Notes under the pieces: generated by a model | What the model saw: only the letters and a program-made list of their open reading frames with translations | What the model was told of the DNA's origin: nothing | Databases searched by the model: none | Origin: Dictyostelium discoideum | Taxonomy: Eukaryota | DNA length: 64,000 nucleotides | Assembly: GCA_000004695.1 (NCBI GenBank) | Contig: CM000151.3 | Location: 4,960,001 to 5,024,000, forward strand | Reading direction: 5' to 3' | Shown: positions 1-64,000 of the stretch, one piece after another | Numbering within the stretch: position 1 is the first letter of the stretch | How the letters are laid out: each line of letters begins with the position of its first letter | Program-made: the position numbers and the translations under genes

Positions 1-650
1 ATCTTCAATTTTTTTGGTTCTATATGGTTGACTATTAAAGTGTTTATTATATAATCTTAAATGATATAAAATTTCATTCCTTATTACAAGATTCCTCCAA
101 ATTTTTAAAAAAATATCATTATTCTTTAATGATATAAATTGTTCATTTTCAATTTCAAATTTTCTTTTTTTGTTGTTCATTATATTAATAGAGTTTATTT
201 TATAATAAAAAAAAAAAAAAAAAAAAAATTAAATATCAGAAAAAAAAAAAAATGAAAAAAAAAAAAAATAAAAAAAAAAAAAAAAAATAAACCCCAAACC
301 TATCGTACCAATTTCCAAGAGATGTTTCAAAACAATTTAAAGTGTGGTAAGATTTTCGAATTCTTATTTGGTTTCAAACACCTCAGAATTATGTTCAACT
401 ATTTAAAATCGCAGGTTATCCAATATTTCATACTGATGGTAAAGATTGTATTGCTTAACTAATCGGTTGGTTTTCCTTTTTTTATTTTTTTTTTTTTATT
501 TTTTTTTTTTTTATATTTTAAGAAATTCAAAAAAAAACAAAACAATTTTATTTCTTTAAATAAATGATAAAGTAAGGTTTGATATTGACATTATTTGTAT
601 TTTTTTAAATAATTTATTTTTACATTTTATTATATTTTAAATTTTTTTTT

Positions 651-683
<33 letters not shown>

Positions 684-810
684 TTTATTAATTATTTTTA
701 ATTATTATTATAAATTATTAATAATTATTTATTATTTATTAATTATTATTTTTTTTAAAAAAATTAATTATTAATTTTTTTTTTTTTTTTTTTTATTTAT
801 AAAATTAATT

Positions 811-2554
811 TTATTCTTGAGGAATACCACTTATACTTGAAGATAAGCCTAAAGATTCATCTAAACCTAAACCTTCTTCAATTGATTTTACTAAATTATT
901 AATATATTTTTTAGTTACTCTAACTCTATTTTTCATATCTTCAGCATTTATTAAAGCAACATTAATATAAACAGATTCAGAGAGTTCTTCAGTGATACCT
1001 TCAGCATTTGCTTGTTGATATTCGAAAAATGTTTTACCAGCTACATTATCAGATAAATAGAAACCGAAAACATAAGTATACTTTAGAATACGTCTACATT
1101 CAATTAACAATTCAATTGCCTCTTGAAGGAAATCTGGATTTAAATTTGCCAATTCTCTGTATTGATTCATTTTATCTTCCATTTCTTCATCTCTCATTTT
1201 GATTGCATGTTTCATTAACATATCATGATTGAAATAACGAGTGAAATAGTGAAGAAAACGATCAGATTCCTGTTTGACAATGGCAGCACTTTCATCTGCT
1301 TTCTTACCTTCAGAGACTTCATACTTGTTACAACTATAGAAACCACCAGTATGTTGACCATGAGTTTTCCAATCTCCACGACACATCCAACACCATTCAC
1401 CACCACAACCACCTTGTTCCTTACGACAAATGATATGATTGCAACCCATTATACGTTCGGTTGGCATACCACAATGATAACAAGGTTTACAAGTTGATTT
1501 TATAAGTTTTAAACTCTCTTGATCATTGCTATTCTTTGATTTCCATTCAACAAGTTGAGCACAACTAACTGGATTATGTTTTTCACTTCCACAAGAGAAA
1601 CAAAATCTAGTACCACAATGACATTCAACCACATCATTGGGTCTACCAACACCACTATATCTAATAGCATTTCCACATGATGGATTTGGACAAAACTCTA
1701 AATTCTTATTATTACCAACGAAATCCTTGCAAATGAAATACCAATAACGAGAGTAGTCACGATCCGATGCTAAATCTTTCCAATTCTCATAGGTTAACTT
1801 TCCATTACATAATGGATAAATACATTTACTATGAATGATTTCACCACCACAAGTTTGCATCTCTTGATGAAGATAACTCTTCCAACATCCCTTACAATAT
1901 GGACCATGGCCACATGATAAACTATAGAAACTATCATCATTTGATTGATTTTCAAAACAAACAATACAAACTGAATTGGTTGGATACTTTGTAATTTGTT
2001 CATTCGCCAAGATAATACCTGCATTCTTACAAACCCTTTCTGGATCTTCAAAATATTCACCACTTAAAACTCTATCCAAATCCCATTTAAAATATTGTAA
2101 CAATAGTATTGCATTACCTGAACTTTGGTCGATTTGATCGGATAAAACATTTGCATTATCTTTAATTTGATCTTCTAATCCTTTCTTTTCAAGTATTGTA
2201 AATAATGGTTCATCATCTTCTTCACCTTGATTCTCTTCATCTTCTAAAAACCAATCATTTGGATCATAATCACCTATATCAATATCTGATGCTGTTTCAC
2301 TCATATAACTTGATGTATCATCATTTGAAATATCTAAATTCTTATTTACAAAACTAATTGAATTTAAATATTTTATCATTTTTTCATCAGTTTCACCAGT
2401 TAAATCTCTTGATGATCTACGTAGAGTTTGTTGAACAATTGATGATCTTCTTAAAATTGATGAAAATGATCCTCTTCTTTGTGATTTTCTCATTGGTGAT
2501 GGTGTATTAAATCCATTTGGTTTATATGTTTTAATTGATTCTGAACTTGATTCC

Positions 2555-2556
<2 letters not shown>
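811..2556 (-). CDS. RBR-type E3 ubiquitin-protein ligase, Ariadne family (RING1-IBR-RING2 plus Ariadne C-terminal helical domain); apparently single exon
   Basis: 581-aa ORF. RING1 is CIVCF..CGHGPYCKGCW. The IBR Cys/His cluster is CIYPLCNGK...CPNPSCGNAI...CHCGTRFCFSC. RING2 is CYHCGMPTERIMGCNHIIC..GGCGGEWCWMC. An acidic N-terminus and a C-terminal Ariadne-like region are present. Confidence 0.8.
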
Positions 2557-2605
<49 letters not shown>

Positions 2606-3053
2606 TAATCTAATAAATTAAAAATTTTATTTTATTTTTTTTATTTTATTTTATTTTATTTTATTTATTTATTGTTTAATTATTTGTTTAATTATTTAAT
2701 TAATTATTTAATTGTCTAATTGTTTTATTATTTATTTATTTATTTATTATTATATTTTTTTTTACTATTACCTGTTGATTTTTTTAAAAAAAAAAAAAAA
2801 AAGAAAAAAAAAAAATTAATATAAAAATGGAAATGAAAAAAAGAATATTTTATTAAAAAAAAAATAAAAATAAAATAAAATAAAAAAAAAAAAAAAAGTG
2901 AAAATAAAAATATATTTACAAATTTGGAATTTTTAAGGTTTTTAATTGTAATAACCGATTTTTAATGATATTCAAGTAATGTTATATAAAAATAATAATA
3001 GTAAATCCTCTTTTTTTTTTAAATATATAAATAAAGGGATATTAGGTATGTTG

Positions 3054-3084
<31 letters not shown>

Positions 3085-3559
3085 TAATATTTTTTTTTAT
3101 TGAATGAATAATTATAAATAAACACAAAATATATTAAAAAATAATTATTTTTAAAAAAAAAAAAAATAGAAAAAAAAAAAAAAGATAAAATAAAAAAATA
3201 AAATAAAAAAATAAAAAAAAAAAAAAAAAAAAAAAAAAAGATAAATGAAAATGTGTGTTGTGTGTGGGAATATTTTTTAAAATATCTCACACAATGAAAC
3301 TAAACTCTTTTAATATAAACCCTAAAAAAAAAACACCACTAATTTTGGTTGTATCTGGAAATAACTTTTTTTTTTTAAAACCACAATTTTTAGTGGTCCT
3401 TTTTCTTTAATTTGTCAATATCTAATTTTTAATCCAATCCCAATTTTAAATATTTTCAAATGTAAACTACTTATTTTAAATTTTTATTTTAATTTTAATT
3501 TTTTTTTGTTTTAAACTAAAAAGCTAAACCATTTTTTTTATTTATTTTATTTTAATTTT

Positions 3560-3600
<41 letters not shown>

Positions 3601-3653
3601 TTTTATTATTATTAATTATTATCATTTTTTTTTTTGTTGTGGACATAATTTAT

Positions 3654-3888
3654 TTAATCTATTCCAAAATTCATTTGATGGTATTTCATTATCATTTTTT
3701 CAGTACAATTTTTATCATAATATCTCTTTGGTACATTTTTTAAATCCTCTTCATTTAAATAACCAATAAAAAATTTATTTAATTTTTTAAAAGATTCATC
3801 TGTTCTATGATAAATTTCGAAATAAAATGCACAATCTCTATCTAAACCACTTAGAATTGTATCACCACCTGGATGTTTATCAATCCAT
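3654..3888 (-). CDS. Cytochrome b5-like domain protein, exon 2 (AG acceptor at 3890-3889; TAA stop at 3654-3656); total ~168 aa
   Basis: The hand translation of the minus strand continues in frame after a 111-nt AT-rich intron: (K)WIDKHPGGDTILSGLDRDCAFYFEIYHRTDESFKKLNKFFIGYLNEEDLKNVPKRYYDKNCTEKMIMKYHQMNFGID*. The HPGG heme-ligand motif is present. Confidence 0.6.
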
Positions 3889-3944
3889 CTTTTTTTTTTT
3901 TTTTTTTTTTTTCCAGAAAATAAATAAATAAAATTAATAAATTA

Positions 3945-3975
<31 letters not shown>

Positions 3976-3999
3976 ATTTAATTAATTTTTATACATTAC

Positions 4000-4271
4000 T
4001 TTGTAACATCATAAATACAATTATCAAGTATCATCCAAAAATCATCACTTTTTTGATGTTGTAAAACTTGTTCTAATGAGTAATAATTATTTTTTCTAAG
4101 TGATAATAAATTTAAATATTTAATTAATTGATCATTTAAACCCAATACACCTAAATCTTTTGTAATTTCTAACATTTCATTTAAATAATCTTCTTCTACT
4201 TTTTCTTTAAATGTATATTGAATTTTTTCATAATCTTCTAAATGCTCTTCAACCCATTCAACATAATCCAA
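4000..4271 (-). CDS. Cytochrome b5-like heme-binding domain protein, exon 1 (phase-2 end; GTAATG donor at 3999-3994)
   Basis: The ORF-track 91-aa ORF ends ...CIYDVTK. Splicing to exon 2 yields ...NCIYDVTKWIDKHPGGDTIL, the classic cyt-b5 motif (VYDVTKFxxxHPGG). Confidence 0.65.
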
Positions 4272-5139
4272 TACTTTAATTTATTATTTTAAAAATAATA
4301 AAAACAAATAAATAAACAAATAAATAAATAAACAAATAAATAAATAAATAAATAAACAAATAAATAAAAAATTAATTAGATAAATTTAAAAATACTTATT
4401 AAAAAAAAAAAAAAAAAAAATAAAAAAATAAAAAATGAAAAAAAAAATGAAAACAAAAAAAAAATCTACTAACAAAAATCAATATATTGTGAGTCTATAT
4501 TTATATTAAATTTATCATTATCATTATTATTTTGAATATTAATTGAAGTTATTAATTGTTTTGTTGTTGATGAAACTTCAATTTCTTCATTGTCTAGTGT
4601 TATCAGTGTTATAAATTTCATAATTTTTTAATTTTGTTTTTTTTTTTTTTTTTTTTTTTTTTTTTCGGTATTAATTTTCAAACTTTTTTTTTGATTGCCA
4701 ATTGTTTTCTTAAAATTAGAATAGCCCTCGAAAATTAAAGAAAAAAAAAAAATCGTGAGTTGGATTTTTTTTTTTTATTTTTTTTAATTTTTTATTTTTT
4801 AAGCTTTTTTTTTTCTCTCTTTTTTTTTTTTTTTTTTTAAAAAATACAAACGTCATTAAAATTTTAAAATTTTTTTGATATTTAATTCTTTTTTCTTTTT
4901 TTCCACTACAGATTTAAAAAAAAAAAAAAATTCAAAAATAAAAAAAAAACAAAAATAAAAAAAAAAAAAAAAAAACAACACTCACATATTAAAATTAACT
5001 ATCAAAAAATAAATAAATAATAATAATTTAAATAAATATTCTTATTATTATTATTATAATTATATTTATAATTAGATATATTTTTTTTTATTTTTTTATT
5101 TTTTTTCAAAGAAATTAATAAAAAATTAATAAAAAAAAA

Positions 5140-5913
5140 ATGATAGATCATAATAATATTATAATTGGTAATTCAATTAATAGTAAAACATTTTCATTAA
5201 TTGAATCAGTAAAGAATGGTAAATTAAAAGAATGTATTGGATATTTAGAAAAGATTAGATTACAAAATCCGTCATTAGATTTAGGAGAAATAATAAATAG
5301 TGGTGATGACTGTGGCAATACAGCATTGCATTGGGCATGTTATAAGAAATGGTATGATATTGTAAAGTATTTACTATCGATGGGGGCCGACCCGAATATA
5401 GCAAACACTGATGAATTACAAACACCATTTCAATGGGCATGCATCGGTGGTGATCTCCACATAGTGAAATACGTACTCAACAATGGCGGCGACCCACACC
5501 TCCAAGACAAGCGTGGCTACAATTCACTAATTCACGCCACACAGTATAATGAAATCAGCGTAGTTCGTTATCTGTTGGATAAAGGCGGTGTAAATGTAGA
5601 CTCGCCCGATTTCCTACAAAAAACGTCTCTCCACTGGGCTGCCTACCAAGGTCATACCCAACTCCTACTCTTTCTAGTCAACAAAGGTGCCGACATCAAC
5701 GCCTTGGACTCCCTCGGCCGTTCTCCATTGCATTGGGCTGCCTTCAAAGGTAACTCTGACCCAATTAAAGCACTCTGTGATTTTGGATCAAAAACTATGG
5801 AAAAAGATTCAAACAATCAATCTCCATCTGACATCTGTTCTTCTCAAAATCATAATTATCTCGCTCATTTCATTAAAACATTTAATTATCATCCATTTAG
5901 AAAAGTTGGTCCT
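5140..5913 (+). CDS. Ankyrin-repeat DHHC-type palmitoyltransferase (Akr1/HIP14-like), exon 1 (ankyrin repeats; GTATGT donor at 5914)
   Basis: 258 codons with at least 5 ankyrin repeats (GNTALHWACYKK.., TPFQWACIGGDLHIVKYVLNNGGDP.., SLIHATQYNE.., TSLHWAAYQGH.., SPLHWAAFKGN). The 82-nt intron 5914-5995 ends AAAG. Confidence 0.75.
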
Positions 5914-5995
5914 GTATGTACTTCTTTTATTACTACTACTATTATTATCATCACATATTTATTAATATATATACTAATATATATTTTATATAAAG

Positions 5996-6584
5996 TTATT
6001 ATATAATATATTTTGGATTATTTTTGCAATTTTATTACAATTATATTTTGGATTTATATTTTATCATTTTACATTAATACCAGCATTGATATTATTTGGA
6101 GCAAGTTTAACATGTTGCAAATTATTTATTGAACCAATTACATTGTCAAATTCACCAAATCCATTATTACCAACATGGATGATAACTTCATTTACGGTGT
6201 CATTCGTATACTATGTTAGATATGTGGTACCAGCATTTCCAAATATAATTCTAACACATACGATCACATTGTTTGTTTATTCAAGTTACTATTATTGTGC
6301 ATTTAAATTGTTTTTCAGTGATCCTGGTACGGTTTCCTCTTCTACGACATCACAAGATTCAAAGGATTTCATTAATGCCGTCGAAAAGGAATTGGAAATA
6401 CCAGAGGTTTGTTCAACTTGTTTAATCAATAAACCAATTCGTGCAAAACATTGTAGAACTTGTAAAAGATGTGTAGCAAGATTCGATCATCATTGTGCTT
6501 GGATTAATAATTGTGTTGGTGTAAATAATAATTTATTATTCATAATTTTATTATGTTTATTCAGTTTAGCTTATATTATTAGTG
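5996..6584 (+). CDS. Ankyrin-DHHC palmitoyltransferase, exon 2 (TM helices plus DHHC-CRD: [37 protein letters not shown]); donor GTAACT at 6585 (alternative GTAATG at 6603)
   Basis: The frame is open from 5978. The DHHC Cys-rich domain is present, with hydrophobic segments before and after it. The exon ends in phase 1 and joins exon 3 (TA+ATG...). Confidence 0.65.
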
Positions 6585-6697
6585 TAACTTTTAATTTTAA
6601 ATGTAATGTATTAATTAAAAATATATATATATTAATATCTATATATATTTATATATATACTAATATTTTTAAAAATAATAATAATATTATTTTTTAG

Positions 6698-7413
6698 TAA
6701 TGTCAATTGATGAGAATTCGCCATTATATTCAGAAGGTAAAATGGAATGGTGGACATATCACTATTCAACTTATAAAGGTTTAATTTTATTTACAATTTA
6801 TAAATCATTCATTATGGCATGGTTAGCAAGATTATTATATGTACAAATAACTGGTGTAATTAATAATGTCACAATGTTTGAATTAATGAAACCACCAAAA
6901 GGTTCAAAGAAGAAATGTTGTAATCATGCTCCACAAGATCAAAATAATAATAATAATAATAATAATACTACTACTAATAATAGTAGTAGTAGCAGTAGTA
7001 GCAATAATAATAGTACAGGTACAAATAATGATAATAATAATAATAATAATTTAGGTACAAGTAGTAATGAAAGTGGTCAATCAAATTGTAATATTGATCA
7101 ACATAATGATCATGATGGTCAATCAAGTGAACCATTATTAAATGAAGTTTCAATTCAAATTCGTAGTGAAAATGGAGTTGAGGAGGATGATGATGATGAA
7201 AATAATAAAAATCCTTCAAATAAATCATTTAATAAAAACTCTAGAGATTTAGATCCAACTCAAACTAATTTTAGAGATTCAATTTTAATTCCAAAAAGAA
7301 CAAATAATAATGAAAATCCATATGATAAAGGTTCAAGAGAAAATATTAGAGAATTCCTTTATGATACTTCAAAATGGTTTAGAACTACAACTTTTAGTAA
7401 TAAAAACTTTTAA
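6698..7413 (+). CDS. Ankyrin-DHHC palmitoyltransferase, exon 3 (post-DHHC TM segments and N/S-rich C-terminal tail)
   Basis: The AG acceptor is at 6696-6697. It is followed by (V)MSIDENSPLYSEGKMEWWTYHYSTYKGLILFTIYKSFIMAWLARLLYVQITGVINNVTMFELMKPPKG... and an Asn/Ser-rich tail. The stop is at 7411-7413. Confidence 0.65.
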
Positions 7414-7699
7414 AAAAAAAAAAAAAAAAACATATTTGTTTTTTTAAGATTCGATTTAAAAAAAAAAAAAAAAAAACCACAAGAAATAACTTTATGTTTT
7501 AAATTTATTTGTTATTAATGAAAGGGTTTCAGTTTTAAAATTTTTAAGATGTTTGAAGGTGGAAAGCCTTTGAAACACTGCATTAGACTGATCCATTTTT
7601 TTTTTTTTTTGGGATTAGTCTGTTAGATTCTCAAAATCCTTGAGTATGTTTGGAGGCAAATGGCCAAAAAAAAAAAAAATGTAGAAAAAAGTGGAAAAA

Positions 7700-7713
7700 A
7701 TATATTTTACGAA
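7700..7713. repeat. Target-site duplication (3'-side copy) of the TRE3-like element: CGAAGTTCGAATTT
   Basis: It is identical to 12842-12855 and abuts the element poly(A) (plus-strand poly-T). Confidence 0.7.
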
Positions 7714-7850
7714 GTTCGAATTTTTTTTTTTTTTTTTTTTGATATAAATAAACTATTGTAGTATACAATTAGTATGTTATTTTTATTTATTTATTTTAGG
7801 TTTTTTAGTTTTTGTGAATTTAAAATAGTATGTTATTTTAGATTAGGTAA

Positions 7851-10800
7851 TTAATAATTAATTGGTGGTGTAATTGTTGGAATTGGTTCATTTGTGTTTA
7901 TGCTCCATTCTTTTTTAAATTTTTTGATGGTTTCGGACCATTGGGTTTCTTTTTGAGTTTTTGTGAGGTTGTTTTTAATTGAGAATTGGTTAAAGTTTGA
8001 TAACCTTCTTGAATATTCCAATCTTATTAGCTTGTGCCATTTTGATTTTAATATATCATAATCTAGTGTTGTGTTGTTTATTTGGTTGTTCCAATTGTCA
8101 ATTGATTGAGTTATATTGATGTCAAATAATGATTTGCATAACCATATCCATATTTGGTGAATAACTAATGAGATTATGTTCCAATATGCATGTGTTCTGA
8201 CTAGATCAAGATTTGTGTTTATATAATTCCAGTTGAACCTGTATTTTTTATATTGTGCGTTTTCTGCAAAATGAAAATTAATATTGATAGTTGGATCTGG
8301 TTTAAATGCTTTGTTGTTTGTTTGTGGTTTATAAATGAGTGTGTATAATTTTGTTGTTTGGTTTTTTGTTAGTGACCAGTTTTTGTTTCCATTGCAATTT
8401 TTATATATAAAATATTTTAATTTGTCGTGGTTAATGAAGTTGATTGTGTGCTGACAATTGAAAAACAAATGACCATAGGGATCATTATTCATTTCATTGT
8501 TGCAAATGGGGCAAACTTTGTTGTGTAGATGATTAATCGGAAGACATCTAGCATGGAATCTTTGCATTGTATCTCGGCCTTTTGGATCTTTTAATTTTTG
8601 AATTTTGACAAAAAGTTGGTCGTATGTGTATTTCCATAATAGTTGTATTGATTGTTGGTGCGAAGTAAGAAGTAGATCTGAATATTTCTTGCCAATATAG
8701 TCTTTTGATTTGCATTGGTGATTGTTTAGTATTGTCGAGTAGATTTCTTTGAGTGTTGGTGGTAGTGAAATATTATTTGTGTTTAATGTTTGAGAGGGTT
8801 GGTTTTTTGTTAATATTGGTTGTAGGATTTGAACTTTATCTTTTAGATGTCCAATTTGAGTTGCATAGTTTTCCCATTCTTTTTTTATTTTTATAAGGTA
8901 TGGAGAAGAGATTGATTTGTTGATGATTTGATCCATCCAACTTATCATGTATATTGAATTGTTTGCAGATTTATGCATTTGTAAAAATCTGTTGTATATC
9001 CAAATCTTTTGAGCAACTTGTCGTAATTGGATATTCCACATACCCCAACCTCCTTCTTTTAATGGTTTTAATGATCTATCATAACACATCAAAGGTATTT
9101 TTGCACGTGAATGGATGGTTGATGTGTTGTTTTCAATGGAATTGGTATCGAGAGTTGGTGATTCAGAATTTGCGGGAGAATTCATAAACCATGAGATTAA
9201 TTTATTAATTTGAATTTCTTCATCTTTTTTGGTTATTGGAATTCTTTTTGATTGTGGAATGTTGTTTATTATGTGTTTATCAGTGATTTTGTGGGGGTTG
9301 ATTTCTATTATTGCACTTTTGTCAAAATTTAAAGATGATGATGTTGAAGCGCAGAAATTATCGAAATGTTTGATTGATTGTTGTTGTTGTTCGTAGTTGA
9401 TGTTGTATGTTGTAGAGTCGTCTGCAAATTGGGTAAATTTGATTTTAATTTGTGGATTGGGTGAAATTGGTAATCCAATTATTGAATTGTCTGCATTTAT
9501 TGTTCTTGCTAATATTTCAATTACAATTACAAATAAAGTGGCTGAGATTGGGTCACCTTGTTTTACACCTCTTTTAATATCGAATTTTCTGGTCGTTTTA
9601 CCATTAATTGAAATTTTTGCTTGTGAGTCAGATAATAGCTTGTGGATTAAATTTATTAATTTTATTGGTATACCAATATGAATTAATGTTCTTTTAATGC
9701 TATCGTGAGAGATAGAATCAAATGCTTTAAAGAAGTCAAATAGTGTGATGATACCAGGGAGGTTTTTAGATTTGAGGTAATTGATTAATTCATTGATGTT
9801 GATGATGTTGTCTATGATGAATCTGTGGGGTACGAAACCAGTTTGGTTGTTGTTGATGATGAAAGGAAGTATTCTCAGAAGACGTGCATTGATTACTTTT
9901 GAGAGGATCTTGTAATCAGTGTTTAGAAGTGTAATGGGACGACGATTTGATATGAGTAAGGGGTTGCCTTTCTTGTATATTGTGTGTATAAGACCTTCGG
10001 TGAATTCTGTTGTGATGTGGTGAGGATTTTCTAGTATATCGTTGAATAATGTAGTGAGAATTGGTTTAACTTGGTTTAAATGATTAATGTAGAATGCGTT
10101 TGTAACGCCATCTGGACCGGGTGATTTGTTGGGGTTACAGGTTTTAATTGCAGCTTCAACTTCATCTTGTATAAATGGTGAGTCTAAACCATTCCAATAT
10201 TCATTTTTTATGATGGGCCATGTGTTTAGCATGAGCTGGTGAGTAATTGGACAACATATTTGTAAGCTATATAGATTTGTGTAGAATTCAACAAACGCAT
10301 TTTCAATTTGGTCGGGGTCGGATGTAATTATGTTACCATATTGGATTGATTCAATTTTTGCATCTTTTGATCTTTTGTTTAGTATTGCTGATAGATACTT
10401 GCTAGGTATTTCTCCATTTATATGTTTTTTTAATATGTTTGTGTGGTTTTGATGTAATTTGTTTTTGTTACATATAATATTGTATTCAGCGATGCATTGT
10501 TCTTCAAGATGTTTGAATTTTGCTGCTTTTTCTAATAGTATTTGTTTTGCACGTTGAGTTTGTTTGTCTTTGTTATATTGATAGTTTTTTAGAGTTTTAA
10601 TAATTTTTGATTTTACTTTTGACCAGTTTGTAAATTGATTGATTGATGTGTTATTGTGATTAGTTATTAAATGATTGATAATATTGATTGCTTCATGGTC
10701 ATTTGCAGTACCAGGTGATAATATCCATCTTTTCTTATGTTTATTTATTTGAAAAGGTGAAGAAATTGTTGTTGATATTGGATTATGATCTGATAATGAA

Positions 10801-11477
10801 GATGGAATTTGGTGGACTTGTGTATATATATTTTCAGGGTCTATTCTATTGTATTGAGTATATATTCTATCTAATCTGTTGCCATGTGTATGAGTTGGAG
10901 TGTTTTTAAATTCACCTTGATCAATTAGATGGTGTTGGTATGTGTAGGATTGGATAATATCGTCTAATAGTGAATTGTCGTTGTGGATACAGTTGAAATC
11001 TCCTGCGATAATAGATACATGTTGGGATTGGTTTGGTATTGGGTTTGTTGAGTGGTTGTGGAGAAGTGTTTGTAGTGAAGTTGCATATGAATTCTTTTTG
11101 ATGGTATTATTTGATGCTGGTGCGTAAATTCCAAGAATACCAATTGGTAATTGATTTGGAAATATAACGTCTGCTAAAATAGCTCTACCATCAATTGTTG
11201 ATATGTGTTTGAGTTTGAGTGTGTTTGGGTTATGGTTAATGATGATTACACCATTTCCTCGTTTGGTGACAGAGATGATGTGATCGGGAAAATCATGTTT
11301 AAGTTGTAATGGTGATAAATTGAGTTCAGTGAGTATTGAGATTGTTGGACGAGGTGGAAGTTTTGATATAAGTAGTTGTAGTGTGTCAACAGCTTTTTGG
11401 TAGGAATTGTGTTGATTGTTTGGGTTTTCAGTGAATCCTCTACAATTCCATGTTATAAAGTTGATTTTTGAGCTCAT
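7851..11477 (-). CDS. Retrotransposon ORF2: apurinic-type endonuclease + reverse transcriptase + C-terminal Cys/His zinc knuckle (1208 aa, intact)
   Basis: The N-terminus is ITWNCRGF... (APE/EEP-like). The RT motifs are LLNTDYKILSK..., GFVPHRFI, and FTQFADDSTTY (FADD). The C-terminal motif is CPICNNEMNNDPYGHLFFNC.H. Its ATG overlaps the ORF1b stop (ATGA). Confidence 0.85.
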   Translation of the reverse strand: MSSKINFITWNCRGFTENPNNQHNSYQKAVDTLQLLISKLPPRPTISILTELNLSPLQLKHDFPDHIISVTKRGNGVIIINHNPNTLKLKHISTIDGRAILADVIFPNQLPIGILGIYAPASNNTIKKNSYATSLQTLLHNHSTNPIPNQSQHVSIIAGDFNCIHNDNSLLDDIIQSYTYQHHLIDQGEFKNTPTHTHGNRLDRIYTQYNRIDPENIYTQVHQIPSSLSDHNPISTTISSPFQINKHKKRWILSPGTANDHEAINIINHLITNHNNTSINQFTNWSKVKSKIIKTLKNYQYNKDKQTQRAKQILLEKAAKFKHLEEQCIAEYNIICNKNKLHQNHTNILKKHINGEIPSKYLSAILNKRSKDAKIESIQYGNIITSDPDQIENAFVEFYTNLYSLQICCPITHQLMLNTWPIIKNEYWNGLDSPFIQDEVEAAIKTCNPNKSPGPDGVTNAFYINHLNQVKPILTTLFNDILENPHHITTEFTEGLIHTIYKKGNPLLISNRRPITLLNTDYKILSKVINARLLRILPFIINNNQTGFVPHRFIIDNIININELINYLKSKNLPGIITLFDFFKAFDSISHDSIKRTLIHIGIPIKLINLIHKLLSDSQAKISINGKTTRKFDIKRGVKQGDPISATLFVIVIEILARTINADNSIIGLPISPNPQIKIKFTQFADDSTTYNINYEQQQQSIKHFDNFCASTSSSLNFDKSAIIEINPHKITDKHIINNIPQSKRIPITKKDEEIQINKLISWFMNSPANSESPTLDTNSIENNTSTIHSRAKIPLMCYDRSLKPLKEGGWGMWNIQLRQVAQKIWIYNRFLQMHKSANNSIYMISWMDQIINKSISSPYLIKIKKEWENYATQIGHLKDKVQILQPILTKNQPSQTLNTNNISLPPTLKEIYSTILNNHQCKSKDYIGKKYSDLLLTSHQQSIQLLWKYTYDQLFVKIQKLKDPKGRDTMQRFHARCLPINHLHNKVCPICNNEMNNDPYGHLFFNCQHTINFINHDKLKYFIYKNCNGNKNWSLTKNQTTKLYTLIYKPQTNNKAFKPDPTININFHFAENAQYKKYRFNWNYINTNLDLVRTHAYWNIISLVIHQIWIWLCKSLFDINITQSIDNWNNQINNTTLDYDILKSKWHKLIRLEYSRRLSNFNQFSIKNNLTKTQKETQWSETIKKFKKEWSINTNEPIPTITPPINY

Positions 11478-12680
11478 ACCTTACTAGGTTTGGCAGCACC
11501 AGTATTGACTGGTTGTGTAGTCAGGGCATTGCTGCTTCTTCTTGTATTTATTGGATTTGGAGTTGGTGCACTTGGTTTGTTTGGTTGAGATTGTAGAGGT
11601 TTTTGTGGTACAATTGTTGGATCGGTTGGATTGCTCATTGATAATGAGTTTTTCCCGTTATTATTATTTGAAGAATCACTTTTGTGTGAAATTTCATTAT
11701 TGTTTTGGGATTGATTGTTAATATCAAGTGATTCATTTAGTATAGCTTTTGAACCACTATTTTGAAGTGAGTTTTTATTGCGATTGGAATTTGCAATTTC
11801 GTTGATTGGTGGGGTGTTAATGTTGTTTTTTGGTGGTTGATTGTTTTTGTTCATGTTTGGGTTTGTGATGGCATTTTTTATAGTTGTTGCCATATCTGCA
11901 TTTTTTGCATGTTGAATTTTGTGTTTAGTGACACTACGTGTTGCAGCTTTGATATATCTTGTGATACCAGATGGTTGTTCGATCTTTTGATCAACAATGT
12001 TGTGTGTGATCAATTAGATGATATGTTATAATGTAGCTTTTAAACGCAACAGCATATGAGTATGTGACAGTAAATGATTCAATTGATGTACAACTGGTGA
12101 ATTTAGTGAGGTTGTTTGTAATTGCATCGTTTGCATGTTTGGGTGAGTACGTTTTAATGAATGTTTTAATGATTGCATAATCATTTGATGATATATCGAA
12201 TCTATAGTTGAGTTTGTCGATATTTAGTGCAAGTTGGTTTTGAAGGTTGATTATTGAAGTTAATTTATCAACGTTGCAATTTACGAAGGCAGTTGCACCA
12301 ATTATTTTGAATGCTGATGGCGACAGTATATCTTCGAAGAGTTTGTGAATGTTTTTGTGAATTTGTTGAATTCTTGTGTCATCTTTTGAGGTTAATTCTT
12401 CACGGATGTGTGGTTGATTAAAGTAACACTTAATGTTGATGGTGTTATTGTTTTTTTCTAAGAAAGAGAGTGGTCTTGTGATTGATGGAGGTGCAATGAT
12501 ATCTAATTGATTATCAAGTCCTTTGTTTAGTGAGAGTTGGTTTGTTGGGGTTTGTTTTTTAGGTGTGTCGATTTTTACACTTTTGTTTTTTGTTGTTGAG
12601 GTTGTGGAGGTATTATTTGTATTTGTTGTGTTGTTATCTGTATGATTTAACTGTAATTCAGTTGAGTGATCATCAGCCAT
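11474..12680 (-). CDS. Retrotransposon ORF1, bipartite. ORF1a is 12680..11991 (229 aa). ORF1b is 12013..11474 (179 aa), in the +1 frame with a 23-nt overlap. The same split is present in two further partial copies in this window.
   Basis: Both parts are N/T/S-rich and basic. The identical ORF1a stop and ORF1b start context recur at 22054-22076 and 22676-22698. That argues for a family feature rather than a private frameshift. Confidence 0.6.
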
Positions 12681-12841
12681 TGTTGAAAAGTATATAGGAC
12701 GATAGCCCTTGCTTTAATGAGCAAAAATAGGGTAAAATTAAGAGGAATGAATGTGGCGGTGAAGATATAACAGTGATTTATTTATTATATGTATAAATTC
12801 TCGTTTATTTCTTTGTTTTTTCGGTTTTTTGTTTTTTCAAT

Positions 12842-12855
12842 CGAAGTTCGAATTT
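12842..12855. repeat. Target-site duplication (5'-side copy) of the TRE3-like element. It contains a TTCGAA B-box-like core (ex-B box) 23-36 bp downstream of tRNA-Met.
   Basis: It is identical to 7700-7713 and lies directly outside the element's 5' UTR. Confidence 0.7.
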
Positions 12856-12877
12856 AGTGAAATTTCTAAAAAAGAAA

Positions 12878-12950
12878 TGTCAAGTCAGAGGATCGAACTC
12901 TGGACCTTAGGATTATGAGACCTACGCTCTACCAACTGAGCCAACCTGAC
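12878..12950 (-). tRNA. tRNA-Met (anticodon CAU), elongator type
   Basis: On the minus strand it reads GTCAGGT-T-G-GCTCAGTTGGTAGAGC-G-TAGGT-CTCATAA-TCCTA-AGGTC-CAGAG-TTCGATC-CTCTG-ACTTGAC-A. The cloverleaf has a 7-bp acceptor stem with one G·U pair. The anticodon stem has the U31·U39 mismatch typical of eukaryotic elongator Met. Confidence 0.9.
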
Positions 12951-12964
12951 ATGTTGATATTTTT

Positions 12965-13235
12965 TGTAATAAAGTTACTCTATAAAATTAATAGATATTA
13001 AATATGCATATTACATTACTAATTATAGTTGACACACATTTAAATAATATAATAATAATAATAATAATAATAATACTGTCAACTCATTATGAATAATATA
13101 AATACTAAAGAATAATTTTATAAACAATATTGAATATTATAAATATAAATTAATATTAAATAAAGATAACAAAGTATTATTCAATTATATAATTATTAAT
13201 TATATATATTTATAAAGCTAACAAGCTTTATTACA
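12965..13235 (+). repeat. 5' LTR of the gypsy-type element
   Basis: TGTAATAAAGTTACTC...CTTTATTACA. It matches 17736-18003. Confidence 0.9.
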
Positions 13236-13348
13236 TTTGGCGACATCGTCTTTCAAAAAAAAAAAAAAAAAAAAATATACTATAAATATAAAGTTATCAA
13301 ATTATTCAATCAATTAAAATTTTACATTAGATTAAATTTAATTTAATA

Positions 13349-13437
<89 letters not shown>

Positions 13438-13571
13438 TTATTATGAAAACCGTATTTTTTTCGGGTAATGGAAAGGGTTAATCATTCTTTAATTTCAACC
13501 ACTAACTCTTATTAATTCATGGCGAGGAAATATCGAAAGCTGATATTATTAGAAAACTAAGAAACAATGCA

Positions 13572-16500
13572 TTGGAATATGCCGCAACATTGGATACAGA
13601 CTTAACAGCAATGGAGATAATTGAAGATCTTAAAGATGCTTTTGATATTGGTGATAGTGATGATTTATCAGATTTAACAAAGTTAGGAGAATATAAATAC
13701 AATACATTAGATATATTAATTGGTAAATTTCTTTCAAAATGTTCAGCAGTTGATATTTCAGAAAAGTTTAAAATACAATTGTTTTATTCAGCTGTTGGTA
13801 TTGAATTGGGTATTGAAATTACAAAATGTGCACCAAAATCATTAAAAAGAGCAATAGACATTGCAAAGTCTTGTGAAGATGGTTCAATTCGTATGAGAGG
13901 TAGATCAATGTATACTGGTCAATTGGTTGCAAAAACATTACAAGAATTTGGAACTCAAAAGTATCTTGGTTCTGGATCTGGTTATACAACATCACCACAG
14001 TACGTTACATCTCAAACTGAACAATCTACTGAAACTGAAGTATTAGCAACTCCAATTTATAAAAATCAAACATATTCACCACCACCATCACCTTATAAAG
14101 CACCACAAAATCAAGTAAATTCAATCACAAAATTTTGTAAATATTGCAAAAAGAAAGGTCATGTAATTCAAGAGTGTTGGTCTAAAGATAAAAAGAATAA
14201 TTATAATGAGAATAAACAATCATATAATAATCATAGCACTAATGCAATTACAATGGTTAATGATAAAACGATTAATTCTATTGGAACTGATAGTATGAAT
14301 GCAGCATTATTAATAAATGATAAGAATGTTAGAGGTTTAGTTGATACTGGTTCTTCTCTTACCATCATTTGGGAAAGTATTGCTAAAAAATTAAATTTAA
14401 AAGTTGAAGGTAAATCATTTTCAGTTAATTCAGCATCAAATAATGAAATTAAGATAGTTGGTAGTTGTGATACCATAATTAAATTAGGTAAAGCATCCGC
14501 AAAAGTTAATGTTAATATTGTTAAAGATAATGATACTTCAATCGATTGCATTTTTGGTGTAGATACACTTATTGGATTGAAATTAATAATTGATTGCAAG
14601 GAAATGATCATTAAGAATCTTGAATTTAATGTTGGTACAAGATTAATCACCAGAGAAACCAAACCAATTGTTTGCAAAATTGATCTAAATATATTAGAAA
14701 AAGTATCAAAACCAATGGCTGAGTTATTAATCAAAAATGAAGAGATTTTTGAAACCAAATTGTCAAAACCAGGATCATTAATAGATGTTGAACATTCAAT
14801 TAAATTAACTGATGAAAATGTTTCTGTTTATACTCCACCATACAAAACTAGTCCAGCTGATAAAGAATTCATTGAAGAATACATTAAAGATGCATTAGAT
14901 AAAGGTATAATCGAGAAATCAGATTCATCACAATACGGTTCTCCAATAGTCTTATCCAGAAAGAATGATAAAATTAGATTTTGTGTTAATTATAAAAAAC
15001 TAAATGACCTCACAATTAAAGATAGATATCCACTTCCATTAATTTCTGATTGTTGGTATTATCTCAAAGATGCAAAAGTTTTCTCAAAAATTGATCTTAC
15101 TTCTGGTTATTATCAAATCAAAATGAAAGAAGAGGACAAGGATAAAACAACCTTTGTCTCTCATATGGGTCAATTTAGATATGTTGTAATGCCATTTGGA
15201 TTATGTAATGCACCAGCAACTTTTCAAAGATACATGAATGAATTATTAAAGGATGAATTAAGAAAAAGTAATATTGGGTTTATTGACGATTGTATAATTT
15301 ATAGCAAGAATAATGAATATCATATTGAACATGTCAAACTATTATTCGAAAAATTCAAAGAAAAAGGTGCAAAGTTACAAATAACTAAATGTGAGTTTGA
15401 AAAAGAAGAGATCAAGTTTTTGGGATATATCGTTTCAAAGAATGGTATTACTTATGATAGTTCAAAGTTTAATGAATTATTAAAAACACCACCTCCATCA
15501 AATCAAAAAGAATTAATGAAATTACTCGGTACTGTCAATTACTTTAGAACATTCATTAAAAATTTCACTCATTTAACTTCATCATTTTATCCACTATTAA
15601 AGAAGGGTGTTAATTTCAAATGGACTGATGAATTGGAAAATGATCGTGTAAAATTATTTACTACATTAGCACAAACTAATCTTTTAAGTTTTCCACAAGA
15701 TACAGATGATAATGTTATTGAAACTGATGCTTCAATTATTGGTATTGGTGGTGTAATGATTCAAAATGGTAAACCAGTTTCTTATTATTCAAGAACATTA
15801 AACAACGCTGAAAAGAATTATTCTGTTACTGAAAGAGAATGTTTGGCAATCATTGAATCAATTAAATATTTTAAATCCTATATCAATGGTAGAAAAGTAA
15901 AAATCATCACTGATCATCAACCTTTGAAATATCTCTTAACTGGTAAATTTACTGATCGTATTACAAGATGGACTGTATTACTTCAAGAGTATAATTACGA
16001 AATTATATATAGACCTGGTAAAGAAAACTTTTTAGCTGATGCATTATCAAGATGTCCAGATAGAGATCAACAGCCAATTGATTGTGATATTCCAGAAAAG
16101 ATATTTACAATTACTCACTATCCAGTAGCTTCACCATCAACTACAATTTTACCAAGAGTCTTACCATCAAGATCAAATCAAACATCTAATGTTTCACCAG
16201 CTACAACAATTCAACCACCAAATTCATCAAGTTCAAATCAATCATCAAATATCCCACCAACAACAAACCAATCATCAAATATTACAAATCAACCAATAAA
16301 TACTTCATCAATGAATTTAAATCAATCATTATCAAATCAAGCAACAACCGCTAGATTATTGAATAGTGTACCTATCTCAATCAACAATGATAATATTAAT
16401 ACAACAACTCCACAATTTACACAAGAGTCAATAAGAAAAGAGTTGGAAAAAGAAAATTATTATAGAGCAATGTATAAATATCTTGAAGAAACAAGACTTC

Positions 16501-17723
16501 CAGACAATGCACAAGCAGCAAGAAGAATTTTGTTCGAGTCTGAATTTTATTCAATGATTAATGGATTTCTTTGTCACGGTTTAAAACATACTTTATCAAG
16601 TAAGAAATCTCATTTTAAACATCTTCAAATTGTAGTTCCAAAAACTATGACTAAATGGATAATGGAAATATTTCATGATTCGCCACTTACTGGAGGACAT
16701 TTTGGATTATTAAAAACTGTCGCAAAAATCAAAGAAAGATTCTATTGGATTGGTATGATTAAGGATATAAAAGAATTTATCGATAAATGTACAACTTGTT
16801 TACAAATTAAAAGAAAGTATGGTCCAAAAGAAGGTTTACTCATTCCAATTGAGATTGAACCTGAACCATTTAATACAATTGGTATTGATTTTATTGGTCC
16901 AATTACAAAAGATAATGCTCAAGTTTATTTGTTGGTTGTTATGGATTATTTTACTAAATGGCCAGAAGTTTTCTTTACCCTTGATATGGAAGGGGAGACT
17001 GTAGCTCAATTATTGTTGTATGAAATCTATACTAGATATGGGGTTCCAAAGAAGTTGGTTTCTGATCGTGGTAAGAATTTTTTAAGTAATGTAGTCTCTG
17101 GTGTTAATAAATTATTCGGTGTTCACAAATTAACAACTACTGCTTATCACCCACAATGTGATGGTCAAACTGAAAATTTCAATAATACATTAATTAAGAT
17201 GCTCAAAGCTTTTATTGGTAATGAATTGTATGGCAATTGGGGTGAATTATTAAGATGTGTTTTATACTCATACAGAATTACACCACATGTTTCAACTGGT
17301 TTTTCACCCTTTTTCTTACTTTTTAATCGTCAACCAACTTTACCATTAGATACAACTTTAAATGTAAATTTTTATTCAAATTCACTAAGATTAGATTTCG
17401 CTGATAATTATGCACAATCCGTAAATAATAATCTTAAACGTGCCTTTTGGTTTACAAAGAATAATCTCGATAAAGCTCAAGAATTACAAAAAACAAATTA
17501 TGATAAAGGTCGTCGTCCAACAAATATTCAAACAGGTGATTTTGTTTATTTACATACACCATATTCACAAACTTCTATTGGTCCAAAGAAATTCTATAAA
17601 CCTTGGAGAGGTCCTTTTAAAGTTCAAGAAAAAGTTAGCGATGTTACATTCAAATTAGATATGGGTAATCTTAGAGATCATAAAGTAGTCAATATTGAAA
17701 GATTGAAAAAAATTTTCAACTAA
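13572..17723 (+). CDS. Gag-Pol polyprotein (1383 aa, intact): CCHC zinc knuckle, aspartic protease, reverse transcriptase, RNase H, integrase
   Basis: The zinc knuckle is CKYCKKKGHVIQEC. The protease motif is LVDTGSS. The RT motifs are YVVMPFGLCNAPATFQRYM and FIDDCIIYS (YxDD). The integrase HHCC finger is H..H...CTTCLQIK. A DDE core and a C-terminal GPF/Y-type module (WRGPFKV) follow. The order PR-RT-RH-IN indicates Ty3/gypsy. Confidence 0.9.
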   Translation: MEYAATLDTDLTAMEIIEDLKDAFDIGDSDDLSDLTKLGEYKYNTLDILIGKFLSKCSAVDISEKFKIQLFYSAVGIELGIEITKCAPKSLKRAIDIAKSCEDGSIRMRGRSMYTGQLVAKTLQEFGTQKYLGSGSGYTTSPQYVTSQTEQSTETEVLATPIYKNQTYSPPPSPYKAPQNQVNSITKFCKYCKKKGHVIQECWSKDKKNNYNENKQSYNNHSTNAITMVNDKTINSIGTDSMNAALLINDKNVRGLVDTGSSLTIIWESIAKKLNLKVEGKSFSVNSASNNEIKIVGSCDTIIKLGKASAKVNVNIVKDNDTSIDCIFGVDTLIGLKLIIDCKEMIIKNLEFNVGTRLITRETKPIVCKIDLNILEKVSKPMAELLIKNEEIFETKLSKPGSLIDVEHSIKLTDENVSVYTPPYKTSPADKEFIEEYIKDALDKGIIEKSDSSQYGSPIVLSRKNDKIRFCVNYKKLNDLTIKDRYPLPLISDCWYYLKDAKVFSKIDLTSGYYQIKMKEEDKDKTTFVSHMGQFRYVVMPFGLCNAPATFQRYMNELLKDELRKSNIGFIDDCIIYSKNNEYHIEHVKLLFEKFKEKGAKLQITKCEFEKEEIKFLGYIVSKNGITYDSSKFNELLKTPPPSNQKELMKLLGTVNYFRTFIKNFTHLTSSFYPLLKKGVNFKWTDELENDRVKLFTTLAQTNLLSFPQDTDDNVIETDASIIGIGGVMIQNGKPVSYYSRTLNNAEKNYSVTERECLAIIESIKYFKSYINGRKVKIITDHQPLKYLLTGKFTDRITRWTVLLQEYNYEIIYRPGKENFLADALSRCPDRDQQPIDCDIPEKIFTITHYPVASPSTTILPRVLPSRSNQTSNVSPATTIQPPNSSSSNQSSNIPPTTNQSSNITNQPINTSSMNLNQSLSNQATTARLLNSVPISINNDNINTTTPQFTQESIRKELEKENYYRAMYKYLEETRLPDNAQAARRILFESEFYSMINGFLCHGLKHTLSSKKSHFKHLQIVVPKTMTKWIMEIFHDSPLTGGHFGLLKTVAKIKERFYWIGMIKDIKEFIDKCTTCLQIKRKYGPKEGLLIPIEIEPEPFNTIGIDFIGPITKDNAQVYLLVVMDYFTKWPEVFFTLDMEGETVAQLLLYEIYTRYGVPKKLVSDRGKNFLSNVVSGVNKLFGVHKLTTTAYHPQCDGQTENFNNTLIKMLKAFIGNELYGNWGELLRCVLYSYRITPHVSTGFSPFFLLFNRQPTLPLDTTLNVNFYSNSLRLDFADNYAQSVNNNLKRAFWFTKNNLDKAQELQKTNYDKGRRPTNIQTGDFVYLHTPYSQTSIGPKKFYKPWRGPFKVQEKVSDVTFKLDMGNLRDHKVVNIERLKKIFN

Positions 17724-17735
17724 AAGGGGGGGATA

Positions 17736-18003
17736 TGTAATAAAGTTACTCTATAAAATTAATAGATATTAAATATGCATATTACATTACTAATTATAGT
17801 TGACACACATTTAAATAATATAATAATAATAATAATAATAATACTGTCAACTCATTATGAATAATATAAATACTAAAGAATAATTTTATAAACAATATTG
17901 AATATTATAAATATAAATTAATATTAAATAAAGATAACAAAGTATTATTCAATTATATAATTATTAATTATATATATTTATAAAGCTAACAAGCTTTATT
18001 ACA
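17736..18003 (+). repeat. 3' LTR of the gypsy-type element
   Basis: Same sequence as the 5' LTR with a 3-bp microsatellite difference. Confidence 0.9.
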
Positions 18004-18457
18004 TTTTGAAATATTTTTGAAATATTTTTGCACCATTACGTTTTATTTCCATTCCAAAAAAAAAAAACGTTTTATTTTTCATTGGGAAGAAACTAATAAT
18101 TGTGTTATCCAATTCAAAAAAGTATTTTTCATTTAAATTATTTTTTTTATATAATTCTACAGTATTTCATGAATGTTCATTTTTATTCTTTATTATTTTT
18201 TTTTTTTTAATTTTTAATTTTTTTTTTTTTTTTTTTTGAAAATTAAAATCAAAACCAAGATATTTTTTTTTTTTTCTTCCCTTATTTTTTTTTTTTTATT
18301 TTTATAACTATTCTTTAATAGAATTCTTTTTTTAAAAAAAAAGAACACCATGGAAGCTTTTTTGTTTTTTTTTTAAAAATGGATATAAATTATTATTTTT
18401 TTTTTTTAAAAAAATAAAACAAGATAATATCCAAAAATAAATAAAACAGAAAAAAAA

Positions 18458-18973
18458 ATGCCTCCAAAGATTAAAATAATTACAGGTCCAATCGGTTCTG
18501 GAAAAACAACAATTTTAAATAGAATCAAAGAGTCATATGAAAGAAAAGAAATCTTTATTGGTCAAAAGGTTGGATTTTTTGGTGAACCTACTGATTCCAC
18601 TGTAGCTAATGCTCTCCTAAAGGATATGTACTCAAAGTTTCCATTTGCTAATGATCAGTTTGAAACTTTACAAAAATACCTAATGGCTGTGGAAGCTAAT
18701 GATTTATGTAATGCTTTGTCATCGTCAGAGTATGATATTGTTTACTTTGATACATCGGTTTTGTATGGAGTTGTATTTTTACAAACTGCTAATGATTTGA
18801 AAATCATAAACAATCAAACCTATTCAAATTGTCTAACGTTTTACTATCAAATGATTTCAAATATTAATTTCGAAAATGCTGAAGTAACCAATTTAAAAGT
18901 CATACCACACATAGGTGTATGGAGCAAATTAACCAAAGAGGTAGAGCCTTTGAAGTCGGTAGTTTATCTATAG
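18458..18973 (+). CDS. P-loop NTPase resembling the deoxynucleoside-kinase family. The ORF appears interrupted: the LID-like motif ..RGRAFEVG..YVSKL continues in another frame at ~18945-19050. It is a possible pseudogene or sequence error.
   Basis: The Walker A motif is GPIGSGKTT. An EP..D motif is present. A second frame encodes QRGRAFEVGSLSIDYVSKLTDKIRSHCVSQVYQDLKNQ*, resembling the dNK LID region R..RGR.eE..I..eYL..L. Confidence 0.35.
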   Translation: MPPKIKIITGPIGSGKTTILNRIKESYERKEIFIGQKVGFFGEPTDSTVANALLKDMYSKFPFANDQFETLQKYLMAVEANDLCNALSSSEYDIVYFDTSVLYGVVFLQTANDLKIINNQTYSNCLTFYYQMISNINFENAEVTNLKVIPHIGVWSKLTKEVEPLKSVVYL

Positions 18974-19326
18974 ACTATGTTTCCAAATTAACCGATAAAA
19001 TTCGATCTCATTGTGTTAGCCAAGTTTATCAAGACTTGAAAAACCAATAAAATGCTGTATCCATAGAGAATACAAAAGCAATGATGACCTGTTCAATGAC
19101 ATTTTCTTTAATGAAAATCCAAACTCAATTCCCACACCATCAAATACTCTAACTCAATCTCTTCAAAGTTCACACTCAAATCTTAGTTTTTATTACCCAT
19201 CGAATCAAGAGCAATATTTTAATATTCAAGATTATTTGAATTAATAAAACTAAATTCTAAATAATACTATAAAAAAAAAAAAAAAAAATAAAAATATATT
19301 TAAATTAAATAAAAAAAGAAAAAAAA

Positions 19327-19512
19327 ATGTCTACATTTGCCGATCTTCGTTCTGTTTCAGGTGGCTTACTAGGTGGTATGGGTAGTATTGGTGTTGCCGC
19401 TCTTGGTGCCTACTTTATTTATACAAGTGAAATTGGAAGCGTTGATTTCAATATGGGTGTTGGTTTTGCTGCCTTTGGTTGTCTCTTAGTCTCAGATCAT
19501 TATTCAAAATAA
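19327..19512 (+). CDS. Small (61-aa) Gly/Ala-rich hydrophobic protein, putative single-pass or two-pass membrane protein
   Basis: Local G+C is markedly higher than in the flanks, and codon usage is coding-like (GGT/GCC/GTT). Confidence 0.35.
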   Translation: MSTFADLRSVSGGLLGGMGSIGVAALGAYFIYTSEIGSVDFNMGVGFAAFGCLLVSDHYSK

Positions 19513-19671
19513 AAATGATTAAAGAAAAATGATTAAAAGAAAAAAAAATAAAATAAAAATTTTTAAGATAACTAGATTTCAATGATTTTTTTTTCAATTA
19601 TTATTTATCAAAATTATTTATTTATTTAAAATAAAAACAAAAATAGTTGATGGTTTTATTTGTTTTTTTCT

Positions 19672-19923
19672 TCATTTTCTTTTGGCACATAATCTAACAA
19701 CTTTTCCATCTATATACTGAAGATTTGTTAATAATTCAGTTCTTTCTTTAAAACGATTTTTTTTTACGATTTTTTCTTTACAGTCAGCTGTACATACACA
19801 AGGTTCAAACTTGGGGAATTCATCTGGATCTGTTAATAGCCACATGTATTTACTCTTTTTTTCCTCAGCTTCTTCAATGGATAAATTTGAATGTGGGCAC
19901 TTATTAGTAGTTCTTTCTTCCAT
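19672..19923 (-). CDS. Small (83-aa) Cys-containing basic protein, possible zinc-ribbon-like; function unknown
   Basis: The ORF has coding-like composition in an AT-rich context. Its cysteines are spaced C10, C41-x-C43, C47, C79. Confidence 0.3.
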   Translation of the reverse strand: MEERTTNKCPHSNLSIEEAEEKKSKYMWLLTDPDEFPKFEPCVCTADCKEKIVKKNRFKERTELLTNLQYIDGKVVRLCAKRK

Positions 19924-20169
19924 TATTTAAGTTGTAACTATAAATATGTTTGTGCGATAATGTTTTATTTTTAATGTTAGTAAAATAAGTATTAAAAAAA
20001 AATTAAATTATTATTTAAAAAAAATAGAAAAAAACTGTGGGTGTGGTGTTTTAATGATTCCAAAAAAAAAAAAAATCAATAATAAAATAAAAAATTTTAT
20101 AAATAAAATCTTTAATCTTTTTTAAATTAACTCTTATATAATTATTTTGTAAATGGTTATTTCAAAATT

Positions 20170-20430
20170 AGACCTAATGATCATGAGACCCTACGCTCTA
20201 CCAATTGTGCCAACCCGACATGTTGATATTTTTTGACAAAAAATGCTCAATCTGGTGTTATCCAATTCAAAAAAAAAAAGTTTCTTAATGATTTACCTTA
20301 GGATTATGAGACCTGCACTATACCAACTTAACCAAACTGATATGTTGATATTTTTCCTTAGAAAAATGACTAACCAGATATTTTTTAATGTTGAAAAACT
20401 CAACCATCTGGAATTCAAAAAAAATTATAA
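20170..20430 (-). repeat. About 2.5 tandem copies of a ~115-bp unit. The unit holds a degenerate tRNA-Met 5'-half pseudogene with its native 5' flank (CATGTTGATATTTTT) and the motif GTGTTATCCAATTCAAAAAA that lies beyond the LTR element at 18101.
   Basis: On the minus strand, 20176-20240 reads GTCGGGTTGGCACAATTGGTAGAGCGTAGGGTCTCATGATCATTAGGTC, versus the real GTCAGGTTGGCTCAGTTGGTAGAGCGTAGGTCTCATAATCCTAAGGTC. The second copy at 20289-20345 is more decayed. Confidence 0.6.
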
Positions 20431-21254
20431 CCTTTACATCAACACCCCAAAAATTGAGGCTAATTCAATACCAACTACATAAGGTTAAGTTTAAAACAAA
20501 ATAATAAAAATTAATAATAATAATATTAACAATAATAATAAGAAATAAAAAAAATTTATTAAAAAACAATATCAAAACTCTGAGGCTTTGGGTTATATTA
20601 TGGAATTTCTTTTGGCAAAAAGAAAAAAAAAAAAAAAAATAAAATTCTAAGAAAAACTTACATAATTTAGAATAAGTAATTAAGAGATAATAGATAACAC
20701 TATATGTATGTTTTAGTGTAAAATTTCTTTTATAACCTTTAATTAAAATTTTTATTTTTCTCACCATTTTTCGTTTTTTCAAAAAAACTTAAAATGCATA
20801 ATTTGGATAGTCTTTATTTGAAAGTAAAAAACCAGGAATGATAAGAAAAATAAAAATTTAAAATAAAGATTATAAAAAATAATTAACACACCAAAACATA
20901 CCATATGTTATTTATTATCTCTTAATTATTTACTTAATCTAATAGATATTCTAACAAAACATTTAAAAATAATTAGTTATGAAATACAAATATATGAATT
21001 AAATATATGTTTAGAAATAAAACAAATAATTAAAACAAATAAAAGATTTATTATTGTTATGGAAATTGTAAAATAAAAACTGATGTTAGTCTCATTACAA
21101 TTATGGGCGATGGTTTTTGCTAATAAAATTTAATAAGGCTTTAAAACTTTTTTTTTTTTTTTACATCTCTTTAAAAATTCCAATTTTCTTGCAACTTTCT
21201 TCCAAATTTTAAGAAAGGTGATCATTTCCAGTATTTAAAATAAATTTCCATCAA

Positions 21255-21328
21255 GCCTTAGTAGCTCAGTTGGTACGAGCGTGAGACTGAAGATCTTAAG
21301 GTCGCTGGTTCGATCCCGGCCTGAGGCA
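21255..21328 (+). tRNA. tRNA-Phe (anticodon GAA)
   Basis: GCCTTAG-TA-GCTC-AGTTGGTAC-GAGC-G-TGAGA-CTGAAGA-TCTTA-AGGTC-GCTGG-TTCGATC-CCGGC-CTGAGGC-A. The cloverleaf is canonical and the acceptor stem is fully paired. Confidence 0.9.
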
Positions 21329-21345
21329 AATATTTTTTGATGGTT

Positions 21346-22374
21346 TTCCAATGGCTGATGATCACTCCGCCGAAAAGACACAGTCTGATCACAGGTAAAA
21401 AAAAAAAAAAAAAAAGTTAAATCATACAGATAACAACACAACCAATACAAATAATACCTCCACAACCTCAACAACAAAAAACGAAAGTGCAAAAATCGAC
21501 ACACCTAAAAAACAAACCCTAACAAACCAACTCTCACTAAACAAAGGACTTGATAATCAATTAGATATCATTGCACCTCCATCAATCACAAGACCACTCT
21601 CCTTCTTAGAAAAAAACAATAACACCATCAACATTAAGTGTTACTTTAATCAACCACACATCCATGAAGAATTAACCTCTAAAGATGACACAAGAATCCA
21701 ACAAATTCACAAAAATATTCACAAACTCTTCGAAGATATACTGTCGCCATCAGCATTTAAAATAATTGGTGCAACAGCCTTGGTAAATTGCAACGTTGAT
21801 AAATTAACTTCAATAATCAACCTTCAAAACCAACTTGCACTAAATATAGACAAACTCAACTATAGATTCGATATATCATCAAATGATTATGCAACCATTA
21901 AAACATTCATTAAAACGTACTCACCCAAACATGCAAACGATGCAATTATAAACAACCTCACTAAATTCACCAGTTGTACATCAATTGAATCATTTACTGT
22001 CACATACTCATATGCTGTTGCGTTTAAAAGCTACATTATAACATATCATCTAATTGATCACACACAACATTGTTGATCAAAAGATCGAACAACCATCTGG
22101 TATCACAAGATATATCAAAGCTGCAACACGTAGTGTCACTAAACACAAAATTCAACATGCAAAAAATGCAGATATGGCAACAACTATAAAAAATGCTCTC
22201 ACAAACCCAAATATTAACAAAAACTATCAACCACCAAAAAACAACATTAACACCCCACCAATCAACGAAATTGCAAATTCCAATCGCAATAATAACCCAC
22301 TTCAAAATAGTGGTTCAAAAGCTACACTAAATGAATCACTTAATAATAACGGGAAAAACTCATTATCAATGTGA
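21346..22374 (+). mobile_element. TRE3-like retrotransposon fragment, plus-strand arm. It covers ORF1 from its ATG (no 5' UTR) to inside ORF1b. It begins 18 bp downstream of tRNA-Phe and is truncated at the palindrome centre.
   Basis: It is ~90-95% identical to 12680-11640 on the opposite strand. The ORFs 21780..22076 and 22054..22374 reproduce the ORF1a end and the ORF1b start. Confidence 0.8.
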
Positions 22375-23480
22375 GATTTCATTATTGTTTTGGGATTGAT
22401 TGTTATTATTAAGTGATTCATTTAGTGTAGCTTTTGAACAACTATTTGGAAGTGGGTTATTATTGTGATTGGAATTTGCAATTTCGTTGATTGGTGGGGT
22501 GTTAATGTTGTTTTTTGGTGGTTGGTTGTTTTTGTTAATATTTGGGTTTGTGAGAGCATTTTTTATAGTTGTTGCCATATCTGCATTTTTTGCACGTTGA
22601 GTTTTGTGTTTAGTGACACTACGTGTTGCAGCTTTGATATATCTTGTGATACCAGATGGTTGTTCGATCTTTTGATCAACAATGTTGTGTGTGATCAATT
22701 AGATGATATGTTATAATGTAGCTTTTAAACGCAACAGCATATGAGTATGTGACAGTAAATGATTCAATTGATGTACAGCTGGTGAATTTGGTGAGGTTGT
22801 TTGTAATTGCATCGTTTGCATGTTTGGGTGAGTACGTTTGAATGAATGTTTTAATGATTGCATAATCATTTGATGATATTTCGAATCTATAGTTGAGTTT
22901 GTCGATATTTAGTGCAAGTTGGTTTTGAAGGTTGATTATTGAAGTTAATTTATCAACATTGCAGTTTACGAAGGCAGTTGCACCAATTATTTTAAATGCT
23001 GATGGCGACAGTGTATCTTCGAAGAGTTTGTGAATGTTTTTGTGAATTTGTTGAATTCTTGTGTCATCTTTAGAGGTTAATTCTTCACGGATGTGTGGTT
23101 GATTAAAGTAACACTTAATGTTGATGGTGTTATTGTTTTTTTCTAAGAAGGAGAGTGGTCTTGTGATTGATGGAGGTGCAATGATATCTAATTAATTATC
23201 AAGTCCTTTGTTTAGTGAGAATTGGTTTGTTGGGGTTTGTTTTTTAGGTGTGTCGATTTTTGCACTTTTGTTTTTTGTTGTTGAGGTTGTGGAGGTATTA
23301 TTTGTATTGGTTGTGTCGTTATCTGTATGATTTAATTGTAATTCAGTTGAGTGATCATCAGCCATTGTTGAAAGGTATATAGGACGATAGCCCTTGCTTT
23401 ACTGAGCAAAAATAGGGCAAAATTAAGATGAATGAATGTGGTGGTAAAGATATAACAGTGATTTATTTATTATATGTATA
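22375..23480 (-). mobile_element. TRE3-like retrotransposon fragment, minus-strand arm (5' UTR + ORF1a + start of ORF1b). It is inverted relative to the adjacent plus arm, forming a ~1.0-1.1 kb palindrome.
   Basis: 23341-23470 matches the first copy's 5' UTR (12681-12830). The ORF 22366..22698 is the ORF1b start. Both arms end at the same internal position, within ~50 bp. Confidence 0.8.
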
Positions 23481-23517
23481 AATTCTTGTTTATTTCTTTG
23501 TTTCGTTTTTTTTCATA

Positions 23518-23582
23518 CTTTGATAATTTTTATAATTTTGATAATTTTGATATTTTTGATATTTTTGATATTTTTGATAGTT
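23518..23582. repeat. Tandem 9-10-bp repeat (TTTTGATAWT)x7 abutting the 5' end of the minus arm
   Basis: tttgataatttttataattttgataattttgatatttttgatatttttgatatttttgatag. Confidence 0.6.
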
Positions 23583-23789
23583 TGTTAAATCCAATGAGGA
23601 ATATAAAGTCAAAAATTAATTATAAAAAAAAAAAAAAACTGGTTTAGAAAATTCACATACATTTTAACAAAGAATAGTATATTGATTAATCCATCAAAGA
23701 TTTAGACAAATAGTGTACACTTTGTTAAATTGGAAAAAATTGTATTGTTAAAAACCAAAAAAGTTGGTTTTTTTTATTTATTTATTTAT

Positions 23790-26985
<3,196 letters not shown>

Positions 26986-27103
26986 CTATTTATATATGTA
27001 TGTATATAAATTAAAATTAAAATAAAAATAAATTAAATTATTAATATAATAATTTAAATTATAATAATATTAAAAAAAAAAAAAAAAAAAAGTTTTTACA
27101 TAC

Positions 27104-27279
27104 TCTAACATTGATAATAAATTAACTTCATTCATAGCATCGCTTCTTTCTTTTGGTTGCATTTCCATAACATTTATTTCTTTTAAAACTAATAAAAGAC
27201 CATCTGATTTCCTTTTAACTAAAATCGCTCTACCAAATGAACCTTTACCTATGGTTTTAATTTCTTCATATTTATCCAT
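27104..27279 (-). CDS. NIMA-related (NEK) Ser/Thr protein kinase, exon 1 (Gly-loop and VAIK region); GTATGT donor at 27103
   Basis: MDKYEEIKTIGKGSFGRAILVKRKSDGLLLVLKEINVMEMQPKERSDAMNEVNLLSML(D). Splicing restores ..LSMLDHENIIGYYDSF, the typical NEK sequence. Confidence 0.8.
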
Positions 27280-27340
27280 ATTTTTTTCTTTTTTTTTTTT
27301 TTTTTTTTTTTTATTGTTTTATTTGCTAGTAGTAATTTGG

Positions 27341-27374
<34 letters not shown>

Positions 27375-27486
27375 CCTTTTAATCGATTCTTTTTGTGCTT
27401 TATTTAAAAATGATATTAAAAAATTAAAGTGAGATTCATAATATTTGATAAATTGAAATAAATTGGTAAAAAAGTAATAGTAAAAA

Positions 27487-27523
<37 letters not shown>

Positions 27524-27974
27524 AAAAATGATCAAAAAAAAAAAAAAATAAAAATAAAAATAAAAATAAAAATAAAAAATAAAATAAAATAAAATACTTT
27601 TTTTTCAAATAATTAATTGAAAAATTAACGACGAAAAAAAAAATAAAATAAAAATAAAAAAATATTTATTTGATTGGATTTTTGTTTTTGATTATTTACT
27701 TTTTATTTATTTTTAAATATTTTAAATTTATATTTATGTTTAACCACTTTTTTTTTTTTTTTTTTAAATTGATTGACAAAAATTAAAAAAAATAAAAATA
27801 AAATGAAAAAAAGAAAAAAAAATATTAAAAATAAAAAAATTAAAAATAAAAATTAAAAAATGAAAAATTTCAATTCTACACACACACCATTACGAATAAT
27901 CTTGATTTGGTCACTGTTTTATTTACATTTTATTTTACTCTGTTTTTTTTTTTTTTTATTTTTTTTTTTATTTT

Positions 27975-28520
27975 TTAATGAACTGGTTTTGATAAAACTT
28001 TTTTCTTTTCAACTTCAATTTTATGGAAAACAATCTTTTTGGAAGTTTTACTTAAATATGACAATGACCCTATTGATTTTTCTTTTCCATTATTTTTATT
28101 ATTATTATTTGTTTGATCTTGATTTTCTTTTACCGATTTTTCTTTTTCTTTTTCTTTTTCTTTTTCTTTTTCTTTGTCCTTATTTTCTTTTTCTTTTTCT
28201 TCTTTTTCTTTTTCTTTTTCTTTTTCTTTTTCTTTTTCTTTTTCTTTTTCTTTATCTAAAGTTTGATTATTTTTATCAACAGATTGAGAATTTTCAATTT
28301 CCATACTATCTTGATCATCTTTTGGTTTATCATCGATATTACTATCATTTTTATTTTTATTATTTTCATTATTTACTTGACTTGCTTGTGATGTATTATT
28401 ATTATTATTATTTGCTTTTGTGACAGTTCTAAAAAATAATTGAGTTCCAAATGTTTCTTCAAAATTTCCTTTATAAAATGTATCACCTATCTTTAATATT
28501 GGATTTGGTGTTTCTAAACC
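27975..28520 (-). CDS. Acidic protein, exon 2 (GLETPNPILKIGDTFYKGNFEETFGTQLFFRT... then a KEKEKE repeat tail)
   Basis: The AG acceptor is at 28522-28521. It is in frame with ORF 27975..28304, and the intron is 107 nt. Confidence 0.4.
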   Translation of the reverse strand, partial: GLETPNPILKIGDTFYKGNFEETFGTQLFFRTVTKANNNNNNTSQASQVNNENNKNKNDSNIDDKPKDDQDSMEIENSQSVDKNNQTLDKEKEKEKEKEKEKEKEKEEKEKENKDKEKEKEKEKEKEKSVKENQDQTNNNNKNNGKEKSIGSLSYLSKTSKKIVFHKIEVEKKKVLSKPVH

Positions 28521-28627
28521 CTATTATTATTATTAATTATTAATTATTATTATTAATTTAGTATTAGTCAAATGATATTGATATAAATAATAATAATTAA
28601 TGATAAATGATTATTTACAATTAAACT

Positions 28628-29080
28628 ATAATCTTTATTTAATAAGTAACCAGGATCTTCACCAACGATTTCTAATAAAATTAAAGTATCATCTGGTTCT
28701 AAAGAATCCTCTTCTTCATCTAATAGATATTGACTTGATGGAAATCCTGTATCTTTTTCTTCTTCACTTGATATTTGATAAAGTTCATCATCACTATCAT
28801 CAGTTTCTTCAGATTCATCATCATCTTCTTCATCTTCCTCAATATTGTAAACACTTTCACCATAATCACCTTGTGAATTCTCTATTTCGTCAGAAAAACT
28901 TTCATAACCATCATCATCATCATCATCGTCATCATCATCATCGTCATTTTCAACTTGATAATCATTTTTCTTATTTTTATTGTGAGTAGTAAAGGTATTT
29001 TTAATTTTCTCTAATTTATTTTCAAGTGACTCCTCTTCATCTTCCTCTGATGACGCTTTATTTCTCCCTTTTTTTGGCAT
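28628..29080 (-). CDS. Acidic (poly-Asp/Glu) protein of unknown function, exon 1 (MPKKGRNKASSEEDEE...); GTAAAT donor at 28627
   Basis: The ORF track shows a 197-aa ORF. The true start is probably the MPKKG Met at 29080. The long DDDDDDDDDDDD/EE stretches suggest a chaperone-like or nucleolar acidic protein. Confidence 0.45.
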
Positions 29081-29790
29081 TCTTTTAAAAATTATTTGTT
29101 GTGTTTTGAAGAAGGAAAAAAAAAAAAAATAAAAAAATAAAAAAAAAAAAGTAAAAAACAAAAAAAAAAGCGAAAAAATGAAAAATAAAAAAATTAAATT
29201 TAGAAATAAAATTATTAATTATTATTATTATTATTATTTTATTTTAACCTTAAATAATTAAATAAATAATAATAATTAATATAAAACAATTATACAAAGT
29301 TTTAATTTATTATTTTTATTTTAATTTTTAATATAAAGTCAATTATTAATATTTTTTTTATTTTGTATGATTAATTTTTTTTTTGTTTTTTTTTTTTTTA
29401 TATTGATCCATTAAAGGAAATAAACAGTAATAAATAGATTTTTTTATGGATTTTAATTTAAAAAGTTAAGTTTTTTTTTTTTTTTCTTTTTTTTTTTTTT
29501 TTAAGGAACCAATATTGTTTCAGTTTAGGTTGTCTAAATAGAATATTTGGTTAGTTAAAAGAAGATAAAATTACTACTATTTTGGGAATTATTTAAATAA
29601 ATTGGTGGAAAGAGACTAGGTTTGGGATCACTGATTTCGGAATGCAATAAACTTTGCATGTTAAGTTTCTTAAATTAATAATTTGAGGAAAAAATTTGGA
29701 TCTTTGAAGTGATGATCGATTATTAAATTTGGTTACATTTGAAGTAACAAAGCGTCGAACTTGTGATCTATAAATTACGTGAGAAAATTA

Positions 29791-29863
29791 CGCCCAAAGG
29801 GGGGCTCGAACCCCCGACCACAAGGTTAAAAGCCTTGCGCTCTACCGACTGAGCTATCTGGGC
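29791..29863 (-). tRNA. tRNA-Lys (anticodon UUU)
   Basis: On the minus strand it reads GCCCAGA-TA-GCTC-AGTCGGTA-GAGC-G-CAAGG-CTTTTAA-CCTTG-TGGTC-GGGGG-TTCGAGC-CCCCC-TTTGGGC-G. An ex-B-box-like AGTTCGACGC lies 30 bp downstream at 29752-29761. Confidence 0.85.
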
Positions 29864-30594
29864 AATATTGTTAAATTTTTTGGAAAATTTTCAAATTTTA
29901 TACTGAATTTTTTTACAACGGATCCTCTTCCATAAAAACAAAAACAAAAAATATAAATTCAAACGTAATGGTTCATTCGCCATGGGTCATACAAAAAAAA
30001 AAATAAATAAAAAATTGAATTAAAACAAACTTTGTTCTTTTTTTATAAAACTACTTAAAAACATCTAAAAAGGTGGTTATAAAAAAAAAAAAAAACCAAG
30101 AAAAGCACACATTTAAACGAAATTTTAGTTTTTTATGGCATTTTTAAAAATGTAAAATTTTTTTTTAAAAATCAAAAAAAAAAAAAAAAAGATTGAATAA
30201 GCATAAAAAAAAAAAAGATTAAATAGGCCTTCAATTTTTTAACCCATTCACAGAATCCTCGAGAAAAAATATCTTTTACCATTGCAATTTCCAAAACGAA
30301 AGAGGAGCATTCCAACTGACAGTAAAAAAAATAAATAAAAAAATAAATATTTGGAAGGAAAAAATCAATTTGCCGAGCAATGAGTGTTTTAATTCACCAA
30401 AAAAATAATTTATTACAAATAAACAATAGATTATTCATACTATTTTCTGAGCGAAATAGATATTTCCAAGCCTATTGATAATGTCGTAAATTTATTTCTT
30501 TTTTTTTTTTCAAAAGTTTATAACCATTTTTTTTTTTTTTTTTTTTTTTTGTTAATAAGTTTTAGGTTCTATTACACTAAAAAAACAATATATA

Positions 30595-30613
30595 ATGTCA
30601 AATTGGGAACACG
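30595..30613 (+). CDS. PLAC8 (DUF614, Cys-rich) family protein, exon 1 (MSNWEH + 1 nt); GTATGT donor
   Basis: The tiny first exon is spliced to GLCDCTSD..., giving the PLAC8 N-terminal signature W..GLxDCxxD. Confidence 0.55.
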
Positions 30614-30681
30614 GTATGTAAATAATTTATTTTTTTATTTTTATAAAATAAATATCTAACTAAATTTTATTTTTAAATTAG

Positions 30682-30740
30682 GTTTATGCGATTGTACTTC
30701 TGATATCAGAGTTTGTTGTATCAGTTACTTATGGCCACAA
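30682..30740 (+). CDS. PLAC8 family protein, exon 2 ((G)LCDCTSDIRVCCISYLWPQ); GTAAAT donor
   Basis: The phases are consistent with exons 1 and 3. Confidence 0.55.
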
Positions 30741-30886
30741 GTAAATATATATAATCATGATATTTTAAAATTGAAATATTATCATTTATCTCTGTTTTTA
30801 AAAATATTAACCAATTTTTCTCATAAAATATAAATATTAACATTTATCTTTGTTATTTCTAATGAAACCAATTTTTTGACCCCAAG

Positions 30887-31138
30887 CTTCAAATTATGCA
30901 ACAGAGGGCTACAGTAGAGGGCAGACAGTGTGAAATCACTGATTGCATCTTCACTGCTTTATGTTTTCCATGTGTTACTTGTTTAACTCGTTCACAAATC
31001 AGAGAAAAACATGGTATAGAAGGTTCAGGTGTTATGGATTGTTTAACTGTCTGTTATTGTACCCTCTGTACCATTCACCAACAAACTATGCAACTCCAAG
31101 CTAAAGGTGAAAAACCATCAGGTTTATTCATGAACTAA
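30887..31138 (+). CDS. PLAC8 family protein, exon 3 (...CFPCVTCLTRSQIREKHGIEGSGVMDCLTVCYCTLCTIHQQ...)
   Basis: It matches the PLAC8 C-terminal consensus (..R..YGI.GS...DC....CC..C.L.Q), and the total length is ~109 aa. Confidence 0.65.
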   Translation, partial: LQIMQQRATVEGRQCEITDCIFTALCFPCVTCLTRSQIREKHGIEGSGVMDCLTVCYCTLCTIHQQTMQLQAKGEKPSGLFMN

Positions 31139-31619
31139 ATTCTTTTTTTTATTATATAATAATAATAAAAAAAAAATAAATAAATAAAAAAATATAAAAA
31201 AATTGTTAAATAATATAATTTTAGTTTTTTTTATTTTTTATTTTTTATTATTATCATTAAATATATAAAATTTTAAATATTTAATATTATTATTTATTTA
31301 TATTTATTTAAAAAAAAAAAAAAAAAGATATTTATTTATTTTTTTTTTTTTCTCAATTTTTTTTTTTAAATTTTTTTAATTATTATAACTTTTATTATTA
31401 TTTTTTTTTTTTTAGTTTTTTAAAATTATTGTTACATGAATTAAATATCTATGGGATTCACATTTTTCCGGATCCTGGTAAGATTTTTTTTATTTTTTTA
31501 TTTAATTTTAAAATTTTATTTTATTTTTTTTTTTTTCCAATGCCTCGAAAAAAAAAAAAAAAAAAAGTTTAAAAAAAAAAATTGGTCAATCTTTTTTTTA
31601 AATAAAAAAAAAAAAAAGA

Positions 31620-31793
31620 ATGAAAATAATTAATTCATTTGTATTTATATTTGTATTATTATTTGTATTTAATACAAATGCAATTAAATTAAGTGAAGAT
31701 GAAAAGTATTCTATTGAAGAAAAACCAGAATGGTATTCAATCGATTCAAATTTTGCAGTTTCACCTGGTAAAATTTCAGATGCTTTAGGTTGG
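31620..31793 (+). CDS. Phospholipase B-like protein (LAMA/PLB-like family), exon 1 with signal peptide; non-consensus GTTAGT donor (uncertain)
   Basis: MKIINSFVFIFVLLFVFNTNA is a signal peptide. The exon 1/2 join gives ..DALGW|GYYKNEILKDGWGKLYVEMN. Confidence 0.5.
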
Positions 31794-31863
31794 GTTAGTA
31801 ATAATAATAATAATAATTTATTATTTATTTAATTATTTTAAATTAATTTTTTTTTTTTTTTAG

Positions 31864-32773
31864 GGATATTATAAAAATGAAATTTTAAAAGATGGTTGGG
31901 GTAAATTATATGTTGAAATGAATAAATTTATGACACCAGAAAATTCATCAATTTATTATGAAGCAACAGGTTATTTAGAAGGTTATTTAACATGGTCAAC
32001 CACATGGAATTATAGTCAAGCTTATTTCCAAAATTATATGAATGGAACCAATGAGAGTGATATTCCAACACCATTAGTTGAATTTTTAAAAATCAATTAT
32101 GATTGGATGACAAGTACATTCTCAAATAGAGATGAAAGTGTATATGATACACAAGTTTCAAATGTAATTTATCAATTTGAAGGTTTTGCAAGAGGTTATC
32201 AACAAGCAGCAGACTCTGATAAACAATTAACAACCCTTCAATTATTATTACTTCAATATGCTGGTGATCTTGAAGATGTTGCAGGTTATTTGGAATATGA
32301 AATGGCACAAAATAAAACCGAATATATCAACAGAGTTAAATCATTGAAAGAGATTGAAACTTTGTTTGCAGTAAAAGGTAGATGCTCAGGTTTAGTTCGT
32401 ATAACACCAGACTATGGTGAATTATTCATCTCTCATACTACATGGGGTTCTTACTTTACTGCAGGTTATAGAATTTTCAAACGTATAATCATTCCAGATC
32501 CAACTGTACCAGGTAATGAAATCTTATTCGCATCATATGCTGGTGTTTTAACATCTGATGATGACTTTTTCATGATACCTTCAACTGAAATGGTTATCAT
32601 TGAAACTACAAATGATATTTTAAATACTTCTCTCTATCAATATGTAACTCCAAATTCTTTATTATATTTTGTACGTTCAATAATTGCAAATCGTCTTTCA
32701 AATACTGCTCAAGAATGGACAAATAATTTTATTCAATATAATTCTGGTACTTATTCAAATCAATGGATGATTG
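31864..32773 (+). CDS. Phospholipase B-like protein, exon 2
   Basis: It contains the PLB-like motifs ATGYLEGYLTW, CSGLVRITPDYGELFISHTTW, and NQWMI|V. A GTAAAG donor at 32774 gives phase 1. Confidence 0.7.
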
Positions 32774-32885
32774 GTAAAGTATATTTTTTAAATTTATTAT
32801 TAAATTTAAAATTTTAATAATATAAATATTAATATTAATATATATATTATTTTTTTTTTTTAATGAATTTATATATTAAAATTAG

Positions 32886-33493
32886 TTGATTATAAATTAT
32901 TTACACCATATCAACCATTACAACCAAATACATTTTGGATTATTGAACAATTACCAGGTGGTTTTATGTCGGCTGATATGACAGAGGTATTGGCATTAGG
33001 TAATTGGCCATCATTTAATAGACCATTTTTCCCAGAGATTTATGATGCAATGGGTTATAGTTATTATGAGAAATTGTATGGTGATATAATTTCATACGAT
33101 TTAAATCCACGTTCAAAAATGTTTAGACGTGATGTTCCAAATGTAATGTCATTGGATGGTATGCAACAAATTATGACTCAAAACAACTATAAATCGGATC
33201 CATTCTCTGGTGGTTTCCCTGGTAATGCAATTGCTGCTCGTTATGATCTTGGTGGTGGTCCTGCTGAACCATTAAGTTGGAGTTTTATTGGTTTACATGG
33301 TGCTATCGATTCAAAGATTACCTCTTACTCTTTACTTCAACAAAATCAAGCTATCGCTATCAATGGTATGACTGTAACTCCAGATTGTCCACCTTTCACT
33401 TGGAATTCAAATTGGAGTACTGTTTCTGCTCATTATGGTTCACCCGAAACTTTTGATTTCGATTGGATATCTATTACTATTACTGATAAATAA
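32886..33493 (+). CDS. Phospholipase B-like protein, exon 3
   Basis: (V)DYKLFTPYQPLQPNTFWIIEQLPGG...DLGGGPAEPLSW... The stop is at 33491-33493. Confidence 0.7.
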
Positions 33494-34420
33494 TTATAAT
33501 AATTATTATAATAATAATATAATAATAATTTAAATAAAATTTAATTAATTTTATTTTTATTTTTAATTATTTTATTTTATTTTTTTTTTTTTTCAATTTC
33601 AAAAAAACTTAATTGATAATATGTTTGTCAATATATTTAAAATTAAATAACAATTTGGTTTAATAATACCAAGAAAAGATCATTAATTGTTGATAATCAA
33701 AAGTCAACTACAAACATTTTTTCAAATAAAAGATTATTATTATTATTTATTATTTTGTATGAATTTTATAAAATAAACTAATATTTTTTTAATCGAGACA
33801 TAAAAAAGTAATTAAAATCAGGAATTCAAATAATATAAACCATAAAATTTATAAAATTCTAATATTTATTTATATATATTTGTTTCTTTGATTGAAATTC
33901 ATTGAAAAAATTAATGAAATTTCATTAAATAAATAAATAAATAATGAATAAATAAATAAGCAAACAAACAAATAAATAAATTTAATATAATTTTTAAAAA
34001 CATTTAATTCCTTTTTTTTTTTTAATTTTTTTTTTTTTTTTTTTTTTTTTTCTAAAATTAACCTGTATACAATTAATATTAGTATATTTGTTTGTAATTA
34101 TAAATATAATAAAACCTTTAATAGTTTTTTTTTTTACAAGTAAAATTTATAAATACAAATTTTTTAGTTCAGAGTTGTAAAACCATTAAAATAAAACAAC
34201 TTTTATTTTAGTCATTCTATTTTTTTATTTCTTTTTTATTATATTTTCAGGGGTGAAACTGGTAGAATTTTATTAATACTCTTGTATCCAAATATGGAAT
34301 TGCCGATGTAATATTCGTTAAAAAATATTGTCAACAAAATTCTCTTTAAACCAAAAAAAAATGACTCATTTTCAAAGTTTTATTTGTAGTTTTTTACAGG
34401 GTCTCTAAAAGAGGGGTTGG

Positions 34421-34462
<42 letters not shown>

Positions 34463-34463
<1 letters not shown>

Positions 34464-34740
34464 TTTCAAATTTTGAATTGTATTATTACTTTTGATTAAA
34501 ACATCTTTTTTGTCCAAACTTTTTTCTAAATCTTTTTTTATTTTATCGTCTGGTTCGTGATTGATGTTTATGACGTATTTGAATTGTTTTTTTTTTAATT
34601 GAGTTTTATCCACAATTTCGCTTATTTTTAGTAGGCATGTGTGTTGCTTAATATTTGTGGTGTTGTTTGTGATTTTCATTTTATTTTCTTTCTATCTTTT
34701 TTATTTTTCTTTAAAAAGTTAAAAATCTGGAAATTTTCTG
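34463..34740 (-). mobile_element. Second, unrelated retroelement 3'-end fragment ending in a ~37-nt poly(A) (plus-strand poly-T 34426-34462). It sits distal to the first, consistent with an older insertion displaced by the newer one.
   Basis: The ORF fragment reads MKITNNTTNIKQHTCLLKISEIVDKTQLKKKQFKYVININHEPDDKIKKDLEKSLDKKDVLIKSNNTIQNLKQ* followed by the A-tract. Confidence 0.4.
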
Positions 34741-34755
34741 ATTAACTTGGGTTCC

Positions 34756-34816
<61 letters not shown>

Positions 34817-34818
<2 letters not shown>

Positions 34819-35046
34819 TTATAGAAAGTACTGAGTGAATTATTGTATTTTTTGAGATGTTTAGGAAGTTCTATTGTGTGAAGAGGTGAGTTCCATTGTC
34901 TGCTAAATTGTAATAGCTTTAGCGAGATTAGTGAGTCTAATTTATTTTGTTCTTCTGGCCGTTGCTTTGATTTGATTCTTAATGTTTTGTTTATAACCGC
35001 TTGTGTCCTGTCCCATGCAGCTCTTTGTGTTTTAATTAGTTCACGT
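34817..35046 (-). mobile_element. 5'-truncated retroelement 3' end (ORF C-terminus plus short 3' UTR) ending in a ~58-nt poly(A), seen as plus-strand poly-T 34758-34816. Its proximal end lies ~48 bp upstream of tRNA-Trp, so it is TRE5-like by position.
   Basis: G+C is elevated relative to the flanks. The minus-strand ORF fragment reads ...KTRELIKTQRAAWDRTQAVINKTLRIKSKQRPEEQNKLDSLISLKLLQFSRQWNSPLHTIELPKHLKKYNNSLSTFYK*. The long terminal A-tract is present. The inner boundary of the fragment is approximate. Confidence 0.5.
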
Positions 35047-35093
35047 GTTTTCAAATACGCGTAAAGGAGGTATATTTTCCATTTTATATTCAT

Positions 35094-35181
35094 TGACTCC
35101 TTAGCATAGTGGTTTATTGTAATTGTCTCCAAAACGTTAGAAGTTAGCAGTTGGTCCAGGGTTCAACTCCCTGAGGGGTCT
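35094..35181 (+). tRNA. tRNA-Trp (anticodon CCA) with a 13-nt intron (35133-35145) at the canonical 37/38 position. Pol III terminator TTTTT at 35186.
   Basis: GACTCCT-TT-AGCATAGTGGTTTATTG-T-AATTGT.. The anticodon stem is ATTGT/GCAGT around the loop CTCCAAA, with the intron AACGTTAGAAGTT, then A38. The variable loop is TGGTC. The T arm is CAGGG-TTCAACT-CCCTG. The acceptor 3' strand is AGGGGTC. The ex-B box GGTTCGAATC lies at 35209-35218. Confidence 0.7.
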
Positions 35182-35672
35182 GTGTTTTTAAACCTAGCTG
35201 AAGTCGTAGGTTCGAATCTCTTCATTAAAATCTTAGGCTTTAATCTTATTTCCAAGCTCACTTCCAAATAGAGTAATGGTAGAAATTTTTTGGTCTTTTA
35301 AAATTTTTTTTAGGAAACAAAATAAATATATTTAAATTTAAAATAAATTAAATAAAAAAATAATAATAAAAACTATTTGATAAAAAAAAGTTATAGAAAT
35401 TGTTCCTTCTATTACTAAATTAATTTTCTAATCCAAATTCCTAATATTTTCATCAAAACACAACAATTGAAATTTCTAAATAAATTTTTAAAAAAAAAAA
35501 AAAAAATTTAAGTACGTAATAATTTTTTTTCATTTATTTTTTGATTTGAAACTTTTTAATTGAAAAAATAAAAATATCTTCTGATTTTTTTTAAATTTTT
35601 TTTTTTTTTTTTTTTTTTTTTTGATTCCGAGCAAAATCCAAAAAAAAAAAAATAAAAAAACTGATCACGTAA

Positions 35673-36072
35673 ATGGTAAAAATGAAAAAAATAAATTATC
35701 TTTTATTTATTTTTTTAATATTATTTAAATTTTGTGAAATTGAATGTACAACAAATTATGAATTTTTAACACCCAATAATAATCAATATCTATATCCATC
35801 ATCAAGCGAAAATACTCAATGCGAAACAAATGTAATATATATTTTAGTAAATACAGATGATGCTCCAATGGGACAAACTACTTTAGAAGGTCAGAGTTCA
35901 CCTCCCGGACTTTTTACTTGTGAAAGAAATTATATTTTTAATGATACATCTGCAGTTTTTTCAATAAAATCCAAAAAAATTGATGTGGGTAATCTTGGAA
36001 TTCCATTTTATTTAACCAAAAATGGCATACTTCCCTTTTCTTTTATAACTGATATTACATTTAATTGTACTT
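35673..36072 (+). CDS. Large (~1420 aa) type I membrane glycoprotein with EGF-like module, exon 1 of 6 (signal peptide MVKMKKINYLLFIFLILFKFCEIEC)
   Basis: The GTATGT donor is at 36073 and the exon ends in phase 1. Confidence 0.6.
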
Positions 36073-36145
36073 GTATGTATAGCTATTTTATTGTTATTAT
36101 TATAAATTATTAAATTTTATTCATTTATTAATTTATTTATTTTAG

Positions 36146-37072
36146 TACCAAATATTGAAAGTTTAACATTTATACAATCAGAATTAAAATATGTAAATTC
36201 AAAATTTGAATCATTATTTCAAATTACAGGATTTGGTGAAATTTTTACACAAGTCAAAAATATAAAAGTCAAATTTGGAAATGATATTCCAACAACTTTC
36301 ACAAAATTATCACAATCACCTTATTATTTATTAACGATTGAATATCCAGATATTTCAAAGAATATAATATCAGATTGGGTAGTTTCAGTTTATTTTCAAA
36401 ATAATGTTAAAAATATAATATTAACTACAAATTTTGTTCAAGGCTCAGCTGGGTTATTTAATTTAAATGTATCTCCAAAATCAAGTTCAAAATTTGCAAT
36501 TTACACAAACCCATCTATGAAATATTTTTTATTATCTCAACCAGTATCAGCATTTTATTTCTTGTATGCTTTTTCAGGTAATAAGCTTCAACCTCAACCA
36601 ATATGCTCGCATGGTACAATTTCAAATTCAACATGTTTTATGAATTTTAGAAATGATATTTTACTTTTCAATTCACCAAAAACTCAACCTAATAGTACAT
36701 CTTATGGTTTATTTATACCAAATGGTAATAGTTATACTTCATTCTCTCAAGGTAGTTATAAATCAAATGAATTATTATTAATTGGTTCAAGTGACTATGA
36801 CGATTTAAGTTTTTTTAATTATAATACTTTCTCTATTCATTTTAATTCAAATTATTCATCCATTTCAAATTGTCCTTCAATTATCTATTTAAAAATTTCT
36901 GATGGTTTATATATTATAAAAGAATTTGAATTTCCATATGGTTATAGTTGGGGTGATTATAATAATACTTCTTATAGAATCTCTCTCCCATCAACTCCTT
37001 TTTTTTCAATTAATTTTAATTTTACTTTAGAAACTATCAATCAATTACATAGTTTAAATCAACAAATTTTTT
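36146..37072 (+). CDS. EGF/TM surface protein, exon 2
   Basis: The frame is open from 36148 and continuous with ORF 36517..37080. Donors and acceptors are consistent in phase, and the exon has many N-glycosylation sequons. Confidence 0.6.
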
Positions 37073-37121
37073 GTATGTAATTTAAATTATTTATATATTA
37101 TTATTTTTAAATTAATATTAA

Positions 37122-37160
<39 letters not shown>

Positions 37161-37169
37161 TATATATAG

Positions 37170-37532
37170 CAAATGATATATACCCACCAAAAATTTTAAA
37201 TTATAATATAGAATTTTTACTTGGCACAACAGTTGGAATATCATTAACAACTACAGATTATTATAATTCAACAGAACAATCAACAGGTATTAGAATGATT
37301 TATATTTGTAAAAAAGTTTTTAGTTTAGAATCTTTAATTTCAAAAGAAAATAATATTGAAAAATGGTTTTTAGTTCATGATACTTTAGATTGTCCATTTT
37401 ATTCATCAGATTTTTCAATATCTGTTATTGATTTTGCAGGAAATTCAAAAAAAATTAAATTTGGTGATTATATTGAATCAAATTTAACTTCAAATATTTT
37501 ATTCGTTTATCCTCTTGATATTTTTTGGTCAG
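37170..37532 (+). CDS. EGF/TM surface protein, exon 3
   Basis: The AG acceptor is at 37168-37169 and the GTAATT donor at 37533. It is continuous with ORF 37295..37573. Confidence 0.55.
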
Positions 37533-37645
37533 GTAATTATTATTATTATTTCATTTTTTTAATTATTAATTAATTATAAATTATAAATTATTATTTATTA
37601 ATTATTAATTATTATTATTTTTTTTTTTTAAAAAAAAAAAAAAAG

Positions 37646-37972
37646 TTTATGATGAAATGAATGTATCATTTAAATATTCAAATTTAAATGTTACAAATCA
37701 ATCATTTATAAATAAGATTATTATTAATATACCAAAACTAAATAATTTTGGAAATATTATTGGACTTCCATTTGAAATTAAATATACAGATTATAGAATT
37801 GAAAAAGGTATTGCATCATATAATTCAAAATCAAAATTATTTGAAGGTTTATTTTTTGTACCTGCAAATTTAAAAACTGGTCAAGTTTATTATGAATTGA
37901 AATTACCAACTTCAACTATTGGTTTATTATATAAAAGTGGTGCTAATGGTAATTTTAATGTTACATCAAATG
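37646..37972 (+). CDS. EGF/TM surface protein, exon 4
   Basis: The AG acceptor is at 37644-37645 and the GTAAGT donor at 37973. Confidence 0.6.
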
Positions 37973-38033
37973 GTAAGTTATTTATTATTTATTAAATTTA
38001 ATTTATTAAAATTATTAAAATTATTAAATTATT

Positions 38034-38088
<55 letters not shown>

Positions 38089-40113
38089 CATTTGATTCAT
38101 TTGGACCAACTATAAAATCAATTATTAAATATCCAAATGAATCAAATTTAATTAATAGTAATAGTTCAACATTAATTGGATTTAAAATTTTAGTTGAAGA
38201 ACAATTAAACGGAATTGATGATGGTTATGTAATTATTAGAGGATCAATTGATAAATCAATTTATAATTTTTCATTATCAATTTCAAATGCTGTTATTGGA
38301 GGTACACCATTATTAAGTGAATATGAATTATTTATTGATTTTAATAGTTCAATATGTATAAGTCAAAATTATACAATATCAGAGATTTATTTAAGAGATA
38401 CTCAAGGTTGGTCCACTAGTTTTATTACAACACCAAATCAACCGCCACAATTCCAAGCTTTACATCCATTTATTCAAATGAATAGTTGGCCTGAAAAAAT
38501 GTTAGAAATACAAGTACTTTGTCAAACTATACCAATCGTTTATGAAAAACAAAGTTTACTTGGCTTTAATATCACACCAAAAACTATCAATATTTTTGGA
38601 TTACCATCTGAAAGAACTGTGACCTATGATTTTATAATTGAAGATTCCAATGGTATTAAAAAAGGACAAGATGTTTATATTTATGTTACTACAACTGAAT
38701 TAGATGTAATTAGAAAAAAAGCTACAATCATCAAGATTTCAAATACATTCCATCATTTCCAATGTAATTTCACGTTTCCATGGGGTTTTGGTGGTTTTAA
38801 TAATAACTATAGTAGTTCAATTTATGGTTTCATTAATAATAATGGTAAATTTAATGGTTTTTCTCAAAAAGATATTGGTGCCACCTTTACAGATTATGTT
38901 ACTACTGGTAAAACAATTAGTTTCCCAAGTAATCCTATAATTTTAAGTACATCTGGTGTTATTGGTTCTGATAGTAATACTACATTTAATATCATTGGTA
39001 GAAACTTATCAAAAGTTAAAAAAATTAAAGCAATCTACCAACAAAATGAATATTACTTTCCAATAATTTCAATAACAAGTCAAAAAATAACAACATCAAA
39101 TAATGCATCGTTACCTCAAATGCAATTATCACTAGTATATGATAATGGTGCTGATGTTGATATTACCTCTGAATCTATTAATGTAGTTAGTGAACTAATG
39201 TTAACACCAAAACAACCATATGTACCAATAATAACACCAACTCCTTCACCAACTCCTTCACCAACTCAACCACCAACTCAACCACCAACAAATCCTCCTC
39301 AAAAATGTTTAGGTACTCCAGAATGTGGTGGTATATTACAAGGATCATGTAAATCTGGTGGTTGTATTTGTATTTTACCATGGACTGGTAATGATTGTTC
39401 ATCTAAAATTATTGAAGTTGAACCAAAAGTTGATGAGAATGAACCTTCTTCATCAATTATTATTGATAATAATAATAATAATAATAATAATAAAACAACA
39501 TCAAGTTATTCAGGTTCAATTGCAATAGTTTCAGTTAGAGAAATTAATTCAGCTAGTAATGCAATTATTAATGAATTTCAATTTAAAGAATGGAATAAAA
39601 CTATATTAAGTGATGATGATATTTCAACTAAACATTCCTATTCTACGTCATTTAAAAGAAATTCATCTTTATTAAATCCAACTAATATTACCACAATTTT
39701 AGAAATCTTTAAAAAAGAAACACCAATTTCATTTGCAAATCAAAATTTTACAATGTTAAAATCTTCAATTAAATATACAATCACTTTAGATTCTTATGAT
39801 TTTTCAACTAAGATTTCAAATCTTCAAGTGATAATGTCAGCATCGATTCAATCATCTCAAACTGATGATATTTGTTCAAAGAAAGAATTCGGTGATTCAA
39901 TTTCAGATTATTCAAATTATGTTAAAATTCAAGTTGATACTTATTCACTTTATGGTAAATTTATAAAGAGAGGTATTATAGATTCTGAAATTATTAATAT
40001 TCAAAATGATTTATTAGATGAATCAATGAATACAATTTCAAAATCAAATTCTCAACAATCTTTTATTGGTATAACAATTCCAATGTTTACTAATACTGTA
40101 CTTTTAGATCCTG
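38089..40113 (+). CDS. EGF/TM surface protein, exon 5: Ig/IPT-like beta-rich region, a (PTPSPT..QPPTQPPTNPP) linker, and an EGF-like Cys-rich module CLGTPECGGILQGSCKSGGCICILPWTGNDC
   Basis: The AG acceptor is at 38087-38088 and the GTAAGT donor at 40114. It includes ORF 38478..40145. Confidence 0.65.
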
Positions 40114-40195
40114 GTAAGTTTTATTTTTTTTTTTTTTTTTTTTAAAATATTAAATTAATTTCTTTTTTTTTTTTTTTTTTTTAAAATATAAATAG

Positions 40196-40416
40196 ATTTT
40201 TCAGTTTTATTAGATACTAGAAATAATGGTGATGAGAATTCAATTTGTTCTAAATCAAAAGATTCAGGTTTATCAAAAACTCAATTAATTGGTATTATTA
40301 TTGGTTCGGTTGTATTTGGTATTCTTATTATTATTATTGGTATATTATTCGCTTCCAGAAATTCAACAAAAGCAAAAATTTTAGTTCATAAATTAAAAAC
40401 TTTTAAAAAATCATAA
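40196..40416 (+). CDS. EGF/TM surface protein, exon 6: transmembrane helix (LIGIIIGSVVFGILIIIIGILFA) and short basic cytoplasmic tail
   Basis: The AG acceptor is at 40194-40195 and the stop at 40414-40416. Confidence 0.6.
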
Positions 40417-40479
40417 TTTAAAAAAAAAAGAAAGAATTAATAAAAAAAACAAAAATTGTAATAGAATATATTTATTTAA

Positions 40480-40515
<36 letters not shown>

Positions 40516-40528
40516 TAAAATATTTTAT

Positions 40529-41893
40529 TTATATAAAAATTTTAATATTATTTAAATTAAAATCATTATTTGTTAATAAAATTCTTTTTTTATCAATAAA
40601 AATATTATGAAATTCATTTGGTATTTTTAATTGTGTGTGTAATAAATTTTGAGTATCCATTATAATGAATTCAAAGTTAATATTTGGATAATTTGAAAAG
40701 TAACTTGAAAAAGCATTAAATGGTAAAAACAATGAATTAAAATCCATTATACCAATTAATCTATGACTACTAAAATAAAATTGAATTTGAATTGTTTTCA
40801 ATGTTTTTGAATGATAATCTAATAAAGTTTTTAAAAATGAAAATTCATACCAAAATGGTGTAATTGGTGATTCTTTTGAAAATTTAATACAAATAAATTC
40901 TAATGATGATGATGATAAAGTTGAACCATTATTTATTTCATCATAATTATAATTACCATTAATTGCTAAATGATTAATTAAATCATTATAATTAATAATT
41001 TGATAAGCAGTACCAATATGATAGCCAGCTGAACTAATATTATTATAACCTATATAATTTGAAATGATTAATCTTTTTAAATTTACCATTCTTGGTGGAT
41101 ATATTAAATAATTCCTTTCAGTGTAACAACTATTGAAACTATTTAAATTTGTACCATTAATATAATCTCTTGATAGTTTAGTTTCTTTAGTTTGTTGAAT
41201 ATCACAATCAATTCTTAATTCTTCAACTCTTGAAAATTGGTCACTAATATTATTCCATTCTAAATATCTAATTGATTCATAATCAATAAATAATGGTGGT
41301 TCATTCAATAATGAAAATGATAAATTAATTTTATTAAACCATTGAATTGGGTATCTATTTATTATCTTTCTAAATACTTTAAACCATTGTTTATTAATTA
41401 ATGATAAATTAATATTAATTTTAATTGGTGTAAAATAATTATCATTATTATTATCATTATAATTATTATTATTAAAATATTTATTATAAATTATTAAATC
41501 TATAATTTTTGATAATAAAACATTGTCTAAATTAAATTGAAAATTCATTGGTGGTAATGGTAATGATGGATCTGTTGTTGTTGTTGTTGTTATTGTTCCA
41601 ACAACATTATCATTAATTGATAATTCTCTATTAACATTAATAATTTCATAATCATATCTTTTTGAAGAATATTGAAATGGTTTTTTAATTAATATTTCAG
41701 ATGAATACTCTTTTAATATGCTTTTGAATATTTTTAAAAATAATTTTTGATTTTCATTTAATTGAATTTTATCAACAATTTGAAACTGTTTATCCCAATC
41801 ATAATCAATGTTTTTAGCAATTGAAATAATTGTATCAATTTTAATTCTTAATATTTTTTTTTTATTTTTATAATTATTTATAAATTGGTTTAA
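40529..41893 (-). CDS. Hypothetical Asn/Ile/Tyr-rich protein, exon 2 (total ~636 aa)
   Basis: The frame is open from the AG at 41895-41894 through ORF 40529..41548. No recognisable domain was found. Confidence 0.45.
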   Translation of the reverse strand, partial: LNQFINNYKNKKKILRIKIDTIISIAKNIDYDWDKQFQIVDKIQLNENQKLFLKIFKSILKEYSSEILIKKPFQYSSKRYDYEIINVNRELSINDNVVGTITTTTTTDPSLPLPPMNFQFNLDNVLLSKIIDLIIYNKYFNNNNYNDNNNDNYFTPIKININLSLINKQWFKVFRKIINRYPIQWFNKINLSFSLLNEPPLFIDYESIRYLEWNNISDQFSRVEELRIDCDIQQTKETKLSRDYINGTNLNSFNSCYTERNYLIYPPRMVNLKRLIISNYIGYNNISSAGYHIGTAYQIINYNDLINHLAINGNYNYDEINNGSTLSSSSLEFICIKFSKESPITPFWYEFSFLKTLLDYHSKTLKTIQIQFYFSSHRLIGIMDFNSLFLPFNAFSSYFSNYPNINFEFIIMDTQNLLHTQLKIPNEFHNIFIDKKRILLTNNDFNLNNIKIFI

Positions 41894-41993
41894 CTAGTTT
41901 TTTTATTTTTTTATTATTTTATTTTATAGGAAATAAATAGAAAATTAATATTATTTTTATTTTTTTAAAAATAATAAAAAAAAAAAAACTTAC

Positions 41994-42539
41994 TCTATTA
42001 TCATTTAAAATTTGAAAAATTAAATTAAAATTTGATTTTAAATTTAAAAATAAAGATAAATAATTTAATAAATTAAAAACTTGAATTGATGAATCAAAGA
42101 ATATATCAATTATATATTTTGAATAATCATCATTACAAATATAATGAGAGAATTTATGTTGATGATAAATTATAAAATAAGCTGCACTAAAATATCTAAT
42201 TGATGGTATTGACTCTTTTTGTTTCAATAAATTGAATATTCTAATTGACTCATCATATGATATTACACCAGAGTTTTTAAATATATCAACCAAATATTCT
42301 TTGATTTGATTTGTAACAATTGGATTATCGTTTAAATATTTTAAAACTATAGGTAAATGATTACCTGTTAATTTATGTTGAAAATGAGTGAATGAAAATT
42401 TAACTTCATTAAATTCCTCTATGGTTGGATATCTTTTTTTTAAATATTCAAATTGTTGTCTATTATAGAATAATTTACTATATTCATTATTTTCTTTTAA
42501 ATATTTAATTTCTTCTTCTTCTTTTATAGTTTCATTCAT
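41994..42539 (-). CDS. Hypothetical protein, exon 1 (MNETIKEEEEIKYLKENNEY...); GTAAGT donor at 41993
   Basis: This is the true-Met portion of ORF 41919..42608. It joins exon 2 in phase 0. Confidence 0.45.
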
Positions 42540-42741
42540 TTTAATCAAAATGTAAAAAAAAAAATTTCTATTAACAAAAAAAAAAAAAAAAAAAAGTTCA
42601 AAATCCAAAAAAAAAAAAAAAATAATAAAAAAAAAAAAATAATAAAAAAAAAAAAAAAATCTTTTTTGACAGAGTGTTTATAAATAATTTAATCGACAAA
42701 GAGAAAATAAATTTTTTATTTTAAATATTAAAGTATATAAT

Positions 42742-43154
42742 TTATTCGAGATCAAAACCATTACAGGTCTTTTCAGCTTCACATTGAGCCATAGCAATTT
42801 CATGATCAATGAAAAGTTGAGCCATTTCTGATTCAGTAACATTGAATGGACCGAGTGGTCTTGAATCAGTGAGAGATGTAACAGTTGCTGTGATAAGGAA
42901 ATGATCACTCCAACCACATGATGATCCACCAGTGAGAACGTGACAAATAGTTGGTGATGCATCAATAATCATCATACCAGCTAAAAAATAAAATAAAATT
43001 TTAAATAAAAAAAATAAAAGTTAGGAATAATGAATCAGTAATTATTAATTTTTTAAAATAATACTTTACCATCTTGTTCAACCCACATGGCTGGCTATTT
43101 TTTATAAATTGAAAAAAATAAAAAAAAAATATAGATTAGTAAATGTTTTGGAGA

Positions 43155-43215
<61 letters not shown>

Positions 43216-43330
43216 ATACACCAGCATCATAAATTTGGGCTTTAACACATTTACCACTTCTGCAAAGATTTAAATATTTACCACAACCAAAACGTTGACT
43301 ATCTGTAATATTTTATTTCCAAATTAGTAT

Positions 43331-43374
<44 letters not shown>

Positions 43375-43861
43375 AAGATTTTGAAAACTTACCAGCTGTG
43401 AAATAGAGAGCACCACTACATGATGGCTATTTATAAAAAAAATTAGTATATTTTATTACAACGAATTTAAAACTATTATTTAATACTTACAACTGGACCA
43501 CAAGCACTTGTGCTAAAGGATTGGGAGATGGAAAAAAAAAAAAAAAAATAAAAAAAAAATAAAAAATTAGTTTGTGTTATTTTTAGATACCAATAGAATA
43601 AAAATAAAATTACCTTCCACAGAAATCAGTTAAATAATATTGGTTATTTGGTGAAGTTGAACAACACATGTTACCATAACATGGTTTTGCTAAAAATAAA
43701 ATAAAAGTGTAAGTTTATAATTAATAAATAAAAAAATAACTAAAATAATATAATTATTATTATTGTTATTATTATTATTATTATTATAACATACGACAAC
43801 TGTAACCATAAGCAAATCCGATAATAACGGCTAAAACAAGTAAAAAGAAAGCAATTCTCAT
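42742..43861 (-). CDS. Secreted Cys-rich protein with DPBB/EG45 (expansin/barwin-like) signatures, copy 1. It has 7 exons: 43861-43795, 43716-43641, 43512-43491, 43426-43393, 43302-43220, 43094-43070, 42980-42742; ~190 aa.
   Basis: The signal peptide is MRIAFFLLVLAVIIGFAYG. The motifs are ..YFTAGDSQRFGCGKYLNLCRSGKCVKAQIYDAG.. and ..IIDASPTICHVLTGGSSCGWSDHFLITA.., versus the expansin/EG45 patterns TAA..LF..G..CG.C and TD.CP....GG.C...HFD.S. All splice sites are GT-AG with consistent phases. Confidence 0.6.
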
Positions 43862-44279
43862 TGTTGATGTGTATTTTGAATAAAAAATTAATAATGAAAA
43901 AAAAAAAAAAAAAGTGAAATTTAACAAGTTTTAAAATTTTAAAAATAAAAAAATAAAATTGAAAAAAAAAAAATAAGATATTTTCACCAGGCACGAATTG
44001 ATATTTTGGTGTTAGGGTAAATTATAAAAAATCTCCAAAATTTAAACCTGTTCACTTCAATCAAAAACATTATCAAAATTTTAAAAAAAAAAAAAAAAAA
44101 ATTTAATGGGGTAATAGTTTTTTTATTTTCCCAAATCCTACTATTTCCTTTTTTTTTATTTTATTAATAAAACCTTCAATTTTAAACTAATAATAAAAAA
44201 AAAAAAAAAATTAAATTTTTATAAAAGTTTATTGATTAAATTTAAAATAAATTTTTATTTAAATACTAAAGTGTATAAT

Positions 44280-44606
44280 TTATTCGAGATCAAAACCATT
44301 ACAGGTCTTTTCAGCTTCACATTGAGCCATAGCAATTTCGTGGTCAATGAAAAGTTGATCCATTTCTTCTTCAGTAACATTGAATGGACCGAGTGGTCTT
44401 GAATCAGTGAGAGAAGTAACAGTGGCAGTAATTTCAAATTTATCACTCCAACCACATGATGATCCACCAGTGAGTTCGTGACAAATAGTTGGTGATGCAT
44501 CAATAATCATCTTACCAGCTAAAAAATAAAATAAAATTTTTTAAAAATAAATAATTGAATAATTTGTTAGATTTTTTCAAAATTTGGAAATAAAAATAAT
44601 AAAAAC

Positions 44607-44638
<32 letters not shown>

Positions 44639-45038
44639 ATCTTTTTCAACCCATTCAGCTGGCTATATATATTAAAAAATTTTTTTTAGAATTTGGGGTG
44701 AGCAATAAAAAAAAAAATACATTAAAAAATTAAGAAATACATACACCAGCATCATAAACCTTGGCTTTAACACATTTCTTTCCTCTGCAAAGATTTAAAT
44801 GTTTACCACAACCAAAACGTTGACTATCTGTAATATTTATTTTTAAAAATTAGCACTTTTTTTTTTAATACAAAACAATAGGTAAATTAAAACTTACCAG
44901 CTGTGAAATAGAGTTTACCACTGCAAGATGGCTAATTAAAAAAAAAAAAAAAAAAAAGTTTTTTTAAAATTAAAATAAAGTTAAAAAAAATAAATGTGTA
45001 TATATTATCTGCGTACCTTTGGACCACAAGCACTTGTG

Positions 45039-45081
<43 letters not shown>

Positions 45082-45342
45082 CTAATTTTTTCTAAAAAAA
45101 AAAAAAAAAAAACATACCTTCCACAGAAATCAGTTAAATAATATTTATGATCTGGTGATGTTGAACAACACATGTTACCATAACATGGTTTTGCTATATT
45201 AAAAAAAAAAAAAAAATAATATATATATTAATACTAAACCTTTTGTTTTTAATTAAATTAATTATTATAACATACGACAACTGTAACCATAAGCTAATCC
45301 AACAATTATGGATAAAATAAGTAAAAAGAAAGCAATTCTCAT
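44280..45342 (-). CDS. Secreted Cys-rich DPBB/EG45-like protein, copy 2 (paralogue, same 7-exon layout)
   Basis: Exon 1 is MRIAFFLLILSIIVGLAYGYSC at 45342-45276. The last exon 44280..44518 differs (HELTGG, DKFEI, EEEMDQ). Confidence 0.55.
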
Positions 45343-45708
45343 TTTAAACCAATATAGAAATAAAATAAATAAAAAAAATAAAAGGAAAAAAAATATTAGC
45401 CCAATAAAGTTTAAAAATAAAAATAAAAAATTAAAAAAAAAAAAAAAAAAAATGGATTTTAAAATTTACCAGGATACCGCAAAGATATTTTTTCATTTTT
45501 TCCACTTTTTTTTTTTATATTTTCATTTTTTTTTTATTTTTTTATTTTTTATTTTTTTTTATTATTTTAAAAATAGAAAAATTCCCATTATGATGACATA
45601 ACCAATGACAATGAAAAAAAAAAATAAAAAAAAAAATAAAAAAATAAAAAAAATTGAAAATTAATTATGTAAAAATAAATTTTTTATTTAAATATTAAAG
45701 TATATAAT

Positions 45709-46529
45709 TTATTCGAGATCAAAACCATTACAGGTCTTTTCAGCTTCACATTGAGCCATAGCAATTTCGTGGTCAATGAAAAGTTGAGCTTTTTCTTCTT
45801 CAGTAACATTGAATGGACCGAGTGGTCTTGAATCAGTGAGAGAAGTAACAGTGGCAGTAATTTCAAATTTATCACTCCAACCACATGATGATCCACCAGT
45901 GAGAACGTGACAAATAGTTGGTGATGCATCAATAATCATCATACCAGCTAAAAAATAAATATTAAAAAAAAAAAAATAAAAAAAATTGATTAGATTTTGT
46001 TTGGAAATAATAAAAAAAAAAATAATAATAATAATAATTTAATCAATTTTACCATCTTGTTCAACCCACATAGCTGGCTATTTATTTAAAAATAAAAATT
46101 TTAATATATTAGTATTTGGAATAAGAAAAAAAATAAAAAATAATAATAATACATACACCAGCATCATAAATTTGAGCTTTAACACATTTGCTACCTCTGC
46201 AAAGATTTAAATGTTTACCACAACCAAAACGTTGACTATCTGTAATATTATATATATATTTATTGAGAATTAGTTTATTGATTTCCCAAAAAAAATAGAA
46301 ATAAAATAAGAAATACTTACCAGCTGTGAAATAGAGAGCACCACTGCATGATGGCTAATTATGATATTAAAATTTTAAACGAGTAAAATATTAATTAATA
46401 TTAGTATTAATTTATTAATATTAAAATAATATTAAAAAAATACATACAACTGGACCACAAGCGCTTGTGCTATAAAAATATAAAAAAAGATAAAAAAAAG
46501 TTAGTTTTTAAATTGGAAATCTAAAAATA

Positions 46530-46573
<44 letters not shown>

Positions 46574-46809
46574 CTTCCACAGAAATCAGTTAAATAATAT
46601 TTGTTACCTGGTGAGGTTGAACAACACATGTTACCATAACATGGTTTTGCTGTAAAAGAATAAAAATGATTTGGAGTGTTAATAAAATCTATTTTTTCTT
46701 TTTTTTTTTTTTTTTATTTAAAAAATGATTAAATCAACATACGACAACTGTAACCATAAGCGTATCCGATGATAACAGCTAAAATAAGTAAAAAGAAAGA
46801 AATTCTCAT
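45709..46809 (-). CDS. Secreted Cys-rich DPBB/EG45-like protein, copy 3 (paralogue)
   Basis: Exon 1 is at 46809-46743. The internal exons match copy 1 at 46620-46545, 46470-46449, 46352-46319, 46240-46158, and 46070-46046. The last exon is 45709..45947. Confidence 0.55.
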
Positions 46810-47230
46810 TGTTTTAAAATGTATATAGGGAATAGTAAAAGTGAATATAAGAAAAAAAAAAAAAAAAAAAATATGAAATTTATTCACTGTATTAAAATGA
46901 AAATAAAAAAAAATAAAAATTAAAATTTAAAAACGAATTATTTTGACCAGGCCCTGCAAAGATATTTTTTTCTTTTTTTCTGAAAGTAATAGGTTTTTAT
47001 TTTTTTTTAATTTTAAGAAAAATGGGACATCCCATTTTGATTTATTTTATTTTTTATTTTATTTTTTAAAACCCATCAAAAAAAAAAAAAAAAAAAAAAG
47101 GTGGGAACCTGGTATTTATTTATTTTTAATTTTTTTTTTATTTTCTTATTTTTAAAATCTAAAACTTGAATAATAATTTTTTAAAAAAAAAAAAGAAGGG
47201 TATGATTATATATTTAATTTATTTATTCAT

Positions 47231-49306
47231 TTATTTATCACCAAGTTTATTTTTATACTTAATAATTTCATCCATTGAATCTTTATGAATTCCTTCTAAA
47301 ATTTGTAATTGACTGGCACTGAGATACTCCAAACCCATGCCAAGTATTTCAGCAACTCCTAAACCTAACGCTTCTGCTTTCCTATTCTTATCATAGAGTG
47401 ATTCATTAAATTTTGAAAAATAATTTTCAATTTCATTCAATCTTATTACCAATTCTTTATATTTTAGTGATTGATCCAAGTAAATATTTGCCAACTCTGT
47501 ATACTCTTCTTTATATGATTTTTGAAAATTATTTTTATTTTTTTCAATTTGTTGTCTTTGCTGTTGTTGTTGTGGTTGTTGTGGTTGAGGTTGTGATTCA
47601 ACCATTGATGGGTTTATTATTGGAGTTGTATCTACATTTGTTGTTTTAAAGAGAGTTTCATCTTTTGATTCTATTTTTTCTTTGATAATATGATTTATAG
47701 GTTCTTTTGTGGTAGTGGTGTTGGTGTTGGTGTTGGTGTTGGTGTTGGTGTTGGTGTTGGTGTTGGTGTTGGTGTTGGTGTTGGTGTTGGTGTTGGTGTT
47801 GGTGTTGGTGTTGGTGTTGGTGTTGGTGTTGGTGGTGGTGGTTGTAGATGAAGTAGTAGATGAATCCATCTTTATATTTAATAAATTATTATTAATTTGA
47901 TTTTCAAACTCGTCACTATTATTATTATTTTTAAGTTGTTCTTTATTTTGATTTATAATTTCAGTTGTAGTTTTTTTCTTTGTTGAATCATGTTTTTGTT
48001 GTTGTTGATGCTGTTTTTGTTTTTGTTTATTATTTTTTAATTTTAATTTCTTTTCATTTAATAATAATTCCTGTAAATTTTTTTCAATTTCTTTTTCTTT
48101 TTTTAAAGTTTCATTTTGAAATAATTGTTGAACAGTTGTAAAAGATTTTAATGATCTAATAACATTTTTAAAATTTGGATATGCAAATAAAGTTTGATCT
48201 CTAAATTGTGTTGGTAATAATTGTGAAATATATGTCATTTGTGATAATTTTGATTTTAATGTTTGTAATTTTATTTGTAATTGTAAATCAGATGATATAT
48301 CATTATTGCTATTGCTATTAAATTGAGTTATCATTTTCTTAACAAAATCTAATGGTGATTGTAATTTTTTATTTAATGTATTAATTTCAGCACCATTATC
48401 TAATAATACTTTTACAGATTTATCGAAACCTAATTTTGCAGCAATGAATAAACAAGTTTCACCATCTTTATTCTTATGTTCTAATATCTCTTTTTTCTTT
48501 TTATATGTGGTGGTGGTGGCAGTAGTGGTATACTTTTTATTATCAATTAATGTACATAGAAATTGAATACATTCATATTGATTATGAAAAGCAGCGCAAG
48601 TGAAAACATTGAAACCATTATTATTTGAAACTAATAAATCTTCACCATAATGATATGTTAAACGTTCAATCATTGCACAATCACCATTCATTGCCGCGAA
48701 ATGTAATGGTGTATCACCATTTGAATTACGAAAACCTAAACAATTCTTTTCCGTGATTTCAATTAAATAATCCAATGAATTTAAATTACCATATAATGCT
48801 GCTGTCATTATTAAACTATATTTATTATTATTATTATCACCATTATCAAATAATAATTCCTTTGATGAGATATTTGTACTTTGTAAAAGTTGTTCTAATA
48901 TCTCTTTACAATTATTTGAAAATGCAATAGCAAATGGTATACCATGATTCAAATCACCAATTTCTAATAATTCTTTTAAAAATTCGCAATTCTCTTTTAT
49001 AATTTTTAATGATAATTGTGTATCACCACTAAAAAATAATAAACATGTTAAAAATTCTATATAACTTGATAATCCAAAGGAATTTAATAAATTATTATCA
49101 TCATTATTATTATTATAATTATTATTATTATTATTATTATTATTATTTTCTTGTTGTTGTTTTATTTTAATTATTATATTATTTATTATTAAATTTGAAA
49201 TTATATTAAAATCTATTGAAATGGGTTGGTTAATTTCTACATATCTCTTTAAGAATGTATCAAATTGTTGGTATGAATCAAATATTAAAGTGTGAAATGT
49301 ATCCAT
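47231..49306 (-). CDS. Ankyrin-repeat protein with a coiled-coil/Q-rich region and a (TN)n repeat (691 aa)
   Basis: The ankyrin repeats include DTPLHFAAMNGDCAMIERL, NGFNVFTCAAFHNQYECIQFL, and GETCLFIAAKLGFDKSVKVLLDNGAEIN. The N-terminus is poly-N, and the (TN)22 stretch comes from (GGTGTT)n. Confidence 0.7.
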   Translation of the reverse strand: MDTFHTLIFDSYQQFDTFLKRYVEINQPISIDFNIISNLIINNIIIKIKQQQENNNNNNNNNNYNNNNDDNNLLNSFGLSSYIEFLTCLLFFSGDTQLSLKIIKENCEFLKELLEIGDLNHGIPFAIAFSNNCKEILEQLLQSTNISSKELLFDNGDNNNNKYSLIMTAALYGNLNSLDYLIEITEKNCLGFRNSNGDTPLHFAAMNGDCAMIERLTYHYGEDLLVSNNNGFNVFTCAAFHNQYECIQFLCTLIDNKKYTTTATTTTYKKKKEILEHKNKDGETCLFIAAKLGFDKSVKVLLDNGAEINTLNKKLQSPLDFVKKMITQFNSNSNNDISSDLQLQIKLQTLKSKLSQMTYISQLLPTQFRDQTLFAYPNFKNVIRSLKSFTTVQQLFQNETLKKEKEIEKNLQELLLNEKKLKLKNNKQKQKQHQQQQKHDSTKKKTTTEIINQNKEQLKNNNNSDEFENQINNNLLNIKMDSSTTSSTTTTTNTNTNTNTNTNTNTNTNTNTNTNTNTNTNTNTNTNTNTTTTKEPINHIIKEKIESKDETLFKTTNVDTTPIINPSMVESQPQPQQPQQQQQRQQIEKNKNNFQKSYKEEYTELANIYLDQSLKYKELVIRLNEIENYFSKFNESLYDKNRKAEALGLGVAEILGMGLEYLSASQLQILEGIHKDSMDEIIKYKNKLGDK

Positions 49307-50082
49307 TGGAAGGGAAAAAACAAAATTAAAAAAAAAAAAAAAAATAAAATAAAATAAAATAAAAAAATAAAAAAAAAAAAAAAAAAAAAAAAAAATAAAA
49401 ATAAATTAGGAAATTTTTTTTTTTTTTTAATATTTTTTTATTTTATTAAGATTCTCCTATTGTTTATTTATTTTATTTTATTTCAAAAAAAAAAAATAAT
49501 TAATCCTCTTTATAAATAATATTTTTAACCATATCTTTGATAATTTAAGTTTAAAATATTTTATTTACTTTAACTCAAATTATCAAATGCACAATTAAAA
49601 ATATTATTTAAAAGATAATAACTATATTTTTATTTCCCTTAAATTAGAGTTTTTATTGTTTTTATTTAAAAAAAATTTATACACACACAACCCAAATATA
49701 TTAAATTTTACCTTTATTCGAATTTTGGGTACCAAATCTTTAAAAAAAAAAAAAAAAAATTAAAAAAAAAAATAAATAAAAAATAAATAAAAATAAATAA
49801 AAAAAAAATAAAAATAAATAAAAAATAAAAAATAAAAAAATAAAAAAATAAATAAAATAAAATAAAATTTTCAAATAAATTTAATTAAAAAAAAAAAAAA
49901 AAAAAAAAAAATTAAAAAAAAAAATATAAAAAAAAAAAAAAAAAAAAAAATTAAGGTAAATAATAGGTAAAAAAAAAAAAAAAAAGGGAAAATCGGTATA
50001 AAACAGCATCATACAAAGAAATAATATTGTTTAAACAACATAAAAATACATATACATATAAAAATAAAGAAATTTAAATTCA

Positions 50083-50254
<172 letters not shown>

Positions 50255-50278
50255 TAATATTAATAATAATAATAATAA

Positions 50279-50728
50279 ATGGGAACCGTTTTCAAACACT
50301 ATAGTGAACAAGATCTTAAACAACTTACAGAAATAGAGTTAAATAAATTATTAGAAAACGAAAATAAATTATTTACCAGTATAGGTTCAAATTTACATGA
50401 TAAAGGTGAAAAAATATTAAAACATATAGATTTAATTAATAATATAATAAAAGAAAAAAAACTAAATAATAATAGTAATAATAATATTTTAAATTTTAAT
50501 AAACAAACCAATAATAATTTAAATAGTAATAATTATTATAATAAAAATATGGAAAATAATGTTTTAAATTCCATGGGAGGGTTAAACTTACATGATAGAT
50601 CAAGTAATAATAATAATAATAATAATAATAATATTAATAATCAACATCACCATATCAAGCAATTATCAGTTGAAGAATCTTCACAAATTTTACAATCCAA
50701 TATTATAGATTCAAAAATTTCTTCATTG
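50279..50728 (+). CDS. Hypothetical N-rich protein, exon 1; GTAAGG donor at 50729
   Basis: MGTVFKHYSEQDLKQLTEIELNKLLENENKLF.. The exon ends ..ISSL. Confidence 0.5.
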
Positions 50729-50792
50729 GTAAGGTTTTTTTTTTTTATTTTTTTATTTTTTTTTATTTTTTTTTTTTTTTCCAAATAATGCG

Positions 50793-50828
<36 letters not shown>

Positions 50829-50853
50829 CTTAAAATTTTTGCACACATTTTAG

Positions 50854-51108
50854 GATAAAAAATTCAATGAATTTGGAGTTGATTCACCAAATTGTAATAG
50901 AAGAAGAAAGAATGAAAATAGTGATTCAAATATCTTAGAAGATGAAGAGTTAAATGATATCTTAGAAGATGAAGAGCATGATTATGTAAATCCTGATGAT
51001 ATCGATGATGAAGTTGATTCAATAGATCCATTCGATGATGAGCCATATGACCAAGGTTTTAATTATAAATTACATGATGAATTTCATTATTATGACGATG
51101 ATACATAA
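50854..51108 (+). CDS. Hypothetical protein, exon 2 (acidic C-terminus ..DIDDEVDSIDPFDDEPYDQGFNYKLHDEFHYYDDDT*)
   Basis: The AG acceptor is at 50852-50853, the exon is in frame, and the stop is at 51106-51108. Confidence 0.5.
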   Translation, partial: DKKFNEFGVDSPNCNRRRKNENSDSNILEDEELNDILEDEEHDYVNPDDIDDEVDSIDPFDDEPYDQGFNYKLHDEFHYYDDDT

Positions 51109-51391
51109 ATATTTGCAAGTTTCAATAATAATAAATAAAATATTAAAAATGTATAGAACTCAATCTCATTAAAAAAAAAAAAAATCCAAATAAAAATCGA
51201 ATTAAAACCTGTAAATATTCAAACTTTATTAATAAAACACCATAAAAACTTTTTTTGACTTTTTTGGTTCTGTTTTCACATTTAATTTTATTTTTTTATT
51301 TTTATTTTAAATTTTTTTTTTATTTTATTTTTTTTTTTTTGTTTTTTTAATTTTTTTTTTTTTAATTTTCAAAATTTTTGATGATTTTCAG

Positions 51392-51424
<33 letters not shown>

Positions 51425-51472
51425 CGAGATAAAATTAATAAATAAAAACATATATATATACATTATTTTAAA

Positions 51473-51779
51473 ATGACAAGTGCACAACCAAAAGCAGTTG
51501 ATGTTTCAACTATACCTGGATTTAAAAAATGGTATATTGTATATCCAAACCATATAAATAGTGAACTTACAAAAGAAAAAGGTAGAAAGGTATCAAAAGA
51601 GCATGGTGTCAAAAACCCAACATTACCAGAAATAGCAGAAGCAACAGCTCAATTGGGTTTACCTTGTATTATTGAAACGTCTAAAGGTTATCCAAAAGAA
51701 TTCTTTTTAAGAGGTAGACTTAGAATTAACTTTTTCTGTGATGGTACAACAATGCCAAGAAATCCTCATATTCCAAATA
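51473..51779 (+). CDS. srp19: Signal recognition particle 19 kDa protein (SRP19), exon 1
   Basis: WYIVYPNHINSELTKEKGRKVSKEHGVKNPTLPEIAEATAQLGLPCIIETSKGYPKEFFLRGRLRINF matches the SRP19 core (YPaYln...GRRip...v.NPt..EI......GL......K.Y.R.....GRvRV). The GTATGT donor is at 51780. Confidence 0.8.
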
Positions 51780-51961
51780 GTATGTAAAAAAAAACAACAT
51801 ATAAATAATAAATTTAATAAATAATAATATAATAATATAATATAATAAATAATAAATAATTAACAAAATAAATAATAAATAATAAATATAATGTGGAATA
51901 TTTAAATATTTAACCTATTATTATTTTATTTATTTTTTTTTTTTTTAAAAAAAAAAAAAAG

Positions 51962-52191
51962 AAACTGTATTATTAGTTAAAATAGCAGAAAGAATTAAAT
52001 TAATAAATCCAAATAGACCAGAACCATTTAATCCAATATCAATGTTAGCACCAATTCAAGCAGTTTCACAAAAAGAGAAAAAACCAGCACCACAACCAAC
52101 TACAACTACAACTACAACAACTACACCATCATCATCATCTTCTTCTTCTTCTAAAGGTGGAAAGAAAAAGAAGAATGTGAATGTAATTTAA
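51962..52191 (+). CDS. srp19: SRP19, exon 2 ((K)TVLLVKIAERIKLINPNRP... Thr/Ser-rich lysine tail)
   Basis: The AG acceptor is at 51960-51961, phase 1 completes a Lys codon, and the stop is at 52189-52191. Confidence 0.7.
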
Positions 52192-52673
52192 AAAAAAAAA
52201 AAAACATATAATAGGAAATAAAAATAAATTATAATTTTTTATAAAATAAAGGAAACGCAACATAGGATGGTTCTATAATTTCTTTAAAAAAAAAAAAAAA
52301 AAAACAGAACTAAATAAGGGGTTGTGTTTATATTTTGTTTTCTTTTTTTTTTTTTTTTTTTTTTATAGGAATTACATTCACATTTGATAGTATTATAGTT
52401 TTTGAATTTAAACAGATCCTAAACCCAGATAAACAATATTTTCTTTATTTTTTTTTTTTAAAAACCACATTTACCAAATACATCATTTTTCTTAGAAAAA
52501 TTGGAATTATAAAAATTCTTTAATTTTTTAATTTTTTAAATTTTTTTTGGGCGGGTTGTTTTTTTTTTTTTTTTTTTTTTTTATTTATCGTATAACATAA
52601 ACAAATACATTGTACATATAATCTTTTAAAAATTGTTTTGTATATAAAAAAAAAAAAAAAAAATTGTATATAA

Positions 52674-53702
52674 ATGACAACATCAATATCAAGTATAATA
52701 GTAGAGCAATTTAAACATAGTTCTAAAATAAATGTTCATAAAGATAGTAATATTTCAGCATATAGTAGTATATTTTTCGAATTTAACAAATTAATAAATA
52801 GCCAAAAAGAAACAGATACATTTTATCAATGTTTTTTATCACCATTAAAAATATACTTAATTACAACTTCAAATGATTCAATTAATAATGTTTCAAAGTT
52901 TTTATCTAAATTTTTAATTTATTTAAATACTCCTGCAACTCCATCAAATACAACAACAACAACAACAACAACACCTAATAATAATAATGAAAATAAAAAA
53001 TTAAATGAATTTAATCAAAAAAAGTTACAAATTTATGATTCAATAATAACATTTTTATCACAAGTTTTAGAATCAAAAGAATCTATTGTTAGAATTAGAT
53101 CATTACAAATACTGAATCATTTCATAAATGACATAAACTTTGATATCAATTTAATAAATAATAGATTAATTAATCAAATAATATCAAGATATCAAGATAA
53201 AAATTCAAATGTTAGATTAATAATTTCAAATTTATTAATAAAATTAACAAATATATATATTATGATTTATAATAATAATAAAAATAAAAATAATAGTAAT
53301 AATAAAATATCACCAACAAAATTACAAGAAGAAAAACAAAAACAACAAGAGGTTAAAGTTATTATTCAAACATTAATTGATTGTTTATTGATTATGTTAG
53401 AGAATGATTTAATATGGAATGTTAGATTAAATATTTTAAAGTGTTTATCACAATTCAAGAATCAATTAGGTAAAGAAGAGTATTTAAATATTATTTTAAC
53501 AAGAACAAAAGATGTTAAAGAGAATATTAGATTGGAGGCATTATCAATATTATCAAATAGTTTTCAGTTTGATAGTTTATCAAGAGATCAAATTTTAATG
53601 ATATTAAATTCAAGTTTTAAAGATCCAAATGAAAAAGTGGCTGAATTTGCTGGTAAAATGTTTTGTAAATGGTTTTCATTTATGCAACAAGAACAACAAA
53701 CC

Positions 53703-53772
<70 letters not shown>

Positions 53773-54734
53773 GTAATGATAAAATGATGATGTTCAATGA
53801 TAATCAAGGGGATGATGATGATGATGATGAAAATTGGATTTATAGATTTTTAGAATTTATTGGTGTAGGTGATGAAAATAGTGAAATATTATCAACTGTA
53901 TTATTATCATTATTCAAACAAGCAAACATCAAAGAGTTTTCATTGAATGATATTAGAGAGTTAACATTAGAGCAATCATTTCATTGTAAACTATCATTTC
54001 AATATTTAAAATCTTTAAAAACTTTAGAAGCCAATGAAAAGATTGATTCTTTATTACCAACACTAACCGAATATAGAGATATACTATTCAATCATTTGAA
54101 TTCCGATGTATTCACTCTCATTCAATTATTAAAACTATTAGAATATTTTGACCTTTCATATGATGAAGTAGGTCGTTCAAATATTTCAGTGTTTCTACGT
54201 GAATTATTAAAAGCAGTTCAATTAGATGATGATGATGACGATGATAACGAAGATGCCAATGAAGAACAATTTAATAGCAATAACCAACAAAGTAGATTAT
54301 TAATTGATCAAACATTACAATGTCTTTCATTACTTCATAGAGTTGAAAGAGATTTCATTGTATTTATTGTTGAAATAATATCAGATTTTATTGAACCATT
54401 GGAAGAGGATCAAGAAATTGTTGAAAAACAAAATAAAATCGATATATTATCAAAAGCATTTGCAAAGATTGAAAAGAAACAACCAATTGAAGCTGAAAAG
54501 ATTAAAGGAGCAATTAAAACTTTGGAAAAACAAATTAATGATAAACAAACCGATACAATTAAAAAATGTTCAATCATTACTCATTTCCTTTTATTAAATG
54601 CTAAAAAATGTTCAAACTCTCCAGAAATTGATGGACTTTTAGAATTGGTTATATTACCATCGATTCAACATCCTTTACCAGAATTACGTAGTATTGGTAT
54701 TAAAAATCTTGGTATATTTTGTTTACATAGAAAA
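52674..54734 (+). CDS. HEAT/ARM-repeat protein resembling condensin complex subunit 3 (CAP-G/Ycg1), exon 1
   Basis: The repeated modules are IRSLQILNHFINDI.., NSNVRLIISNLLIKL.., NVRLNILKCLSQF.., IRLEALSILSNSF.., and PNEKVAEFAGKMFCKWFS. The GTAAGT donor is at 54735. Confidence 0.5.
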
Positions 54735-54838
54735 GTAAGTCTTTATAATAATCATAATCATAACAAATTAAAAAGGTATATTTTTTATTAATACATTTTT
54801 TTTTTATTATTATCGTCATTATTATTTTTACAATATAG

Positions 54839-55090
54839 AAAGAAGCATTAAAATATTTAAAATTATTTGAAAAAATCATTGAAAATGATATTGAATATGT
54901 TGCAATAACATGTTTAAAGGTTATTTTCGATATTTTATTAGTATTTGGCTCACCAAATAAAATACCAAAAGAAACAGAGTCACTTTATAAAATGATTAGA
55001 AAAACTTTTACAAATTTTAATGAAAAAACAATAGGTAGCAATATTAATAATAATAATATCAATAATAATAATAATATGAATAATAATATA

Positions 55091-55186
<96 letters not shown>

Positions 55187-56758
55187 CAAGGTAGAAATAA
55201 TAATTTAGAGATTAGAGAAATTTCAATTCAAGGTTTTGTTAAACTTTTATATGCTGGTATTGTTTATGATCAAAAGATTTTAAAGTTTTTATTATTGGAA
55301 TTATTTTCATCATCAACCATTGAATTAATAGAGTTAAGAAAATGTTTACAACTATTCTTTGAAGCCTATGTTTCCGATATTTTAGATAACAAAAAGTTAT
55401 TATTTGATTGTATAATGGACTGTTTTCAATCAATTTGTAATTCAGCCTCTTTTCATTCACCTTATTCAACAATTAATTTAATTGATTTTGGTAAATTTGT
55501 TTTATCTTTAATTGATAGACCAATGAAGAAATCATTATATTCAGATTCATTAATTATAAATTATAATGATTATCAAGATCAAAATCAAAATCAAAATATT
55601 AGTAGTCTTGATAATGAAGAAATTAATAATCAATTTAATCAAGGATTTTCAGAATTTAAAGTTTCAGATTGTCACCCAAAATTAGCATTATCAATTTGTA
55701 TTGAATTGATTTCAAGTTTTAGAGGTCATTCAAAAGAATTGGTTAAATTACTCCCATTGTTCAAATTTGATCCAACTATTCATCAAGATTTATTAGAGAA
55801 AATTTATGATCAATTAGAAATTTTACTCAGTTATTATACTGATCCAATTTTAGAGAAATTTCATCAATCTATAATTAAATTATTATCAAAAGAATTTTTA
55901 GATCAAAAATCACAATCACAACAACAACAACAATCATCTCATCAATCAAAAATTAAAAAAGATGCAACTTCAAATTTAAATAGCTTTTTAATTGATTGTA
56001 ATACTAATTTAACAAAATCTCAAAAACAAAAACAAAAATTACAATTATTTAATACTCCAATGAAAAAATATATGAAATTAAATAATATTGATAATAATAA
56101 TAATAATAATAATAAAAATAATAATAATAAGAGTGATAGTACATTAAAACATAATCTTTTAGATAATATTTCAAAATCAAATAAGGAAGGTGTTAAACCT
56201 TTATTAGTCGATTATTTTAAACAACAAAAGAGTTTATTCAAAGGTGAAGGGATTTTAGATACTACATCATCAAACAGACCAAAGAAAAAGAAAACTAAAC
56301 CATCAACAACCACTGTAAATATTGAAAACCATGATGAAAATTCTTTGTCTTCAACTCAATTCTTTTATCCTTTCCTTCATAAAAAAAGTGATATCTCTTC
56401 ACCTGTAAATGAAACCACCACCACCACCACCACCACAACAACAACAACGTCCTCTTCTTTATCAACTCCTGTATCATCTGATTCAGAAACAAGTAGTAAT
56501 AGTAGTGGAGAATCAAAACACTCCAAACAAATATTAATCAAAGAAGTTTCAAATCTTGAAGAAAAATTAAAAGTAACAAATTTAAAACCTCACTCCACCG
56601 CTTTATTACTACAAAATCAAGAAACTACCACTACTGGTAAAAAAATAAATTCAATCTTAAAAAAAAGATGTATTTCTATCAGTAAAGAAAATGAAGATAC
56701 TAAAACCAAAAAAGTTAGATTCCTCAATTTTGGTTCTATCGATAAAAACCAAGTTTAG
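54839..56758 (+). CDS. Condensin CAP-G-like HEAT protein, exon 2 (total ~1327 aa, N/Q-rich inserts)
   Basis: The AG acceptor is at 54837-54838. It starts KEALKYLKLFEKIIENDIEYVAITCLKVIFDILLVFGSP... and is continuous with ORF 54992..56758. Confidence 0.5.
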
Positions 56759-57001
56759 AATAAAATTTTTTTTTCTTAATAAAACAATAAGGTTTTTTTT
56801 TTTTTTTTAAAAGAATTTACAGTTTTATTATTATATATTTATTATTTTTTATCTTTACAGTAGAACTTCAATTTTTTTTTTTTTTGTTTTTTTTTTTTTT
56901 TGGAAAATATTGGAAAAAAAAAAAATAAAAAAAAGAGTTTCTAGAAAAACTAGTAAAAATGTTTTATATTTAATTATTTTATATTTGATTTTAATTATAT
57001 A

Positions 57002-59830
<2,829 letters not shown>

Positions 59831-59915
59831 TGTTTTGTTATTTATATTTTATATTTTATATTTTATATTTTATATTTTATATAAAATATTTTATATTTTA
59901 TATTTTATATTTTGA
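59831..59915. repeat. (ATATTTT)n ~12 copies with a central perfect 12-bp palindrome TTTTATATAAAA, in the 5' flank of the homeobox gene
   Basis: ttatattttatattttatattttatattttatATAAAAtattttatattttatattttatatttt. Confidence 0.7.
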
Positions 59916-61083
59916 TGAATTATTTTTTTTTTTTTTTTTTTTTTGTTTTATATTTGTGATTTGGAATTTATAATTTTATTTGCGTGTTTTTTTAAAAATC
60001 TGATTTTGAAATAAATAATTAAATAAATAAATACATATACATAAATAAAAAAATAAATTTAAATAAATAAAGTTAATAATTTTAGTAAAAAAAAAATTCT
60101 ATTTTTATAAAGGAAAAAAAAAAATTAAAAAAAAAAAATTAAAAAATAAAAATAATTTATTAATAGAAAAAAAAAAAATAATAATAATAAAGATTATTAT
60201 AACATTTAGGTTTTTGAATATGACAAAAATAACATAAAGGTATATATAAAACTCCAATGGGCAAAGAAAAATAAAAAAAAATAAAAATTAAATAAAAAAA
60301 AAAAGAAAAAGAAAACTTGGGTGGGTGGTAATAATGTTAATTATAGACTTTTGATGGTTTTACAAATAATTGTTCTTTTTTTAGAATTTTATGTGAAATT
60401 ATATATCTTGGTTTTTAGTGAACATTTAATCCAATTAACACTGTGATAAACACATGACGCACTGAATAACGCCAACACATTTTCAACTACAAAAAAAATA
60501 ATTCCAAGATTTATTAACAAAATAAATGGGGTTATGGATATTTAAAATGTTAAATATAGTTTTTTTTTTTTGATTTCTAAAAAAATCCCCACACTTTTTT
60601 TAAATCTAATTTCTTTTATTAAAGAGAATTGTTTTTTTTTTTTTTTAACACCACAAAAAAATAAAAAATAAAAAAAATAAAAAAAGTAAATTATTTTTAA
60701 ACAAACAAAAATATCCCACCTAAGATATATAAAAACTTTTTTTTTTTTTTGTGAAAATTGAATTGTGTGAATTTAAAAATAATTTTGTAAATTGATGACC
60801 AAAATAATTGAAAAAAAAAATTTTTAAAAAAAAAAAACAAAATGGTTTGTGATGTTTTAGATATACAAAATTTGGTGAATTTAAAAAAAAAAAAAATAAA
60901 AAATAAAAAAAATAAATTAAGTGAAGAAAATCAACAATTTACATTTTTTTTTTTTTTTTCGAAAACTGATTTTTTTTTTTTTTTTTTTTTGAAATGTGAA
61001 GGGAATAAAATAATAATAGTATTAAAAAAATGAAAAGACATTTACAATTTTTTTTTTTTTTGTTTTGAAATAATAATTATATT

Positions 61084-61118
<35 letters not shown>

Positions 61119-62112
61119 TTTTAAACATTTATAAATTTGTACAAATATAAAATCAAAAAAAAAAAAAATGAATAGAAAAACTGAAAAAAAAAAAATAAAA
61201 AAAAAAATCAAACCCACATCACACCAAAAAATTTCATTGGATTTATTATTTTTGAATTTTTATTTTAAAAATGAAAAAAAAAAATTTAAAAAAATTAAAA
61301 AATTTCCTAGATTTGCAAGAAAGGCAAAAAAAAAAACAATGTGTTATATAAAAAAGAAAAAAAAAGAAAAAAAAAGAAAATAAAAGAAAAAAAAAAAAAA
61401 ACATGCAAATGGGCAACAGTTAATTTTTCTTTTTCCTTGGCACTTTTCATTTTTGGGTTCTTTTTTTTTTTTTTTTTTTTATTTTCTTTTTTTATTTTTT
61501 TAAAATAAAATTTTTTAATTTTTTAAAGCACAATATAGAATTTATACACTTTAAAATGGTATTTTAAGTTATTGATTGACTTAATTTTTTAAAAAAAAAA
61601 TAAAATAAATAAAAAAAACAATGACTATATTTACAATTTTTGTGTTTGATTTTGATTACTTTTTTTTTTTTTTATTTATTTTTTTTTTAAAAAAAAAAAA
61701 AAATTATTATTATTTGTTAAATATTGATACAATATGGTACAGGTGTTATATAATAAATACAATTATTAGGAATAAATAATGTGTTTAAGGTTTTTTTTTT
61801 TTTTTTTATAAAAAATATTTTTTTTTCTTTTTGTTTTTTTTTTATTTTTTTTCTTTATTTTTTTTTATTTTCAATTTAATGGGAATGTTTTGGATCACAA
61901 AAAAGAGATTTAATTGAAAAAAAAAAAAAATTTATCGATAAATTTAAAAAAAAATATCAAAATAGGAAAAAAAAGCTCTTCAATGTGTGTGAAGATCTAA
62001 TTATATTATTGTTATATATTATTATTAATTTATCATATAACGAACAAATCACATCCATGTGTGTGGGTTTTTTATTATTATTATTATTATTTTTTTTTTT
62101 TTATTTTTATTT

Positions 62113-62144
<32 letters not shown>

Positions 62145-63555
62145 TTTTTTTTTGAATGAGATATAGAGTGAGTGAGTTAGTGGGTGGGTGAGTAAGTGGT
62201 ATTTAATTTAAACATTTTCCACATTAATAAACCCCATTGGAATTTTAAGTCACCCACCCTTGTTTAACAATAATAACACCATCATCACAACTAATAACAA
62301 CAAAAAATAAATGTTTTTAAAAGAATAAACAATTGTTTTTTTTTATTATTATTTTTTTTTTTTTATTATTTTTTTTTATTAAAATTTTTTTTTTTTCCAA
62401 GAGTGTGAATATAAATAATATTGTGTGGAGAGAGAAAAAGAGAGAGAGAGTCATAATGTGTTGAGTAATGGCACCACATTAATGAAAAAAAAAACCTAAT
62501 GGTTTCTATAGAAAACAAAAAATTTTATTGGTAATCAAAACAAAAAAAAATATAAAAAAAAAAAAAAAATATAATAATAATAATAAAAAATAATAAATCA
62601 AGATTTAAATTTGATTTTTTTATTTGAAACTGACTCCATAATGAACCATATTTCACATTATTTTAATGAGTACATTAACTGAATGATTTCATTAAAAATT
62701 AATAAAAATATATATTTATTATATTTATTAATTATTTAATAATTGAATTAAAAAAAAAATATATAAAAAAAAATTAAAAAATAAATAAATAAATAAATAA
62801 TAATAAAAAATTAACACATTATTTGTTTTGATTGGCAATGAGATATTTAAATTTATGCCAGTTATGTGAGATGAAAAATAATAAAAATAAAAAAAATAAT
62901 AAAAATAATAAAAATAAAAAAATAAATATACTCTGATATTTTTATTATTGGATATAAACATTAAACGAGTTTAAATAAAAATAATACATTATAATAAAAT
63001 AAAAAAAAATAAAAAAAAATAAAAATGACAATAAAAAAAAAAAAATCTGTTATTTACTTTATTGTTATTTTTTTATTTTATTTTATTTTTTTTTTTAAAA
63101 ATAAAAATTAATAAAAAAAAGATTTAATATGATTATACAATTATTTAAATAAAATTAGAATTAAGAAAATAAATAGATTTGATTTGGTATTGATTTGATT
63201 TGATTTGATTTGTTTTTTTTTTTTTTTTTTTTTTCTTAAATAAAAAATTATATTGGCACTATTATTTTTATTATTATTTTTATTATTTTTTTTTTTAAAA
63301 AAAAAAATAATTTTAAAAATAAACAAAATAATTAAAAAATAAAATTTGTGTGTACCATTATTATGGTCAATCTACCTAAAAATACACATACCAATATTTT
63401 CATTTAAAACGTACAAACTTGGATTAAGAAAATATTGAATCTGTGTTTGTTACATCTAGTAGAACAATAAAAAAAGTAATTATGATATAGTGTGTATTTG
63501 AATGACAATTTGGAGAATATTGATGAATATGTATTATTTGAAAAAAGAAAAATTA

Positions 63556-63601
<46 letters not shown>

Positions 63602-64000
63602 AAACAACAAAAAGGTCACTTGTAAAATGAGGGGGTGATTTAATCATTATATTAATAAAAAAAAAATTCCATACCGTCGCATGAAAAAAAATGATATATA
63701 TATATACACTCCAAAAACAAATCATCAAATACACACCCACATATAACATTTTTTTTTTTTTTTTTTTTTTAAAAACAGTTGAACTGAAACACACAAACCA
63801 GTGTTAACACACGCACACAACAAATTTATAAATACACTCACACACCAACTGACAAATAAATATCAAATTTTAAAAATAGTTCTTTTTTTTCCTTACTTTT
63901 GAATATATGAATTTTTTTTTTAATTTTTTTTTTTAATTTTTTTTTTTTTTAATAAAATAACAATTTATCTGTTTATTATTTACCTCTTTTATTCTTTTTT

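Follow-up and report, generated by a model that had tools for sequence, protein, structure and literature searches.

A DGLT-A LTR retrotransposon and a TRE3 LINE on either side of one tRNA-Met gene in Dictyostelium discoideum

At least one TRE retrotransposon is present at 61% of the tRNA genes of Dictyostelium discoideum, and TRE5 and TRE3 occur together at 13% of them (PMC5006619, PMC6101501). TRE3 lies downstream of tRNA genes, within a published distance window of 14–228 bp (PMC5006619, PMC5911963); for its targeting, no published molecular mechanism was found in the literature. DGLT-A, a low-copy LTR element with 20 insertions genome-wide, sits 13–18 bp upstream of tRNA genes in 18 of these 20 cases (PMC5006619, PMC6101501), and its RNase H and integrase N terminus contact the TFIIIC subunit Tfc4 in two-hybrid and pull-down assays (PMC6101501). 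It differs in this from Ty3 of Saccharomyces cerevisiae, whose integrase binds TFIIIB (Brf1/TBP) (PMC6101501) and whose GAG3 and POL3 occupy separate frames, whereas DGLT-A has one ORF.

Here we describe a tRNA-Met gene with DGLT-A just upstream and TRE3 just downstream, in a 64-kb stretch of D. discoideum chromosome 2, AX4-like in sequence (64,000 nt, 22.7% GC; hereafter the window). The arrangement had been proposed in a first-pass annotation and is confirmed: with Rfam ends for the tRNA gene, the distances given then are exact, at 14 nt to the LTR (12951–12964) and 36 nt to the 5′ end of the LINE (12842–12877). As with TRE5-A (DRE) and other multiply occupied D. discoideum tRNA genes, one tRNA gene is the landmark for several retroelements. 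The upstream occupant here is DGLT-A and not a TRE5, for which a distance of ~50 bp and the reverse orientation would be expected. Publications already cover both families, how far they lie from tRNA genes and the presence of several elements at one tRNA gene, and the locus is a textbook instance, not a discovery; the annotation's view of the arrangement as special does not stand against the occupancy frequencies given above. Very probably, two known tRNA-gene-targeting retrotransposons hit one tRNA-Met(CAU) gene independently, the TRE3 copy being defective and the DGLT-A copy young.

Table 1 Features of the tRNA-Met locus, in window coordinates. L002, TRE3 copy at a tRNA-Lys gene; L003, orthologous locus in GCA_054883475.1; L004, paralogous DGLT-A.
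Feature	Position	Strand	Basis
Distal TSD copy, CGAAGTTCGAATTT, directly adjoining the poly(A) end	7710–7723	.	Exact match
TRE3 non-LTR retrotransposon, 5118 bp, end to end with internal lesions; probably TRE3-B	7724–12841	−	Domain content
TRE3 poly(A) tail (T17 on + strand)	7724–7740	−	Read from sequence
TRE3 ORF2, 1208 aa: AP endonuclease, reverse transcriptase, CCHC zinc finger	7851–11477	−	Pfam, reference comparison
201-bp deletion junction; 10-nt direct repeat AAAAGATGAA kept once	9219–9228	−	Comparison with AAD43057.1, L002
TRE3 ORF1; 402 aa in intact copies, here split	11474–12680	−	Comparison with L002 and L003
TRE3 5′ untranslated region	12681–12841	−	Alignment with other copies
Proximal TSD copy; AAATTCGAACTTCG on tRNA strand, degenerate ex-B-like box, TTCGA core at +26	12842–12855	.	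Exact match
T6 run directly 3′ of tRNA gene, between it and TRE3	12868–12873	−	Read from sequence
Elongator tRNA-Met(CAU) gene, A box and B box (AGTTCGATCC)	12878–12950	−	ARAGORN, Rfam, fold
14-nt spacer, tRNA nucleotide 1 to DGLT-A LTR; final 5 nt TTTTT, possible TSD copy	12951–12964	.	
DGLT-A Ty3/gypsy LTR retrotransposon, 5039 bp; 5′ LTR faces tRNA 5′ end, divergent orientation	12965–18003	+	
5′ LTR, 271 bp, TG...CA	12965–13235	+	
Primer-binding site TGGCGACATCGTCTTTC, 2 bp after left LTR	13238–13254	+	Single exact match in window
Gag-PR-RT-RNaseH-IN polyprotein frame, collinear with 1437-aa reference	13434–17723	+	
70-nt patch; among its 13 private differences are both stops and two compensating 1-nt indels	13436–13504	+	
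Tract 100% identical to DGLT-A paralog on another chromosome (L004)	13661–15500	+	
Polypurine tract AAAAGGGGGGGA, 2 nt (AT) short of 3′ LTR	17722–17733	+	Read from sequence
3′ LTR, 268 bp, TG...CA	17736–18003	+	

The tRNA gene is of the elongator type and scores 64.8 bits with the Rfam tRNA model (gathering score 29) at 12878–12950 on the minus strand, where ARAGORN places it at 12877–12951. The predicted tRNA folds as a canonical tRNA-Met cloverleaf with a 7-bp acceptor stem, as the annotation had expected. From general knowledge of Pol III, we take the T6 run at 12868–12873 to be its terminator. Neither insertion disrupts the flanking host genes, an ankyrin-DHHC palmitoyltransferase gene and a small P-loop kinase-like gene, which were originally separated by a spacer of ~0.87 kb.

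The polyprotein of the LTR element is 97.6% identical over 1431 aa to DGLT-A (AAG37039.1), and 100% identical from residue 227 to the end, which bears out the similarity to DGLT-A that had been expected of the ORF at 13572–17723, the longest open stretch of the frame. According to Pfam, PR, RT, RNase H and IN all lie in one frame; a zinc knuckle (CKYCKKKGHVIQEC) is found at residue 235, and no chromodomain was found in the element at 12965–18003. The element thus resembles DGLT-A in its single gag-PR-RT-RNaseH-IN ORF without a chromodomain, in its LTRs of ~268 bp with TG...CA ends (265 bp in the published consensus; PMC5006619), in the spacing of its polypurine tract from the right LTR and in a primer-binding site identical to the published one (PMC5006619) and likewise 2 bp after the left LTR. 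Together with its position 14 bp upstream of a tRNA gene, the polyprotein identity, the primer-binding site and the lack of a chromodomain support its assignment to DGLT-A. It differs from the reference in length (5039 bp versus a consensus of 5054 bp; PMC5006619), in two stop codons within the ORF and in its gag region, which between residues 79 and 226 is of the variant type of paralogs. The two LTRs show no substitutions, their sole difference being one extra AAT unit in the 5′ LTR; judged by this lack of substitutions, the copy is young. The only candidate TSD is TTTT(T/G) (TTTTT at 12960–12964, TTTTG at 18004–18008), which is uninformative in DNA of 23% GC and too simple to establish precisely where the element integrated.

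The annotation had called this element complete, intact and possibly active. Structurally it is complete, but in the window its frame carries TAA stops at 13479–13481 (codon 16) and 13503–13505 (codon 24). The claim of intactness does hold for the orthologous copy (L003) in a second D. discoideum assembly, GCA_054883475.1, which is collinear with the locus at 99.49% identity (JBTAPE010000033.1:1289104–1309417). L003 has the same near-identical LTRs and an uninterrupted 1437-aa ORF, with 3 residue differences from AAG37039.1. Which assembly is right decides whether the DGLT-A copy at this locus is intact. Across 20.3 kb the assemblies disagree at 104 positions; 96 of these fall in 13255–14090, and the remaining ~19.5 kb contains 8. 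Within the element, the LTR and 15501–17735 are 100% identical to the ortholog, while 13661–15500 matches the paralog and 13661–14095 is only 89% identical to L003. By this pattern of identity, the window copy is a mosaic, part orthologous copy and part paralog from a different chromosome. At 13436–13504, the orthologous copy and two paralogs are mutually identical and the window matches none of them; this patch, with its stops, has the look of an artefact of sequencing or assembly, or of a conversion tract.

We consider the chances about even that the DGLT-A copy here is truly intact and potentially mobile, the stops and paralog-type tract being repeat-confounded assembly errors made up of reads from another DGLT-A copy and a low-quality stretch. 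The uninterrupted orthologous ORF, the scarcity of differences outside 13255–14090 and the perfect identity first to the paralog and then to the ortholog are all in keeping with such errors, as are the private changes of the patch, which show no mutational bias, include compensating indels and occur where three other copies are alike. So, too, is the gag of AAG37039.1 (GenBank, 1437 aa), which is of the L003 type; in its protein cluster, the gag of the two listed AX4 gene models is of the window type. However, the partial AX4 model DDB_G0294236, which lies on a separate contig of 9.5 kb, shows 100% identity to the window version starting at codon 44, so the paralog-type tract is reproduced within AX4 data. 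Moreover, ectopic gene conversion does occur between dispersed copies and would result in the same mosaic, and the polishing of GCA_054883475.1 could itself have homogenised repeats. Between the window and GCA_054883475.1, a real strain difference through gene conversion and an assembly error are not separable.

On the other side of the tRNA gene, the LINE has the orientation of the tRNA and begins at 7724 rather than at 7714 as annotated, with 7710–7723 being the TSD. Its ORF2 (7851–11477) is 98.8–99.3% identical to the D. discoideum 'pol' protein AAD43057.1 (1275 aa), in agreement with the earlier proposal of TRE3, and identical at 1208/1208 residues to DDB_G0275221 of AX4. Pfam matches Exo_endo_phos at residues 8–231 and RVT_1 at residues 502–724, and a C-terminal CCHC zinc finger lies at residue 989. 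The ORF1 stop and ORF2 start overlap as ATGA (−1 frame), and the 5′ untranslated region can be aligned with other copies up to ~11 nt from the end. A full-length copy of the same family (L002) follows a tRNA-Lys gene at a distance of 58 nt, again in tRNA orientation. The pol identity, orientation and downstream distance support the identification as TRE3, with which this copy shares an ORF1, an APE-RT-zinc-finger ORF2 in an overlapping −1 frame, a poly(A) tail, a 14-bp TSD and a site that follows a tRNA gene at a distance inside the published window, with matching orientation. It differs in lying at the short end of the distance range (36 bp) and in having a TSD that covers an ex-B-like motif instead of lying well downstream of it.

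Judged by element length, the LINE is probably TRE3-B. Membership of TRE3-A, which has been called the most abundant TRE3 (PMC5911963), would suit the many gene models of the window's LINE family in AX4 and the second assembly, but we regard it as doubtful: L002, which is undeleted, is 5306 bp long excluding the poly(A) tail, compared with published consensus lengths of 5279 bp (TRE3-B) and 5229 bp (TRE3-A). Another abundant ~5.2-kb family (the P0011 cluster, with 79 members and an ORF2 38% identical) includes a copy of 5233 bp (L001), which fits TRE3-A. In addition, dictyBase labels DDB_G0291686 'TRE3-B ORF2' (PMC12405889), and DDB_G0291688, with a neighbouring gene id, is a window-family model ending at the point where a second one would start.

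The LINE is full-length, as annotated, in that it runs from end to end, but 201 bp are missing from ORF2 and 2 nt from ORF1, and the suggestion that it is intact and possibly active does not survive. Relative to AAD43057.1, an in-frame deletion removes 67 aa directly after the RT match (...QSERVLGYFFN...LEEFTKD). L003 has the same 1208-aa ORF2, placing the deletion in two independent assemblies. Because the deletion adjoins the RT domain, the copy, as read from its sequence, cannot be autonomous. In the window, ORF1 is further split into 229 aa and a second frame by the loss of 2 nt from a CA repeat near 12000, with (CA)3 in place of the (CA)4 of L002 and L003, both of which have an uninterrupted 402-aa ORF.

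The TRE3 TSD is a perfect 14-nt duplication containing TTCGAA, as had been noted. Its sequence, CGAAGTTCGAATTT, has exactly 2 matches in 64 kb (chance expectation 0.03), and at least 2 matches were obtained in 0 of 100 shuffles. TTCGAA occurs 15 times in 64 kb, or 0.007 expected per 30-nt interval, and its presence at +26 after the tRNA-Met gene is therefore unlikely to be due to chance. Three other tRNA genes have clear ex-B-like boxes, positioned at +30 to +32. Together, these data support a degenerate B-box-like motif within the TSD, at about the position of the ex-B box of other tRNA genes. Counting against it are the degeneracy of the box (AAATTCGAAC versus the GGTTCGAANC type) and its location at +26, not +30 to +32.

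We propose that DGLT-A inserted in the Pol III start-site region, where a Tfc4/TFIIIC contact, taken over from the literature, may have guided it. TRE3 would have inserted 36 bp downstream through target-primed reverse transcription, in tRNA orientation, giving rise to a 14-bp duplication that overlaps the weak external B-box-like motif; it may have recognised B-box/TFIIIC-bound DNA. Both insertions are present in GCA_054883475.1, so neither is a recent private event, and no empty-site allele was found at the locus, the second assembly being occupied by both elements. De novo integration has been followed experimentally for TRE5-A only, and the evidence for DGLT-A and TRE3 consists of genomic distribution and protein-interaction assays (PMC5006619, PMC6101501), which would leave room for wide landing with survival only in harmless tRNA-adjacent spacers. 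We consider such an origin highly improbable, because survival alone would give no base-pair-scale precision of the kind seen in DGLT-A insertions (PMC6101501) and here at 14 bp. TRE3 copies are, moreover, consistently in tRNA orientation (this copy, L002 and a fragment at tRNA-Phe), and the original ~870-bp spacer offered many other harmless sites. Independent targeting of the tRNA-Met gene by both elements is the reading we favour. This TRE3 copy lies nearer to its tRNA gene than the usually quoted ~100 bp, yet inside the published 14–228 bp.

The tRNA-Met(CAU) gene shared by the two retroelements comprises 73 nt, for which the predicted fold is a standard cloverleaf with an acceptor stem of 7 bp. 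Its A box and B box (AGTTCGATCC) are normal, and it has a G1–C72 pair and a TTCGATC T-loop. We take it to be an elongator gene from the last two features, as opposed to the A1:U72 pair and A54/A60 of initiators; an initiator tRNA-Met was ruled out by sequence features. With the gene ends set by the Rfam model, both distances in the first-pass annotation proved exact: 14 nt to the LTR of the upstream element (12965) and 36 nt to the 5′ end of the downstream LINE (12841).

Features of the tRNA-Met locus and of the tRNA genes used for comparison (window coordinates unless a locus is named)
Feature	Position	Strand	Detail
tRNA-Met(CAU)	12877-12951	-	ARAGORN
tRNA-Met(CAU)	12878-12950	-	73 nt; Rfam tRNA model, 64.8 bits (gathering score 29)
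T6 run 3′ of tRNA-Met	12868-12873		
DGLT-A left LTR	12965-13235		271 bp direct repeat; TG start, CA end
DGLT-A right LTR	17736-18003		268 bp direct repeat; TG start, CA end
DGLT-A primer-binding site (PBS)	13238-13254		2 bp past the left LTR
DGLT-A 5′ untranslated region	13255-13433		
DGLT-A polypurine tract	17722-17733		ends 2 nt short of the right LTR
TRE3	7724-12841	-	
TRE3 target-site duplication (TSD)	7710-7723 and 12842-12855		perfect, 14 nt
Ankyrin-repeat DHHC gene (left host gene)	5140-7413		
P-loop kinase-like ORF (right host ORF)	18458-18973		same strand as DGLT-A
ex-B-like motif, tRNA-Lys	gene 29790-29864		CAAGTTCGACGC; core at +30 to +32, tRNA strand
ex-B-like motif, tRNA-Trp	gene 35095-35181		TAGGTTCGAATCTC; core at +30 to +32, tRNA strand
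ex-B-like motif, tRNA-Thr	gene L001 9481-9552		AGGTTCGATTCC; core at +30 to +32, tRNA strand
tRNA-Phe	21255-21328		
Inverted TRE3 fragments	21351-23512		
Arms of the inverted repeat	21417-22350 and 22402-23335		

The upstream element can be assigned to DGLT-A, as had been proposed, on its domains, protein identity, PBS, polypurine tract and distance from the tRNA gene. It is 5,039 bp long, close to the ~5,054 bp of the family with LTRs of ~265 bp, and its two LTRs are one AAT unit apart with zero substitutions. Pfam detected aspartyl protease, reverse transcriptase (RT), RNase H, integrase zinc-binding and integrase core domains in Ty3/gypsy order, fused to gag in a single frame, with a gag zinc knuckle (CX2CX4HX4C) at residue 235 of the polyprotein. 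From the ATG at 13434 this frame is collinear with the D. discoideum reference polyprotein (AAG37039.1 / Q9GQ51; 97.6% identity over 1,431 residues, with residues 227–1437 identical), and the 1,437 aa of that reference are also the length of the published DGLT-A ORF (PMC6101501). No chromodomain (PF00385) was found by Pfam in the window protein, the C terminus of which is a short Integrase_p58_C/SH3-like stretch; the missing chromodomain after integrase sets DGLT-A apart from Skipper (PMC5006619). Past the left LTR lies the exact published DGLT-A PBS, TGGCGACATCGTCTTTC (PMC5006619), and the polypurine tract AAAAGGGGGGGA precedes the right LTR. The 5′ LTR points at the tRNA-Met 5′ end, and the 14 nt from 12965 to tRNA nucleotide 1 (12950) fall within the published integration window of 13–33 bp upstream of tRNA genes, in which 18 of 20 copies lie at 13–18 bp (PMC5006619, PMC6101501). 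The flanks (TTTTT and TTTTG) are compatible with a short TSD and uninformative at 22.7% GC. The 5′ untranslated region consists mostly of very long A runs, the lengths of which differ by 3, 8 and 8 nt between the window and a second D. discoideum assembly (GCA_054883475.1).

The downstream element lies in the same orientation as the tRNA gene and consists of a 161-nt 5′ UTR, ORF1, ORF2 and an A17 tail; its boundary at 7724 replaces the 7714 given previously. ORF2 is shifted to the −1 frame of ORF1, its start codon sharing the sequence ATGA with the ORF1 stop, and it has the order APE, RT and zinc finger (Exo_endo_phos at residues 8–231 and RVT_1 at 502–724 by Pfam, and CCHC CPICNNEMNNDPYGHLFFNC at 989). 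The TSD sequence occurs only at its two copies in the 64-kb window, where 0.03 matches are expected by chance, and the spacing on the shared minus strand is inside the 14–228 bp from the tRNA 3′ end that characterizes TRE3. All 1,208 ORF2 residues are identical to those of DDB_G0275221, a gene model from the 8.48-Mb chromosome of AX4, and two aligned blocks show 98.8% and 99.3% identity to the D. discoideum GenBank entry AAD43057.1, which is named only ‘pol’ in the database and which we infer to be TRE3 from the genomic behaviour of the window's family. ORF1 has relatives in D. discoideum only; TRE ORF1 proteins are likewise without relatives elsewhere in the literature (PMC5006619). Taken together, domain order, −1 frame ORFs, poly(A), TSD, orientation, distance and ‘pol’ identity bear out the earlier naming of this element as TRE3.

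We assigned subfamilies by comparing element lengths with the published consensus lengths of TRE3-A (5,229 bp), TRE3-B (5,279 bp) and TRE3-C (4,734 bp). A full-length, undeleted copy of the window's family in another assembly (L002) measures 5,306 bp without poly(A), nearest to TRE3-B; it shares the orientation of a tRNA-Lys gene and starts 58 nt downstream of it. A second family (P0011, at locus L001), with an ORF2 38% identical to that of the window, measures 5,233 bp without poly(A), nearest to TRE3-A. Moreover, dictyBase names DDB_G0291686 ‘TRE3-B ORF2’ (PMC12405889), and the neighbouring identifier, DDB_G0291688, is a shortened gene model of the window's family. Because of these lengths and the dictyBase label on a neighbouring identifier, the window LINE is probably TRE3-B. 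At L002 (2280–2345, 7640–7735 region) a second copy of the family stands in tandem behind the first, and L001 1–7305 holds two tandem copies of the ~5.23-kb TRE family (ORF1 416 aa, ORF2 1,059 aa). P0011, taken as TRE3-A by length, was the largest protein cluster seen, with 79 members, D. citrinum included. Three entries (P0003, P0006 and P0008) that had seemed to form an ‘80% identical’ second TRE3 subfamily are mostly 90–99% identical once gaps are left out of the count, and were reclassified as gapped gene models of the window's family.

The TSD had also been described as containing an ex-B-box-like core. On the tRNA strand it reads AAATTCGAACTTCG, with its TTCGA core at +26 past the tRNA-Met 3′ end. 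The 64-kb window contains 15 TTCGAA sites, giving 0.007 expected per 30-nt interval, and for this reason we regard the motif as probably a weak ex-B box. What stands of the description is a TTCGAA core near the usual ex-B position; the motif at +26 (AAATTCGAAC) has the core only, with the GG and CC flanks missing, and its offset differs from the +30 to +32 of the motifs at other tRNA genes (see table). The L002 copy of the same TRE3 family also adjoins a B-box-like GGTTCAAATCC. At that locus a B-box-like GGTTCAAATCCCAG lies between a 17-nt repeat, TTTTAGTATTACCAAAA, and the canonical TRE3 5′ end, and could be either the ex-B box of the tRNA-Lys gene or sequence brought from a donor locus. The tRNA-Trp gene among those compared is 87 nt long and, from this length, probably contains an intron.

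DGLT-A targeting has been ascribed to contacts of RNase H and the integrase N terminus with the TFIIIC subunit Tfc4 (PMC6101501). In the window copy, both of these regions are identical to the reference. TRE3 has been described as inserting downstream of an internal or external B box; because the source gives no molecular mechanism (PMC5911963), we infer the TRE3 recognition step at tRNA-Met. The reading of the locus as two element classes homing on Pol III genes is supported along with the family assignments, and both are already published. Occupancy of one tRNA gene by several elements is common: 61% of tRNA genes bear a TRE and 13% bear both TRE5 and TRE3 (PMC5006619). The compound insertion at tRNA-Met is thus nothing out of the ordinary for D. 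discoideum and already known in kind. The locus neatly illustrates what has been published: DGLT-A inserts ~15 bp upstream of tRNA genes and TRE3 downstream of them, and in this compact genome several elements can share one tRNA gene. No empty-site allele was found; a single orthologous locus turned up, in the second assembly (L003; JBTAPE010000033.1:1289104-1309417), and it has both insertions. Neither insertion disrupted the host genes beside it, and subtracting both elements together with one copy of the TSD leaves an original spacer of ~870 bp. To the left, the ankyrin-repeat DHHC palmitoyltransferase gene lies in several ORF pieces; to the right, the small P-loop, deoxynucleoside-kinase-like ORF starts 455 bp past the DGLT-A 3′ LTR, and read-through from the LTR into it is conceivable.

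Both elements had been called intact, and for the LINE this does not hold. Its ORF2 is without 67 residues (QSERVLGYFFN...LEEFTKD) that are present in the 1,275-aa reference and in all other copies examined. The gap opens 20 residues past the point where the Pfam RT match ends. In the DNA it corresponds to a deletion of 201 bp flanked by two copies of AAAAGATGAA, and this deletion is common to the window and to L003. Judging from general LINE RT architecture, the lost segment would comprise the final conserved RT block together with the beginning of the thumb. The window copy also carries (CA)3 in place of the (CA)4 of intact copies, a 2-nt frameshift that splits the 402-aa ORF1 into two frames. 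A tblastn frame change at the same residue in other copies had suggested that this split (229 aa plus a second frame) was a feature of the family; intact copies have a 402-aa ORF1, and we rejected that reading. The window TRE3 copy is therefore neither full-length nor intact, and it is demonstrably non-autonomous.

For DGLT-A, the answer depends on the assembly, the ORF being broken in the window sequence and open in its ortholog in the second assembly. In the window, the frame has TAA at codons 16 and 24 (13479 and 13503), where the reference has leucine, in agreement with published counts of 20 DGLT-A insertions and 0 full-length copies with intact ORFs (PMC5006619, PMC5633606). At L003, the ORF is open throughout (1,437 aa, 3 differences from AAG37039.1), and in its LTRs, PBS, polypurine tract and distances this copy agrees with that in the window. 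L003 is collinear with window 5415–25723 at 99.49% identity and has the same gene content (ankyrin–DHHC gene, TRE3, tRNA-Met, DGLT-A, downstream genes and tRNA-Phe). The differences are concentrated: 96 of 104 differing positions lie in 13255–14090, and the other 8 are spread over ~19.5 kb.

Piecewise comparison revealed that the window DGLT-A is a mosaic. Its 5′ LTR and 15501–17735 are 100% identical to the ortholog, whereas 13661–15500 shows 100% identity to L004, a paralog from another chromosome, with 13661–14095 only 89% identical to the ortholog. The stretch with both stops (13434–13520) shows 84.5% identity to each of three other copies; there the ortholog and two paralogs are mutually identical, and 13 changes, among them a compensating pair of 1-nt indels, are private to the window. 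Editing or hypermutation of the 70-nt patch that holds these changes (13436–13504) was rejected, as the substitutions have no directional bias. The pattern fits either a repeat-confounded assembly of the window's source or ectopic conversion with a mutation cluster. The AX4 gene model DDB_G0294236, which comes from a different contig of 9.5 kb, matches the window version from codon 44 onward. We tentatively raise the possibility, about which we are somewhat doubtful, that the DGLT-A at tRNA-Met is really intact and very young, and that the stops and paralog-type tract in the reference-type sequence reflect mis-assembly of a repeat. If so, the published absence of intact-ORF DGLT-A in D. discoideum would rest on an assembly artefact, and the tRNA-Met locus would be a candidate master copy of a still-mobile DGLT-A. 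The existence of any intact DGLT-A in D. discoideum may hinge on this locus, where the assemblies disagree over ~840 bp, and it depends on the answer to this disagreement whether DGLT-A is accessible to study as a live element.

Two DGLT-A paralogs in GCA_054883475.1 (L004, 2073–7092; L005, 2080–7030) have one truncated LTR each, and ARAGORN found no tRNA genes within 2.5 kb of them. L005, the ortholog of AX4 DDB_G0280521, has an uninterrupted 1,422-aa ORF with in-frame deletions.

Further along the window, two 3′-truncated TRE3 5′ parts, limited to 5′ UTR/ORF1, are arranged tail to tail, the plus arm starting ~12–23 nt past tRNA-Phe. The arms of this inverted repeat are 934 nt long and 97% complementary, with a 51-nt spacer, and the same structure is present at L003. 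We considered whether it marks the centre of the large duplication on AX4 chromosome 2 and rejected this, given arms of only 934 nt and differing flanks. LINE copies are normally 5′-truncated, and the 3′-truncated inverted pair therefore needs a rearrangement, such as fold-back.

Follow-up and report, generated by a model that had tools for sequence, protein, structure and literature searches.

A tail-to-tail pair of TRE3 5' fragments beside a tRNA-Phe gene of Dictyostelium discoideum

Background

Copies of non-LTR retrotransposons are normally truncated at the 5' end and keep their 3' end. A pair of copies made of 5' sequence only, with the 5' ends facing outward, therefore records either a rearrangement or an aberrant integration. 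Such a pair lies beside a tRNA gene in the very compact genome of Dictyostelium discoideum, and raises the question of which molecular events produced it.

An initial annotation, made from the sequence of the window (the whole stretch of 64,000 nucleotides analyzed here, positions 4,960,001 to 5,024,000 of contig CM000151.3, assembly GCA_000004695.1), had described two inverted fragments of a retrotransposon ORF1 joined tail to tail. In this report, we examine the anatomy of the pair, its counterparts in other assemblies and isolates, its relationship to other copies of the element, and the mechanisms that could have generated it. Each arm proved to be an inactivated pseudogene, and the subfamily to which the two belong is old. 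The best model, which we hold tentatively, is that two tail-to-tail insertions were followed by a near-symmetric deletion in the centre of a long palindrome.

Structure of the locus

The features of the locus are collected in Table 1. The tRNA-Phe gene that had been noticed next to the retrotransposon fragments was recovered by both ARAGORN and Rfam, and was the sole accepted Rfam match between 20800 and 24000; a MIR6140 match at the centre of the palindrome (24 bits, E = 0.25, for a gathering score of 140) was dismissed as noise. Self-comparison confirmed the inverted pair, with an ungapped core of 934 nt that carries 27 mismatches (97.1% identity) and leaves 51 nt between the arms, a repeat that chance cannot give. 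A full-length element of the window, copy 3 (12841..7721, minus strand), has a 5' part that matches both arms at 96-97%. The arms are indeed not identical, as had been claimed: besides the 27 substitutions, a deletion of 60 nt and a replacement of 49 nt set them apart.

The internal endpoints of the arms are nearly equal, again as annotated: in element numbering, they stop at nt ~1206 (plus arm) and nt ~1157 (minus arm), which places the two breakpoints 49 nt apart within a 5.1-kb element, joined through a TG microhomology. The tail-to-tail join itself stands, but its site is 22370/22371, with the TG overlap, and not 22374/22375. Neither fragment has poly(A) or 3' sequence, and their 5' ends point outward, an arrangement contrary to the products of simple target-primed reverse transcription and of twin priming, as the earlier view had it. 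Twin priming of L1 elements yields an inverted 5' segment and a direct 3' segment ending in poly(A), each copied from its own part of the RNA; the 3' sides of the product face outward, and a target-site duplication flanks the whole. The present pair resembles such products in having an inversion within one non-LTR insertion and microhomology at the internal junction, but both of its arms represent the same 5' region, and on this geometry twin priming was rejected.

Assemblies and isolates

Loci of other strains were reached through rebuilt spliced neighbour proteins and their protein clusters. The P0054 locus proved not to be syntenic. In a repeat-rich Sanger assembly, a palindrome might arise by snap-back during cloning or by the mis-joining of reads from dispersed TRE3 copies, and the window assembly does seem to hold repeat-related errors nearby, namely a CA in copy 3 and the LTR element at 13255-14860. 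We nevertheless consider an artefact highly improbable. A separate de novo assembly, GCA_054883475.1, contains this 2.2-kb structure too, down to the A19 tract and each of the 27 arm-specific bases, and shows zero differences over positions 14857-27288 of the window. It differs from the reference assembly elsewhere (at the CA in copy 3, and by clustered differences in the LTR element), and is therefore not a copy of it; we infer that it is the Nanopore plus Illumina assembly of AX2-214, a sister lab strain, described in PMC12745789. Moreover, none of the other copies sampled has the sequence of either arm. The junction, for which assembly support had been sought, is thus identical base for base in an independent, probably long-read-based de novo assembly, and the recurrence of the arm-specific bases bears out the earlier statement that the pair is not a recent snap-back.

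The orthologous locus in other strains had been proposed as the place to look for a missing arm: in two diverged wild D. discoideum isolates (L010 and L011) both arms are absent and the palindrome site is empty. These isolates reveal ~265 nt of native sequence downstream of tRNA-Phe that are missing here.

Element family and targeting

The ORF2 product of copy 3 has Pfam matches to Exo_endo_phos (E = 5.5e-13) and RVT_1 (E = 5.8e-31). The arms carry no ORF2, and their tie to TRE3 is their DNA identity to copy 3. Copy 3 has two ORFs between short UTRs, an A tail of ~20 nt and a target-site duplication. The two arms stop within ORF1 and have neither 3' UTR nor A tail; they are fragments of a TRE3 member and not complete members. 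The family is probably TRE3-A (Tdd-3), a subfamily assignment drawn from cluster abundance: copy 3 ORF2 clusters at at least 90% with AAD43057.1 ('pol', GenBank, 1999), and no other cluster of TRE3 type is as large as this one, with its 29 plus 13 members. Identical full-length TRE3-A copies exist in the lab strain. One locus expected to represent another TRE3 subfamily (P0008) consists instead of two TRE3-A copies in tandem.

[quoted passage not shown] All five tRNA-linked copies examined have the orientation of the tRNA, with their 5' ends 30-61 nt after it; that of copy 3 lies 35 nt after a like-oriented tRNA-Met gene (12877-12951, minus strand), at a site that is exactly empty in both wild isolates. 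The plus arm follows the rule of position and orientation, although its distance of 19 nt is nearer than 40-150 bp. The two arms depart from TRE3-A in being 5'-only, without ORF2, 3' UTR or poly(A), and the minus arm departs from it further in being reversed.

The two arms

The plus arm is 97.3% identical to copy 3, has the orientation of tRNA-Phe, and is 5'-truncated, without the 5' UTR. It had been said to start at the ORF1 ATG, at 21346 and 18 bp after the tRNA gene; the ATG in fact occupies 21351-21353, and the arm begins 19 nt after the gene, its similarity to the element setting in at 21344-21348, within a TTTT microhomology with the flank. In alignments with the empty-site isolates L010 and L011, the tRNA-Phe flank runs on into the motif TTTTACGAAGTTCGG. 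TRE3 usually targets this motif, and the target-site duplications of other copies fall within it. Of the changes noticed earlier in this arm, the I->T substitution was found at 21895, and the internal deletion between AATAATAAC repeats is present but measures 60 nt instead of about 57. According to an alignment with six other copies, this deletion takes out element nt 1126-1185, including the position at which the minus arm ends. The secondary insert consists of 30 nt ending in ...CACAGGT, followed by A19 and a G, and replaces 11-13 nt of ORF1; it lies 38 nt after tRNA-Phe and is oriented like it. It looks like an extremely 5'-truncated retro-insertion, and similar ...AGGT(A)n mini-insertions are present at two other loci (L004 and L007); its 30-nt part had no match within the window or 12 loci. 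Translation of the plus arm meets stops and a frameshift, and the arm is a pseudogene.

The minus arm, opposite in orientation to tRNA-Phe, holds the complete 5' end of the element. Its annotated content of 5' UTR and ORF1 was correct, and its end lies at 23516 rather than 23480. It too is a pseudogene, interrupted by a nonsense codon (23194) and by a CA frameshift; the locus is without coding function. The arm is 3'-truncated, lacks poly(A) and any detectable target-site duplication, is joined through 2 nt of microhomology and is accompanied by the loss of ~265 nt of target DNA. No tRNA, tRNA relic or B-box was found on its 5' (right) side. The repeat array that had been seen to abut the distal end was located by TRF at the true end of the arm. 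This TTTGATAAT array sits between the 5' terminus of the minus arm and ~23578, from where the sequence again resembles that of the empty-site isolates (alignment with L010), and may be diverged flank, filler or a 5' transduction.

Table 1. Features of the tRNA-Phe locus and of copy 3 (positions in the window; L010 and L011 are the empty-site isolates)
Feature	Position	Strand	Detail or evidence
tRNA-Phe (GAA)	21255-21328	+	ARAGORN; Rfam tRNA, 62.5 bits
Native tRNA-Phe flank, kept (AATATTTTTTGATGGTTTT)	21329-21347	+	Alignment with L010, L011
T-run terminator of tRNA-Phe	21333-21338	+	3' of tRNA gene
Plus arm, TRE3 fragment	21348-22371	+	Element nt ~157-1206 (copy-3 numbering)
Secondary insert within plus arm	21367-21416	+	Alignments
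Left inverted-repeat core	21417-22350		Pairs with 22402-23335; self-comparison
60-nt in-frame deletion, plus arm	site 22350-22351	+	Between AATAATAAC direct repeats
Tail-to-tail junction	22370-22371		2-nt microhomology TG; sequence read against copy 3
Minus arm, TRE3 nt 1-1157	22370-23516	-	96.2% identity to copy 3
Right inverted-repeat core	22402-23335		Pairs with 21417-22350; self-comparison
Minus-arm ORF1 ATG	23365-23363	-	Alignment / translation
Minus-arm 5' UTR	23366-23516	-	Alignment with copies
TTTGATAAT array, 7.2 copies, period 9	23519-23583	+	TRF
Copy 3, full-length TRE3, 5121 bp	7721-12841	-	ORF1, ORF2, poly(A)
Copy 3 ORF2, endonuclease + reverse transcriptase	7851-11477	-	Pfam
Copy 3 target-site duplication TTCGAACTTCG	12852-12842 and 7720-7710	-	At both ends of copy 3

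Relationship and age of the arms

Nine copies besides the arms, mostly young, were compared. The arms diverge from each other by 2.9%, which equals their divergence from an unlinked old copy (L003), and the three form a clade with 98% bootstrap, at pairwise distances of 2.9-3.3% versus 0-1% among young copies. Within this clade, the arms appear as sisters in 58% of trees and the minus arm groups with the old copy in 40%. Four substitutions are common to both arms and absent from the nine other copies, and ORF1 is frameshifted in both by one and the same deletion of CA; together these changes fit a single defective ancestor better, and independent insertions would require either parallel slippage or gene conversion from arm to arm. 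Copy 3 was ruled out as a gene-conversion donor of the minus arm, from which it differs by 3.2%, and it has another 5' flank. Four of the 27 differences between the arms coincide with polymorphisms of other copies, versus 0.51 expected (P = 0.0015), so that the two arms did not simply start out identical.

Origin of the inverted pair

The minus arm ends at the true 5' terminus of the element, the same as in the unlinked old copy, and its outer edge was therefore made by reverse transcription and not by DNA duplication. An inverted duplication of a single copy at the DNA level, in which a nascent strand would switch template by microhomology, run ~1.1 kb backwards and switch back, appears quite improbable to us. 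It would explain the 2-nt microhomology at the junction, the near symmetry of the arms, and the frameshift and four exclusive substitutions that they share, but it makes a coincidence of the fact that the inverted copy ends within about 3 nt of the natural 5' terminus, and no inverted flank or tRNA sequence was carried along. In addition, the plus arm is without the 5' UTR of about 155 nt, and could have served as template only if it underwent a further deletion afterwards; the coincidence of 4/27 differences with family polymorphisms (P = 0.0015) also speaks against this origin.

An inverted arm produced by reverse transcriptase itself is possible, if on the unlikely side; the outer end of the minus arm is the exact 5' terminus of the RNA, and the arm has all the descriptive hallmarks of an endonuclease-independent insertion. 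In one version, a self-primed hairpin cDNA, TRE3 RNA truncated at ~nt 1206 would fold back and prime itself at ~nt 1157, and the resulting RNA-cDNA hairpin would be copied into the target, starting at the distal nick and proceeding toward the tRNA. This would account for a complete distal arm versus a 5'-truncated arm with TTTT microhomology on the tRNA side, for near-symmetric arms with a 49-nt loop, and for the shared CA frameshift and four exclusive substitutions. It predicts arms identical at birth, however, and would require added ectopic gene conversion to explain the four polymorphic coincidences among 27 differences (P = 0.0015). In the other version, a double-strand break in an existing plus copy would be repaired, independently of the endonuclease, by microhomology-primed copying of TRE3 RNA, which puts the near-coincidence of the breakpoints down to chance, which we estimate at about 2% (2 x 49 / 5100). 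Both versions require the 265-nt target deletion, and neither has been reported for TRE elements in the literature searched, which is sparse on TRE3-A. As for endonuclease-independent LINE insertion in general, the minus arm shows descriptively five of its five features, but an ordinary insertion that has lost its 3' half would be expected to show them equally, and they do not prove the mechanism; alone, such an insertion leaves unexplained why the priming point should fall within 49 nt of the breakpoint of its neighbour.

Two insertions followed by loss of the centre is the model that we favour. Its first step is shown by the anatomy of the plus arm: this 5'-truncated copy was integrated through ordinary target-primed reverse transcription at TTTTACGAAG, the usual target motif, where it starts 19 nt downstream of tRNA-Phe and shares the orientation of the tRNA. 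The minus arm, another copy from this old subfamily and complete at its 5' end, would then have come to lie about 270 nt downstream in the opposite orientation, giving a tail-to-tail pair with arms of up to 5 kb. Such a long palindrome would be unstable, and would have lost its centre, namely the 3' portion and poly(A) tail of each copy and the native DNA of about 265 nt that separated them, through breakpoints brought side by side in a hairpin stem and joined by the 2-nt microhomology. Breakpoints held adjacent in a stem would fall at nearly equal positions of the element (~1206 and ~1157), and the missing native ~265 nt are to be expected, as they would lie in the deleted centre. The remnant has decayed since, as shown by the 2.9% arm divergence and by the nonsense and frameshift mutations; one arm lost 60 nt at its tip, which made the pair still less symmetric, and the apparent tiny retro-insertion came in 38 nt after tRNA-Phe.

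The left junction of the plus arm, at a motif that serves as target-site duplication in other copies, argues for this scenario. Against it, a reversed second insertion violates the TRE3 targeting rule, and the centre deletion of palindromes that it presumes is background from other organisms. A full-length tail-to-tail pair, the intermediate allele, was found in none of the assemblies compared. The earlier proposal of two independent tRNA-targeted insertions followed by recombination thus survives in part: two insertions are favoured, but by the same-orientation rule the plus arm alone is tRNA-targeted, and 'recombination' is better termed a microhomology-joined, near-symmetric deletion. The aberrant template switch that had been offered as its alternative keeps some probability.

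Discussion

At present, the pair stands as a single-locus curiosity within a known transposon family. As reconstructed in the two-insertion model, it would provide a dated natural case of a long transposon palindrome trimmed to a steadier inverted repeat, the dating resting on the 2.9% divergence and on the two isolates without the structure.

Its other possible significance concerns RNA. [quoted passage not shown] Like it, the present locus is an inverted retrotransposon repeat of the same organism and a possible source of double-stranded RNA against its own family; unlike it, it derives from a non-LTR element, and has a stem of 934 bp, three times longer, and a loop of 51 nt instead of ~900 nt. 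The predicted fold of a transcript running from 23516 to 21329 contains 954 arm-to-arm pairs, and the locus could give rise to a 1-kb hairpin RNA. The minus-arm 5' UTR is presumably the internal promoter of the element. TRE3-A 21-nt RNAs have been reported, without loci (PMC6161686). That the locus is a working hairpin-RNA gene feeding these RNAs, and/or the first recorded self-primed hairpin cDNA of a tRNA-targeting LINE, is a bold reading that we think improbable. If it were true, transcripts starting in the minus-arm 5' UTR would read on past the junction as antisense of the plus arm and give a double-stranded RNA of ~1 kb that would be diced into the 21-nt RNAs, and the locus would be a self-made trap that silences a still-active family. 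If transcribed, the pair could plausibly supply double-stranded RNA directed at TRE3-A.

Structure of the inverted pair

Directly after a tRNA-Phe gene, two fragments of TRE3, a Dictyostelium non-LTR retrotransposon family that integrates downstream of tRNA genes, are joined tail-to-tail. A repeat finder returned a single dominant inverted repeat at this place, whose arms show 27 mismatches by direct count (97.1% identity). Features are listed in the table; element numbering follows copy 3, the full-length element of the window against which both arms were measured.

Features of the window and their coordinates
Feature	Position	Strand	Remarks
ORF2	7851-11477		1208 aa, same length as DDB_G0275221 (chromosome 2)
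Copy 3, complete TRE3 element	12841 to 7721	-	5121 bp, ORF1 + ORF2
tRNA-Met	12877-12951	-	ARAGORN
LTR retrotransposon	12965-18006		274-bp LTRs (12965-13238, 17736-18006); gag-protease-RT-RNaseH-integrase ORF
2.1-kb segment between LTR element and tRNA-Phe	18007-20139
P-loop protein gene ACTFIT_003713	18465-19251		235 aa
tRNA-Phe(GAA)	21255-21328	+	ARAGORN
Plus arm	21348-22371	+	element nt ~157-1206
Inverted-repeat arms	21417-22350 / 22402-23335		934 nt ungapped, 51 nt between
Minus arm	22370-23516	-	element nt 1-1157, entire 5' UTR included
Repeat array	23519-23583		period 9, 7.2 copies
PLAC8 gene	~30595-31138		DDB_G0275243, chromosome 2

The initial annotation had described such a pair beside tRNA-Phe, and the description stands with corrections: it placed the ATG (21351) and the junction a few bases away from their true positions and stopped 36 nt short of the distal end; the plus-arm deletion between AATAATAAC repeats, put at ~57 bp, measures 60 nt; and the array abutting the distal end is there, with a period of 9. 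Similarity of the plus arm begins at 21344-21348, within a TTTT common to the flank, and two bases, TG (22370-22371), belong to both arms. The plus arm is oriented as TRE3 copies usually are; at its left end it meets the flank in the customary target motif through 4 nt of microhomology, which is how the 5' junctions of ordinary truncated insertions look. The minus arm runs the wrong way for TRE3, no tRNA or B-box was found on its 5' side, and its outer end is no more than about 3 nt from the element's natural 5' terminus as seen in L003, an old copy on another chromosome. Both arms lack 3' sequence and poly(A), their 5' ends point outward, and their breakpoints, joined by 2 nt, are only 49 nt apart within the 5.1-kb element.

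The window has a G+C content of 22.7%, its proteins match D. discoideum AX4 gene models, and ARAGORN found four tRNA genes. Within 35095-35219, a tRNA-Trp gene of 87 nt, a length that makes an intron probable, is followed after 28 nt by a near-consensus external B box, GGTTCGAATCT. In the spacer that separates tRNA-Met from tRNA-Phe there are repeated fragments resembling the 5' half of tRNA-Met (20171-20236, 20295-20355), which are present in wild isolates too (L010 1657-1717).

The structure in a second assembly

The lab-strain counterpart locus L002 (GCA_054883475.1) was aligned to 10801-32337 of the window, with 109 positions differing. All of these fall in homopolymers, in the LTR element or in copy 3, and the base differences lie nearly all in the 5' part of the LTR element (13255-14860). 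We infer that this is the AX2-214 assembly, built de novo from Nanopore and Illumina reads (PMC12745789). That the palindrome is an assembly artefact is hardly credible, since the second assembly agrees without a single difference over 14857-27288, down to each arm-specific base, the A19 tract and the junction; the earlier remark that the arms are not identical is borne out base by base. AX2 and AX4 derive from the same natural isolate, so that this comparison confirms the structure and is silent on natural polymorphism.

Copy 3 and other members of the family

BLAST of the palindrome region against the window revealed copy 3, on the minus strand adjoining tRNA-Met. It is bounded by an 11-nt duplication, TTCGAACTTCG (12852-12842 and 7720-7710), ends in about 20 A, and encodes ORF1 plus an ORF2 with endonuclease and reverse-transcriptase domains; in the published description of the family, ORF2 combines endonuclease, reverse transcriptase and zinc finger, and the elements carry an oligo(A) tail (PMC5911963; PMC5006619). 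Intact ORF1 encodes 402 aa, as copy 3 does in the AX2-type assembly (L002 ~1201); in the window, one CA of the ORF1 (CA)5 tract is missing (12001), splitting ORF1 into 229-aa and 179-aa frames. Probably one of the two assemblies has a wrong consensus here, introduced by the nearby arms, in which the CA is deleted. Two further single-base differences in copy 3 lie at 12409 and 12624.

Additional copies came from another D. discoideum assembly. Where a tRNA neighbour could be detected, in five copies (tRNA-Met, Lys, Thr, Leu and one undetermined), the copy always shares the tRNA's orientation, with its 5' end 30-61 nt after the tRNA, and target-site duplications often lie within TTTTACGAAG(T/C)TCGG or a B-box-like motif. 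The former, a near-palindrome recurring 20-35 nt downstream of several tRNA genes (L010 2733-2752, L007 ~2330, L008 ~2335, window 12842-12852), may be the external B box or a landmark related to it; tRNA-Phe in the window has none downstream. Three fetched loci carry head-to-tail tandem pairs after one tRNA gene (L004 5841-12469, L008 2348-9063, L012 1-8128); a tRNA is thus commonly hit more than once, with every copy pointing the same way. L003 (7854-9177), of the same subfamily as both arms, abuts a polyketide-synthase-like gene; no tRNA gene was found within 7.8 kb upstream, GATCGATTCT, which resembles a B box, is located about 90 nt upstream, and L003 is an example of an off-target or orphaned copy.

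Four copies encode an identical 1596-aa gene model and are identical in DNA over the aligned ~934-nt ORF1 block; to judge from these sequences, the family has been recently active. Assignment to subfamily A is our inference from membership of the largest TRE3-type cluster, which contains the 1999 GenBank 'pol' entry. About 150 nt of ORF1 around (CA)5 (window 21988-22134) are substitution-free in all 11 copies, old ones included, and differences between the arms occur on average every 34 nt; RNA-level constraint may be reflected here.

Empty sites in wild isolates

Via the PLAC8 neighbour, two assemblies of wild D. discoideum were reached (L010 and L011); their flanks are 77-94% identical to the window. 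After tRNA-Phe come AATTCTTTTTTGAAAAAATGGTATTTTACGAAGTTCGG... and a unique stretch of about 345 nt, beyond which lies the kinase gene, with no TRE3 sequence between tRNA-Phe and that gene in either isolate. The comparison with other strains that the initial annotation proposed thus finds both arms absent. Similarity to the window ends at 21340-21347 and resumes near 23578, so that about 265 nt of native DNA, starting TTTTACGAAGTTCGG, are missing from the window.

Copy 3 is likewise missing, leaving an exact empty site that confirms its target-site duplication: 11-15 nt inside CGAAGTTCG, 25-35 nt downstream of tRNA-Met (7710-7720, 12842-12852; L010 1417-1431). Also missing from both isolates are the LTR element, which resembles DGLT-A in starting 14 bp upstream of tRNA-Met, and segment 18007-20139. 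A 1.3-kb part of this segment, 92% identical, lies at a non-syntenic site in 'D. cf. discoideum' beside a YqaJ-like gene (L013 9722-11068), and the segment may be part of another mobile element.

Decay and relatedness of the arms

Both arms are pseudogenes: the plus arm has a stop within a 49-nt replacement (21367-21416), the minus arm a nonsense codon at 23194, and both are frameshifted by a CA missing from (CA)5. The 60-nt deletion, which takes out element nt 1126-1185, is a later event that removed one side of the original stem tip and widened the unpaired centre to 51 nt. The plus-arm insert, 30 nt plus A19, begins 38 nt downstream of tRNA-Phe, is oriented like it and takes the place of 11-13 nt of ORF1; no source of the 30 nt was found in the sequences searched. 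Its ...AGGT(A)n ending recurs in very short retro-insertions ...ACACCGCTTTTAGGT(A)n that have their own target-site duplications right after TRE3 poly(A) (L004 ~11165-11200, L007 ~7670-7700). The insert has the look of a later retro-insertion with extreme truncation, and suggests that tRNA-Phe stayed a target.

In a tree of the arms and nine other TRE3 copies, the arms and L003 form one clade (98% bootstrap), within which the arms are sisters in 58% and the minus arm joins L003 in 40%. The arms are 2.9% apart, either is 3.2-3.3% from L003, and young copies differ by 0-1%. Four substitutions and the CA deletion are common to both arms and found in none of the other copies compared; if the two copies were fully independent, the common frameshift would need an explanation. 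Four of the 27 arm differences fall at sites where other copies vary between the same two bases, L003 sharing three of the four, as against 0.51 coincidences expected from random mutation (simulation, P = 0.0015). Arms that were identical at birth and then mutated independently do not account for this, unless ectopic gene conversion is brought in.

Origin of the tail-to-tail pair

Plain target-primed reverse transcription and twin priming are both ruled out by the missing 3' sequence and poly(A) and the outward 5' ends, as the initial annotation had argued. Since DNA duplication would not stop at the 5' terminus, the outer boundary of the minus arm was made by reverse transcription to the RNA end. 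Replicative template switching fails on that boundary and on the left junction of the plus arm, at the usual site and like a truncated insertion, and is improbable. We estimate the chance of such close breakpoints at about 2%, which points to a process with the arms paired.

Two insertions followed by a deletion of the centre seem to need the fewest special assumptions, and we favour this model tentatively, with somewhat less than even confidence. A canonical truncated copy would have inserted first downstream of tRNA-Phe, a second, reverse-oriented copy would have arrived about 270 nt downstream, and the long palindrome would then have lost its centre by a hairpin- or cruciform-guided deletion joined at microhomology. 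This explains the missing 3' ends, the close breakpoints, the lost 265 nt and the inherited polymorphisms. The model is weakest on the common frameshift and the off-rule second insertion, and off-target copies do exist, as L003 also has no tRNA nearby.

The main rival, mediated by reverse transcriptase, is somewhat less likely, its two versions taken together. In one, a TRE3 RNA that ends near nt 1206 primes itself at nt 1157, and copying of the hairpin proceeds from the distal nick towards the tRNA; this accounts neatly for which arm is complete and which truncated and for the common frameshift, but predicts arms identical at birth and requires a 265-nt target deletion. In the other, break repair by reverse transcription, the features of the minus arm fit but the symmetry of the arms does not.

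Possible hairpin RNA

The palindrome is genuine and consists of pieces of a known transposon family, and its geometry is unusual yet explicable by known rearrangement types. A transcript from the 5' end of the minus arm to the tRNA flank is predicted to form a stem with 954 arm-to-arm pairs. A partial Skipper fragment of D. discoideum that could form a ~320-bp hairpin matches eight of eight cloned Skipper small RNAs (PMC2175303), and 21-nt RNAs from TRE3-A have been reported (PMC6161686). The arms show no sign of kept similarity, being as far apart as each is from L003, so that a role as hairpin RNA is put forward as a possibility; the palindrome would thereby have a putative, checkable link to RNA silencing.

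Follow-up and report, generated by a model that had tools for sequence, protein, structure and literature searches.

A single element, probably a 5'-truncated TRE5-A, lies 48 bp upstream of a tRNA-Trp gene with an intron in Dictyostelium discoideum

TRE5-A elements of D. discoideum integrate roughly 50 bp upstream of tRNA genes, the element's 5' end pointing toward that of the tRNA (PMC3159450), and the integration distance of 47+/-3 bp comes with a strict orientation (PMC5391098). The TRE5-A.1 form (DRE, the former name of TRE5-A) has the structure AB-ORF1/ORF2-BC. Its B-module of about 290 bp, whose 5' copy holds the ORF1 start codon, has been duplicated from the 5' UTR into the 3' UTR, while the C-module of 134-137 bp forms the 3' end and carries a stem-loop that is essential for retrotransposition; TRE5-B and TRE5-C have no 3' B-module (PMC3159450). 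TRE5-A.2, a non-autonomous deletion derivative, has lost about 72 bp spanning the B/C junction and retains the terminal 87 bp of the C-module (PMC3159450). New TRE5-A insertions generate target-site duplications (TSD) of 10-16 bp (PMC9012585), the 5' junction often has an additional nucleotide (PMC5391098) and a stacked TRE5-A insertion has been seen in a read (PMC9012585). The reference genome contains 102 TRE5-A copies, of which 5 are full length (PMC5006619). On the side of the targets, some D. discoideum tRNA genes have introns (PMC13063481) and 66 % of the tRNA genes have an external B box of the GTTCRAnYC type downstream (PMC3159450).

We analysed a 64-kb stretch of D. discoideum DNA, here called the window, which has a G+C content of 22.7 % and four tRNA genes according to ARAGORN and Rfam. 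One of those is a tRNA-Trp(CCA) gene on the plus strand (35095..35181), and the 669 bp on the minus strand at 34378..35046 very probably correspond, judging by sequence comparison, to one TRE5-A of the TRE5-A.1 type inserted upstream of this intron-containing gene. The first base of the element is 35046 and the first base of the tRNA is 35095, resulting in a spacer of exactly 48 bp (35047..35094). Element and tRNA gene are arranged head-to-head with the truncated 5' end of the element proximal to the tRNA, and both the distance and the orientation are those of TRE5-A.1. An initial annotation of the same DNA had already proposed 5'-truncated TRE5-type sequence about 48 bp upstream of the tRNA on the opposite strand. 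Position and truncation are both confirmed: of ORF2 only the last 76 codons are kept, and the copy is 5'-truncated like most genomic copies of TRE5-A.

Followed along the minus strand from the tRNA outward, the element starts with the 3' end of ORF2 (34815..35046), where the 76 remaining codons (RELIKTQRAAWDRTQ...NNSLSTFYK) are closed by a TAA stop at 34815..34817. A run of 57 A (34760..34816), previously given as 58 nt at 34758-34816, marks the ORF2/B-module junction. It is the longest of the 69 A/T runs in the window that reach 18 nt or more, and it is an internal run and not a terminal poly(A): the canonical start of the B-module, CCTGGGAACCC, comes next with no TSD. This 3' copy of the B-module is 297 bp long (34463..34759) and contains an ORF1-type start codon at 34677..34679, from which MKITNNTTNI... 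is read with Ile at residue 10. The proximal part of the C-module, about 85 nt (34378..34462), is the last portion of the element that is present. It consists of a run of 37 A that forms the C-module start and the B/C junction (34426..34462), followed directly by GTAAACCAACCCCTCTTTTAGAGACCCTGT (GTAAACC...CCCTGT; 34396..34425), by six A (34390..34395) and by CTACAAATAAAA (34378..34389). Since A/T runs are common in the window, the 37-nt run alone is unremarkable; its limits had been placed correctly in the initial annotation, which had also taken it for the end of the element, a view that fails because the element sequence continues 48 nt further, to 34378. The resulting order of ORF2 end, A-run, B-module, A-run and C-module is that of the TRE5-A.1 3' region with an undeleted B/C junction.

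The translation of the ORF2 tail (34815..35046) matched 16 short "hypothetical proteins" from D. discoideum and D. cf. discoideum, and a protein search found such repeat-encoded proteins only in D. discoideum and close relatives. The longer tail homologues extend N-terminally into a Cys/His motif in the alignment. An exhaustive protein search, for which we used the longest ORF2-tail homologue as query, aligned the tail family to RVT_1-bearing proteins of 993 aa (residues 809-949) and 1056 aa (residues 877-1032). As these matches fall on the extreme C-termini, the fragment 34815..35046 is a true C-terminal remnant of ORF2. One of the homologues, P0001, begins with the peptide encoded by the B-module fragment, which gave the first sign that both fragments are related.

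We used the genomic regions of five tail-homologue proteins as comparison loci (L001-L005). The block 34376..35046 aligns in one piece to positions 8548..9185 of L001 with 93 % identity when run-length gaps are included, and this alignment spans the ORF2 tail, the 57-nt run, the B-module, the 37-nt run and some 50 further nt. With the gaps left aside, identity amounts to 227/230 (98.7 %) in the ORF2 part and to 290/297 (97.6 %) in the B-module (from L001 8814). The same contiguous order of modules is found in L004 and, with internal deletions, in L002 and L005, so that what had been described as two unrelated element ends is found elsewhere as a single contiguous unit. Each of these copies adjoins a different tRNA gene, upstream and on the opposite strand. 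In five comparison copies the insertion lies 47-50 bp from the tRNA and has a terminal oligo(A) of 10-23 nt and a TSD of 12-16 bp. A 5' copy of the B-module that runs on into ORF1 is found in L001 (from 6172).

The comparison copies have a B-module of 297 bp and a C-module of 136 bp, counted from the leading A-run to ...CCAATTC. A-runs are found at both junctions in every copy and vary in length, from 17 to 57 nt (ORF2/B) and from 20 to 37 nt (B/C) with the window copy included. The two runs of the window copy are longer than those of the comparison copies (17-35 and 20-28 nt), and both are the normal internal ORF2/B and B/C junctions, expanded to 57 and 37 nt. Five published landmarks, T15, C26, A35 and C38 of the C-module (counted from the 3' end) plus Ile-10, all match the L001/L005 consensus, and Ile-10 is matched by the B-module ORF of the window as well. 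The window element is 97.6-98.7 % identical to copies that make up this consensus, and it is through them that the published landmarks and the architecture point to TRE5-A as the probable identity of the element. The window copy belongs to the same family and has the same modules as TRE5-A.2, an example of which is located at L001 5911..8265 with only the last 87 bp or so of C (from 8175). Unlike TRE5-A.2, the window copy keeps the B/C junction and misses the terminal part of C instead.

Both ORFs reported by the ORF finder at the element are by-products. The first (34815..35132, minus strand) joins the ORF2 tail, across the spacer, to antisense sequence of the tRNA and is no gene, as the initial annotation had supposed when it called this ORF an ORF2 C-terminal remnant. 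The second (34422..34679, minus strand) starts at the B-module ATG and reads into the 37-nt run as poly-Lys. A Pfam search with both ORFs and with the longer tail homologues gave no significant match, and a repeat search with either fragment in the window returned only low-complexity noise. The copy should be inert and immobile, since neither the promoter module, ORF1 and the endonuclease/RT regions nor the 3' stem-loop are present.

Compared with TRE5-A.1, the window copy differs in having no normal-length TSD and in having lost the end of the C-module. Alignment to four canonical copies reveals that the window copy contains neither the last 51 nt of C (TGAGATC...TTATCCAATTC) nor the terminal oligo(A). 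These 51 nt, in canonical form TGAGATCTAGCATCTCAAGGAGAAGCAACTAATAATTGCGTTATCCAATTC, correspond to the published essential stem-loop, which is 3'-terminal and occupies the last 54 nt or so (PMC3159450). This end was found neither in the flank (score of 14 compared to a null mean of 16.4) nor anywhere on the minus strand of the 64-kb window. For comparison, the C-module of L004 is split by another insertion. The absent stem-loop marks a damaged copy and not a different family, and the missing end is a minor curiosity.

To search for a TSD, an unrestricted approach picked up AT-rich decoys, 10-20 bp long, at the control loci and was replaced by a search anchored on the element terminus. We found a candidate TSD of 8 bp, TTTGAAAA (TTTTCAAA on the plus strand), with a proximal copy inside the spacer at 35048..35055, corresponding to spacer positions 40-47, and a distal copy at 34369..34376, 1 nt past the last canonical base. 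The P value is about 0.05 for an unrestricted match. The candidate is shorter than both the reported 10-16 bp (PMC9012585) and the 12-16 bp measured in the five controls, and no longer distal copy was found anywhere in the window. The missing C-module end, which is not typical of what target-primed reverse transcription makes, and a candidate TSD of only 8 bp, below the normal length, count to some extent against a single TRE5-A.1 insertion.

For the missing end, we lean towards a small post-insertion deletion reaching into the distal TSD as the most likely cause. It is conceivable, though in our opinion unlikely, that the element was inserted already 3'-truncated, with RT primed on the internal A-rich ...AAAUAAAA of the C-module and the 8-bp TSD generated by that event. 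Such an insertion, improbable as we take it to be, implies that the inserted copy had no terminal stem-loop or tail; it also predicts an empty site of ...TACGCGTATTTGAAAATGAGTC... across the junction, and together with the 8-bp TSD an empty allele of ...CCAAAAAAAAATGACTCATTTTCAAATACGCGTAAAGG.... The position of the 8-mer agrees with this scenario: spacer positions 40-47 are exactly where the proximal TSD copies of the controls end, and the distal 8-mer starts 1 nt past the last canonical base. Additional nucleotides at the 5' junction are common (PMC5391098). Against it stand the requirement for the C-module stem-loop in retrotransposition (PMC3159450), the TSD lengths of 10-16 bp in experiments and 12-16 bp in the five controls, and the AT-rich nature of an 8-bp match with a P value of about 0.05 in the absence of positional restriction, when longer decoys arise readily. 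Taken as one complete statement, that the copy integrated with neither stem-loop nor poly(A), was primed internally on ...AAAUAAAA and left an 8-bp TSD, we regard it as quite doubtful. If true, an inserted copy could do without the stem-loop, which reporter assays showed to be essential, and TRE5-A can make 3'-truncated insertions. In an ortholog search with the proteins of both neighbouring genes, nothing came up beyond a 1.1-kb Logan contig, other species and paralogues of at most 43 % identity. Exact look-ups of P0013 and of two ORFs of the window, and a scan of metagenomes with 26 nt of the spacer, gave no orthologous locus either.

With a later deletion as the preferred cause, the history of the locus may be reconstructed as follows. 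Contact between the TRE5-A ORF1 protein and TFIIIB on the promoter region of the tRNA gene would have targeted the element (PMC5633606, PMC5391098), which would then have integrated 48 bp upstream, head-to-head, by target-primed reverse transcription as described in the literature. Reverse transcription presumably stopped early, so that only the 3' 669 bp were copied, in line with what is reported on 5' truncation (PMC5633606, PMC5391098). What is left today is the end of ORF2, the B-module in its 3' copy and a portion of the C-module. A later small deletion may have removed the last 51 nt of C together with the oligo(A) and with the distal TSD, in whole or for the most part.

The 87-nt tRNA-Trp(CCA) gene is called by ARAGORN and by Rfam (RF00005) with 44.8 bits compared to a gathering score of 29. 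Exon 1 (35095..35132) carries the anticodon at 35129..35131 and is separated from exon 2 (35146..35181) by an intron of 13 nt, AACGTTAGAAGTT, located at 35133..35145 between positions 37 and 38. The gene contains an A box (35102..35112) and a B box (35160..35170). A T5 run at 35185..35189, 4 nt past the end of the gene, is a probable RNA polymerase III terminator in view of general Pol III biology, and an external B box-like motif, GGTTCGAATCT, is found on the plus strand 28 nt downstream of the gene (35209..35219) and fits the GTTCRAnYC core. The short intron 3' of position 37 and the intact promoter boxes and terminator are the same as in other intron-containing eukaryotic nuclear tRNA genes, and compared to those the tRNA-Trp gene has no unusual feature. 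Reportedly, D. discoideum tRNA-Trp genes with a 13-bp intron were described by Peffley and Sogin in 1981. C32 could pair with the intron G located 3 nt before the 3' splice site, presumably following the anticodon-intron pair rule.

Both the tRNA-Trp(CCA) identity and the 13-nt intron at the 37/38 site had been proposed in the initial annotation; the identity is borne out by ARAGORN and Rfam, and the intron is supported by the Rfam alignment. The Rfam covariance model places 14 extra nt after position 37, which equal the 13-nt intron plus A38, and the spliced form of 74 nt is also called tRNA-Trp by ARAGORN, with a canonical variable loop of 5 nt. The further claim that the tRNA folds only with the intron removed goes too far: the intron model is better, but ARAGORN also folds the 87-nt gene with no intron. 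Minimum-free-energy folding was uninformative, the cloverleaf being the optimal structure for neither the pre-tRNA nor the spliced tRNA, and we therefore compared the energies of fixed structures, obtaining -16.7 kcal/mol for the intron model compared to -13.2 kcal/mol for the intron-less model with a long arm.

An intron-less gene, be it for a tRNA of 87 nt whose variable arm is long or a pseudogene, is in our estimate very improbable. Even in intron mode ARAGORN keeps the ATTGT/ACGTT stem together with an 18-nt variable region. However, this drawing contains a T.T mismatch in the anticodon stem, its fold is 3.5 kcal/mol worse than that of the intron model, and the 18-nt arm is unpaired and forms no stem (0.0 kcal/mol). 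The intron-less reading is also at odds with the established assignment of tRNA-Trp to the class I tRNAs, with the placement of the 14 extra nt after position 37, with the canonical spliced sequence and with the intact state of the A and B boxes, the T5 terminator and the external B box. Given the energies, the stemless arm, the class of the tRNA and the canonical spliced form, the fold with a 13-nt intron is better supported by these models than the intron-less fold of 87 nt.

The initial annotation had explained the two A-runs by successive TRE5-type insertions, the newer (34817..35046 with its 57-nt tail) having pushed the older (34463..34740 with its 37-nt tail) outward. A long A-run does follow each fragment, and TRE5-A does form stacks, as seen at L001 and L003 and in a published read (PMC9012585), in the same target interval and with the same element family as the window copy. 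Those stacks look different. Near the tRNA-Thr gene of L001, the TRE5-A.2 copy starts 49 bp from the tRNA and ends with ...GTTATTC(A)13; the oligo(A) is followed by the TSD (AA)TCGAATTCATGAAA and then by an older copy truncated within ORF2. Near the tRNA-Leu gene of L003, a 7-nt tail, CCAATTC(A)23, is flanked by a 14-bp TSD, GGGACAACCACATG, and has the spacer on one side and an older truncated copy on the other. In true stacks each unit thus ends with ...CCAATTC(A)10-23 and a TSD of 14-16 bp before the next unit begins, whereas neither feature separates the two parts in the window.

What follows the A-runs in the window are module starts, CCTGGGAACCC after the 57-nt run and GTAAACC after the 37-nt run, with no C-module end and no TSD after either. 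The 3' end of TRE5-A is the C-module and not the ORF2 stop (PMC3159450), the second fragment is the B-module of the same element with homology running 48 nt past the second A-run, and the same two-part arrangement with identical junctions recurs at unrelated tRNA loci. With module starts after both runs and neither a C-module end nor a TSD between the parts, two insertions at the tRNA-Trp gene are rejected as extremely improbable, and the A-tracts represent the ORF2/B and B/C junctions of one TRE5-A.1-type copy. This is a correction relevant to annotation, as the internal A-runs mimic poly(A) tails and make one TRE5-A look like two; a complete C-module end plus a TSD of 10-16 bp between units would be the mark of two elements.

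A TRE5-A upstream of a tRNA gene is an ordinary finding and known biology, since 102 copies are on record in the reference genome. The tRNA-Trp copy is one of about 100 TRE5-A copies located upstream of D. discoideum tRNA genes, mostly 5'-truncated, and matters little alone. Of more interest is another element of the window, an intact DGLT-A. In the D. discoideum reference genome DGLT-A has been reported with 20 copies and without a single full-length one among these, and extinction of the family in that genome has been suggested (PMC5006619, PMC5633606). We observed a structurally complete DGLT-A at 12965..18006, directly upstream of a tRNA-Met gene (12877..12951, minus strand) and 13 bp from it. 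Its LTRs of about 272 bp agree in all but 3 of 274 aligned columns. At 13238..13254 the primer-binding sequence (PBS) known from publications, TGGCGACATCGTCTTTC, is matched exactly, and a polypurine tract precedes the right LTR. The element encodes a Gag CX2CX4HX4C finger and an uninterrupted ORF of 1383 aa with protease, RT, RNase H and integrase.

Across the TRE5-A copies examined, in the window and in L001, L004 and L005 (comparison genomic loci with TRE5-A upstream of tRNA genes), oligo(A) runs mark all module boundaries: A/B, ORF2/B, B/C, a position inside the C-module and the terminus. We speculate that these boundary runs are compatible with a composite 3' UTR that arose when an ancestral copy, either stacked or deleted, was read through.

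True TRE5-A stacks are found in L001 (5862..9260, at tRNA-Thr) and in the comparison locus L003 (6138..6230, at tRNA-Leu(CAA)). The newer unit of these stacks has a C-module terminus and oligo(A), with a target-site duplication of 14-16 bp at its end, and immediately after it comes an older copy whose truncation lies inside ORF2. The newer unit of L003 comprises only 7 nt plus A23.

The tRNA-Trp locus of the window with its TRE5-A copy is flanked by a phospholipase B-like gene (31918..33493) and, at 35673..40145, by a large multi-exon gene whose domains are of the PF22933/PF25820 type. Their best named matches have 61% and 43% identity, respectively, and a near-identical annotated D. discoideum protein was not found for either gene within the search index used. 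This points either to a source strain or region missing from the annotated protein sets, or to a limit of that index.

The window also contains a structurally complete copy of the Ty3/gypsy element DGLT-A (12965..18006, + strand) located 13 bp from tRNA-Met(CAT) (12877..12951, - strand), on the upstream side of the tRNA gene. Its two LTRs (12965-13238 and 17736-18006) differ at 3 of 274 aligned columns, positions 13238-13254 match exactly the published primer binding site (PBS) TGGCGACATCGTCTTTC, and both a polypurine tract and a Gag zinc finger are present together with an intact PR-RT-RNaseH-IN ORF of 1383 aa (13572..17723). Full-length DGLT-A has been described as absent from the D. discoideum reference genome (PMC5006619, PMC5633606) and this copy is therefore unexpected. 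It may have been recently active; alternatively, the window may derive from a strain other than the reference.

Just past the right LTR of DGLT-A, at 18086..18121 (+ strand), there is the very end of a TRE5 C-module (~30-36 nt, GAAGaAACTAATAATTGtGTTATCCAATTC), followed by A6. This tail is oriented head-to-head with tRNA-Met and, with DGLT-A removed, would lie ~92 bp upstream of it. DGLT-A and this tail look like a genuine stack of two different tRNA-targeting elements.

Elsewhere in the window, the - strand holds two tRNA-Met(CAT) pseudogene copies, both truncated (20171-20235 and 20295-20355; ~89% identity to 12903-12966). Between them, the + strand carries a TRE5 C-module tail of 12 nt followed by A11, at 20257-20279.

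Downstream of tRNA-Phe (21255..21328), the + strand reads ACAGTCTGATCACAGGT and then A19 at 21383..21415. A stretch of 27-28 nt of this motif is shared with L004 at 7152-7179 and 8967-8993, where the two copies flank an insertion splitting a TRE5-A C-module. The motif is probably the tail of some other retroelement family.
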